Made by a program: the position numbers and the translations under genes. From NCBI GenBank assembly GCA_046563655.1, contig CM102290.1:10106001-10170000 (forward strand): DNA of 64,000 bases. The letters are read 5' to 3'. Origin of the DNA: Yuukianura sp. NJ FZ-2021. Lineage: Eukaryota. This document shows, one piece after another, positions 1-64,000 of this stretch (its first letter is position 1; every line of letters starts with the position of its first letter). The notes beneath the pieces are model-generated. The model saw only the letters and a list, made by a program, of their open reading frames with translations. It did not search any database and was not told where the DNA came from.

Positions 1-2406
1 ATTCGAAAGATTTTACCGGAAATCGCCCCCGCAGACTTTTCAGCGATTATTGGAACTGAACCGTCTTCGGAGACCAAGAGAGAAGGTATTGTCCTTGATG
101 TCTTTTTGGGAATCATTTGCAAAGCATTGCAAATGAAGGCTCGAGCAACTGGGTACAATGAGCGGTCGCGCATGGCTCGAACAATTAATCTCAGCGACAT
201 GTTGGAACGGGAGGATTTTCCTACTTCATACTGGTTTCTCCACGGAGAAGTTGAAACTGCTCTGGCACTCTCAGTAGTTCGACTGATCAAGGACATGACA
301 GAGGTGAGAAGTCAAACATGACGTCGATCAAGTCTAAAGTCAAAAATGACTTTGTTCGTTTCTGCAGGGAGTTTTTGCTCAGCAATGGCAATCAGCATCG
401 CTGGAAGCGATCGGGCAGTCGATTCTGTACATCCCGAAGATTGACGTGGAGCGACGTGTTTTGGAAGCGTGTCTAAGTTGTCCCAATTTCTGGATGTCTG
501 TAGCCACTCTTTGTGTCCTTCATGAGTCTCATGCTCTATTGCTGTCTTATCCTTATAAAAATGGGCACGTTGGAAGGGTAAGTTTTTTTTTAATTTAAAT
601 TCTGCTACAAGTTGTTCAAAGTTTTACCGATTTTTTTTCAGCCCCTTTGTTCCAATCATGATGACAGCGAAACTGTGGCTGTTATTCAATGTGCGGAATG
701 TGGGGATTTGTGTGCCGACTGCGACCGGATTTTACATTTGCCAAAGCGAGTTTGGAATCATGTGCGAAATATTTGCAAGGAGGAAGAGGAGACTATCAAT
801 GTGGACTTGCACGAAGGATGTGGTCGTATCAAACTGTTTTGGCTCACAGCGATGGCAGACTCTTCGACACTAAAGGTAAATAATCTGAATTCTAAAATTA
901 TTATTGAGCATTTCGTTTTTTGATGTTGATATTGTCGTTTCTTCGTTTTTAGGCTCTCGTTGAGTTTCGACAGGGAATTCCGAAGGTAAACGAAAGAGAC
1001 GCAAGTCCGATGCAAGCGATGGGGCTTTGTCGTTTCTGCGGTGTGAGTGCCACAACTGGACCTTTAGCGCTTGGAAGAGTTTGTGCTGATCCGGAATGTC
1101 AAGTAATTTTTTTAAAATGATATCCAAAGAAAACTTTTCTTTTAAATTTTTTCTTTACTTAGGAATATGCAAAAGTGGCTTGTGATAAGATTCTGCCTTG
1201 TTCACATCTTTGTGGGGGTGTCAAAGGAGAAGTCAACTGCCTTCCATGTTTGCAGCGTTGTGGAACTGAAGGAGAAGGATATGACAAATTGAGACAAGAT
1301 GGAGAGGACATGTGCATGATTTGTTTTACGGATTCACTGGCCAATGCGCCTGCGCTTCAGGTGAATTAGACAATTTTATATAAAACTAGAATGGTTTTGT
1401 TTTTTACTTGAAAATAATTGAAATATTCTATTTTGTAGTTGAATTGTGGTCATGTTTTTCACTATCACTGTTGCGTTGCCGTTCTACAGCGACGATGGGC
1501 TGGTCCAAGAATTACGTTTACATTTTCGACGTGTCCTGTGTGCAAGGTATTTTTAAATTTCAAAAATGTTCCGTTTTTTTAAGTGGTTTGGAAACTGAGT
1601 GAAGATGAATTTTATTTGCGATTTTGCTAGACTGAAATGAAACACGATCTTTTGAGCGAGCTTTTGGGGCCAATCTTCGAGTTGTCAGCTGATGTACGCA
1701 GAAAGGCGCTGATGCGTCTGGAGTACGAAGGAATGTCCGGCAATGCAGCCATTACGACAATGGGTGGTCAGTACTACCGTAACCCTGGGCTGTATGCCAT
1801 GGATCGATACGCTTATTACTTGTGCTTCAAATGTAAAAAGGTAAGCCGGTTATTGGAATATTGAACTTATTTGTTTGACATATTAATTATAAGTAACTAA
1901 TTAACGAATTAGTAATTAATTGATCTCAATTTTGTTTTAGCCATACTTTGGAGGCGATGCTCGATGTGACGTCGAGATTCAACCGGAGTTTGACCCAGAA
2001 GAACTTGTGTGTGGAGGATGTAGTGACATTTCACAGGCTCAGCTCTGCCCGAAGCACGGAACTGACTACCTTGAATACAAGTGTCGATACTGCTGTTCCG
2101 TCGCAGTCTTCTTCTGTTTCGGAACTACTCATTTCTGCAATGGCTGCCATGATGATTTTCAACGAGTCACGAGCATACCAAAGAGTGAACTGCCACAGTG
2201 TCCCGCAGGTAAGACAGAGACATGGCCTCTGCAGGTTTGTTGTTAAGAACTGTGTGAAAACTGATGAAGTGTTTTGTGTGGTTGACAAAGGACCGCGGTG
2301 CAAACAACTGGATGTTGAAGACTGTCCACTGGATGTCGAACATCCGCCGACAGGAGAAGAGTTTGCCCTGGGGTGTGGAATTTGTCGAAATGCGTACACG
2401 TTTTAG
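1..2406 (+). CDS. hiw: E3 ubiquitin ligase highwire/MYCBP2 (PHR family), C-terminal exons; 5' part lies outside the window
   Basis: Exons ~<1-303, 369-577, 642-874, 953-1102, 1163-1360, 1439-1546, 1631-1840, 1941-2207 and 2291-2406 with GT-AG junctions. They encode the B-box ([16 protein letters not shown]), the RING ([11 protein letters not shown]...[11 protein letters not shown]) and the tandem-cysteine domain ([39 protein letters not shown]), ending [21 protein letters not shown]. Confidence 0.96.
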
Positions 2407-3499
2407 CGAAACTAGCAAAACAAATCAAAATATCTGCTAGCAGTGCGAACAAGATGAATTGAAAATTAACGTTAATCGTCAAACTTTAAAAGAAATTTTT
2501 GCAACCACAAGTGGAATTTACGTGTTTCAAATACCGAAACACTTACTTATGTCTACTACTTTGTACGAAAGAGTACCTGTGTAAAAAAATGAAATGTTAT
2601 ACAAAAAAGTGTTTTGCGGTTGCGCGGAACTCCTGATTTGTGAGACATGTTTGTAACTCGGAAGTTGTACAAAATTTTTGTTCAAAAGATTTTTTCTAAA
2701 CAAGGAAAATAACTTTGCTAAATCCTGCGTCGTGGTAAGAGACCAAATCCAGTAAGTCACCTTTGCGCAATCTCCATTTTGTACGTTTTTGTAATGATTT
2801 AGAGTATGTCGTCATTTAGTCAAACGTAGAGTAATTAATTGACCCTAAGTTAGTTGGATTACGTTACTTTATACCTAAGGTAATCAATTGTTTAGTCAAC
2901 TATATAGTCATGTTAAGAGTGAATCTCTATATTAATTTGCAACGCTTTTTCCATTTTTCACTACGAACTCATTCCTTTAACGAAATGTTGTGATTTATCG
3001 TTTATTAATTTATTTCACTTCTGTTCAAAATGAAGTGGTCGCTGATGGTGATCAGTCATTGTGATGTGGAGGTATAAGACTTTAACATTAGTGATAAACT
3101 CTGGACTTTAAGTTAACTGTTAGCTGCTTAATTGCAAGTTGCAATTAGCAATTAACTGCGTTAGGTTGTAAAGAAAGACATGACAAAAGCTTTGTTTTCC
3201 GAATCGGTTTCAAAGTAAAGTCGGAGAAAAATCGTTTGTGAACTTTTTTTTTCAGAAACGTTTTGCTGACGTTGGTCAAAAGTGGCGTTTTTTTTATTAT
3301 GGTCACCGCCATATCGTGGTGATGTGGTTTGTAGTGAATCGTTGGCCTTGAAGGTCAATGAGCCACTAGCTAAAGCTAAGTCGTACCTAACTTTTTGGTG
3401 TATTCGGTCCCAACGTTAACAACCAAACACCACAGGGGCCCCTTTGCTGGGTGCCCTTTGCGGCAAAAAAAAAAAAAAAAGTTCCGTGCGTTTGCAGTG

Positions 3500-4011
3500 G
3501 GGAAGCGAAGTAAACAAGTCAGTTGGTTGTGAAAGTTTGGTTGAAGAGGAGGGAATCCCTGGAGGGCTCCTCATCAAATGGTTATTTTGAACTGTGCTAC
3601 TACGTCATTACTCAATTAAATTAAAGTTAAGAGCTTGTGATTAATTGTGAATCCCTTTCTTAGGAAGTAACCACCGAGAGGAAGTTGCAAGACAGTTAAA
3701 AGTAATTTGCACTTTAAGTTCTTTCTAGACTTATATTCATTTGGGCCGAAAGGAGGGACGGAGTTGAGTCAACACAGAAACTGGTGATTCACTCATCACT
3801 GCGCAGGCACAAACAGAGGAATCAGTGCTACCACACTACTCGTCCACACTTAAAACTGAACAGTTATCGTCTAGTAACAACGTTTAACTTCCATTCAGAT
3901 TACATCCAGTAATTCCAGCATCCGGTATCCAAGGAATCACCTGTTCTGTACCTGTTCATTGGGAAATCATCGGTATAACCCACTACTGTTGTGCCTATTC
4001 CAGTAAATCAG
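3500..4011 (+). other. Probable non-coding first (5'UTR) exon of draper, followed by a ~5.5-kb intron (4012-9551)
   Basis: Donor-like CAG|GTACGT at 4011/4012 and acceptor TTTTAG| at 9551/9552 upstream of the ATG. The start coordinate is a guess. Confidence 0.4.
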
Positions 4012-7000
4012 GTACGTAATTTATCACCTCTTAGTAAATATACTGATAAGTACTGTTCCTACTAGTACTAAGGAAGTGAATTCGATAACGGATTAACGGA
4101 ATTGCGTTTCACGGTATGAAAAATGTTTCATTGCTTTTGAAAACCTAAGGAAAGAGAAGGTTAAAACCGTTACTTTTGGAGTAACGGTAACCTCCTTTTT
4201 CATTTTCGTTTCGACTGTATGACCACTTTCCTTGCTCCGAATACTAAAGAAACAGGCTCTTTGACGATGTCTATCCCAGTGTCAATTGTTTCTCGTCATT
4301 GGCAACTATACTTTTACAAGGGACTTAAAAGTGACATGGGAACTTAGAGTTTGCTCAGAGGATTCCATTTTCTCTTGGAAATTGATCATGAAATATCCAA
4401 CTCCATGACATGGCTCATTAATTCGGAATAGGAAGTATCGTGTAGTGGTTACACCACTACTACGGTGTTGTCAACCGTGTCATCGATTAAGCATGAGGTT
4501 CGGGCACGTTAACAATTGACTTACTGGTTGACCGAACTTTGTTCATTTTCACTCAAAAAACAAACACAAGCATTGTTGAGGTCAATTTCTCCTACGGGAC
4601 CAATTTAGGATTAACGGTTAGTTTAGTGAACGATATGCTGATCGGTTGATAAGGATGAAGTGTTCGAAATTTAATTAACACCATACTGGACGAGAACTCC
4701 CTTCAGTTTTGCAGTAGCCTTTGAACACGGAAATTTTGTTCTTGGAGTGTGAGACTAGCACATTGTTTTTAGTTTTTAGTATTTTGGGAAAAAGTTAAAT
4801 TCAAAAAGTAGTTCAAAGCCAACTGTAAAATTCGGTAGGTGAACCACAATTATTTCTCATCCTCATTAACACTTTACTTTTCAATGATCAGGTTTAATTT
4901 TTTTAATGTCAATTTCATTTCGAAACGTGTTTAAAATTCTTAAAAATCCGTCATATTACTACTGCAGTCAGTTTCAATAGGATTTCAATTTTTCAATTTC
5001 ATGAGTGAGTTCCAAATCTAGGATTGTAGGCTTTTGACACATGATTTACGAAAAGTAGGGAGTACGATGCTAATTTGATTTCAATTTCTTGTTGGGGTAC
5101 TAAAGGTGGTAGAACGTTGTGGGACTAAATCCAAGGCCTTGAGCCGTGGAAATCACAGAAGACGTTCTGCTCCAAGTTGAAGATGACGATGACGTCGACT
5201 GAAAAAAAAAGTAGCTCAAGCTCAAAGTCAATGTTAATTGAGTTCCCAATTTACGAAACTAACAAACACTTTCTTCTCAGTTTGTACGCGTTGGCTTTAA
5301 GTTTAGGCTCGTCTTCACACCCTTAGTGCAAATAAATAATGTTAAGAAGGCGAATCCTGTTGGGCACTTGACACGAGCCTAATTTTGGAGCCCATTTGCT
5401 TACTTTTTCCTTAACTTTTCCTTTGTTTTTCCTTATTGGAATTTCCAATTAGAAGAAAGTAAGAATTGAGCACATTGTTTTGTATAGCAAAAAAAATCAG
5501 CAAAAGTAAAGCTTACTTTCTAACTCTACTAAAATGTGTAAACGTATGCAGGAAGTTTTTATTTTTGGAACTTCCTCTTTTGAACTTACTGAAACTTCCT
5601 CTCTTTTGAGATTTTTAGACTTCCTGTTTTGAATTTTCAAAACTTTTTTTTTCAAAAGCTATTAAATAGTGCTAGAAAGTTTTAAAGTTGGCGAAAATTT
5701 CCTGTTCGAACTTATTTAGAGAACAATGGATAAAACTTGCGCAGTGATGGTTTCTTATTTCATTTGATTCTTAGAAGAAGTGTTTGGCTAATACAATGGA
5801 TTCTTTCGGTTGAACTGCATTGTTTGCGACCCAGTTAATTGTTAACTCGTTAATTAACACGGAGTTAAATGTTAACTGCGTTTTAATTAATGAAATTTGA
5901 CTAGTTTTGGGGTTCCTGGCGTCTGTTTCCTATGAATCATTGTTCCAAAAATGACTTGGTCGAATTGCGTTTGGGTTTTGGCAGGACACGGTCCATATCA
6001 TTGTAACTGGAAGTGTCATGTTTATCTTAAGTCCTTTGTTCCCAGAAAGTGTAGCAAAAGGAGGGGAGTCGTATCAATAAATTATCCAATGTTCATGTAT
6101 ATCTCCATTTGTCCAACTTCCAGAATGTCCATTGACACCACCATTCAGCTCAGCTATCACCATCACTAACTTGCTTCGTTGCTTCTCGTTCCTCCAATTG
6201 TCTAATCTTAAATTTCAATTGTTAAAATTGTGTCTGGTCAGCTAGAACTTGTTGGTTTGGTTTGCATCTGTCCCTCGGTTCTCGTTCTCACGGTAGTTTA
6301 ATTGTAAAACTGGACTTAACTGGGATTAGAACGATGTTAAGATAGTTTTTGGAAAGATTGCTATGTTTAAAATGGCTTGACCATAATGGCTGGCTGTATT
6401 GTGTGCATGGCTCTGCTCTCTGCTGTTTATGATAGTTGTGATGTTTATGCTTAAACTGGGGTTTTGCTATGGCTGACTTTTTAAATGGCTTTGATTGTGC
6501 TGACAGTTTGGAAATTAAGAATTTAAAAGTGAAGCTGAAGCTATGTAGTTTAGATGTTGACGAAATGGGCGGATGTTTAGATTATGTGAACGGGAGATGG
6601 TTTTTCCTTTTGTCTTTTTCCAAGTTGGTTTTAAAGAGTTAGAGAGTGATGTTGGGAATAATTGATCTTTGGAATGAGTCAGTTACAATTCCAACTTCCG
6701 TTTCTTCCTGAATTAAATTCTCATCTTGAGACGAGAATCGTAAGATGGAGACAAGTTTAAGACGAAAAGAAGTTGCAAATTCTAATTCGGAATTGGAAAT
6801 GGGCCAAGAGTTCATTTCCCTCATAAGCTCTTGTTGTTTCTTTGACTTTTGTGGAGTAACTGCGACGGAGTTGAAGATTTTGCAAAGAATTTAGGAATTT
6901 GCCAATTCATGTTTCATGCTAGAAAACCTTGAAAAGAAAGTGGGCGATGTGATAGAAAGGATGAATGAAATTTTTAAAAACCAGAAACTGTTTTGGATTT

Positions 7001-9777
7001 TTGTTTTTGAACAAAAGCAAGGGCTCGTGCAGTGGCATTAATGCAGTTCTAAAAAGTTCTGGGCATCAATGCATTTTAGGTAGTTTAGTTTCCTAGATCG
7101 TGGAAGAGTGATGCAGAGACTATTCCTGGAAAAATGGAATGCAAAGATGATGAATAATAATTTTAACTTTTATGACAATTAAGTTCTGCTCCTGCTGTTA
7201 TTAAAGGCGGCGCTGACTGAGTTTAAAGTTGTACATAGCACAATGAAGCAGTTGTAAATAGCACAATATGAAGCAACGTTATGATTCAATTTGAAATTGA
7301 CGTGTATGTGGCTGGAATAGGATTTAACAGTTGAAAATTGCTGATCTCCTTATAAGAGGATTCCAATTGCCAAATCCAAATTGACACAGTTTCGATTCCA
7401 GCTTATCCCATACTTAATTAGGCTTGAAACTTAACAATCTCAATTCTAAATACCAATCGATTACAAAGTATAAGAGAAGTTAAAACGAACGGCGTTTAAA
7501 GTGTTTTTTACAATGAAAACTTATGAAATCTTTGAAAAGTATGAATGTAGTTAAAAGTAAGAAAGGCGTCAAGTGTACGGAATTGATTTTTTCCAATAGT
7601 TTGATTTGCGTAAGAACCCGTTTCTTTCGTTTCAACGAATTTCCTTATGTACGACCGTGACTTCTACTGAAGAGTGCATCTTATAGTTTGTACAGTTTTT
7701 TTTTTGGGAAGAATCTGGTTTTTGGCGTGTGGAAGTGATTTTTATGTTGCAGATCTTGTTTTTGCAATTCATCTTTAATTTTTGTGAGTCACTGGGATGG
7801 TAGTGCCAGTGCCAATAGCCACTGGCGATTCTCAAGTTAAAGAGGAGTAAACGAAAATGGAGAAAGTGGAATGTGGTTCCTGTGCGTGGGTTGATTGATT
7901 TCTGTGTATAGCATTTGAGCATTACCTTCCTTCCGTGTTTTGAAAAAACATCAAGAAAAACATTCAAAATCTGTGGTTTAAGTTGTTCAGGTGAAGGACT
8001 TTGTGACGAAGGGATCCTAGGTTTGTGGGGCTGAGAGGCCCTGGAAACTATTATGTACTACCGTGAAACTTCTCATAATCGCCACTGGGCTATAATCTTT
8101 TAAACGCCCACCGTAAAGTTGAGAGTTCTAATAAACGTCCGGCATTTTATTAGGTAGGAGTTTTACTTTATCCACCTTTGCTTGAATAGTCAGTGAATTT
8201 TAGGAGCCCTTGAATCTTGCTTCTTTGGAATGTAAATCCGTGCCTGGGAATAATATCCAGGAGCCCTTTGGGCATAGTTCAGACAGGCAAAGGGCTTTTG
8301 TAATAAATAATAAAATTGAATCCCTTGGAAAACTGTAAGGGGGCTCTGTTCAGAACAAAAACTAGGCTAGGAGTAAGGGTTTCTCGAAGACTAGGGGTTT
8401 TTGTATCCAAGGAAAAGTTGAGTTGACATGGGAAAATGATGCAAGTGATCTTTGACCTCTGAGGAAGTCAATTATGACTGGGATCCAGAAAAATCTCTGG
8501 TGTCAGTGTCATCCCTTTACCCAATAGACATAACCTAATCTTGAAATGGATTCTTACTTAAGGACGGGGGTGGAAAGGCAGTTGTATAATGAAGGGCGTT
8601 CAGAAATTGTGCAAGAGAACTTAAAGGGTGACTAATCCGTGTGTCATGGACTTAGCTGTACAACAACTTTTTTTAATTATTGAAGTTGTAGTTGCTTAGA
8701 TGTTGAATCTTGGGTGGACAGAAAGAGTGGCAGTTTAACTTTTGAATTTTCAAAAGTTTTGAATCAAAACCTAACTTTTAGAATCGATAGTTATGCTGTT
8801 GGAATCTAAAAGTAGTGTCATGATATCTACAAACTCAGAAATATGGAGGTGTTATGGTTCTAGGGTTCACAGAGGTCAAGACAGAAGATGTCATGCGTAC
8901 AGACAGGTTTTACGGTTGATGAAGAAACAAAGGTCATGCGCATTGTGTCTATGCGGCTTGTAAATGCTTTTAGTTAGTAGTTTACTGTGTTTTGGGTTTG
9001 ATAAATTGCGAATTCCCCATCCTACATTTGGAAAACGGAAAAGGAAGGAGGAAAAACCTACGATATTTTTAAAATTACCATTTTTTGCACTGTTTTTGCA
9101 AAGTTTGTGTTTTGGGAACTGATGGATGTGGATATGAAGTTAAATAGTCAAATGGTTACTTTAAGTTCTTCCAAGGGAGAGTGGAAATGAATCTCTCAGA
9201 ATGCAAAGTGCATGGGGTATGCTTGGAATAAGGTACACAATAACTAGTATAACTAAATCTCGTCTTCGTAAGCGACAAGTCCATGGAGCAAGGGAGAGTT
9301 TGTGGAGTGTTTGCTTCTTGGCAAATCAGTTTGCAAAAATAAACAGACAAGGGTAGACTGGTGCTGTCGTATCGTAATTGAGCTTTAGCTAAGTTGAGTT
9401 TAATTTGCACAAATAAAGAGCAGAGGGTGAGTCGAAACGAAGGCAGCAAGGAAGCCCAGTTTGTTAACTAAAAACTAAAAGACTTTAAATTTGACGACGA
9501 GAACCTTGAACCAAAGTTTTAATTCCCCATTGTTTTATTTATTCATTTTAGGTTATCACAAAGTGGACAGGAAGTGAAACTTCGTGGAACACAAAGTGGT
9601 CGCTGGAGATAACAGAAGTAAACGACAAACTAACAGTCAAGACTTGTTGCGTATCGGACATGACGGACGTCGCTCTGCAGCGTCTTGAATCAAAGTTTTG
9701 AACAGAGTGAAGTTTTCTAGAAAAACTCTTGAAGTGAACTTGGAACAGTTGAGTGTCATTTTGATTTCTGAGAAATA

Positions 9778-12700
9778 ATGGACAGGATTTGGTCAATTGT
9801 TGGAGTGTTCTTCGTTGGCCTTATCCTGAACGTCAGTTGCTCTGCAGATCAACCTATGCTATGTTCCAGAACTGAAAAGTAAGTTAACAATCAATTTTTC
9901 TGTTGAAGGAGGTCGAAGTTCAAGTGGCATCTGTTTTTGAACTTTAGGTACAATACTACGACTACAATTACGGAGCAGAAACCCATTCGCGTTCGAAAGT
10001 ACGTATGGTGTGCGAGTTTACCTACGTTCCGATGCAGCAAATACGTTACTCAAATTAAGAAGATAGCCAGGAACGAGGTAAGTGTTAACGTCAATTAAAA
10101 GTTCAACGGTTTTAAGAATTTGTTGATTAATGAGATTTTATCTTTTTGATTATTTGCAGACGACGGAGAAAACGCGATCGATTGCCACTTGTTGCAAGGG
10201 ATTCACTGAAATAAGTGATAATCGCTGTTCACCAGTCTGCAATCCACCGTGCAACAAAGGAAAATGTATTGCGCCGGACGTTTGTGAGTGTATTCCAAAC
10301 TATGGAGGTCCGGATTGTTCATTGAGTAAGTATGAGGCACATGGAACGGTTTTTTGAAGTATGGTTGATGCCAGATCAATTTGACAATTTCGTTTTGTAG
10401 CTTGTGATCCACAACGATGGGGTGTCAACTGCGAGAACCGCTGTCAATGTCTCCATGGATCCGATTGTGACGTGTTCACTGGAAAGTGCTCCTGTTTACC
10501 AGGATGGACAGGTACTTGTTTATAAAGAGTTTTCCTGTGAACGTGTTATAAATAGTTTTGATAAAGAACTAATAGACATTTTCTTGCGAAAGGCTACGAA
10601 TTTAACTATCTACTGTCTTGTAGGTGACCATTGTGACCGGGAGTGTCCTCCAGACAAATACGGAGTCGGGTAAGCTAAAATAAGCAGCTATATTGATGCA
10701 TTAGATCTATTTTGCTAATGTTAATTTTATATGGTCTTGTATAGTTGCCTTGAAGAATGTCGCTGCAAACATGGCGGATCCTGTCATCATAAATCTGGAA
10801 AATGTACATGCGCTGCTGGATGGGACGGACCTCTGTAATTGCCATAAAAACTTATGAAAATTTGTAACTGCAACTGGAGTATTTATTTAAATTGTGTCTT
10901 CCGAAATTTGTTGTAGGTGCGAGGATACTTGCCCTGCCGGTACTCATGGCGCAGAGTGTAAGAATGAGTGCAAATGTCAAAATGGCGGAAGTTGTGATCC
11001 TACTACTGGAAAGTGTTATTGTACCCCAGGCTGGAAGGTAACAGTTGCAAATATTTCGTGAGTTAATGACGAAATTGTATAAAAAGGAGAGTATGTTTTC
11101 TAGGGAGAAGTTTGTGCAAATCCTTGTCCACCAGGGAAATATGGAGTGCGTAAGTGCAGCACCAGATTCCTATTTTCTTTATATAGATTTTTGTAAAATT
11201 AATTGTTTTGTGTTTCCTCAGAATGCGGACTCATATGTGACTGCTACAATGGAGGGTCGTGTCATCATGTTACTGGGAAATGTACCTGCACGCCTGGCTT
11301 TGTAGGGGAATACGTAAGGCTGACTTTATCAGTGCATTTTTCTGTCTTGCCATAGTTTTGTATTTTTTTTTATTGAATGCCATAGTGTCACCAAGAGTGT
11401 CCCGTCGGTAAATTCGGAGAAGGTAAGTAATAAACGAGCATATTTTATTTCGTTAGCTCATAAAATCAATTTAACCTGAAGTTGTTAATGTTGGGTATCG
11501 TTTGATTTGCTTGAATAGGATGCAACCGGAGTTGTGATTGTCAGAATGGCGGCGAATGTGATAGCGTCAATGGAACTTGTACTTGTAAACCAGGCTGGAC
11601 TGGAAGAGACTGCAGCGTCCCCTTCTGCAAATACGGATCGTATGGTCCTCAATGCCAGTGCACATGTAACTGCGATGAAAGAAACACAGAGACGTAAGTC
11701 GCAGATACTTTTCAGTAGTAATTAACTAGAAACTTTATTATAAAGTACTTCACAACCAGTTACTAAGACTTACATTTCTGGGATTTTTTAGATGCCATGC
11801 ACTAACTGGAAAGTGCAAATGCAAACCTGGATGGTCAGGACCGCGATGTACTCTGCCTTGCCCAAGTGGGAACTACGGTCCTGGTAAGCGATTAAGATTT
11901 TTGGCACGAAGTTTTGAGTTGCCATTTAGGATTAAAAACTTGTTCGATTCCAGACTGCGCCTCTGACTGTTCCTGCGAGAATGACGGACTTTGCGACCCG
12001 GTAAATGGAAGATGCATCTGCATGCCAGGTTAGTTGATATACTTATGATAAGTTTGTAAAGTTTGCATACGTTAGTGTTAAGTTTGTAAAATCTCACTAC
12101 TTGAGGCATTTGTTTTATTTTCAATTTCCCCATAGGATTTCTGGGAGAAAAGTGTGAAGAGCGATGTGGACCTGGAACTTATGGTCAAGGGTGTAACCAA
12201 CAGTGTAATTGCTACCACGCAACTAGTTGCTCAGCCGAAGATGGGCATTGTGTCTGCGAACCTGGTATTTTTTCACTTCTTATTCGTTGTTGCTCAAAGT
12301 TATGGAATGCAAACTTACTGGTTGTTTCTTGTGGAATCGGTACAATTTAGGATGGCAAGGACTTCATTGTGACAAGGAGTGCGAAGTTGGAACGTACGGA
12401 AGTGGTGAGCGAACAGTTACTAGATTAGCATTGAACACTGTGTTGTTGATTCACAAGTTTTTTTAATGATTTAGATTGTAAACACAAATGTGATTGCAAG
12501 AATGGTGGTGTCTGCGACCATGTCACTGGACAGTGTCTCTGCTTACCTGGTTTCACTGACTCTAAATGTCAGCAAACGTGTCCAGCTATGACTTATGGGC
12601 TTGGCTGTCAACGGAACTGCTCCTGCGTCAAAGAGAATACAATCAAATGTGACGGTGTCAGTGGAACATGCCAGTGCAAACGTGGATACTTAGGTTTGCA

Positions 12701-15497
12701 ACTCGATAAAAATTCTGTCGGAATTGACGTGATTTGGAATGAAATTACTACTCGCGTTTAATTTTTTGCTTATATTTTTAGGCATGGACTGTGAAAAGGA
12801 GTGTCCAGCGAACAAGTGGGGAGACGCATGCGAGAATGATTGTGACTGTGGAGGAGGTGATTGCGATCCTCGTCTTGGGAAGTGTCATTGTCCACCGGGA
12901 AAGACCGGACCAAGTTAGTGTCTAACATTAATTCGGATTTCAATCATTTCTTTTTAAGTAGACGGCATGCTTTGTAAGCGGGGAATTTATTAGGATTATT
13001 TAATTTATTTCAGAATGCGCAGAAACTTGTCCTCCTGGTACGTTTGGCCTTGAGTGTGCACAGCGTTGTTCCTATTGCAAACATGGTGAGAAAATACTGA
13101 ATACATTGTTACAAAGATATACGTATTTATGTAATATTGTAAATTATTTGGCATTAAGAGTTATCCAAATTTCAAGCGTTTGAAATTGTGGCATGCTTGT
13201 TAAGAATCACGTTTTGCTCAAAATTAATTTCCGTGATCTGTTGATTCTGATTAGGCACCAGTTGTAATCCCGTGACGGGGCAGTGTATTTGTGACATTGT
13301 CCACACTGGATACATTGGCTGGCACTGCAACTCCATCTGTCCGACTGGCACCTTTGGTGAAGGTTGTCGCCAGAAGTGCAAATGTGCCAATGGAGATTGT
13401 GACCCACGAACAGGTATGGAATTTCGGAGTTTTTTTGCTTCAAAATTCGTAAATTTTGTTATATAAATGTTAAATGTTTTAGGTGAATGCCGGTGTTACC
13501 CGGGATGGATGGCTGGACCGTTGAAAGATTGTACTCAAGGTTGTACAGAAAAGAAGTTTGGCTACAACTGCACTCAAGACTGTCAGTGCAACAATGGAGA
13601 TGCTTGTCGTGCTGTTGACGGAGAGTGTCAGTGTTCCCCTGGCTGGACCGGAAATCGTTGCAATTCACGTAAGATGCACTATCTAAGAATAATGAATTGG
13701 ACTTTAACTTTGGTTGTGCTGTAATTTTAGCGTGTCCAAATGGATACTATGGGCCTAACTGTTTTGCAAGATGCGAATGCCCATCTTCGGATTACATTTG
13801 CGACCATGTCTTGGGCTGTCTCAAAATGGGTAAGTTACTCAATTATGAAAGTTTCAAATGGACGTTTGCCAGTTTAACGTTTATTCATTTTGATTTTCAG
13901 AATTTTCAAATGAGATCTCAGAGGATGTTGATGGAGAAAAGTTTCAGTGTATGAAAGCAATTGTTATTGGGATACCAGGCACTGACACCATTAAGGGTAT
14001 ACAAAGTTTACCAATTGACATATGTTAAGATTATTAATTTATTTAACTTAAAATGTGCATTTATTATAGCTGCAGATCCTGAAGGCGGTACGCACGGAGG
14101 CACTATCGCTGGCGTTGTGATTTTGGCTGTTTTAGTTCTAACAGCTATCGTCGGTGTCATCCTTTACTGCAGAAGGAAAGTAGATAAACTAGGTGAAGGT
14201 CATGTACACTACAAGGCCGATCCATCCATGGGTTCTGGTAAGTTTTCGCGTGTTACTGTATTCGGTATAGAAGTTAGTTGAGCTAACTTGAATATATTAG
14301 TTTCCGGAGTTGGAAGTGCTGCTGCCTGGGAACGCTTTGTTTTTTAATCACGTAGATAAATTATATGTTCTGAGCTGAGATTTTTTGGACGAGAGGGAAC
14401 AGTGCAAAGTGATCGTCTTCTTCCCTTTTCCTCTTACCTTTTGTAACCGTTGAGGACTTGCTTTTTGCAGATCGGCATCATTTTGACAATCCAGTCTATT
14501 CGTATCATCCCATGAGTGGAAGAGGTGCATCAGGAGAGTTGCCTCCACATCTCAACAATATGAGTCCCATCAACAACTTTGCAGCTCTAAGTGCGAAAAA
14601 TCAGAAACATCAAAACTGGAAGTACAATGACGGAGATGACGACGGAAGCAGTCGAGGTAAACAGAAATTATAACTAACAATGTTTAACGCTTTTCCCACG
14701 CTCGTCACTTTCTCTTGGTTTCCATCCGTTGACCCATTTCTTTAGTTGTTTGCTTTGAGGCCGTAACATATTACTTAAAAACTAACTAAAAGTAAAAAGC
14801 ACACATACGACTTTTCGTATTCTGTTTTTCTCTGCTGCCACTTCTTCAGCTTTCATCAATTGGCTTTATGAAGAAGGTATGTTGTAGACATAGGGCATAT
14901 TTCCGGGAAACCTTCAAACTTATTCTATTCATTCAAGAAATGTTGCACCGAATTCCTTCTTCGATTTTAAATCGCATGTCCTTATACTCGGTTTGTCTTT
15001 CTGTTTCAGGCAATGGAAGTTCCTATGACTATCCATCAGCGGCTCAGAAGAATCGCGAAGCGGATGCCCATAACCCCAATTTGGCTAATTTCTATGGAGC
15101 GGAAGGAGATGCGTACAATGACCCTGTGTATTATGAAATTCCGGATGGCCCCAAAGATGGAAACCTTTGTAAGTTGGAGAACGAAGTAGACTTGTTGATT
15201 TACAGAAAGGAATAGCAATGTTTATTACTATGTTTAGGTGGATCTGATGGAGACGAATATGATCATCTGAGCTACATTCGTCCTTCTTCTACAATGAACC
15301 CGCGTTACACGCAAGTTGAAACCACGCTCAAGAAAGGAGCCAGTGCTTCTAACGGTCTTCTTCCTACACATGTTGAACACAATGAGAAGGACAATCGAAC
15401 GGTAGTCGTTTTACCAAATAAAGAAAGCAATCAATCCAGTAACTCTCCTTCGTCCTCCACCCGCAACCCATTCGATGACAACTCGCTACGAAATTAA
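9778..15497 (+). CDS. drpr: Draper/CED-1/MEGF10-like engulfment receptor, about 26 coding exons
   Basis: Signal peptide MDRIWSIVGVFFVGLILNVSCS, EMI domain (YVWC...RCSKY...CCKGF), NIM repeat (CSPVCNPPCNKGKCIAPDVCEC) and many laminin-type EGF repeats (CxCxNGGxCDxxTGxCxCxPGWxG). These are followed by a TM segment (IAGVVILAVLVLTAIVGVILYC), the cytoplasmic NPxY motif HHFDNPVY and ITAM-like YYEI...YDHL. Stop codon at 15495-15497. Confidence 0.95.
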
Positions 15498-16544
15498 GGC
15501 GAGTCACGTCTTTTTCCTTAGAATTTGGAAATCTGAAAAATTTTTGATGGCAGGTTGTTTAATTCACACGCCAAAGCTCACCAAAATACGTGGGAAAATT
15601 AAGCTACACTTTTGAAAAAATCGTTTACTTAAAACTAGTGGGTGTCCATCCTTTCCTTCACAATTTGTATCTTTCTAATATTTTAAGAATTTTAAACAAT
15701 TTTTAAACATTGTAAAACTTTTTTAAACTTATCTGTAATTTAGTTTACTTAATTTGCATGTATATACTTTACGATAATTTTATTTATAAGCGTAAAAGCT
15801 CACAGTCCATCCTACAATTTTACAGTTTCTTTCCAAGTTATGTTTACTCTCGCAACGGCGTATAACTGAGACTGTCCTTTTGCCAATTACTGAGGTGTTT
15901 GATAAGTTATAGTGTTGTAATTTACATTTAAGTGGATCATAACTCCTGTTCCGAGCACAATGTTTAGAAAAAGTTCCATTTTTAAAGTCTGCCAGCACTT
16001 AACTACTCTTCCGTCTAAAATTGTAAACAAAAATCGAAGCAGCTCTGTAGTTCAAAAATGTGAGATGACTGGAGATTAAGCGTCCCACCCTTGAGCTTCC
16101 CCGCATTTTGTGATAGACGAGAGAACAAGATAATTATTTATATAAGAATCAAAGTCTACGAAGCAAAATAAATCATGCATAACTTGTAAACTTGTCTAAT
16201 TGTCTAATTGTCCAAATGCTCTGATTATCGCCCATATTCTGTAATTTTTCTGGTCTTTCTGTTAAAAAGTTGGGATTTTGTGAATAATTTTTGTTACTTC
16301 CAGCGAAGTTACACCATTACACCTGGAGACTATCAATTCACTTCACAAATTGGCAAATTGGACCTTTTTTAAGATTTTTTAAAAAGAGAAACATGGATTG
16401 CTTGTAATAAGAACTGAAAAAGTTGATTACAAAATTAAGCACGTTCGATGGATTAATCCCCAAACTTTTTCATTTAGTTCAAGCTTTTTCCATACAAAAT
16501 ATTAAAAAAATTCAAAAAAAAATAAAAATAAAATAAAAATGAAA

Positions 16545-19500
16545 TTTTATATCGCCGGAACGGAAAGCGTTAGAGACCTAATCTCTTCACGAAAAACTTT
16601 TAAAAAACATGACAAATTTTAACAAATATTAAAAACTCCAAAATCGAACATCAAGTTTTTTGTCAAATTTTGAAAAAAACCATGGATTTTTTCGAAATTT
16701 GGTCAAAATCTGAGGGTACCTTTTTATATTTTCTAAAAATACTACATATTTTTGTGAATTCAGGGGCGAAGAGTTTAGCTCTCTATCACTTCCCGTTCCT
16801 GAGATATGAATTTTGAAAGTTTTTGAAAATTAAAATGAAATTTTGAAATTTTATATCTCGGCAACGGAAAGCGATAGAGACCTAATCTCTTCGCGAAAAA
16901 CTTTTAAAAAACATGACAAATTTTAACAAATATTAAAAAGTCCAAAATCGAACATCAAGTTTTTCGTCAAATTTTGAAAAAAACCATGGACTATAGTCCA
17001 TGGTTTTTTGTGAAATTTCGTCAAAATCTAAGGGTACCTTTTTATATTTTCTAAAAATACTACATATTTTTGTGAATTCAGGGGCGAAGAGTTTAGCTCT
17101 CTATCACTTCCCGTTCCCGAGATATGAATTTTGAAAGTTTTTGAAAATTAAAATAAAATTTTGAAAATTTATATCTCAGCAACGGAAAGCGTTAGAGACC
17201 TAATCTCTTCGCGAAAAAGTTTAAAAAAATATGAAGAATTTTAACAAATATTAAAAAGTCCAAAATCGAACATCAAGTTTTTCGTCAAATTTTGAAAAAA
17301 ACCATGGACTATATATAGTATATGGTTTTTTGTGAAATTTCGTCAAAATCTAAGGGTACCTTTTTATATTTTCTAAAAATACTACATATTTTTGTGAATT
17401 CAGGGGCGAAGAGTTTAGCTCTCTATCACTTCCCGTTCCCGAGATATGAATTTTGAAAGTTTTTGAAAATTAAAATAAAATTTTGAAAATTTATATCTCG
17501 GCAACGGAAAGCGTTAGAGACCTAATCTCTTCGCGAAAAACTTTTAAAAAGCATGACAAATTTTAACAAATATTAAAAAGTCCAAAATCGAACATCAAGT
17601 TTTTCGTCAAATTTTGAAAAAAAACATGGACTATAGTCCATGGTTTTTTGTGAAATTTCGTCAAAATCTAAGGGTACCTTTTTATATTTTCTAAAAATAC
17701 TACATATTTTTGTGAATTCAGGGGCGAAGAGTTTAGCTCTCTATCACTTCCCGTTCCCGAGATATGAATTTTGAAAGTTTTTGAAAATTAAAATAAAATT
17801 TTGAAAATTTATATCTCAGCAACGGAAAGCGTTAGAGACCTAATCTCTTCGCGAAAAAGTTTAAAAAAATATGAAGAATTTTAACAAATATTAAAAAGTC
17901 CAAAATCGAACATCAAGTTTTTCGTCAAATTTTGAAAAATACCATGGACTATAGTCCATGGTTTTTTGTGAAATTTCGTCAAAATCTAAGGGTACCTTTT
18001 TATATTTTCTAAAAATACTACATATTTTTGTGAATTCAGGGGCGAAGAGTTTAGCTCTCTATCACTTCCCGTTCCCGAGATATGAATTTTGAAAGTTTTT
18101 GAAAATTAAAATAAAATTTTGAAAATTTATATCTCGGCAACGGAAAGCGTTAGAGACCTAATCTCTTCGCGAAAAACTTTTAAAAAACATGACAAATTTT
18201 AACAAATATTAAAAAGTCCAAAATCGAACATCAAGTTTTTCGTCAAATTTTGAAAAAAACCATGGACCATAGTCCATGGTTTTTTGTGAAATTTCGTCAA
18301 AATCTAAGGGTACCTTTTTATATTTTCTAAAAATACTACATATTTTTGTGAATTCAGGGGCGAAGAGTTTAGCTCTCTATCACTTCCCGTTCCCGAGATA
18401 TGAATTTTGAAAGTTTTTGAAAATTAAAATAAAATTTTGAAAATTTATATCTCAGCAACGGAAAGCGTTAGAGACCTAATCTCTTCGCGAAAAAGTTTTA
18501 AAAATATGAAGAATTTTAACAAATATTAAAAAGTCCAAAATCGAACATCAAGTTTTTCGTCAAATTTTGAAAAAAACCATGGACTATAGTCCATGGTTTT
18601 TTGTGAAATTTCGTCAAAATCTAAGGGTACCTTTTTATATTTTCTAAAAATACTACATATTTTTGTGAATTCAGGGGCGAAGAGTTTAGCTCTCTATCAC
18701 TTCCCGTTCCCGAGATATGAATTTTGAAAGTTTTTGAAAATTAAAATAAAATTTTGAAAATTTATATCTCGGCAACGGAAAGCGTTAGAGACCTAATCTC
18801 TTCGCGAAAAACTTTTAAAAAGCATGACAAATTTTAACAAATATTAAAAAGTCCAAAATCGAACATCAAGTTTTTCGTCAAATTTTGAAAAAAAACATGG
18901 ACTATAGTCCATGGTTTTTTGTGAAATTTCGTCAAAATCTAAGGGTACCTTTTTATATTTTCTAAAAATACTACATATTTTTGTGAATTCAGGGGCGAAG
19001 AGTTTAGCTCTCTATCACTTCCCGTTCCCGAGATATGAATTTTGAAAGTTTTTGAAAATTAAAATAAAATTTTGAAAATTTATATCTCAGCAACGGAAAG
19101 CGTTAGAGACCTAATCTCTTCGCGAAAAAGTTTAAAAAAATATGAAGAATTTTAACAAATATTAAAAAGTCCAAAATCGAACATCAAGTTTTTCGTCAAA
19201 TTTTGAAAAAAACCATGGACTATATATAGTATATGGTTTTTTGTGAAATTTCGTCAAAATCTAAGGGTACCTTTTTATATTTTCTAAAAATACTACATAT
19301 TTTTGTGAATTCAGGGGCGAAGAGTTTAGCTCTCTATCACTTCCCGTTCCCGAGATATGAATTTTGAAAGTTTTTGAAAATTAAAATAAAATTTTGAAAA
19401 TTTATATCTCGGCAACGGAAAGCGTTAGAGACCTAATCTCTTCGCGAAAAACTTTTAAAAAGCATGACAAATTTTAACAAATATTAAAAAGTCCAAAATC

Positions 19501-21390
19501 GAACATCAAGTTTTTCGTCAAATTTTGAAAAAAACCATGGACTATAGTCCATGGTTTTTTGTGAAATTTCGTCAAAATCTAAGGGTACCTTTTTATATTT
19601 TCTAAAAATACTACATATTTTTGTGAATTCAGGGGCGAAGAGTTTAGCTCTCTATCACTTCCCGTTCCCGAGATATGAATTTTGAAAGTTTTTGAAAATT
19701 AAAATAAAATTTTGAAAATTTATATCTCAGCAACGGAAAGCGTTAGAGACCTAATCTCTTCGCGAAAAAGTTTAAAAAAATATGAAGAATTTTAACAAAT
19801 ATTAAAAAGTCCAAAATCGAACATCAAGTTTTTCGTCAAATTTTGAAAAAAAACCATGGACTATAGTCCATGGTTTTTTGTGAAATTTCGTCAAAATCTA
19901 AGGGTACCTTTTTATATTTTCTAAAAATACTACATATTTTTGTGAATTCAGGGGCGAAGAGTTTAGCTCTCTATCACTTCCCGTTCCCGAGATATGAATT
20001 TTGAAAGTTTTTGAAAATTAAAATAAAATTTTGAAAATTTATATCTCGGCAACGGAAAGCGTTAGAGACCTAATCTCTTCGCGAAAAACTTTTAAAAAAC
20101 ATGACAAATTTTAACAAATATTAAAAAGTCCAAAATCGAACATCAAGTTTTTCGTCAAATTTTGAAAAAAACCATGGACCATAGTCCATGGTTTTTTGTG
20201 AAATTTCGTCAAAATCTAAGGGTACCTTTTTATATTTTCTAAAAATACTACATATTTTTGTGAATTCAGGGGCGAAGAGTTTAGCTCTCTATCACTTCCC
20301 GTTCCCGAGATATGAATTTTGAAAGTTTTTGAAAATTAAAATAAAATTTTGAAAATTTATATCTCAGCAACGGAAAGCGTTAGAGACCTAATCTCTTCGC
20401 GAAAAAGTTTAAAAAAATATGAAGAATTTTAACAAATATTAAAAAGTCCAAAATCGAACATCAAGTTTTTCGTCAAATTTTGAAAAAAACCATGGACTAT
20501 AGTCCATGGTTTTTTGTGAAATTTCGTCAAAATCTAAGGGTACCTTTTTATATTTTCTAAAAATACTACATATTTTTGTGAATTCAGGGGCGAAGAGTTT
20601 AGCTCTCTATCACTTCCCGTTCCCGAGATATGAATTTTGAAAGTTTTTGAAAATTAAAATAAAATTTTGAAAATTTATATCTCAGCAACGGAAAGCGTTA
20701 GAGACCTAATCTCTTCGCGAAAAAGTTTAAAAAAATATGAAGAATTTTAACAAATATTAAAAAGTCCAAAATCGAACATCAAGTTTTTCGTCAAATTTTG
20801 AAAAAAACCATGGACTATAGTCCATGGTTTTTTGTGAAATTTCGTCGAAATCTAAGGGTACCTTTTTATATTTTCTAAAAATACTACATATTTTTGTGAA
20901 TTCAAGGGCGAAGAGTTTAGCTCTCTATCACTTCCCGTTCCCGAGATATGAATTTTGAAAGTTTTTGAAAATTACAATAAAATTTTGAAAATTTATATCT
21001 CAGCAACGGAAAGCGTTAGAGACCTAATCTCTTCGCGAAAAAGTTTAAAAAAATATGAAGAATTTTAACAAATATTAAAAAGTCCAAAATCGAACATCAA
21101 GTTTTTCGTCAAATTTTGAAAAAAACCATGGACTATAGTCCATGGTTTTTTGTGAAATTTCGTCAAAATCTAAGGGTACCTTTTTATGTTTTCTAAAAAT
21201 ACTACATATTTTTGTGAATTCAGGGGCGAAGAGTTTAGCTCTCTATCACTTCCCGTTCCCGAGATATGAATTTTGAAAGTTTTTTAAAATAAAAAATAAA
21301 ATTTTGAAATTTTATATCTCGTGAACGGAAAGCGATAGAGATCTAATATCTTCACGAAAAACTCTCAAAACACATGATAAATGAAAAACT
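16545..21390. repeat. Tandem satellite, ~318-bp imperfectly palindromic unit, about 15 copies
   Basis: The anchor GCAACGGAAAGCG recurs at 16861, 17179, 17501, 17819, 18137, 18455, 18772, 19090, 19412, 19730, 20049, 20367, 20685 and 21003. Each unit has the central hairpin AAAAAACCATGGACTATAGTCCATGGTTTTTT. Confidence 0.98.
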
Positions 21391-21723
21391 ATTCTATCGA
21401 AAGTGTTTGATCCTCAAACGAAAATTTCAAAATTTTTGAACCTTCACACACGTTCTAGCGTTGATGTCCACTCATATGTTTTAACCACTCAGATATTTTT
21501 TTTATTTCGTAAACCATTTTGCAATATTCAACAACAACATTCGGTGCGGTGGCAGTTCCTAAAGAGAGACTACAGAGAATAAAATCTAATAAAATACTAA
21601 TAATAAACTGTGAATTGAATGGATGAATAACTTATTGGGTTTGACGAGTAGTAGAGAAATTGAGTGCCTAACTAAATAACAAGCTCGAAATAACAATTAA
21701 AAATAAATATAATTTAGGAAAAC

Positions 21724-24700
21724 CTAAGATGCTTTTGAGGAGTCAATGAGGCAAAGATTTTCTGCCAAAAACTGATCATACTTTACAGCGTCACCGTTGA
21801 GAATACTATGTAAGAAATGTAATGATGCGGGCGTCGTAACCGCGACGAACGGTTGGGGGAGACTGTGTTTCCAGAGACGTAAATTGAAAGTGGCCATTCC
21901 CACCGCACCATGAATTCGTAGTGGACTAGAATCAATTTGTTCGAAACCACTGAGACCCTTATAGCGGTATATCTGCAGCCCAGTGTCCTTGGTTAGAAAG
22001 GCAACAAAATCTTGGTTTCCAACTGAAATTCCTTGGATGCTCAAGAGTCCAGGAGCCTTCAGACGCTGGAATATCGACACCCGCTGATTGGTAATCTCGA
22101 ACACCTAAAAAACGAGACCAATATTTCAAAATTTAACCTGTGAAAATCAAATTACGGCAACGTGTTCCTTGAACTTACCACAAGAGTGCAGTCAGATGGT
22201 ATGAAGGCATCCCTTCCTTCTAGAAATCCGAACGCTTTATTACCAGTCGTTATTACATCAACCATATCCGCTGATGACTGGTTTAACCCAGGTCCCTGGT
22301 AGGGTTGTGGCACAAATTCAATACTTCCAGCGGATCCAAAAAGTTTGAAATGAGCAGCTTGATCGGTTTGATAGAAAAGCCCAATCGAGTTCCCAAATGC
22401 GGTTGCTTTCATTTTGACCACAGGATCTTCTAATTTCGTTTCTTGACTAAGGGCGAACTGTTGTTTAGAAGGGTCCCATACATAAAGCTGCAAAGTTTGG
22501 CGATCTGTTCCAAGGATGAATAGAGCTGAATTCATTGAAGTTCCTTCTCGGTAGGTAGTAAGTGAAATACGCCCACTGCTGCCACTGTAAACCCACTCCT
22601 TTGTGCTGAAAACTCCGTTAGGGTCCATTGTCATGAAGGAAACGCCTTCCCCGGTTGAACAACTGGATTGTACGTTGCTGACGACCAAGATTCCAATGTC
22701 TCCGACTGTCACACTCTCCAACTGTATGGCGCTGCCAATTCGGGTAACTGAGTACGAATACTGGAACAGCTCCGTCGCAATGTCAAATTCAAACGATCCC
22801 ATTTCGCATGTTGCCGAAGAAGATATAAGACGGCTTACATTTCCAGCTTCAATGAAGCTAAGTCGGTTAACCTGAAATTGTTGGAGGAAATGGTAGAATT
22901 AGTCTATATAATTATTTTGATAACCTACTAAACTTGTAAAGGTTAAAAGACTAAAACACTCACAGGTTGCTTTAGAGAAATCGGTGGCTGATGGACTTCG
23001 AAGAACTCCAGTTTTACTGGGCTCCGAGACACTCTCCGGAACAATTCATCGAGAAGCTGGCATTGCTCATCAAAGTACTTTCGTTCAGCAGAAAAATTGT
23101 TCTCCGCTTTGACTGCCTCTGCTTTCTTTTCATCGATGAGTTCCCCAATGTGAAATCCGTCTAATTTTCCATCCCCAGTGACATGGCCCTTGAAAGTCAC
23201 TCCGCCTGCAAAAGTCCATGCTCCACTGATTGTTTGTTTTGTGCCGTTCGTCAAGTAGTTTGTCTTCAGCCCCTCCAAACTCTCTCCGTTGATGTTTCCA
23301 CCAACTTCCAAAGAGTTCTCTACGGTTAGTGTCTTCGCAAAAAACACGGGCGACGTAATGTGGCCACCTTCGTTCAATAGCACAAGATCTCCACGCAGGT
23401 CATTCAAGCACTCCAAATTCCCGTTTACAGTTACGTCACCATCAAATGTCAAAACTCCGTTTACGACTTGGTGGTGCTTGGAATTTTTCTGAAACCAAAT
23501 AACATAAACTAATAAAGGTATAAACAACACAAGACAAATTCCGGGTTGTAAAAACATTATACTTACAGAAAGCGTTCGCTGATACTCTTCCATGATGCTA
23601 TAACCGCAAACAAGTCCACCAACTTCAATATTCCTTCCTCGAAGAAGTGCTTCTTTGACATTCAGTTTACCCAACTTCTGACCTCTATCCAGCCGAATAA
23701 CGTTTGCAAGGATAACGCCGTTGAGAACTTTAACGTCATTCACATTTCCATCGACGACTGCAGAGTCAAGATACATTGTTCCGAGTGACTCCTTGGATTT
23801 GAGATAAGCCGCTTCTTCAATGAACTCTGTTAAATTGTATTCTCCGACTAGACCATGCGATTCAATGTCTCCTTGTTGTAGACGTAACGTTGTTGCTTCT
23901 ACTTCTTTCGCAAATACAACTGCTGACGGAAATCGAATGTTTTGAGTCCTTAGTAAAATTCTACTCAATGAAGAGACAGCAACTCCGTTGACAGTGTCCA
24001 CAATCATGTTTCCTTGGACAGTAATTGGCTCTGTGAAGGTTTTATGTCCAGTGATCCGCAAACCTCTGTCTTGGACATGTACAACAGACAGTAGGAATTT
24101 CTTAATGTCAGTTCCTTGGACTAGGTTTTGAACGATGAGGGAAGTGGAATCCAGCTGAGCGTCTCCATCAACGTCATACTTGAGAACATGTACTGTTCCA
24201 TTTTCACAGGTATAGATACTGGACAGCCAAGGAAGAGATACCGAGTTGATATACCCGGTTGACAACAGCTCTCCATCTAATTGGAAATCGCCTTCAAAAT
24301 GCATCCGGCCTTTGATGTCCTGATCAGTTTTGAGTGTAAACAAGTAGGGAAGCAGATCGTCTCCATTGACTTTGTTCACGAGCAAATCTTCCTTAACATC
24401 TACGGAAGTTAGGAAGGTATTCTCTCCCACAATGTACACGTTTGACTCTCCATTGCGAAGGCTGTCGGCATCCAGTTTTGCCAAATCCACGCCACAAGTT
24501 GTGCCTTGTACGGTCAAGTCTGAGTTGACTAGCAAAGACTATAACATGAAGAAACAAAATCTCTTAAAACTGGCCCATTTACCTAACTTTTTACAAAAGG
24601 AATAGACTAATTTGTTTTTGGTTTACCTCGAATTCCCAAGTTCCAGTGACTTTGATTTCATTTTTTCCACGAAGCGGAACAGCTTGTTCAAATACTCTAT

Positions 24701-27700
24701 CCAAATCCAATCCATTCACTTCCTGCTCAAACCGTATAACTCCATTTTCAATTCGGACCGGTGCAGACGTCTTGAATGTTTTAGTAAAAGTCTGTTGATC
24801 ACGATCTGTTCGAAGAACGTGGTTGTCGACGTAGCTAAGTAGAACATCATTGAGTTTCTTAATATCGCAACTTTCCCGAGCTATAACGTTTCCTACAATC
24901 TCTACGGGCTTTGAAGTCCGGAACGCCTTTGATAAGGACACACGTCGAGCAATCCAAGAATTGAAATCCAAGTCGGCAATGGTTCTACCCGCTCTGACAT
25001 CCAAATTGTCCAAAATTTCTGAAATAGTAACTTATGTTTCAATACGTTCAACTTGAACGGTTCAAGAGAAACGTTTTAAACATTTTGAAAGAAAAAGAAA
25101 ATCAAGAACTTACGCAGAGAACCAGTAGTAAAATCTTGAATTTCCATAGGACTTTTGAAAACTTGGTCCTTACGTCCCTTGATTACTGCTACTACATCTT
25201 CGAAATTCTGAATTCCATTAACAGGACCATCCACTTTCAGCTTGGAACAGTGTATTTCTTCAAATGTAAGTTTGGATGAAACGGTTCTGGCTTTGGAGAG
25301 ACGGAAAGCATCTCCTACAAGTTGCTTCAAATCCACTTTGTCGAAAGTACTGAGGGCATAGAGCGATGTAAAGCGCATGTCGCCCGTGAACGTCTTATCA
25401 CCCGTTACATTTTGTGGACCCGACAAACTAAAGATGTCTACCAACGGAACCCCATTAATTTCTCCCGACGTAATTTGCGCATCCAAGCCAGAAATCGACT
25501 TTTCAAAAGTCGTCGTGCCCTTAACCTTGACTTCACGGCCATCCTTGTAACAAAAACAAAACTCCATTAATACATATTTTGGTATTAAAAACCGATAGAA
25601 AAGACTTAAAAAGATAAATCAAAGCCTCACAAACGTCAAAAGGCCACCAAACAGTTCTTGAAACTTTTTGTAGTTGATGTTGTCAGTGACCTTGAGATTT
25701 TTAAACGTAACCGGTTGAAGGAACTCCACATCCGCATCAGGGAAATAGGATGACTTGTACTGGTCCAGGGTGTCCTTGTGCTTTAGTTCTTCCATTTTGA
25801 TTCCGTCGACGTAACCTTTCACAGTGACGTCATCTAAGAACACAGCCCCATCCTTCAGCGTCCATTTTCCTCTGATGGTATCATATTCAAGACGACTCAG
25901 CAGGTCAGCCGTTGCAATGCCATCTACAAGCCCTTCGACAACTACCTATAAACGTAAAGACAAGTTAATAATTTTTGTATAAGGAAAATAAGTCTTAACA
26001 TTTGGGTTTGACTTACTTTAGTAGCACTTAGGCGCGAAAATGTTTTGCTGCCCGATATTATGAGTCGCTTCTGTGCCGTAGTGACCAAATCATGTGGAAA
26101 TTTAAATTCGTTTAATGTTGAGTCAATGTGAAGCGAATCTGAAGATAGTAACCCTTTCAGCCGTTTCGCCCCTCGAATGAGTCCAGAAAAGTCTTGTGTG
26201 ATGATTGAGCGTAGGAAGGTGGCAAAGTCGACTCCGTTGATAGTTGTGATCTTGAGAGACCCCTCTGTGACAACATCCGTAAAACTGTAAGGTACTTCAA
26301 CTTTCTGCGTGGTTGACCGCAGAAGTAAGTTTTGAAACGTTTCTGTGGTGATATGGACGGAGTCGACAGGGTCAGTCAATGACGCTCCTTTGACGCTTAC
26401 AATCCCATCCACTAGTCTCACACCTTAGTAAACAAGTATTGTAGACTTTAGTACATAGAAGTTAGAAGCGCTAATTGCAAAATTACCTGAAACGTCGAAA
26501 GCACGAATGATTTGTTCTGCAAACCGAATTCCGTTCACTCTGGCAGGTTTCAAATCTCCACTGACCTTCACATGACTAAACTCAAAGTCACCGTAGAAAT
26601 GATTCTGTTTTCCAAGATGTGCAATATCCTTGACCAAGACTCCATTGAGCTTCGTTGTGAACAAATCTCCAATGCTCAATTCCCCGCTGAATCGAATAGC
26701 TGAGCTGTCAAGTTTGACTGACCTCTGGTATAGAAAGAGGCTTGCGAGGAATGCATCAATATCTTTCTGGTTGATACTGCGAGCGGTCAAGCTATCGACG
26801 GTCAGAGCAGTGGTAGTAAACGATCCAGTAATTGTTTGCTGAGCAGTTACAATTTCCACCTTGTCTGAATTAATAGGAATCGAGTCTTTAAGAATACGAT
26901 TAGCCTCTTCATCCAATTCGCGTAGCTGGTAGATTGCTCTGTCGAGGTCGGACAGTTTCGTGGTAAAATCAATATCAGCCCAATCAATTCCCAGCAATTT
27001 GAAAGAGTCGAATGGATTTCCTGGTACAGGTTTGTTCATATTTATGTTGAACGTTTTGGCGGTCAGGGTTCGCAGGTTCCATTTGCCAGTGATTTCATTG
27101 GACAATGTCCGTGATAGGGCATCGCTCAACGTTGCTTTCACACTTGAAACAACTGATTGCCACCTAAATTCCGGTTTGCCAAAACAAGATAAGAACGTTT
27201 CAATAGAGGGGTTGAGAATAAATCGAAACTCGACGATACACATGATTTAAATAGTAAGTAAGGTCAAGGTCCAACAATATGCGGCAGATGACGACATATA
27301 CCTTTTGTATCGCTGAAAAAGAGCCTTCATCTCGACAACCACGTCACTGGATTGCTTAAAGAGCGGTGACACAGACTCCTTCGTATACTTGGATATGACA
27401 AGCACCTCCGCCTGGTTGCTTGTCTCAGTCGACGGTAAAACATAGTATGAGACCTCATTGACGGTAAACCCAACGCCTTTTCCCAATGATGCTTTGGAGT
27501 AGCAGACATCTAAAAAAAAATTGAGAGAATTCAAGAAGCAGCTAATAAACCGGAAACGTTAACCTTATGTTATTACCGCTAGGGCATTTGAAGTCTTCAA
27601 CTGTGAACGAATGTCCGTCATACGCAAGGATCTCAATTTGTGCTGCATCCCTTCTCTTGCTAAGAACAAAGTGTTCGTCCCGGTAGTCCTCGACATTAAG

Positions 27701-29204
27701 AGCATGAAGCTCAGCGGCCTCTACCGAAGCAATCGCGCCTTCATTCGTGTACTGGTGGCCATTGAACCCAAAGAATTCAACCTTGGCCGTAGTTGATGCA
27801 GGGACAGAGGCAAGGTACTGCTTGTATGCAACTGAGAAGGAGACAAGCTGAGTTGAAGGATATGATAAGCTTATGATTTGCTGTTGAGTGTAGCGTCCGT
27901 TTTCGTTGTCATAACCGTATATTGTGATGGTCAAGTCAGAGGCAATGGCAATGTAAGATTCAGATCCCAAATCATAAACAGCGACATGACTGCTCCCATT
28001 CACTGGAAGACGTTGATGATACCTGTATAAATAGATAAGGTTTCCATAGATTACTGGCTTGACCTTCTGGATGAACGAATAAATTGAAGTTTCCAATGAG
28101 TTCTCATAATGCATTACTCAAATTCATTTTATTGTAATTTGCTTACCAAACTTGACTGGTACTGTTGAGAGCAATATTGTAGATATTCAGTGGAACATTA
28201 GGTTCGGATGGTACGACAATGATTTTCGTGGATGACCCGACGTGACAGTACTCCAAAGCCTTGATGTCATAATACAAAGGCCAGCCGTCGTTCACCTTGG
28301 TGATGACATCGTTTTCCAACTTGTAAATGACGATGCCCTTCGTCGTTGCAACGGGAATTACAATTTCAGGAAAACCAGCTTCGAAATTCCAACGAGAAAA
28401 AACTGTGAGGCTCACAAGCGGCTGACTTGAGTCTGAGAAAAGAAAAAAGGGGGGCGGGATAACAAAAATTTAGTTGATTAATATTCAAAATCAAGAAGTT
28501 AATGAAAGGCCTTATCAATGCGAAGTCTTACCAATGGATGATATTTTCTTAAGGTCAGATCCAAGGACATCGATAGATTTACTTGTGATCCCAATGATGT
28601 AATGATAGAATCCAACACGGGCATACTTCCACTGCAAATACTTCCCTGGAATCCACCGCTTCTCCACTTTTTCAACTCGAACAACTGAAATTACAGACAC
28701 CAAACCGCGACTGTTCAATTAAGCATACTAGGAATTTTGAAAATCGTTTGTCTCGATTCGCACGAAAATCCCAATTAGGATTAGTACTCATTTTTCAATA
28801 CACAAAACCCGATGATTTATGTAAACTTAATTCCAGGGTTTCGCTAGTACTCTAAAGTTTAGAGTACTAGCGAAACTTAGAGTCTAAACAGCTATGACCT
28901 GCGACTAAACAGCTACACGACTCCATAAGGTACCAATGGTACCGTACCATACTTACTACTGATCATTTGCGTTTCCCTCACCTTCTCTGCTAGTGGTGGT
29001 TGATGTCAGGGAATGCGGATGCCAGAATTCTGTCGGGTCAATGTCCGAGTACTTCTCGAAGAGTTCTTGGGTAATCAAGTCTGACGATGCGATGAGTTTG
29101 TCTTGTAGGATACTGGTAAGTGGCTCTAATTTAACCCCACCAACAGAAGATGTGACGAAAATGGTTACTACTATTAGCAACTGGACAACGTGGACAGTGT
29201 CCAT
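21724..29204 (-). CDS. Large secreted protein (~2000 aa, ~14 exons) resembling the closca/fs(1)polehole/Nasrat vitelline-membrane family, with EAR/EPTP-like ends and a repetitive central shaft
   Basis: Signal peptide MDTVHVVQLLIVVTIFVTSSVGG. Approximate exons: 29204-28982, 28685-28532, 28432-28147, 28023-27577, 27510-27302, 27163-26487, 26424-26037, 25945-25630, 25543-25114, 25018-24628, 24538-23566, 23488-22964, 22872-22177 and 22104-21724. EAR-like segments (YHQRLPVNGSSHVAVY, IYRYKGLSGFEQI, LYVWDPSKQQF) flank many QxIxGxKTF / INGV repeats. The gene structure is well supported; the family name is from memory of motifs. Confidence 0.7.
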
Positions 29205-31533
29205 GACGTTCCTCTTCTAGGACTCACGACTGACTGATGATAGAAGGTTAAGGAATGAACAAGACAGACTCAGAGGCATGAGGTTGAGGAGAGAGACGGA
29301 CTCCAAAACTGGCTTCCACAAACAAAGAAAAAAACGCGCAAAATTCAAAACGGAAAAAAAACTAATAATTATCATGTCTAAACTACTAATAGAATGTTAC
29401 AGGTGAGAGTGTGTGACTCGGTGATTTCTGCTTAGCGACTAATTGATTTGTTGATTTATATCGGCCCATTAGGCAGTATTGGAAAATTAACGGTGAGGTA
29501 ATTTTCCTACTAAACTTTTAACTTTTTCGAATTTGAAATTATGTTATTTAAAAAGAGTGATTTTCCTACTAAACTTTGAACTTTTTCGAATTTGAAATTA
29601 TGTTATTTAGAAAGAGTGATTTTCCTACTAAACTTTTAACTTTTTGGAATTTGAAATTATGTTATTTAGAAAGAGTGATTTTCCTACTAAACTTTTAACT
29701 TTTTGGAATTTGAAATTATGTTATTTAGAAAGAGTGATTTTCCTACTAAACTTTTAACTTTTTGGAATTTGAAATTATGTTATTTAGAAAGAGTGATTTT
29801 CCTACTAAACTTTTAACTTTTTGGAATTTGAAATTATGTTATTTAGAAAGAGTGATTTTCCTACTAAACTTTTAACTTTTTGGAATTTGAAATTATGTTA
29901 TTTAGAAAGAGTGATTTTCCTACTAAACTTTTAACTTTTTGGAATTTGAAATTATGTTATTTAGAAAGAGTGATTTTCCTACTAAACTTTTAACTTTTTG
30001 GAATTTCGAATTATGTTATTTAAAAAGAGTGATTTTCCTACTAAACTTTTAACTTTTTGGAATTTCGAATTATGTTATTTAAAAAGAGTGATTTTCCTAC
30101 TAAACTTTTAACTTTTTGGAATTTCGAATTATGTTATTTAAAAAGAGTGATTTTCCTACTAAACTTTTAACTTTTTGGAATTTCGAATTATGTTATTTAA
30201 AAAGAGTGATTTTCCTACTAAACTTTTAACTTTTTGGAATTTCGAATTATGTTATTCAAAAAGAGTGATTTTCCTACTAAACTTTTAACTTTTTGGAATT
30301 TCGAATTATGTTATTTAAAAAGAGTGATTTTCCTACTAAACTTTTAACTTTTTGGAATTTCGAATTATGTTATTTAAAAAGAGTGATTTTCCTACTAAAC
30401 TTTTAACTTTTTGGAATTTCGAATTATGTTATTTAAAAAGAGTGATTTTCCTACTAAACTTTTAACTTTTTGGAATTTCGAATTATGTTATTTAAAAAGA
30501 GTGATTTTCCTACTAAACTTTTAACTTTTTGGAATTTCGAATTATGTTATTTAAAAAGAGTGATTTTCCTACTAAACTTTTAACTTTTTGGAATTTCGAA
30601 TTATGTTATTTAAAAAGAGTGATTTTCCTACTAAACTTTTAACTTTTTGGAATTTCGAATTATGTTATTTAAAAAGAGTGATTTTCCTACTAAACTTTTA
30701 ACTTTTTGGAATTTCGAATTATGTTATTTAAAAAGAGTGATTTTCCTACTAAACTTTTAACTTTTTGGAATATCGAATTATGTTATTTAAAAAGAGTGAT
30801 TTTCCTACTAAACTTTTAACTTTTTGGAATATCGAATTATGTTATTTAAAAAGAGTGATTTTCCTACTAAACTTTTAACTTTTTGGAATTTCGAATTATG
30901 TTATTTAAAAAGAGTGATTTTCCTACTAAACTTTTAACTTTTTGGAATTTCGAATGATGTTATTTAAAAAGAGTGATTTTCCTACTAAACTTTTAACTTT
31001 TTGGAATTTCGAATTATGTTATTTAAAAAGAGTGATTTTCCTACTAAACTTTTAACTTTTTGGAATTTCGAATTATGTTATTTAAAAAGAGTGATTTTCC
31101 TACTAAGAGAATGTTTTGTGAGACGTTACACGTAACCCGAGCTCCCGACAAACTCATTTTTTTAGCAGTGAAATAATCGACCTACCTGCAAGTGACATAC
31201 ATCAAAACACTCGGAATTCGCTACTGCATCGACTGAAATCAAAGACTCACCGTTTGGAATCGGTTAACAACACTTAATGGTAAAAACAACTTCCACTATT
31301 CTTAATCAGCTGAGACTAATCGGATCGACACCCCACCTGCTTCAATACCTCTGTATAAGCCGGCGAACAAGTTAAAAGTCACCTAGATCATCCAGTAGTA
31401 AGTCCGCTATCCAAATCACTTGTAACTATAACTGACTTGACCCTGTTAACAGCAAATTAATCGGTTAACACGTCAAATCTGACATTTCTGTCGTTTCCGA
31501 GGTTTGGTCACTCTCCACCCTCTTCCCTAATTT

Positions 31534-31665
31534 CCCGATTCAGGGAACCCTACCTAATCCTCTGACAACCTAAAATCCCGATTCAGGGAACCCTGCCTAA
31601 TCCTCCGACAACCTAAAATCCCGATTCTGGGAACACTATCTAATCCTCCGACAAGCAGATATCTC
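31534..31665 (+). repeat. 43-bp tandem repeat x3 in the 5'UTR of the retroelement
   Basis: CCCGATTCAGGGAACCCT(A/G)CCTAATCCTC(T/C)GACAACCTAAAAT starts at 31534, 31577 and 31620. Confidence 0.9.
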
Positions 31666-31721
31666 ATCTTCTCAATCCTCGCATCCCGCGTTTAAATCTC
31701 CGATTCAGGAGTTACCTTGAA

Positions 31722-32005
31722 AATTTCCAATTTAAGGAATTCTCACTTCAGAGACTTGGCAAAAACAATTTCCAATTGAGGAATTCTCGCTTCAGAGATT
31801 TGTCAATATACAATTTCCAATTAAGGAATTCTCACTTCAGAGATTTGGCAAAAACAATTTCCAATTAAGGAATTCTCACTTCAGAGATTTATCAAAACAA
31901 TTTCCAGTTAAGGAATTCTCAATTCAGAGATTTTTCAAAAACAATTTCCAATTAAGGAATTCTCAATTCAGAGATCTGTCAAAAAACAATAACCAGTTAA
32001 GCAAT
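31722..32005 (+). repeat. ~44-bp tandem repeat x6 plus a partial copy in the 5'UTR of the retroelement
   Basis: AATTTCCAATTAAGGAATTCTCACTTCAGAGATTTGGCAAAAAC starts at ~31722, 31767, 31812, 31856, 31899 and 31943. Confidence 0.92.
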
Positions 32006-32031
32006 TCTTTGAAAGATTGATTGAAAAATTG

Positions 32032-32826
32032 ATGCCGATCTCACGTTCCCCCGTGTCACAAAACATGTCTCAAACCACTCTTTCGTTCCTCCCACAAAAC
32101 AAAGGAAGCAAACGACCTGCCGAATCGGAACCTAATAACGGAAACGAACCATGCTCAAAAAGATCAAATGTCTCGAATGAAGATCTAATGGCGGCAATGA
32201 CAAAACTGATTGACAGAACTGAAAAGATCGACGCAAAAATTGACACGAGATGTGACTCCATCGAACTCAAACTAGAGAAATACCAAGAGCAAATTGAAGA
32301 ATTACAAACGAAAACTGATCAGCAACAAAAAGAAATTGATCAACTAAAAAAGCTTAACTCCCGCCTCACAGATGAACTAAGACGTAACAACGTTCTGATC
32401 CACGGAGTTCCAGAAGTTGCAAATGAAAACACAACAAACATTACCAACGGCTTCTTCAACCATTACCAAGTCCGAGTTAATGTAGAAGATGCATTTAGGA
32501 TTGGAAAGTTTAACCCGACCTCTGATAAACCACGCCCGATTAAGGTTCGCCTGTCTTCCTTTGCGCAACGCGGACAAGCACTCCAGCTGCGGAAGAAACT
32601 CCTTCAAGACAAAGATGTGTGCTCCATTACCGAAGACCTGACCATTGAAACCAGAACTGAAAGACGAAAGATATGGGAATCACGACAAAACGGTCAAGGA
32701 AATCGTCCCCGCGCACCCTCGCCAAAAGACAAACGTAACGCAAAACAAACTGAACCTAGGACACATCAACTCCCACCCAGTACATCAAACTACGTATCCT
32801 TCAGGAACAGGGCAGCGATAACATAA
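32032..32826 (+). CDS. LINE ORF1p-like protein (coiled coil + RRM + CTD, L1 ORF1/Transposase_22-like), 264 aa from the first ATG
   Basis: Intronless and uninterrupted. It has a heptad coiled coil (LKLEKYQEQIEELQTKTDQQQKEIDQLKKLNSRL), then the ORF1 motifs RRNNVLIHGVPE, AFRIGK...PRPIKVRL and ITEDLT...RR. Confidence 0.88.
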   Translation: MPISRSPVSQNMSQTTLSFLPQNKGSKRPAESEPNNGNEPCSKRSNVSNEDLMAAMTKLIDRTEKIDAKIDTRCDSIELKLEKYQEQIEELQTKTDQQQKEIDQLKKLNSRLTDELRRNNVLIHGVPEVANENTTNITNGFFNHYQVRVNVEDAFRIGKFNPTSDKPRPIKVRLSSFAQRGQALQLRKKLLQDKDVCSITEDLTIETRTERRKIWESRQNGQGNRPRAPSPKDKRNAKQTEPRTHQLPPSTSNYVSFRNRAAIT

Positions 32827-35800
32827 CCCCCCCCCCTTTTCTCGCTCTACAGAATTCAGACGGTTCACAACTCCACGCAAAATTTTGGAATACTCCCATT
32901 CTACGATTAACTGAACAGAATCAATCTCAACCCTAGATCCTCCCATACACCCGCAAACCCTTGATTTTACTGTAACCCGCGAACCCCTTTCTCAATTAAC
33001 TTAAATTAATAACTCAAACTTTAACTCTACTTTAACCGTATTTTACCGTATCTTACCGTACTTTTAAATTACTAAATTCGAAATCTCAATTCATACTAAA
33101 CTGTATCTTGATAGGGCAATTGCCAATGTCAAATAAACTAATTGAATTGAATTGAATTGAATTTTCCTACTAAACTTTTAACTTTTTGGAATTTCGAATT
33201 ATGTTATTTAAAAAGAGTGATTTTCCTACTAAACTTTTAACTTTTTGGAATTTCGAATTATGTTATTTAAAAAGAGTGATTTTCCTACTAAACTTTTAAC
33301 TTTTTGGAATTTCGAATTATGTTATTTAAAAAGAGTGATTTTCCTACTAAACTTTTAACTTTTTGGAATTTCGAATTATGTTATTTAAAAAGAGTGATTT
33401 TCCTACTAAACTTTTAACTTTTTGGAATTTCGAATTATGTTATTTAAAAAGAGTGATTTTCCTACTAAACTTTTAACTTTTTGGAATTTCGAATTATGTT
33501 ATTTAAAAAGAGTGATTTTCCTACTAAACTTTTAACTTTTTGGAATTTCGAATTATGTTATTTAAAAAGAGTGATTTTCCTACTAAACTTTTAACTTTTT
33601 GGAATTTCGAATTATGTTATTTAAAAAGAGTGATTTTCCTACTAAACTTTTAACTTTTTGGAATTTCGAATTATGTTATTTAAAAAGAGTGATTTTCCTA
33701 CTAAACTTTTAACTTTTTGGAATTTCGAATTATGTTATTTAAAAAGAGTGATTTTCCTACTAAACTTTTAACTTTTTGGAATTTCGAATTATGTTATTTA
33801 AAAAGAGTGATTTTCCTACTAAACTTTTAACTTTTTGGAATTTCGAATTATGTTATTTAAAAAGAGTGATTTTCCTACTAAACTTTTAACTTTTTGGAAT
33901 TTCGAATTATGTTATTTAAAAAGAGTGATTTTCCTACTAAACTTTTAACTTTTTGGAATTTCGAATTATGTTATTTAAAAAGAGTGATTTTCCTACTAAA
34001 CTTTTAACTTTTTGGAATTTCGAATTATGTTATTTAAAAAGAGTGATTTTCCTACTAAACTTTTAACTTTTTGGAATTTCGAATTATGTTATTTAAAAAG
34101 AGTGATTTTCCTACTAAACTTTTAACTTTTTGGAATTTCGAATTATGTTATTTAAAAAGAGTGATTTTCCTACTAAACTTTTAACTTTTTGGAATTTCGA
34201 ATTATGTTATTTAAAAAGAGTGATTTTCCTACTAAACTTTTAACTTTTTGGAATTTCGAATTATGTTATTTAAAAAGAGTGATTTTCCTACTAAACTTTT
34301 AACTTTTTGGAATTTCGAATTATGTTATTTAAAAAGAGTGATTTTCCTACTAAACTTTTAACTTTTTGGAATTTCGAATTATGTTATTTAAAAAGAGTGA
34401 TTTTCCTACTAAACTTTTAACTTTTTGGAATTTCGAATTATGTTATTTAAAAAGAGTGATTTTCCTACTAAACTTTTAACTTTTTGGAATTTCGAATTAT
34501 GTTATTTAAAAAGAGTGATTTTCCTACTAAACTTTTAACTTTTTGGAATTTCGAATTATGTTATTTAAAAAGAGTGATTTTCCTACTAAACTTTTAACTT
34601 TTTGGAATTTCGAATTATGTTATTTAAAAAGAGTGATTTTCCTACTAAACTTTTAACTTTTTGGAATTTCGAATTATGTTATTTAAAAAGAGTGATTTTC
34701 CTACTAAACTTTTAACTTTTTGGAATTTCGAATTATGTTATTTAAAAAGAGTGATTTTCCTACTAAACTTTTAACTTTTTGGAATTTCGAATTATGTTAT
34801 TTAAAAAGAGTGATTTTCCTACTAAACTTTTAACTTTTTGGAATTTCGAATTATGTTATTTAAAAAGAGTGATTTTCCTACTAAACTTTTAACTTTTTGG
34901 AATTTCGAATTATGTTATTTAAAAAGAGTGATTTTCCTACTAAACTTTTAACTTTTTGGAATTTCGAATTATGTTATTTAAAAAGAGTGATTTTCCTACT
35001 AAACTTTTAACTTTTTGGAATTTCGAATTATGTTATTTAAAAAGAGTGATTTTCCTACTAAACTTTTAACTTTTTGGAATTTCGAATTATGTTATTTAAA
35101 AAGAGTGATTTTCCTACTAAACTTTTAACTTTTTGGAATTTCGAATTATGTTATTTAAAAAGAGTGATTTTCCTACTAAACTTTTAACTTTTTGGAATTT
35201 CGAATTATGTTATTTAAAAAGAGTGATTTTCCTACTAAACTTTTAACTTTTTGGAATTTCGAATTATGTTATTTAAAAAGAGTGATTTTCCTACTAAACT
35301 TTTAACTTTTTGGAATTTCGAATTATGTTATTTAAAAAGAGTGATTTTCCTACTAAACTTTTAACTTTTTGGAATTTCGAATTATGTTATTTAAAAAGAG
35401 TGATTTTCCTACTAAACTTTTAACTTTTTGGAATTTCGAATTATGTTATTTAAAAAGAGTGATTTTCCTACTAAACTTTTAACTTTTTGGAATTTCGAAT
35501 TATGTTATTTAAAAAGAGTGATTTTCCTACTAAACTTTTAACTTTTTGGAATTTCGAATTATGTTATTTAAAAAGAGTGATTTTCCTACTAAACTTTTAA
35601 CTTTTTGGAATTTCGAATTATGTTATTTAAAAAGAGTGATTTTCCTACTAAACTTTTAACTTTTTGGAATTTCGAATTATGTTATTTAAAAAGAGTGATT
35701 TTCCTACTAAACTTTTAACTTTTTGGAATTTCGAATTATGTTATTTAAAAAGAGTGATTTTCCTACTAAACTTTTAACTTTTTGGAATTTCGAATTATGT

Positions 35801-38800
35801 TATTTAAAAAGAGTGATTTTCCTACTAAACTTTTAACTTTTTGGAATTTCGAATTATGTTATTTAAAAAGAGTGATTTTCCTACTAAACTTTTAACTTTT
35901 TGGAATTTCGAATTATGTTATTTAAAAAGAGTGATTTTCCTACTAAACTTTTAACTTTTTGGAATTTCGAATTATGTTATTTAAAAAGAGTGATTTTCCT
36001 ACTAAACTTTTAACTTTTTGGAATTTCGAATTATGTTATTTAAAAAGAGTGATTTTCCTACTAAACTTTTAACTTTTTGGAATTTCGAATTATGTTATTT
36101 AAAAAGAGTGATTTTCCTACTAAACTTTTAACTTTTTGGAATTTCGAATTATGTTATTTAAAAAGAGTGATTTTCCTACTAAACTTTTAACTTTTTGGAA
36201 TTTCGAATTATGTTATTTAAAAAGAGTGATTTTCCTACTAAACTTTTAACTTTTTGGAATTTCGAATTATGTTATTTAAAAAGAGTGATTTTCCTACTAA
36301 ACTTTTAACTTTTTGGAATTTCGAATTATGTTATTTAAAAAGAGTGATTTTCCTACTAAACTTTTAACTTTTTGGAATTTCGAATTATGTTATTTAAAAA
36401 GAGTGATTTTCCTACTAAACTTTTAACTTTTTGGAATTTCGAATTATGTTATTTAAAAAGAGTGATTTTCCTACTAAACTTTTAACTTTTTGGAATTTCG
36501 AATTATGTTATTTAAAAAGAGTGATTTTCCTACTAAACTTTTAACTTTTTGGAATTTCGAATTATGTTATTTAAAAAGAGTGATTTTCCTACTAAACTTT
36601 TAACTTTTTGGAATTTCGAATTATGTTATTTAAAAAGAGTGATTTTCCTACTAAACTTTTAACTTTTTGGAATTTCGAATTATGTTATTTAAAAAGAGTG
36701 ATTTTCCTACTAAACTTTTAACTTTTTGGAATTTCGAATTATGTTATTTAAAAAGAGTGATTTTCCTACTAAACTTTTAACTTTTTGGAATTTCGAATTA
36801 TGTTATTTAAAAAGAGTGATTTTCCTACTAAACTTTTAACTTTTTGGAATTTCGAATTATGTTATTTAAAAAGAGTGATTTTCCTACTAAACTTTTAACT
36901 TTTTGGAATTTCGAATTATGTTATTTAAAAAGAGTGATTTTCCTACTAAACTTTTAACTTTTTGGAATTTCGAATTATGTTATTTAAAAAGAGTGATTTT
37001 CCTACTAAACTTTTAACTTTTTGGAATTTCGAATTATGTTATTTAAAAAGAGTGATTTTCCTACTAAACTTTTAACTTTTTGGAATTTCGAATTATGTTA
37101 TTTAAAAAGAGTGATTTTCCTACTAAACTTTTAACTTTTTGGAATTTCGAATTATGTTATTTAAAAAGAGTGATTTTCCTACTAAACTTTTAACTTTTTG
37201 GAATTTCGAATTATGTTATTTAAAAAGAGTGATTTTCCTACTAAACTTTTAACTTTTTGGAATTTCGAATTATGTTATTTAAAAAGAGTGATTTTCCTAC
37301 TAAACTTTTAACTTTTTGGAATTTCGAATTATGTTATTTAAAAAGAGTGATTTTCCTACTAAACTTTTAACTTTTTGGAATTTCGAATTATGTTATTTAA
37401 AAAGAGTGATTTTCCTACTAAACTTTTAACTTTTTGGAATTTCGAATTATGTTATTTAAAAAGAGTGATTTTCCTACTAAACTTTTAACTTTTTGGAATT
37501 TCGAATTATGTTATTTAAAAAGAGTGATTTTCCTACTAAACTTTTAACTTTTTGGAATTTCGAATTATGTTATTTAAAAAGAGTGATTTTCCTACTAAAC
37601 TTTTAACTTTTTGGAATTTCGAATTATGTTATTTAAAAAGAGTGATTTTCCTACTAAACTTTTAACTTTTTGGAATTTCGAATTATGTTATTTAAAAAGA
37701 GTGATTTTCCTACTAAACTTTTAACTTTTTGGAATTTCGAATTATGTTATTTAAAAAGAGTGATTTTCCTACTAAACTTTTAACTTTTTGGAATTTCGAA
37801 TTATGTTATTTAAAAAGAGTGATTTTCCTACTAAACTTTTAACTTTTTGGAATTTCGAATTNNNNNNNNNNNNNNNNNNNNNNNNNNNNNNNNNNNNNNN
37901 NNNNNNNNNNNNNNNNNNNNNNNNNNNNNNNNNNNNNNNNNNNNNNNNNNNNNNNNNNNNNATTTCGAATTATGTTATTTAAAAAGAGTGATTTTCCTAC
38001 TAAACTTTTAACTTTTTGGAATTTCGAATTATGTTATTTAAAAAGAGTGATTTTCCTACTAAACTTTTAACTTTTTGGAATTTCGAATTATGTTATTTAA
38101 AAAGAGTGATTTTCCTACTAAACTTTTAACTTTTTGGAATTTCGAATTATGTTATTTAAAAAGAGTGATTTTCCTACTAAACTTTTAACTTTTTGGAATT
38201 TCGAATTATGTTATTTAAAAAGAGTGATTTTCCTACTAAACTTTTAACTTTTTGGAATTTCGAATTATGTTATTTAAAAAGAGTGATTTTCCTACTAAAC
38301 TTTTAACTTTTTGGAATTTCGAATTATGTTATTTAAAAAGAGTGATTTTCCTACTAAACTTTTAACTTTTTGGAATTTCGAATTATGTTATTTAAAAAGA
38401 GTGATTTTCCTACTAAACTTTTAACTTTTTGGAATTTCGAATTATGTTATTTAAAAAGAGTGATTTTCCTACTAAACTTTTAACTTGTGGAATTTCGAAT
38501 TATGTTATTTAAAAAGAGTGATTTTCCTACTAAACTTTTAACTTGTGGAATTTCGAATTATGTTATTTAAAAAGAGTGATTTTCCTACTAAACTTTTAAC
38601 TTTGTGGAATTTGGAATTATGTTATTTAAAAAGAGTGAAAAAAAAACTTTTAACTTTTTGGAATTTTTGGGAGACTGAATTCTACCGTATTATACATCTA
38701 ATTGTATAATACATATTTTACATCCTGAATGTATTTAGCATTGGGACATCCGGAAAACTACGGGCATTATGCCAAGCCTTATACGTTGTATTATACGAAT

Positions 38801-39380
38801 TATACGAACTACGTGCACTGCTTTAACATACCAAAGATATTAGTAAGGGTAACATGAACATGTCGTGTTAAAAGCTAATTGATCTAAAATATATTTCAGT
38901 TAAAATTACACTAATGTGTTTAAGGAATTTGTTTCATATGAATTATTTCATTTAATTGAACATTGTATTAATTCAGGTTATAATGAGAAATTAATGCATT
39001 GCAACGTTGCCGATTTGCTCCTTGGTTTTAATTCTCGGGTCGCACCAGGATGCGGCCCGGCCTACCCTAGCTGCGATCTGCTCGACTTCCCTTCACTCTT
39101 TTGAGAATATCTCAGAAACTGATTAAGCAATCGAAACCTAAATTACTGATTAAGAAACTAGACAAAATTTCCTAAATCGTGGTACCCTGCTTATGCAAAA
39201 GAAATGCCTCAAACAGCAAAAATTCGGGGTTTGAAAACGGTTTTTTGAATAGCTTTGTAACCGGTCCGAAGGGCAAGAAACCACACGGTGAAAATTTTTA
39301 AAAAAGTAATTTTCTTTCAATTAAACTAAAGAACTCAAACTTTCACCGGTGGGAAATACGTCCTAAACACGAAAAACAGC

Positions 39381-39526
39381 AAAGTCGCTTCCACTTGCGA
39401 CTTTTCCTAACCTGCTTGCGACCAGGTCGCTGTCAGCTGCGACTAGTCGCTGTGGGAGTGGGAAGCGACTTTTCGATTTGCGACTCGGTCGCGCCAGGAT
39501 GCGAAAGTGCCACAGTGTATTAAGCC
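39381..39526. mobile_element. Possible PIF/Harbinger-like MITE relic (only one end visible)
   Basis: Imperfect inverted repeat AAAGTCGCTTCC...GGAAGCGACTTT with clustered GCGAC/GTCGC motifs, ending GTGTATTAAGCC. No partner TIR or TSD found. Confidence 0.3.
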
Positions 39527-39973
39527 ACTAGACACTGGACGTTTAAGCATACAGCACAACACTGGTCATTTCATTTCCCCGTAAAAAGCTATAGCAAATG
39601 AATTTGAAACGAAAACAACTAACACTCGAGATATAGCTATGTAACTGCTACTCTACTGATTTCGCGTACAATCACAATGCTAAAGCACAATTCTATGACG
39701 GAATGCCTGTAATTAAGATGTCTGGATTCAATGGATTCCTAAAGCTTCAGCAATATACCTTGAAAAACTGACCTAAACCATTTTAATATCGTCAATTGAA
39801 TAAAATTAGAGGCTCTTAAAATATTCTTACAATAAATATTAAAGAAACTACGAACTGCAGACCTGTAAAAAAGCGAGGAGAAGGAATGGGACTTACAAAA
39901 GTAGAAATGGAAGGGTAAGCATCTTAATCCACTTCAAACGTGTTTAAGAATCTCCTCACGTCCCTTGGCAAAA

Positions 39974-41765
39974 CTAATCCGAAGATGATGATGATGACGA
40001 CCTTTCATAGCGGCGACTCCGAGTACTAGGTAGTGGTGGTAGTGGTGACCGTCGACTACGAGCTGCCGGAGAGCGAGTACGACGTCTCTCACGCACTGGT
40101 GACCGTCGATGAACAGGAGACCGTGGATTACGAATTGGAGAACGGAGTGGCGACCAAGCTGTAGACATTGTAAAGATATTGGTTACTTTCATTTCCCACT
40201 ATCAACTACCCCGGAATCAGTTAGAAAAATTAATCGCTTGTAAAAATGCTCTAAAGGTTATGTACTTACCACGACCTCTGTCGGCGTAACCACGACGGCG
40301 TGATAAGATGGGAATGTAGTTTCTATTGTAACTTGGCCGTATGGCTTGTCTTCCTGATGTTAGGCTACTCACTGGCCCAGCTACAACTTCCTAAAAATAA
40401 ATACAGTTGGCATCTTAGCAAATTGATTATCAGTTAACTGCAAAAATTGCAATCAAAGTCAATTCGGCCGAACCCGCCCATCAATTTGTCCGCAATCCAT
40501 GTAGCGAATAGCTGTTTCCGCTTCTTCTGCGCTTTCGAAATCAATTTGAGCATAATTTGTTCCAGGCGAAAACGAATCGGAATTCAATATTAGGTTCTGA
40601 AATGGTTTAGGTATTTACTACACAGTGAAGTTAATAATTCAATTAAAGATTTTGAAATACTTTGTAGCGAGAAATAGATGCATACCTTGATGGTACCAAA
40701 GACTCCAAAAATCTCCATAAGGTGATCCTTGTTTACATTTCGGCTCAGCTTTGACACATGAACTTTGAACCCCTTCACTGGAGTAGGACTGCGCTTGATA
40801 ACTGAAAAGTAGTTCCATTGGTGAAGTTAATTACTTAATTAACTTACTTAATTATGGTATAGTAAAAGTCATGAAACAATTACGAACTTCTTTTTGGAGA
40901 TTTCGAAGATCGACGACGTGGTGATTTTGAGCGGGATTTACTTTTAGAACGTGCACGATCCTTCCCACGACTCGGCGCGGGAGACTTTTTCTTTCGACTG
41001 GGTGAAGATTCCTTGTCCTTCTTCACAGCGGCAGCAGGAGGAGGAGACGTACGATCACTTTCTTTCTTCGCCTTCGGTGAACGATCCTTCTTGCTGATTC
41101 GAACAGGTGAACGTTCCTTTTCCTTCTTCGATCGAGATGGCGACTGTTCTTTCGCCTTGTTCTTGTCCTTCTTGTTCCGTACAGGTGATCGTTCCTTCTT
41201 CAGTGACGACGTAGCAGTTTCAGAAACCTTTGTCTTGACGGGAGATTTGGCATGGCCTGAACGTTTTGGGGCAGGAGATAGCGATCGTTTACGTCCCTTT
41301 GATTTTGCTGGACTTTGCCGTTTTCCTTTGGAAGCCATTTTCTTAGCCTTCTCCTTCATTTCTGAACGTCGAGGCTCTGGACTCTCAGATGATGATGAAC
41401 TCGAGGAGGAAGATGAAGATGACGACGACGAGGAATCCATCATCTCTGTGCTAGAGCTCGAGTCCGAACTTGATGATGATGAACTCGATGAACTAGAAGC
41501 ATGTCGTTTCCGTTTTTCACCCCTCCCCTTCGTAGTGGCCCTGAATAAATACAAAAAAAAAACGATAGTAATAGTCAAGCCATTGTTATTTTTGCCACCA
41601 AATACTATTACATCAAATGTTTGTTAAGACCGGAATGGCATACAGGAAGTAAATTATTCAAATACTGTACAAAACGCATTTCAAAAAACTACTACAGATA
41701 CCGAAGACTTAAAGTGAAAGGGATTCACGAGATGACAACGACAAAATCAAAGGATAAACTTACAT
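39974..41765 (-). CDS. RNPS1: RNA-binding protein with serine-rich domain 1 (EJC/ASAP component)
   Basis: Poly-Ser and RS/K-rich N-terminus, RRM (KVHVSKLSRNVNKDHLMEIFGVFGTIK...YAQIDFESAEEAETAIRYMDCGQIDGREV) and an RSP-rich tail ending RSSSSSSSD*. Exons ~41765-41764, 41540-40888, 40801-40687, 40596-40474, 40390-40270 and 40159-39974. Confidence 0.92.
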
Positions 41766-42715
41766 GATTCCGAGTACCAATTAATTTCCAGTTGTTTAAA
41801 CTAGTATAAAGCATGTACAATGATCAATTAATTCATTCACCAAAGGGATTCAAAATAACACTGAGAAAATAACCACAATAACAACTAAAAATTAATAAAT
41901 TCCCGGTGGAGGGATGATGATGGGAGAAAAAGCAATTCTAAGCTAACCTAATCAGCTGCCTACGTGCAGCCAGGTGTCGGCTCTTTCGGATCTACACAGA
42001 CAAACAAAACAAGACGACGACATCAAAGTATAGGAAAGTTTTTCGGGAAACACCAGAAAACGGACACTACACTGTAAAACAAAAAGTACGCAATATAATC
42101 AGTGTTCCGATGTGCTTTAAAGCAAATGCTTTTGTTTCTTTGATTTTTTAGATTTACAAGGAAAAGAAGCAAACATAGGTTTTCTCACTTTCTGTGGTTC
42201 TTAATTATTTTTTTTTTAAATATTAATTCATTAATTTAACAATAAAGCGAACTTTTTCTAAGTAAAACTGAGTTTTGAATCAGTATAATTAAATGAGTAA
42301 ATAATTATCCAATGCCTAACGTGCATCAATGCAGTTCTAGGTAACCTGTGAATGTATCTAAAACGTATAAAAAATATGCAAAACATAACAAAATTAAACA
42401 ACAAAGCAGGAATAGGAAAATAATGTTTCTAAGATTCCGTTGAACTTTTGTTTTCAATGCCGACATCTGACACCTTCCTGCCTCGTAATTCCGGCGGGAA
42501 AGTCCACAATTTAAAATTCTGGTGTCTGCCTGTCCTGTCAAGACACAAGAAAGAAGCACAAGAAGTTGCATTCTCCGTCTCCAGCATCTTTTGTCTGTCA
42601 TCTGTTCACCTTATCCGTTCACTTTATCGTCTAGAAATTAATCGGTTTACGTAAATTTATAATACGCTTATTGATAGTACACAAGTCTATAAACTTACGG
42701 TCAGCACCTGGCATC

Positions 42716-43104
42716 ATGGTAAGCGATTCACCATTAAATAATTAGTATTCGTATGCGCTAATTCGGCTTAGTAAAAAGTTTACAACTAAAATTAAGTACC
42801 TAGCAACTTACTTAGTCAGATTTTGTAAAGCGTTGACATGACTTGACCTTTCCAGGCATCGGCAGCCAAGTTGGAAGAGATGGCTCGACACTTTTCACCA
42901 GTGACTCCGTCCACCTTTCCCCATCTGACACTTGTCCTTCTGGGTTTCGGAATCTTCTTCACTGGCTGGTTCTTTGTGTACGAAGTGACGACGACCAAGG
43001 AAACACGAGCCGTGTTCAAGGAACTGATCATTGCCACTGTTGGAGCCTTCTTCATGGGATTCGGTATTCTGTTTCTTCTCCTCTGGGTCGGCATCTACGT
43101 CTAA
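42716..43104 (+). CDS. TMEM258: TMEM258/Kuduk (oligosaccharyltransferase small subunit, UPF0197)
   Basis: ATG at 42716-42718 followed by donor GTAAGC, then acceptor TCCAG at 42855. Product: [46 protein letters not shown]...[17 protein letters not shown]. Confidence 0.95.
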
Positions 43105-43470
43105 ACAGACCTTCCACGTCACCACCATTCCATTAATTACATAACAGCGATTGTTATAGCACTCAAATTGTCATCACTGCACAGAAATACATCACTTTCA
43201 TTCAGTTCTCGTGAAATCTCTGTTGAACAACCCACTTTCTTGCTCATTCTCAGTCAGAACTCGAACTATACAACTGCATTTTTGAACTATTTGAATTTCT
43301 GTAGCGCGAAATCTTTTTATTTTTAATTTTGGTTTATTTTGAATTTTTGAAGAATGAGAATGGTATGAAGAATTGAAAGATTAGATTCGATTTGAACGAG
43401 AGGCAAAGAGTGTTTTCGTTCATTAAATTACGTAATCAGTTAATTATCAATTAGTAATTCGGTTTGGTAA

Positions 43471-44772
43471 ATGTTTGCACAGGCTACTTGTAAGTTTAGC
43501 AAGGTTGTGTGCCCGTTGTTTGGCGAGGTAGGGTCTGCTGCTCGTTTCTTTCTAAACAATGGCCAAGTTGTACTGGGTGCTGGAGTACCGGTTCGATTTC
43601 GATACCGTGACATTACCGTACCAAAGCCTGGGAACCACAATTACTTTCGAAGAGTTGTCCACTATCCAGAAAAATATACAATCAAGCCAGTACCCACAAC
43701 AAACCTTGCTGGAAGGGATCCTATCACTGGTAGTGTCATAATTTGTCCATTTCAATTACAAAACTTGCTTTGGATTTACTAGATCTGTGATTTATTATAA
43801 CACCAATTGCTAATTCTACTTCTTTTTTAGGCCGAGTTGTCGTAGGTACTCTCGGAGGAGGTCTCAAACACCCATATTTGTGGACTGATTACAAACGAAT
43901 TGTTCCGCCAGGAAGTCCACCCTTGGTTGAAAAGGTACCTAGCATCACTGCCTTTATTTTCGAATATATCCGCCCAAGTTTTTTCTAAACGTTCTATTGT
44001 GATTTTTCTGTAGGTAATTGATGTTATTCCGGAACCAAATCGAAGTGCTCATGTCGCCCTGGTTGGACATGCCGATCAACTCCGTTACATCATAGCCACG
44101 GAGAACATGAAACGGGGAGATATCATCAAGACTTCATCCGAACTCACTCGTATTGCCGGTACGTTATACTTTTTACCACGAGATTGATCCAGGTTTCATA
44201 CGAACAATCAGAAACATAAAACAAAAGTTGTTTTGGTTTTTAGTGAGAGCCAATGAAGGAGATGCTTATCCAATTGGATCTCTACCTCTTGGAACCATCG
44301 TGTGCTGCCTCGAGTATCGTCCTGGTGCTGGCGGGTACTTTGCCAGAGGAGCAGGAACTTTCTGTACCATTATTCGGAGACAGGGAAAACAAATCATTGT
44401 TCAAATACCTACAAAGAGAGAAGTGGCTCTTGATCCCACTTGTGTCGCAGTCGTTGGTACGTTTACTCCCTCCTAAACTACTAATTAAGATTTACCTTAG
44501 CAGTTAGCTCAAAGTTCATTAACGTTTCGGTGGTACTCACAATTCCAGGTCGCGTTTCAAATGCAATTCACAGCAGCATTCCCATTGGATGTGCCAGTAA
44601 CCTTCGTCATCTTGGCTATCGACCTCGGTCTGGTCTCTGGCAACGGAAAAGTGGACGACACGGAAGGAAGCTCCGACGACTGCCACCGGTCATGGACATG
44701 TCCATTCTCCGCCCTAAAAAACTACCGATTCTCAAACTCACTGCAGATCATTTCCCGTTTCACTTATCTTAG
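43471..44772 (+). CDS. mRpL2: Mitochondrial ribosomal protein L2 (uL2m)
   Basis: Exons ~43471-43728, 43831-43933, 44013-44158, 44243-44456 and 44549-44772. Motifs: LAGRDPITGRVV, EPNRSAHVALV, IIATENMKRGD, EGDAYPIGSLPLGT, GRVSN and GYRPRSGLWQRKSGRHGRK. Confidence 0.95.
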
Positions 44773-46078
44773 ATCAGTCAATCATAGAGTAATTCGATTA
44801 ATTGTTAGTTTAGGCTAACAATTAATCTAACATAGACTAAGATAATCGATGTTATACAGAATAAACTTTAAAGTTAACCAATACAACCAATTAGACATAT
44901 TTAAATTTTTAATTTCGGGATTCTTTTTTTACGAGTTTCACGACAACTTAATTTTAACACTTTGAGTAACTCTTAGTTAAGTATATTTTAATTCTGGAAT
45001 GGATTTATCGTAAAGTTCAAAATTTTGGCCTTACTGTTTTTTTTTTTTTTTTTTAGATTTTTGAATTTTTTTGGTTAAGCTAGGTTACCTTTTGATTTTT
45101 ACCAAACTTGGAATGAATACTGAAAAATTGAGGGTATTAGAATAACCTTGTATAATAACCATTTGTTCAAACACTTTTTTAGGAACTCCATAATTTCTAA
45201 ACTAAACAATTTCAGGCTTACATCTGCCCATATACGCCACACCGACGACATTTTGTTTTTCATGCTCGCTTTTTTTTTAAACTTCCCCCGCTTTTTTAAA
45301 GGCACCAGGTTAGCACATTGGGTGGGACTCGTTGAAAACTTTTTTTCCCCGTTTTTTAAATAACATTTAAACACTGATAGTGCAAAATTCAACACTTGGT
45401 TTGTCTATAAGGATCAATGAAGTTGTTTTTGCTGGCCAAAATTGGAATTCTATTTTTACGTTTTTGCAACAAAAAAAAAACTGAAATTCACCGTGGCCTT
45501 TTCGTTATTTTCCATTTTTTTTTGTGTTGGAGGGTCAACTGTGAAAAATTGGTTGGCGTCGTGTAAAGCACTTTTTCGCTGAATTCTCTTTACGATTAGA
45601 GGATCGTGGCCCCTACGTTTAAACTTCTACTAATCTCTAACCTAAAGCAATCCTACGCTTATCCTAACTATCCCAAAGACTCCTAAATACTAATGGAGTC
45701 ATTCTATCCATTATTAACGCTATTCTTTTCTAAAGTTAATGAGAGCAAAAAAAAAATCCGATTTTGAGAAATAATGCACTGCTTCCGTCGACTGTTGTAG
45801 AAATGGCTTTGGAATGAATTGATCAGAGGGGAGAGGTGACTCCTAATGGTCAGGGGGCAATGACCTTGAAGTCAAACTCTAAATCCGATACGGAGGAAGG
45901 ATTTTGTTTCTTGTTGATGATTCAATTTGGTTCGCAGTAGTTGATTTGGTCCCAGAATTGACCCAGTTGGGCTCCAGGAGTCAATCGGAGTCGAGTTTCC
46001 GAGTTGTGGTTAAAGAGATTTTGAATTTTGGCGGATTCTGGTGAGTTCATGCGCAGTAATAGAAGCGTCGAGGGTGGT

Positions 46079-49000
46079 TCAGTCCGTTTTGAAGAGTCCA
46101 GAGAAGATTCCCTTACGCTCAGGCATTTGAGCCATGAGCATTGGAACTTGGTTCTTATGAGTAATTTGAATCTAGAAAGAAACACACGAATCTCACGAGA
46201 AAGGGTTCAATTAATCAAGACTCAAGTAATTGCAGTCAATTAGTCAAGGAGTCAATTACCGTCGAGGGCGGTTGCATCCAGGGCTCTCCATCGATCTGCA
46301 TTGGGAATCTCTTCTTCGTTCGAATGGTTACGGACGAGCACTGAGCCAAGCGTCTTCCAGAGGCCCTCAATCCAGTCTTTACTTGACCCATGTGTAGACA
46401 GTTCTCCAGACCAATCACCTCGATCAACTTGTCCCCGATGTCTAAGAATCACTCAAGGTTAGTCATACATTTAAGTTACGCGCATGCCCAAAGTTAGTTT
46501 ATTCTTTGCAGTTAGTTGACTTGTGACCTTACCTTGGATGGCCGTGGAAAGGTCATTGATAGACGACGTTGACATTTCCTTGTCTTGGTGTTTCTTGGGT
46601 CCTCGTTTGGCTCTTTTCCTGGACAACTGATCTCCCCACATATTGGTCCCCCCATGAGTGTATGGAATGTTCAAAAAGGCAAGGCCTTGTAGTGACGGTC
46701 CTTGTGACAACTCCAGTGACACTCCGTCACACTGCATTTTCCAAAATTTTGAAACGTTAAGACTCTAAAATATTCCAAAAACAAAAAGTTTCACTCTCAC
46801 TAACCTCTACTTCAATTTCCTGGTGGAGATTTTTGCACGACGCTGCAAACTGCTCTGTCGTTCCGAATTCAAAGTACCACATTTTGTTCCGCATTCGAGA
46901 GTTGAATTTGTGCGGATTCTTCTCTCGTTCCATGTGAAACTTGAAACAAATAGCAGCGTCCTGCAGAGGAAGGAAATGGACATCATTACAACAAATGTCG
47001 AAAGTTAAAATCCATTTTGATACTATTCTATTATTATTGTTATAATTATTGTAAATAAAGTTATTTACGCCACGCCTTACCACCCCAATGGAAAAGTAGT
47101 TGTTGACAATGTTGTACGGTATCGGATCTCCAGGCACATCCGTTTCCCCATCCTCCGAAACACTAATTTGCCATCGGTCCATCATTACTGTACTTGCCTT
47201 GTCAATTTTCTGTAATTCCAAGTGCACCGTTATTACAATTACTTCAGTGCCAATCAGGCGATTTATAATTAATTATAAACTAAAAATACAATTACCAAAA
47301 TAATTAATCAATTGCCAATTAAATTACCTTGAGTATTTTCGCAATAGTCTCCCCTTCATAGCCCCCGCCCCACCTCAGACACCGAGCCAAATCATTTCCT
47401 GTTCCCAATGGTAGTACGCCTACACTCGGCTGCTTTACAAATTGCACTTTGTCTGAAATTAAATTCAAAAACATCAAATTTCGTAAATAAGTTCGAAATA
47501 GTAGTTTCTCAAAAATTCGAAAACCGTCAGTTACCCATAGTGTCCAGTACCCAGCCCACTGTTCCATCTCCACCACAGCAAATAATGCGCATGTCCACAA
47601 CGTCCTTGAACATTTGAAGAGCCGCTAGAGGACCACACGTTCCCAGATCATAAACCTACAGTGAAAGACAAATGCTAATTACAATTAAACCATACAAATT
47701 ATGTAAGTTAATTGGAAATTGGATGTCAATGACTGATTAATGTACCTGTCGTGGATTGAGAAGGTACTGAAACTTTCGATGTAGTTTTGGCCCCTGACAC
47801 CCTCCACTTTTCGGATTAATGAAAACTAGGAGAGGACGAGTATTTGGCGGGGTAGTGATTTGAAATGACATTGGACCGGAGGTGGTGCCCTGTTGGGCCA
47901 GACTTGAGTTACTTGTCGTTGTGTCCGGAGGCTAAAAAAGTCAATCATGTCACTATTAGATCAACATTAGATTCCGAAAATGATCAAATTATGTCACGTG
48001 AGTCGACTAACCGGGAATTGCTCAGTTGTTTCTGAGCGGGAGAGTCCGGAGGTTGACCTCCTGTCTCTGGAGAAGGACCTCTGTCTGTCCAGGACCACGG
48101 GACAAATGGCTGTAGGCGGGAGAATGTGAGTTCGAAATTCTCCAAGCGTGCATTCTGGTTTGATTTGAGACGAACAGGAGTTGTGGACCTGGAACGAGAA
48201 TTTAGAACAAAATTTAAACACTTTGGCGACGCACGAGGTCACGTGTAACTGTCACTAATCTCCCGCCACAATTCATCTCTGTCACCCCACAGCTCCGCCC
48301 CTCCACTTCCCTCATTCACAAAATCATAAATCTCCAATTTGTCATTCCGACACTCAAGAAGTTGATGACATTCCTCTCTGCCCAAACAACTCTTCACAAC
48401 GCCAACTTTCACACGAGTTCAAATCCCGCCTAACCTGGAATTTTTTTAAATACTGAATAATGAAACGGGCTTAACTGTCATTTGACACCAGCGACAGTGG
48501 AGCCCTGTGATTCCATTTGTACTTTTTATCGTCTTTTTGCACTTTGAGCACTTCCCGTGACAATTCCCTTCGACCCAGTGATGTGTCATGGCCTAAACGT
48601 TCAAATCACAAACTCAAATTAAAAATTTTAAAAACAAAAACAACTTTAACAAAACTGTTTCAAAAGTAGAAAAATCTTGAGTCAGAATTAAAAGAAGTCG
48701 TACCTGAGAGCTCTTTTTAGACTTTACATATGTGGCTATACAGGAGGACGGGGCTCTTTGGACACATCTCTCGTGTACAGTATACTTGCAGACTACGAAA
48801 TAAGTAAAAAACCAAATCAACTCGAAAAGGTCAAAGGTCAAACAACATGGAAAAAAAAGATTAAAACTTACAGACGCAACAAAGCCCCTTTTTGCCCAAT
48901 CCCACAAGCATGTTGAGGCAGAGATTACAGTAGGCAGAGCGGTTGAAGTGTTTCAACCGCCAAAAGTGATTCCCATCCTCCTTCACGTTCTAAAAAAAAA

Positions 49001-52000
49001 CAAATCAACTTTTTTAAACAAATATTTACATTCATGCTCAAATTGAACAACTTCAAAAAAATTGTTGAAAAAATTTGTAAACAGAAAAAAAAAAATTGTA
49101 ATACTCTGACAAGGCCGTTTTTAGAATTTCACTGCTCCACTTTTAGTACATTCAAATATAATGTTTTCTAAATTGTTGTGACCTAGTAGAATTATTCTGG
49201 TTAGATTTCCGTTTCTGGGGCCATGAAACTTTTTTCTAAGTTTTTTGGTCAAAATTTTCGAAAAATTTTTTTTTTCGTTTTTTCACTTTTCATCATGTTT
49301 CAAACGTTTTTGGAACGTTTGGAGCAAAAAAAAATTTTTGACCCCAAGGGTCCCCCCTTCCCATTTTTTTGAAATTCTGGAGTCAAAAATTTTCTAAGTC
49401 CGGAAAGTGAAGTGGGGACCCCTAACAATCTCAAAAATGACCCTTATGAAAGTTGTTCAGAATCATGAGTGGAGTATTTTTTGTCCTATGGACTATGACC
49501 CTACGACCACACCCTGAGGTCAGAGGTCAACCCAAAGAAAATATGGTGAAATGTTTGCGTTGACCTCTGACCTCAGGGAGTGGTCGTAGGGTTATAGTCC
49601 ATAGGATAAGAAATACTCCCCTCAACATTCTGAACAACTTTCGTAAGGGTCATTTTTGAGGTTGTCAGGGGTAACCACATCAGTTTTTGTACTTTGAAAA
49701 TTTTCGAGTCCCGATTCTCAAAAAAATGGGAAGGGGGGACCCTTGGGGTCAAAAAATTTTTTTTGCTCCAAACGTTCCAAAAACGTTTGAAACATAATAA
49801 AAAGTGAAAAAAACGAAAAAAAAAATTTTCGAAAATTTTGACCAAAAAACTTGGAAAAAAGTTTCATGGCCCCAGAAACGGAAATCTAACCATTATTCTC
49901 TCGTTTGAACATGTACTGAACAAATCCTCAACTTTAGAAAAAAAAAACAAGACTGAAATTATAGATAAAGTTTCGTAGAGAAAGTGACTCCGGGAGGCTT
50001 TCCCCAACTTTTTTTTTGCTTTTCTTTTTCTGCTTTGAAATGGCGAAAGTTTGAGAAGCGAATCTTTTACTTTTTTTATTTGTCAACTCCAATTTCCCTT
50101 TGAAACTTTTTGAGTCACGACTAAGAGGTTCGACTCTGAAGTGATCGCTATTCCGTCCCCAATTTTTGGAAATAAAAAAAAAATCAAAAAAGTCAGTTTT
50201 CTAAACATTTAAAAAACTGCACCTACGCAGAACCTACTATGACCCAAATTCAGGCTGTCGAAAAGTGGCAAATTCAGTTTCGATGCATAGAATATATGTG
50301 CTAACACTTTCCTCTGCGCATGCACCGTACCTGGTCAAGTCCTAGAAGTACCAGGAGTGGAATCGTCGTGAGTCCACCGCGTTTCCATTCCTCTAGTGAC
50401 ACGGTTCCATCGGCATCAAAGTCAATCTCGACCATCATGTCCTCCAGGATCTGGAACGTAATTGGACATGTTTGAGATCCAAAAAAGTGAAAGTGAAGGG
50501 ATGAGATGGATTAAGAATCCAGAGGAACACACAACTACTGCCACTTTCCTGGAGGGAGAGGCTTAGAACTCTACGTTCATTTCACTTCCAACATTTCAGT
50601 GCTGGAGACAACATCACTTCCTGGAGGGGCAAGATAAGCATATCAATTCTGTAAGAATCACGAAAAGCATCTTACGGGCTTCAGTTCAGACACATCCCAA
50701 CCCAAGTACTCTGCCACGTTCATCATCTGGTTCACGATACAGTCCAACTCCTAAGAGAAAATGTAACAAAATTAGGTTTAAACCCGTTTTTTTTTTCAAC
50801 AAAAAATTCAAGACTTTTTTTAAATTATAATTTTGGCAGACGTCGCTATAACTTTTTTTTGTTTACCAAAGTATCCAGAACCCCATTTCCATCAGTATCG
50901 TAGAGACGGAACATGACTGCAAATGAAGAACAAAAAGAAGAACTTGAAAAGGTGAAGTATTGATGAAGATAAAATAATTTGGAACCGGGAGGAAAAGTTG
51001 TTGTTGTCAAAAAGTGGAATAAAGTTTCCTGGAAGGATTTGGCAAGAAGATTATTGAAAAGTGAGTTGGAAATTCCAACTTGGAATTGATTTCTAATGAG
51101 GTTTTGAGCCTAGAAACCTCGACGGGAGTAACTAACCCTGTTCATCCTCCTGCCGGAGGAGAAAATAGAGTGAAAGTTAATCAAATTTGTTAACCCACTT
51201 TGGATCCACTTTCACGGTAATTAGAACCTTCGCTCCAAAGCGTGACAAGTGGATTTCAATTATTTAAATATGAAAAGCAGCCAATCAGGACGCTTCTTCC
51301 AGCCATTCCGAGACCTGCTCGACTTCAAATCTCCGCTCAAGGTCAAAAACAAACAACTTGATTAAAAATTTATATCTGTAGCTTACATTCCAGTTTGTCT
51401 TCTGGTCGTCCGCCTTCGAGCAGAGACAGATAGCAGACGATGTCTTTGAGTGGAACGTGCAGAGTAGAGATGTCAATCTGAGTCAGTCGGCTTCGGTCAC
51501 CTATTCGGTAAAAAACAAAAACAACTGATAAGTGATCAAGTCAACATCAGCATTTAAAAAAATTCAAGTTTTCGCGGGTTTAGTCTACAAGGTCAGCGAG
51601 CTCAGCTGATTTTTGCGGGATTTCGAGCGATACGCTATTCTCGTTTTGTGCAAATCGTGTAAAGTGGAACGGCGTGTTGACTTCGACTATGGCGACTGAT
51701 TTGTGCTCAGCATCTCCCCAATCACCGGGAGTTTTTTGGTTTTAAATGCTATGGAGTGAAGTGAGCAGGGAATTGGTGAGATTCTAAGGTCAACTGAGAC
51801 GGCAGTTGCTTGCGATTCTAAATTATATGGCAAACTGCACATTTCTAATACCGTTGTCATCCACACCTTCGTTCCCACCGTGGCCACCGCAGTCATTCTC
51901 GTCGGCAGTTCCCGGCGAAGTAGCCGAAGATTCGGATGTCACCGAAATTTCCTGTTGAACGGAACACCCTGCCTCTTGTTCATCTACATTCATAAAGCCT

Positions 52001-53969
52001 AAATGTCAAACGTCATTCATTTGCTAACAGCGGTGCGGGTACCCAAGGCGCGCTTAAAGAAATGAACTGTCTGGAGAGTGCGGCCAACCCGAACGAGGGA
52101 AGCTGATTTTCGAAAAGTTAAAACCTCGAGTTACTATAGCTGATGCGCTTAGAAAAGGTTATGATTACCTTGTCGACGTGAGCTTGAATCTGAATCAGTC
52201 CGATGATGTCCAAAACTGTGAAGTTTTTCAGTGAGACCGTGCAGTTTTTCAGCAAACCCGTGTCCGTGGTACTTTTCAGTTGTTTGCAATGGAATGTGAT
52301 CCTGCTGAGCTGCATGAGCGACCAAATTTGAAAGAGATCCTGCATTCTGAGGAGCCAGCGCGGCCACAGCTGCTGTCGAACTCATCATCGCAATTTCTTG
52401 AAAAGGCTGAAAAGTAAGCGTAGAGTTAAGTCAGTCGTTGAAACTTGCATTCCGACGTTGTTTTTGTCTTTAACCGTCATCAGCAACAAGAGCAACGTAG
52501 TTACGCTCTAGTATCATAGTAATTTCGTAGGAGACCTAATTGATCTTGAAGAGTGATATCTAAAGGAATATGTTGCTCAAGTTGCAGTTGACCGTTTTGC
52601 TTGACTGACCTTTATCCTGCCACCCTCTGGCTGGAGTGACAGAGACGTAGGAAGGGGTGAGACTGGTTGGGGGCGGATTGAAGATCTCTTAATGAAGGAT
52701 AGAAATAAATGGCGGGAGAGTTCATCCGTCGTCTCCACTTCCAGGTAAGTATTGAGAAAGAGCTTGAAGCCTTCGTAATCAATATCCTGAACAGTCACAC
52801 AAAGCGGAACCACTTCAATTACTAATCACTAGGCCACAAAACTCAATCTTTTCAAAATTTCCTGACATAACAAAAATCAAAAAGTTCATACTCCAATTGT
52901 TTTCGTAAAAAAAGAAAAGAAATGAGATGAAAAATAAATGATCAATCAGAATGTGGTAAGTTACCCCATCTGGATTGTACTTGGACAGTGGGCCGGGACA
53001 CCCAAGTTCCTGGAGGACATCTTTTAATTGTTTACTCGAATCTAGTTGATCAGAGAAACAAAAAAAACTTTCGTTAATTAAATTAATTGTTTCCTTCCTT
53101 ACCTGAAACCTGTTTTAATAACTATCTATTGTTGTTTTATGATGTTGATCAGTTTGATCTCATTTTTTACTGCTGACTTGAATTGGTTTGGTCATGGTCG
53201 TCAGTCGTTTTTACTCTTTCACAATTCGCAACAACAATTTGAATTTCGCGCGCACCGTCCCAAGTTTCAAAAAATGTCAAAACGTACACGTATGTCACGT
53301 CGTTCTGAAATATAAGCACATTAACAAAAAAATGCGCGCTGAAATATGGGACGACACTCGGCATTTTGTGATCAGCAATCAGAAAACCATTCACGGGATC
53401 ATTCACCGGAACCGACACATAAAAGGATCATTTGGGGACAAAATTGAGGATAATCCGCCAATTGTTTGATGTTTGAAAAATGACGCTCCACTTTTGAATT
53501 TTCCCCAACCTGCTTGTCTTTGATGCCTAATAAATAATAAGTTATGGGAGATGATAGCGTCCATTGGGCTGAGTTAAGGAAAAAGCAAGATAGTTGTCTT
53601 CGGTTACCATAGTCGATTGGAAAAGGGGTAATTTAAGCTAGGCTTAAGTAGATGCCAACAGGAGAAAGTTAGGAAGATTGATTGATTCTTACGAGGAAAG
53701 TCCGATTGGGCGGTTAAAAAAAAGGCGGGGCGCCGCGCGTTGTTCGAACTTTTTAAAAAAGTGAAATTGGGAGTTTTTAACAGGAGAAAGACGAAAAATT
53801 GTTGAAAAAAAGATTTTGAAAGAAAAAGAAGTTCAAATTTGTTTGTTTTAATTTGCTGGATTTCTTTCGACTTTCTCCAAAAGAAAAGAGAGTTAAGTTT
53901 ACAAGAAGCAAAGTCCTGAAGTTCCTGGAATTCCGACGGTGAGAGTTTCTCCCAATGCAGAGTCATCAT
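46079..53969 (-). CDS. Dgk: Type I diacylglycerol kinase (DGK alpha/beta/gamma-like; recoverin-homology, EF-hands, two C1 domains, catalytic domain)
   Basis: [58 protein letters not shown]-hands ([27 protein letters not shown]); C1 domains ([25 protein letters not shown]); [43 protein letters not shown]. The last exon ends GLFKTD* at 46079. Confidence 0.96.
49199..49891. mobile_element. Foldback-type MITE (693 bp) with ~330-bp TIRs in a DGK intron, Merlin- or MULE-like
   Basis: Ends GGTTAGATTTCCGTTTCTGGGGCCATGAAAC...GTTTCATGGCCCCAGAAACGGAAATCTAACC. 8-bp TSD ATTATTCT (49191-49198 and 49892-49899). Central spacer of about 28 bp. Confidence 0.93.
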
Positions 53970-56900
53970 CCTCTTCCACGAAGTGAAACCTTCTAGCGCT
54001 CAATTTCAAATCCCCTCATTCAAGTGTTTCAACTTTTCAGAATCCCTTGATCCGAATATTTAGAAGTCGGCACTTCAACGATCATCGTTAGTTCGCTGAG
54101 CAGAAAGTCATCGTGCGTAGGGTGTAGAAGGTTCGGATGTTGCCGAAGCCTTTGAACAGTTTCTGACGTCGTTCCTTTTTTTTTTGCCGGGTCACCACAG
54201 CGGGAAAAAATGTCACTGGCCGTCGACTCTATCACGTCACAAAACACTTGTTACGTGTGCTGAATCTGATGAAACCTGTAACAAAAACAGTTTTTAAGTT
54301 TCTTTTCCCTTAGGCTTACTTCGGGACCTCTAAAATTCCAAGGTCGTAGGTCAGCTGACTTGACAAGAAGCTTGGTGACAAGTACGTGCATCACAAGAGC
54401 CTAAAGCGAACTGGTTGAGGTGGTCAGACTAATCGAATTCAATTGTGTTTGACTGGATTTGGTCGAGAACTTGTTTGTGATAAGTCTTATCATCTGTTCC
54501 GCCCTGGCAAGTACTCGTCATCCTAATTGACTTCCTGACACAATTAACACTGCTCCAGAATATTACAAGTTCAACTGGATAATCAAACTGCAAAACTATA
54601 CCACTAATAAACTAGGTTAACCGATCCTAACTCAACCTTAACCCTATCAGCATAACGAAGAAACTTTCCTAAATCCAGGAGTTACTCCTTGTCACATTAC
54701 AACGTTTGTTGGGCACAGACTGCCGGTCGTAGTGCCTCAACTTCAACTGTGCAGCTCCTCCAGACAACTGCACGTCACAAATGAACTAGGATTTTTTGTT
54801 TTTTGAGTTTTTTTTAGAAGATTTGAAGGAATACTAGCTTATTTTTTAGAATACTTTTTGCCACAAGACTGAAATCAGAACTGCTCTCTTCCTTGGTTTG
54901 CCTTCGCTGTTCTTCATCGAAGCAGGTAATGAGCGGGAAATTTGGAAAGCGTCCAAACAATGAATGAATGCATGGCACACTGCTCCCACTTTTTGCACAG
55001 ACTGGGGCAACAAGATCCTTTGACCTTTTGAATCCATCTTCTTTCTCCCGCGAGATGGAAATTTCCCCCTCCAAGAGTTTTAAAAGAAACGCAAATTAAA
55101 ACATGTCACAGAGACTTCGTCAAATCCAAAGCATTCTACAATTTGTTCAAACAAATTTTCCAAAAGAAAGAACAATTTCAAAAAAACCTCAAAAGTCCCG
55201 CCAAAGTTTACATTATAACTAAACCCAAACAACATGGATATGTCATGTTTTCTTTTAAACTTTGTTTTTCAGGTTTGTAGGTTCATCTGTGGTTAACATC
55301 AATATCAAGACTCTGTGTTTAAAATTATTCTATGAGGGGGCAGTAAAAAAAATTGAAGACATAAAGTTTTTAGCAAACGAATGCCCGCCCAATTTCGATT
55401 TTTTTTTTGCAAACGTTCTGCCAACGCCACAGACATGTTCAGTGACTAAATGTTTTGTCAACGTCACGAAAACGCCTAGTCACTATCGTTCTGGCAACGT
55501 CACGCAAACGTTTAACGCTTCCATTTTGATGCTCAGCGTTTTGGTAAAATTGGCCCAGTTTGCCCAACTGTTCAAACTTTGGAGTCGGAAATCCAAACTC
55601 GTTCGTTCACGCCTCAACTTTTCAGCGTGTCATGTCAACACGTTTCAACTTTTTTCACGCTTTCCGCTTTTCCGCGCCTAAACTTTTCACGTCTTCAATA
55701 TTTCCCTCACTCAACTTACGTTCAAACTCCTCAACTTCATCGTTTAAAAACTATTTAGACTAAAAACTGAATTGGATATTAATGAAATTTTGAAACAGTT
55801 TGCGGTGGGACTCAAGGTGGGTTCGGTGGATCTCAAGGTGGATTGGCTAAATATAGAGACTGACGGTGTCCTAGGAAGGCTTTTTAGAAGGTGGATGGCA
55901 GTCTGGGAAATCTCGACTGGATAATTTACGAGGGGCAAGATGGATACGGATGGGAAGTGATTTATTGACACAAGTCAGTCTGTGCCACTTCACCTTAGTT
56001 CTGTGGAAAATGGACCAACTGCCAAAGGCAACTAGAAAAGTTATCGAGTTACCTTAATCATCCTAACCAAAAATGGCTATCAATGTAACTAACTTAATTA
56101 ATTACAAGCTATTAAAATAAAACTACCAGCGTGGTCAGGACGTAATTCTCACGGTTTTGAAGTGCCAGTACCAAACGTCTTTTTTTAAGTTGGCTGGATG
56201 AGTGACGTTTATGACGCGTGGAAATAAGAATTTCGGATTTTTTTTTGCGGTGGAAGGCGGTAAAATGGGAAATTTAAATTTGAATTTCTCCGGATTGGGA
56301 GATTATTGCGCCAAATTCAATTGTTTGGTCATTAGGCGGAAGGGAAGAGCGTGGAAAATCTTTTTTGTACGTGGTTATGCTGGAAAGTAGCGAGAAAACT
56401 GCTCAAAAATGCAATCCATTTCCAGTAGTTGGGCCATAGCGGCGGAAGAATTTAATTTAAATCCTTCTAGGAGATTAACTTTTCAATTCCCGCCACTCTG
56501 CGAGAACGAACCGGAGGCGGGGCAGGATGAGACACAAAATGAGAACTTGGCGGGCTCCAATGGAAATGGACTTTGACATTTGAAAGAAGACGGAAATAAT
56601 GGCTCAACTTTCACCCATCACCACCAGACTCACACGATCTGTATTCACAAGAACCAGCGAGAGACTGTTCCCTTTGAGGGACACTTTAACAAAGGTCAGA
56701 AGTCATTCTCAAACAAGGTCAAAGGTCAAACGCACACGATTAAAGTCTATGTCTGCTAGAATGAATCTCGTAAAAGTCGAAAAACATTCAAAGTCCTGGA
56801 AAAAATAAAAACTTTTTAGAAATAGAGTCTATTCAGGCTAACCTTTAAACAAACTTTTTCTATGGTTCTATTTTGAAAACTTTTTTTAAACTTTTTTTTT

Positions 56901-59900
56901 TTTTTTGTAAAAGCAGAATTCCGTTTTCGAATATGCAATGAACTTTGAAATTTTTCGGTTTCTCTTCCACTTAATTTGAGTAGAACAAATTCAAAATTCT
57001 ACGGTCCATTCTCTTCAATTGCTTGAATGTGTAATGAGACAAAGAACAGAAGTAATGCCGTGTTTATTAAAAAGAAGGAATTTGAAAGTTGGCGGGAATG
57101 GTGGAATGGGAATTGTGGATTGTCTCAACTTGCCCCAGTTCAGACTCCCTCTGAATAATAACAAACAATTGGAGCTTTCTCCGGAACATTACTCCCCAGT
57201 CGACGCTTTCTCTCCTCTTCACATACCAAAGTCTCTTCAACTAAAAGCTCTTCAAAGAAATCCTCCGAAACGACTAGAGCACAAACTGTTCTAAACTTTT
57301 ATAACAAATCTAAGAAATAAAAAAGAAGCGGCTCGAAATAAACCTGGTTTAAAAAAAATCCAAATACGAGTAAAACTGATTTAAAAATTTAACTTACCGC
57401 GATTTTTGTAGATTGTTCCAATAACTGGAATCTGGATTTGAACTAGAAAATGCCAAAGGTCAGTAAGGTCAGCAGCTGATTAACTTTCCACTCGATGAGG
57501 CTGACCAATCAGAGATCTCACTTGACAACAAAGGGATGTCAGAGTCAGTTTGATGGGTAGGTTTGAATACTGCGTGGGGTGGCGTGACCCGTTGAGTGAC
57601 TGGTGACTCTTATTGACTCATGAGTGAGTCTGTTTGACTCGTGAGTGAGTCTGTTTGACTCAAGTGGGGAGTCGTGAGTCTGAGGGAAGGAGAGGATTTG
57701 AACTGATGTCTTCGTCTTCAACTTTTCCAAAGTTCCCGCACTTCGGACTCTCGACTTCCTTCCCAGTAGCAAGTAGAGCACCCATTGTGCACAGGGAGTC
57801 AACTCCAAGCAACCGGCACCCACAGGCATTTCAGGAAGTCTTCCCAATATCTTCTTCAGCACACGGTCGGACAGCCAGGGATCGAATCCCACTGTCTCCA
57901 ACATTTTGCAACACCCATGAAACCATAGCCTTTTGCTCAATTAACCTTAAACTGGATTAAACGAGTAAACTTTATTCGGGTGGTAGAATCGCACTCAATT
58001 CTTTTTTTTTTTTTTTACTTTTTCTTGCTAAAGTTTAGTATTCTTAACATTTTAAAATAAGCCAAGAAATTATTGCCTTGGCCTTACTCATTGCCAGTTG
58101 TAGAAAAGCTTGAGTAAATGAGTACAACATGCTGTATGAGTCGTGACATACGGGATCGAATCCCTGGATTGTGTATTCTTTAGCTAGTAAAATTAGTAAA
58201 TTAAATTTAATTAATTTTTTAATTTTCAATTAGTAAATTTATGTAATTTAAATAAGTAAAATTAGTAATTTTAGTAAAATTAGACAATAAATTATTCAAA
58301 ATTCGTTTGCTTTTTGTCGCGAAAATTCATAACAAATGCGTTAATTTCTTTACTCAGCATGCAGTTGCGTGAAGAATATTTTTCGGCATAAGTTCTTAAC
58401 AGAAGGTTGGTATTAATCGATTAAAAAGGACCAATCTCTTTCTCAAAATGAACCTGAATTTTATGAATTTTAAAGAGTTTGCCTAGGCCAACAACTCCTT
58501 TTTCTAGTGACTCACTCTTCAAATACCTACTTCTCTTGCATCCGTTTTCGGTTTTACTTTTTGAATTTGGTACAACTTGCCAATAAACGCCAGTAAATAA
58601 CTGTGGCCAACTTAGACTAAATTTTAATCAAGGTCGATAAATAGAAGACGATAAAAATCAGAACACAGTTGGAGCAAGTTTTGTGTTTGTTAAAGTAAAG
58701 TGAAGCATAAAATTTGTTTTTCGGAATCAAGTTCTTCCACAGCAGCACCTTAATTAGTTTAGGGTAAATGTGTTTGATTTTGTATTGGAGGGAGGCTGAT
58801 GTAATTTTCTCTTTTCAAACTTTGGTTTTTTTAATGTGAGTGTTTTGAATTTGATTTGTTGAAATAAGTCGTTTTCCTTCGTTTGAAGTGTCCTACGTGT
58901 GCATGTTGTTATTTTGTTATTGGTAAATCGGCAGTGCTTTTGTTGTCTTTTTCCTTTGAAGTGGGAAGGAGGCGTCATCTGATCCTGCATACTCTCTTGT
59001 CGCCCTTTGAAAGACAGTTTTCCTTCTAATCATGTCCGTTTCTCCAAGAAATTCAAATCTCCGGCTTCCCACATCTTCCACTTTCTCTCTCTTTCACTCA
59101 CAGAAGTAGGTCACACTCAACAACGGTCAGCTCACTTCTCCTTAAGCAACAGCAAAGGTCAAAGGTCATGTGAACCTCACAACTTCCAACCACGCTTACA
59201 TAAACTTTGCCTAAGGTAGCCTAATCGCCACAACTCACGTCATGTGAGAAAACGAAAAAGAAGAAAAAAATCAAAAACTTTTCAAAACGATGTGCTTTGC
59301 TTTTCAAAACTGATTTTTCTTAGAATACTCTTTGTGTTTGGGATGACGTCATTGAAATTGGAAATTGCAGAAGTAATTTCGTGTAGATAAATAACATTTA
59401 ATAATTTTTTTTTGAGTTTCATGAAAGGAGTGGTACATAATGCTTACACAGTTTGTGTAAGAAAGATGCAAAAAAAAAAATTTTAATGCAATTACAACCA
59501 TTTTTTTTTCTGTACAATTCGATGAACAAAATTTGCTTGTTTATGAAAATTTGTTAGCATGCATGAGGAGTGGAAAATTTGTATGTTTACACAAAAATTT
59601 GTTAAATGGACTTTGCATGAAATTTCGTTATTGAAATTTGTGCATGATTATTGTTGATATGAATATTGTTTGACAGTTGATACATGAACTTTGTGTATAA
59701 AAAGTTTATCAAAACTGGTGCAAAAATATTCGGAATAAAAGGCACATGTGTATGAAACAGGAAATTTTTGTATGAAACTTGATGCTGTGCATGTAATTTG
59801 TGTATTAAACGTGATGCTATATTATGCAATTTGTTATAATGACGCTTGCTAATACGCATGAAATTTGTGTATGAAATTTGATGCTATGTTTGAGAAAGTT

Positions 59901-59952
59901 GACACCGTTTAAGGACATTCAGTACATTTGTCTATTAAGGTGGTGTAGGCGC

Positions 59953-60192
59953 GGTTCCATGCCATTGTGTCAATTGAATTGTATCAACTGCCATTGGATC
60001 AACTGAATTGTGTCAATTTGAATTGTATCAACGCCCAATTGTGTCAACGGTTACTTGTATCAACCAACGTAACCTAACCTAAAATAAGCTAAATTAAGCA
60101 TTACACTTGTTGATACAATTAGCCGTTGATACAATTGACCAGTTGATACAATTCTAGTTGACACAATTCAGTTGTTGCAATGGCGTGCTACC
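59953..60192. mobile_element. 240-bp MITE with modular ~15-bp subterminal repeats
   Basis: Ends GGTTCCATGCCATTG...CAATGGCGTGCTACC. 8-bp TSD GTAGGCGC (59945-59952 and 60193-60200). AATTGTATCAAC-type repeats are inverted between the arms, and AACCTAACCT lies in the centre. Confidence 0.85.
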
Positions 60193-63100
60193 GTAGGCGC
60201 TGCATGTGATTTTTCGTTTCCATCCACAGGGTCTGACGCGGGTGTAGAGGATGTGGAATGTTAATTAAGTTTTAAAGGTCTTTCTTTGTCTATCTAATGT
60301 CTCTTATCCAGACATAATGTCGAAGGAGAAAGTGATAGGAGTTGCTCTGGGGTGGGGCGGGAAAGGGCGGAGGATTCCAAAGGTCAGGGGTCAGTAGCTA
60401 TTTTATGTGACCTTGAGTGCGGGTCAATGGATTTTTTGGGGGTGGGGTGGGGGTGGTGTGAGTGGGAAATAGGCCAGTGGTTGCAGGTGAAAGGACTCTC
60501 TAATCTGCTTTAAGGAATCACAAGGCAACTTCATCACGGACCGAAGCCACACACGGCATCCTCTCCTCTCTCTAAAAATTCCTGCAATCAACTACGGCTT
60601 CATATGGCACTACCATGGCTTCACTTTAGTTTTCCAAACTGTTTTTTTTTTTCTAAATTTTCAAACATATTATGAGTTTTTCTTTTATTTTATAGTGTTC
60701 CTTGTTTTAATGGCTCTTCACAAATGTCAATTGTGTTTCATCTTGTATTTTCTAAATCTCCTTTCTCTTTTACTTTCTCCGCCTCACAAATCTTCCAAAC
60801 CACAAAAACCACCGCTCCTTCAAAACTGCGGCTCCGCTCATTCAAAACTGAAACAGGGTTCGACGGACCTTTTTTAAAGTAAAGCAATTGTATCTGAGAA
60901 GTATCTCTTGCCAAAATATCTCACAACATACTTGACAATATGAGGCTTAACATATTTTTATCTTGTGGAAATTATAGTAAATAGTTCTCTTGCCTACGAA
61001 TTTCCAAGAAAGACATAAAATTTCTTTTTAAATCGAGGAAGATGTGAATTCAAAAAAACTCAGAACCCGTCTTGGGTCCAAATTTTAGAAGGCTTTATTT
61101 TAGTTTTCCGATTTTTTCTTGAATTTTCAAAAAATTCAGAGGGTGGTAAAAGTGAACCCTGGAGAAAATAGAGATGGTTTAATTCGAGAGACATTGAAGT
61201 ATGGCGGGGAGCTTTAAATCCGTCCTATTTTATCGTCACGGCCGAAAGCGGAGGTTTGTGGTGGATTTGCATGGAGCTTCGTCGTGCTCGAGTTAGAATG
61301 ACGGTTTCTATTGCTACTGCGTCAATTGACGTATAAATTAGGAAATTAATTAGCAAAGCACAACAGCCCTCCATTACGTTCTTAATATTTATTACCAACT
61401 TTACTTCATTTTTAGCAGGACGCTCATTTATTCACGACATTTCCTACTAACTTCAATCCCCAGTACCCCTAATCCAGTCAGATACCGTAAAACCTAACAA
61501 AAGTGGCAAGCTTAGGCTTTTGTTTAGCAAACTCAACAAAAAATTTCTGGTCTTGTTGCATCTAATATGTCGACATTTGAAGAGAATCAATGGTCACTTG
61601 CTCTCTACATCGAAAATTTGCGAAAAGTGGCGGGCTGTTATGAATTAAACAATTCGTCTAACTTTGTCATCTCAAATAAAGTGTCACTTCCATTAGAGTA
61701 AATCCTGACATAAGTTGGTGTCAATTAGAAATCATACACAAACTAACCACCTCAGACCATCCCTGACTCTAAAAATACCGTAAAACATCCAAAGAGAGGC
61801 TTATAATTCTCAAATTTTGGAAAGACGGCAGCTGAATTACACTCATTAAATGTACTTATAAGCTCCTGTCAAACTGTTATTGCCATCTTTTTTTAGCATC
61901 ACCATTTCTTTTTCTCATTTCATACATCACACTGTACATTGATGGGAAATATCGTACATCATGTTGTGTTTTGATTGGAAATGCCTGAACTCATGTCATG
62001 AAATGACACAAAATGCCGCAACCGTGTTTGATGGTCACATCGTTCTAAATCAATTGGGTAAATCATGGCATAAATTGATGGGAAATACCGTAAAACTTCT
62101 GGAAAAGATTGTGACTGAGGAGCTGGTGCAAGAAAGTAGTTTGTTGATTGTTTGGATTAGTTGGTTGCAACAACTGTGACGCGGAAGACGATGGGTGAGG
62201 GAGCAAAGGAAGTCGTGTGGTTTGAGATGCTAAGTGATCCCAAAATAGAATCATCTTCAGCCACACGAAATGTGCTTCTCGTGGATTTCTGGAAGGGAGC
62301 CTATATGTGGGTATCTCACATAAGTAGTGATTGAAGCCACTCAAAATCACGATCTTTTTCATGTCTTTTGTCAAACTTTTTTTCGAATCGTTCTGCCTCC
62401 AAAGGTCATTGCCCCAACTATTCCCAAAAGTCCAGAAGTCATGCGAAGGTCAACTCCAATGAACAACTTTAAGTTGCCATCCACAGAAGAACACAATTTC
62501 CAGCTATTCGTTTCAAAAGAAGTTAAAAAAAACAGCCTATTTGTAGCTCACCACTCTGCAACTTCTACTTTCTACATGTTTAATTTCAAATTTAAAAGAC
62601 TGTATTCAAAACAGTTTTTATAAAAGTCAAAAAGTATAGCCAAAGCCTCATATAAAGCCTCTGAACTTTGCCTTTTCATGCGTATAAAAGTCGAAACTTT
62701 TCAGCTTTCAAATTCTTGAAAACATTTGAAATTTAAACATAAGGTGCCAGAGACATCCCTCGGGGAAAGCAGGAAATTCAAATTCAAAGCAAAACAACAA
62801 AAAACTTTCACTATTCCTTTCGCCCTCATCCACTCCATCTACCTGCTAGTGAGTAGCGACCGGTCCAATTTACCAACGTATTCCACATTTTTTTTTCCAA
62901 TTTGTTCAAGCTAAAAAAACACAACAAATGTCTGTTTTGCGAATTCAATTTATGAGCGTCAATTTACAACTTTATTTTTGAAGCTTGTAGTAAGTAATAT
63001 AGTGTAGTACATAATACTTTATTTAAAAAAAAACTTGTATGAGTATGCTTCTGAAGCATGCTTCCGCCTAACCATTTCAGAATAAGAAAAATGCAAAGCA

Positions 63101-63571
63101 AAAAGGAATATCAGAGAGAAAATTTGATTTCTTGACGATGCAAGATTTTGTTTTATTCGTTTGAAACTTTTATTTCCATTTCATATTCTAAATCTACTTT
63201 TTTTAAGTGCTAACTTCTAAAATATTTAAACACGACTTTTTAAAAGTAAGAGCCACCGCTACCACTACAAGTAGTGTACCTACACTATCTACTGCTACCA
63301 CCACCGCTGCTAGTATCCACTTTAGCTCATGTTTTGATTCAAGTTGCTATAAATTCTAATTTGTAAGCAAATAGTATCTTCGCCATGCTAACGCTACAAG
63401 CTCCATTTATGAAGGAAATCCAGCTCAAATCCAAGTCGAATTTGCGTGAATTCCACACCTACATGCGTCGCTCCATGAAATTGAAATTGTTGGCGTCATG
63501 TGAAACTGGGGAACGCCAAAAGTTTGGAGGGAAAGGTCACACGCATACGCAGAAATATCGGTGGGTGGGGC

Positions 63572-63977
63572 CTATTCTTCCGTTACTATTTGTCGTACGT
63601 CGTACACGTCGTGTGGACTTGTCGCGGCAGACTCAAATACCTCACCATCTAAAGGTGGCACCCTCTTCCCAAACCTAAAAAAATGTGACACTTAAAATTT
63701 ATTTTAAAAACTTTTTTTGTTGTAAATTTTTGAATTTTGAAAAATTGTTGAACCTATTCCTCGATACTGTCGCGTAGTAGCGTGCTAAAGCTCCTAGGTA
63801 GGTTTTGAGTTCTTCTGGCGACGTGAAGACCCGCGGTCTTTGCGGCTTCTCCAGGTTTTCAATCTCCATGCTGGACAGCATCTCTGCGTGCGCTCCGTTT
63901 GAATTTTTTAAATATACCAGGAGACTGAACACAAGCACCACCCCAACACCGACATGCAGTCCAGAACCCATTTTCAT
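63572..63977 (-). CDS. NPF: Neuropeptide F precursor (NPY/NPF family)
   Basis: Signal peptide, then KPQRPRVFTSPEELKTYLGALARYYATVSRNR, a phase-2 intron (63753-63675) and F-GKR. The amidation/cleavage site and the intron inside the Arg codon are typical of NPY/NPF genes. The C-terminal extension VPPLDGEVFE...TEE* could be spliced further. Confidence 0.93.
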
Positions 63978-64000
63978 CCCGCGATGCTTCTCCGTTCCAC

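Follow-up and report, generated by a model that had tools for sequence, protein, structure and literature searches.

An ORF1-only LINE derivative with complete ends inserted in a 59-bp satellite array

ORF1-only derivatives of LINEs are rare, the examples named in the sources that we consulted being HAL1, HeT-A and Ag-Sponge. The Ag-Sponge element of Anopheles gambiae was reportedly described by Biedler and Tu in 2003. It is presented as a non-autonomous LINE derivative of the CR1 clade (PMC5786205, PMC3414825, PMC6740152). HAL1 of mammals encodes only an ORF1p with a coiled coil and an RRM, and is described as needing the ORF2p of a partner (PMC5753468, PMC5786205); it is a derivative of the L1 clade, and L1 is classed as relaxed, with poly(A) at its end (PMC3747384). 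HeT-A of Drosophila belongs to the Jockey clade, is telomere-specific, and encodes only Gag/ORF1 while relying on the RT of another element (PMC5786205). The ORF1s of the Jockey lineage are all given as type I, with an RRM and CCHC knuckles (PMC4120745). The ORF-less SIDEs, i.e. the R2 and R2/R1 SIDEs, Persaeus (from the CR1 element Zenon) and TbRIME, are LINEs reduced by internal deletion to their 5' and 3' ends and are mobilised through the common 3' end, as these sources describe them (PMC3414825, PMC6740152).

The element analysed here is one more example of such half-LINEs, which have been described in mammals, fruit flies and mosquitoes; as a kind it is not new. An earlier note on this DNA had called it possibly undescribed. 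This was too strong, as ORF1-only internally deleted LINEs are catalogued in three clades (PMC5786205); the same source agrees with the note that HAL1 and HeT-A are ORF1-only non-autonomous families, and adds Ag-Sponge of the CR1 clade. By description only, the element is like Ag-Sponge, also an internal-deletion derivative that still encodes one protein corresponding to ORF1p; the two would be of the same kind and in the same phylum if the host of the element is an arthropod and its partner is CR1-like. The bipartite structure is also that reported for the SIDEs, but these carry no ORF according to the sources cited above, whereas the element retains a complete ORF1.

Our data support a non-LTR retroelement insertion with complete ends and a target-site duplication (TSD). 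It is found in a window of 64 kb, by which we mean the whole stretch of DNA that was analysed, and it interrupts an array of 59-bp satellite units (Table 1). The 2054-bp extent and the perfect 13-bp TSD proposed in the earlier note hold, with every feature in its place and the two TSD copies identical. TRF reports the upstream and downstream arrays in one phase. Satellite units start at 31035 and 33161, and since this spacing of 2126 equals 59 + 2054 + 13, the satellite register is recovered when the insert and one TSD copy are removed; the TSD cannot be a chance repeat within a periodic array. Its length should be read as 10-13 bp because the three boundary bases ATT may come from a fifth tail unit as well as from the target. 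The downstream array contains an assembly gap of 100 N at 37862-37961. In the repeat search the element showed internal tandem repeats and, apart from these, just three inverted pairs, short, imperfect and away from its ends; it lacks both LTRs and terminal inverted repeats. There is no second copy of the element in the 64-kb window, and Rfam gave no match to ribozymes or other RNAs over 31000-33300 at E up to 1.

Table 1. Features of the insertion and its surroundings, in window positions.
Feature	Position	Strand	Basis or remark
Satellite array, 59-bp unit, 5' of insert	29501..31106	.	TRF: period 59, 27.2 copies, 99% matches
TSD, 5' copy, 13 bp, ATTTTCCTACTAA	31094..31106	+	identical to 33161-33173
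Whole retroelement, 2054 bp	31107..33160	+	single copy within the 64-kb window
5'UTR, 925 nt	31107..32031	+	without + strand ORF of at least 50 aa
43-bp tandem monomers x3.0 in 5'UTR	31526..31654	+	TRF and repeat search of the element
44-bp tandem monomers x6.5, ending 24 nt upstream of ATG	31722..32008	+	TRF and repeat search
ORF1, 264 aa, ATG to TAA	32032..32826	+	sole + strand ORF of at least 60 aa in the insert
C10 run immediately 3' of stop codon	32827..32836	+	read in the sequence
Proximal non-coding module	32837..32963	+	cover in run X1 almost entirely exact type
3' terminal module	32964..33140	+	depth up ~2-4.5x from 32945-33018 on, 4/4 runs
Interrupted 9-bp hairpin, 8 nt upstream of tail	33108..33132	+	-9 kcal/mol, z -1.92
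AATAAA	33132..33137	+	read in the sequence
(ATTGA)4 tail	33141..33160	+	unique within the 64-kb window
TSD, 3' copy, 13 bp, ATTTTCCTACTAA	33161..33173	+	identical to 31094-31106
Satellite array, 59-bp unit, 3' of insert	33161..38638	.	TRF: 93.0 copies, 97% matches

The only long ORF of the element encodes a true LINE ORF1p of the human L1 type, with a coiled coil and an RRM. A profile of 61 relatives matches human L1 ORF1p 2ykp with E 2.7e-21, the 11 best Foldseek matches of the AlphaFold model (pLDDT 84.3) are all L1 ORF1p (best E 1.4e-6), and the VIA comparison of the model with 2ykq_A gives Z 11.9 with rmsd 2.3 A over 133 aligned residues, which confirms the ORF1-type identity given earlier to this uninterrupted 264-aa frame. 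A 50-aa + strand ORF is nested inside it, and the + strand of the insert has no other ORF of at least 60 aa. In the predicted layout residues 1-48 are disordered, 49-116 form a long helix (coiled coil), 120-201 an RRM, 205-221 a helix and 222-264 a basic disordered tail (pLDDT 61-68, without secondary structure). The coiled coil followed by an RRM is a type II ORF1p feature, seen here through matches to 2ykp, 2yko and 2ykq, and human LINE-1 ORF1p (these structures and 2w7a) likewise has a long coiled-coil helix and then a non-canonical RRM. The identity between the two proteins is ~22%. The element differs in its last 43 residues, which are predicted to be disordered, and in the missing folded C-terminal domain (CTD) after the RRM: the AlphaFold model has none, and the L1 ORF1p alignments end at chain residues 265-293. 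The nearest relatives of the protein also stop shortly after the RRM; it shares with its 11 nearest relatives all 18 of their invariant residues (18/18), and has the conserved N-terminal start M..RSP.

Pfam does not recognize this family of proteins. PF02994 (Transposase_22) is absent from the best 25 of the 34 Pfam hits of the ORF1p at E up to 10, and from the 25 Pfam families matched most often by the 61 relatives; the hits listed for all of them are to coiled-coil families only, every one under the cut-off. Thus of the Pfam/profile check suggested in the earlier note, the profile part led to L1 ORF1p, but the Pfam part led no further than coiled-coil families under threshold. The word-index protein search found no match at near lengths, and at longer lengths two coiled-coil false positives only, with no ORF1-ORF2 fusions. 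No relatives were found in the collections of genome contigs and viral contigs. One relative, from a tick, carries the annotation unc-13 homologue.

The protein and the ends of the element separate it from both HAL1 and HeT-A. Unlike HAL1, it has an ORF1p without folded CTD that stays below the Pfam Transposase_22 threshold, and its tail is (ATTGA)4 behind a hairpin, not poly(A). Unlike HeT-A, it is an interstitial insertion with a TSD, and its ORF1p has three cysteines in all and lacks the CCHC knuckles of a type I Gag. The ORF gives no clade assignment, because type II-like ORF1 is reported from the L1, CR1, L2 and R1 clades (PMC4120745).

The ORF1 family is a LINE gene, since in 8 of the 10 metagenome loci examined, which were found with a 12-sequence alignment, an ORF carrying Pfam domains of endonuclease and/or RT comes after the ORF1 homologue. 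In Pfam the ORF2 of the relatives shows endonuclease and RT only, with no RNase H. Their RTs match only L1 and R2 structures in PDB, matches that are not informative of the clade, and the Atlas names these ORF2 simply 'reverse transcriptase'. The element itself has no second ORF, and neither endonuclease nor reverse transcriptase. Using ten ORF2 proteins of relatives as tblastn queries, we obtained a best E of 0.03 in the element, in line with the earlier observation that it holds no recognizable ORF2 remnant, and nothing at 1e-3 in the whole 64-kb window, where there is also no partner LINE, RT or second tail. MAFFT aligns NYVSFRNR in the ORF1p tail with a YNVKSLKNK motif in the ORF2 heads of relatives. 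The idea that the last 43 residues of the ORF1p are a linker and the start of an endonuclease was rejected, as 693 of 2000 shuffled tails score equally well.

The 3' end has a form with precedents among LINEs with stringent 3'-end recognition. It consists, as the earlier note had described, of the C10 run, ~300 nt of non-coding sequence (32837-33140), the hairpin, AATAAA and the (ATTGA)4 tail. The hairpin is real but modest, and not statistically striking by itself (10 of 200 shuffles fold equally well); the last 101 nt of the element have a folding z of -3.76. Within the 64-kb window (ATTGA)4 has no other match, with 0.02 expected, and a text search of the literature found no relevant report on an ATTGA tail. 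The 3' end of CR1 is described as a hairpin plus a microsatellite (PMC8665684), and tail repeats with stringent recognition are exemplified by TGTAA in UnaL2 of the L2 clade (PMC3747384). The element has this CR1/L2 trait of a hairpin followed by a short tandem-repeat tail, which is not exclusive to these clades, e.g. TAA in I (PMC3747384).

More than one sequence variant of the element exists, as the run contigs support. We aligned run contigs to the element at 80% likeness or above, a set that includes related LINE families. The bin 33164-33220 was left out as repeat (depth 0 in all runs), which places the 3' junction outside the read-contig data. None of the five runs listed for the element is an RNA run. 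Variants of the 5'UTR are found in 2-4 run contigs each, those of the ORF in up to 15, and at the 3' end there are 7 variant contigs at 33052 in run X1. The 5'UTR, whose length of 925 nt agrees with the ~925 nt of the earlier note, varies in its number of 43-bp monomers, with some run contigs jumping exactly 43 bases; depth is 5-7x higher in the bins of the 44-bp monomers, as expected for an internal repeat. Ten of the 14 best-supported ORF variants, from a list with 392 further rows, are synonymous third-position changes (binomial p 0.004, related LINE families included). This bears on the dN/dS check suggested in the earlier note, and would fit selection on the ORF.

The depth pattern is that expected of a deletion derivative plus its partner. 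Depth is lowest at 32799-32944 and rises at least 2x over the last 140-200 nt in 4/4 runs, the 3' terminal module being common to other elements. The earlier note had put the junction between ORF1 and 3'UTR at the C run; the run contigs point to a module boundary at ~32963 instead. In run X3 the depth at the junction is 27.8 and that of ORF1 270-960, so that either most ORF1 sequences are not joined to the junction of the element or records were filtered. None of the contigs listed places the element at a second site with a different TSD.

Our analysis on balance suggests that the element belongs to a family of non-autonomous LINE derivatives that arose by internal deletion, retain ORF1 only, and are moved in trans by a partner able to recognize their 3' end. 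Structurally it would then be a short internally deleted element of the bipartite, ORF1-present sort; its only coding capacity is for a counterpart of ORF1p. Such an element would have kept the tandem monomers of the 5'UTR, a likely internal promoter, together with a full RNA-binding ORF1p (coiled coil and RRM, without folded CTD) and the final ~200 nt of a LINE, hairpin and (ATTGA)n tail included. Because it encodes neither endonuclease nor reverse transcriptase, both would be supplied in trans, probably by an autonomous relative that recognizes the common 3' hairpin and tail. Its own ORF1p, judged by homology, may coat its RNA. The anatomy of the insertion shows that the RNA was reverse-transcribed at a nick in the satellite, in a target-primed manner that left the 13-bp duplication. 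The 3-base match (ATT) between tail unit and target would fit base pairing between nicked target and tail repeat.

An alternative hypothesis, less likely though not to be neglected, could be that this is a single, isolated copy of an autonomous LINE that lost its interior, with the deletion made during reverse transcription or in the genome after insertion. Its multiplicity would then come from satellite amplification or segmental duplication, and its intact ORF would mean youth and not selection. There is just one copy in the 64-kb window, it is located in a satellite with an assembly gap, and internally deleted LINE copies are described as mostly of low copy number (PMC6740152). The exact-type contigs show zero differences from the element, and in run X1 their depth is even along it (1316, 1567, 1303 and 1390, with 25-280 for diverged contigs of the same run), as for co-amplified or single-locus DNA; a depth of ~1300 could in principle reflect a small copy number, or amplification of the element along with its satellite array. 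Two diverged contigs (X3 record 24 and X5 record 32) match the element through the stop codon and C run to 32963 and then differ, and may be the full-length parent rather than further ORF1-only copies. But among the 32 pieces listed, the ORF end is crossed by an exact contig, X2 record 16, and by X3 record 23, which is near-exact and alone of this pair also crosses 32963. With 4 substitutions and 5 gap letters over 32691-33078, it covers both candidate junctions and is a second, non-identical sequence of the same structure. Pieces that match almost exactly are seen under another organism label, from another study (run X5, record 25), and joints omitting 43 or 81 bases in the 5'UTR, i.e. variants in monomer number, are found in runs of both organisms. 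The flanking arrays of 5.5 kb and 1.6 kb hold no second copy, so that a co-amplified unit would need to be large.

A site-specific non-LTR family that targets the 59-bp satellite, with many near-identical copies at one target position, is improbable. The insertion within the satellite, the 3-base match between tail unit and target and the deep, uniform exact-type contigs would fit it, but a single insertion cannot show specificity, an abundant satellite makes a random landing likely, and there are no junction contigs among those listed (the bin of the 3' junction being left out as repeat). Finally, a host gene that arose from an ORF1 (compare L1TD1 of mammals), or a retrocopied version of one, would account for the intact, conserved ORF and its mainly synonymous variants, but is very improbable given the TSD, the LINE-type repeat tail, the monomeric 5'UTR, the position inside a satellite, the several diverged variants, and the observation of no introns or host-gene context.

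Returning to the trans-mobilised family, we speculate, tentatively, that this half-LINE family, with ORF1 as its only gene, is active, that its L1-like, CTD-less ORF1p is kept by selection, and that it parasitizes a stringent LINE RT through its hairpin and tail, possibly favouring one satellite or surviving well in it.

LINE biology as known is unchanged by the element. For annotation it is a warning, as Pfam misses this ORF1 family and a relative in a tick has been labelled as an unc-13 homologue. ORF1-only derivatives bear on cis-preference, i.e. how far ORF1p and ORF2p need one common RNA, and on whether a parasite benefits from bringing its own RNA-coating protein. An intact, young copy whose ends are complete, with a defined 3' module and a CTD-less ORF1p, would be a handy test case for trans-complementation of a stringent-type LINE. 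If the active-family reading is true, it would be, outside the L1 and Jockey clades, a natural system in which the supply of ORF1p and that of RT are divided between two elements.

The 59-bp satellite detected by TRF at 29501-31106 and 33161-38638 is broken by 2054 bp (31107-33160, forward strand). Both arrays are in one phase, with unit starts at 31035 and 33161, and the spacing of 2126 equals 59 + 2054 + 13. Since the satellite register fits this arithmetic and ATTTTCCTACTAA is found at both flanks of the insert, the flanking repeat is a true target-site duplication (TSD) of 13 bp, of which ATT (3 of the 13 bases) could equally be a partial fifth unit of the tail; a chance repeat is ruled out. 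Every component of the element described in the earlier note, i.e. the TSD, leader, ORF, C run, 3' part, hairpin, AATAAA and tail, was borne out. A second (ATTGA)4 tail motif is absent elsewhere in the 64-kb window.

Features of the window element, regions of its predicted protein, and the nearest metagenome LINEs
Feature	Position	Description
Leader		925 nt, 5' part of the insert; 43-bp (x3.0) and 44-bp (x6.5) tandem monomers
ORF	32032-32826	264 codons, single ORF of the insert
C run	32827 onward	ten C after the ORF
3' part		~300 nt after the C run, without a long ORF
Hairpin	33108-33132	in the 3' part, followed by AATAAA
Tail	33141-33160	(ATTGA)4
Protein N-terminus		disordered (AlphaFold)
Protein long helix	49-116	AlphaFold
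Protein RRM	120-201	AlphaFold
Protein helix	205-221	AlphaFold
Protein tail		disordered, basic (AlphaFold)
Metagenome locus L001	3891-4976	nearest LINE, TGA arrangement
Metagenome locus L002	1201-3861	nearest LINE, TGA arrangement
Metagenome locus L004	43-1056	nearest LINE, TGA arrangement
Metagenome locus L005	514-2019	nearest LINE, TGA arrangement
Metagenome locus L006	1009-3366	nearest LINE, TGA arrangement

Two further details were seen within the element. A 15-nt segment lying 5 nt from the 5' end (31111-31125) is 93% complementary to 32052-32066, 21 nt past the ATG, and a rough estimate puts the chance expectation for 2 kb at about 0.1 such pairs; the match may reflect long-range pairing of the leader or mere coincidence. 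The C10 run leads into pyrimidine-rich sequence that ends with CAG (ccccccccccttttctcgctctacag, 32827-32861), and the whole resembles a 3' splice acceptor. As for the surroundings, a 100-N assembly gap lies within the 59-bp satellite at 37862-37961, so the assembled array may hide length and further element copies. A second satellite occupies 16524-21361 (318-bp unit x15.2, 96% matches, 29% GC). Eight stop-free frames of 126-531 aa follow in a row at 21724-28117 (minus strand), which have no Pfam match and no long flanking repeats and probably represent the exons of one large, internally repetitive host gene. An exon-like frame at 46757-47272 (minus strand) matches the diacylglycerol kinase accessory domain (PF00609, E 5.6e-17), and this is therefore a host-gene neighbourhood.

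The window ORF is not recognised by Pfam, and a word-index protein search gave no matches. With phmmer, a full search of 1.84 billion representatives yielded 702 relatives (E up to 1e-3), mostly 200-300 aa long, the best one having E 3.2e-21 and 35% identity. The profile built from 61 sequences (the window protein and 60 relatives) matches human LINE-1 ORF1p 2ykp with E 2.7e-21, spanning the coiled coil and the RRM. We predicted the structure using AlphaFold (pLDDT 84.3); all of the top 11 PDB matches by Foldseek are L1 ORF1p, and VIA-align to 2ykq_A gives Z 11.9 and rmsd 2.3 A over 133 residues, the alignment ending at chain residue 265. Based on the profile match, the predicted fold and these structural comparisons, the window protein is a type II-like ORF1p that lacks the C-terminal domain. 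The 11 nearest relatives likewise stop shortly past the RRM, and all 18 residues invariant among them are retained in the window protein, together with the conserved N-terminal M..RSP. One relative from a tick genome (P0016, E 1.2e-11) carries the source name "protein unc-13 homolog C-like", probably a case of a LINE ORF1 mistaken for a host gene in annotation.

Our metagenome scan gave 27 loci with ORF1 homologues. Downstream ORFs were scanned with Pfam at 10 of these loci, and at 8 of them the ORF next to the homologue has endonuclease and/or RT domains. The window ORF is a LINE gene. Full-length ORF2 proteins of this ORF1 lineage are 1038-1077 aa long, with an endonuclease and an RT and without RNase H; tblastn with ten such ORF2 proteins gave no match in the window, and its hits in the element did not rise above noise. 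In the five nearest metagenome loci a single TGA separates ORF1 from an in-frame ORF2, which suggests stop-codon readthrough or a host using TGA as a sense codon, while in the more distant relatives L013, L015 and L024 the ORFs overlap and the frames differ. Upstream of the LINE in L001, the other strand (252-3456, minus) carries an integrase-SH3 remnant as well as an ORF with a 3'-5' exonuclease domain (PF01612), and therefore other mobile elements are nested there.

Five public sequencing runs carry element sequence, four from one sample (organism A) and one with another organism label and study (organism B), and contigs from four of the five aligned to the element at 80% likeness or more. 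In run X1 the exact contigs tile the element at an even depth of 1316, 1567, 1303 and 1390 (not scaled to single-copy depth), and diverged relatives are found at depth 25-280. Variant contigs occur along the whole element, with 2-4 of them at 5'UTR sites, as many as 15 within ORF1, and 7 at 33052. Joints skipping exactly 43 or 81 bases were found in both organisms, hence copies vary in monomer number. Near-exact pieces of the element are also present in organism B (X5 record 25). A contig of run X3 (record 23, aligned to 32691-33078) differs from the window element by 4 substitutions and 5 gap letters, and is a second, non-identical sequence sharing the structure from the ORF end to the 3' part. 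Our analysis leans towards the insert being an ORF1-only non-autonomous LINE derivative. The main rival, which we consider rather unlikely, is that the deleted copy arose only once and possibly multiplied along with the satellite. Several observations tell against a family or limit the case for one: among the rows listed, from which the 3' junction bin was left out as a repeat, no contig has a different flank; the junction depth in X3 is 27.8, far under the ORF1 depth; and both of the diverged contigs described below part from the element at 32963.

In all four runs the depth along the element is lowest at 32799-32944 and climbs two- to 4.5-fold from 32945-33018 through the element end, and the ORF1 depth is likewise two- to four-fold over that of the exact type. 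This fits a bipartite element, in which ORF1 and the last 140-200 nt are common to other elements, probably autonomous and 5'-truncated ones, with the stretch between them specific to this element. Two contigs (X3 record 24 and X5 record 32), ~11% diverged, both cross the stop codon and depart from the element at 32963, with 217 and 168 unlike letters past this point. The depth pattern and these two contigs favour 32963/32964 over the C run as the candidate deletion junction. Of the 14 ORF variants among the listed rows, which are the best supported of 432, 10 are third-position changes that leave the amino acid intact and the other 4 are conservative substitutions (binomial p 0.004 for 10/14 against a one-third expectation). 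Since these rows combine every contig of at least 80% likeness, the constraint they show applies to this ORF1 lineage in general rather than to ORF1-only copies in particular.

The interpretation in the earlier note finds partial support: its reading as an ORF1-only LINE derivative without RT holds as the best one, but its suggestion of a possibly undescribed half-LINE goes too far as regards the kind, which HAL1, HeT-A and Ag-Sponge already represent. Bipartite non-autonomous LINEs still encoding ORF1p form a group in Kojima (PMC5786205), comprising HeT-A (Jockey clade), HAL1 (L1 clade) and Ag-Sponge (CR1 clade, Anopheles), the last being cited as an internal-deletion product (PMC3414825) of low copy number (PMC6740152). 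Hence this kind has precedents, one of them from an arthropod and of the CR1 clade. The window element is neither HAL1 nor HeT-A, from which it differs in having no poly(A) tail and no CCHC, respectively. Regarding the clade, PMC4120745 places type II ORF1 in the L1, CR1, L2 and R1 clades and has the phrase "no clear CR1-like or L2-like ORF1". The nearest Atlas clusters are mostly arthropod and the relatives include a tick protein; an arthropod origin is only hinted at by these sequences.

The 2-kb unit with complete ends, a TSD and a repeat tail bears the hallmarks of target-primed reverse transcription, yet the element encodes neither an endonuclease nor an RT. Both would have been supplied in trans by a relative recognising the hairpin and tail at the 3' end, in the manner of stringent LINEs (PMC3747384); a 3' hairpin with a microsatellite is described for CR1 (PMC8665684). 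The AUU of the tail may have annealed to the AAT of the nicked target. The 5' monomers would act as the promoter, and the element RNA would be coated by its own ORF1p.
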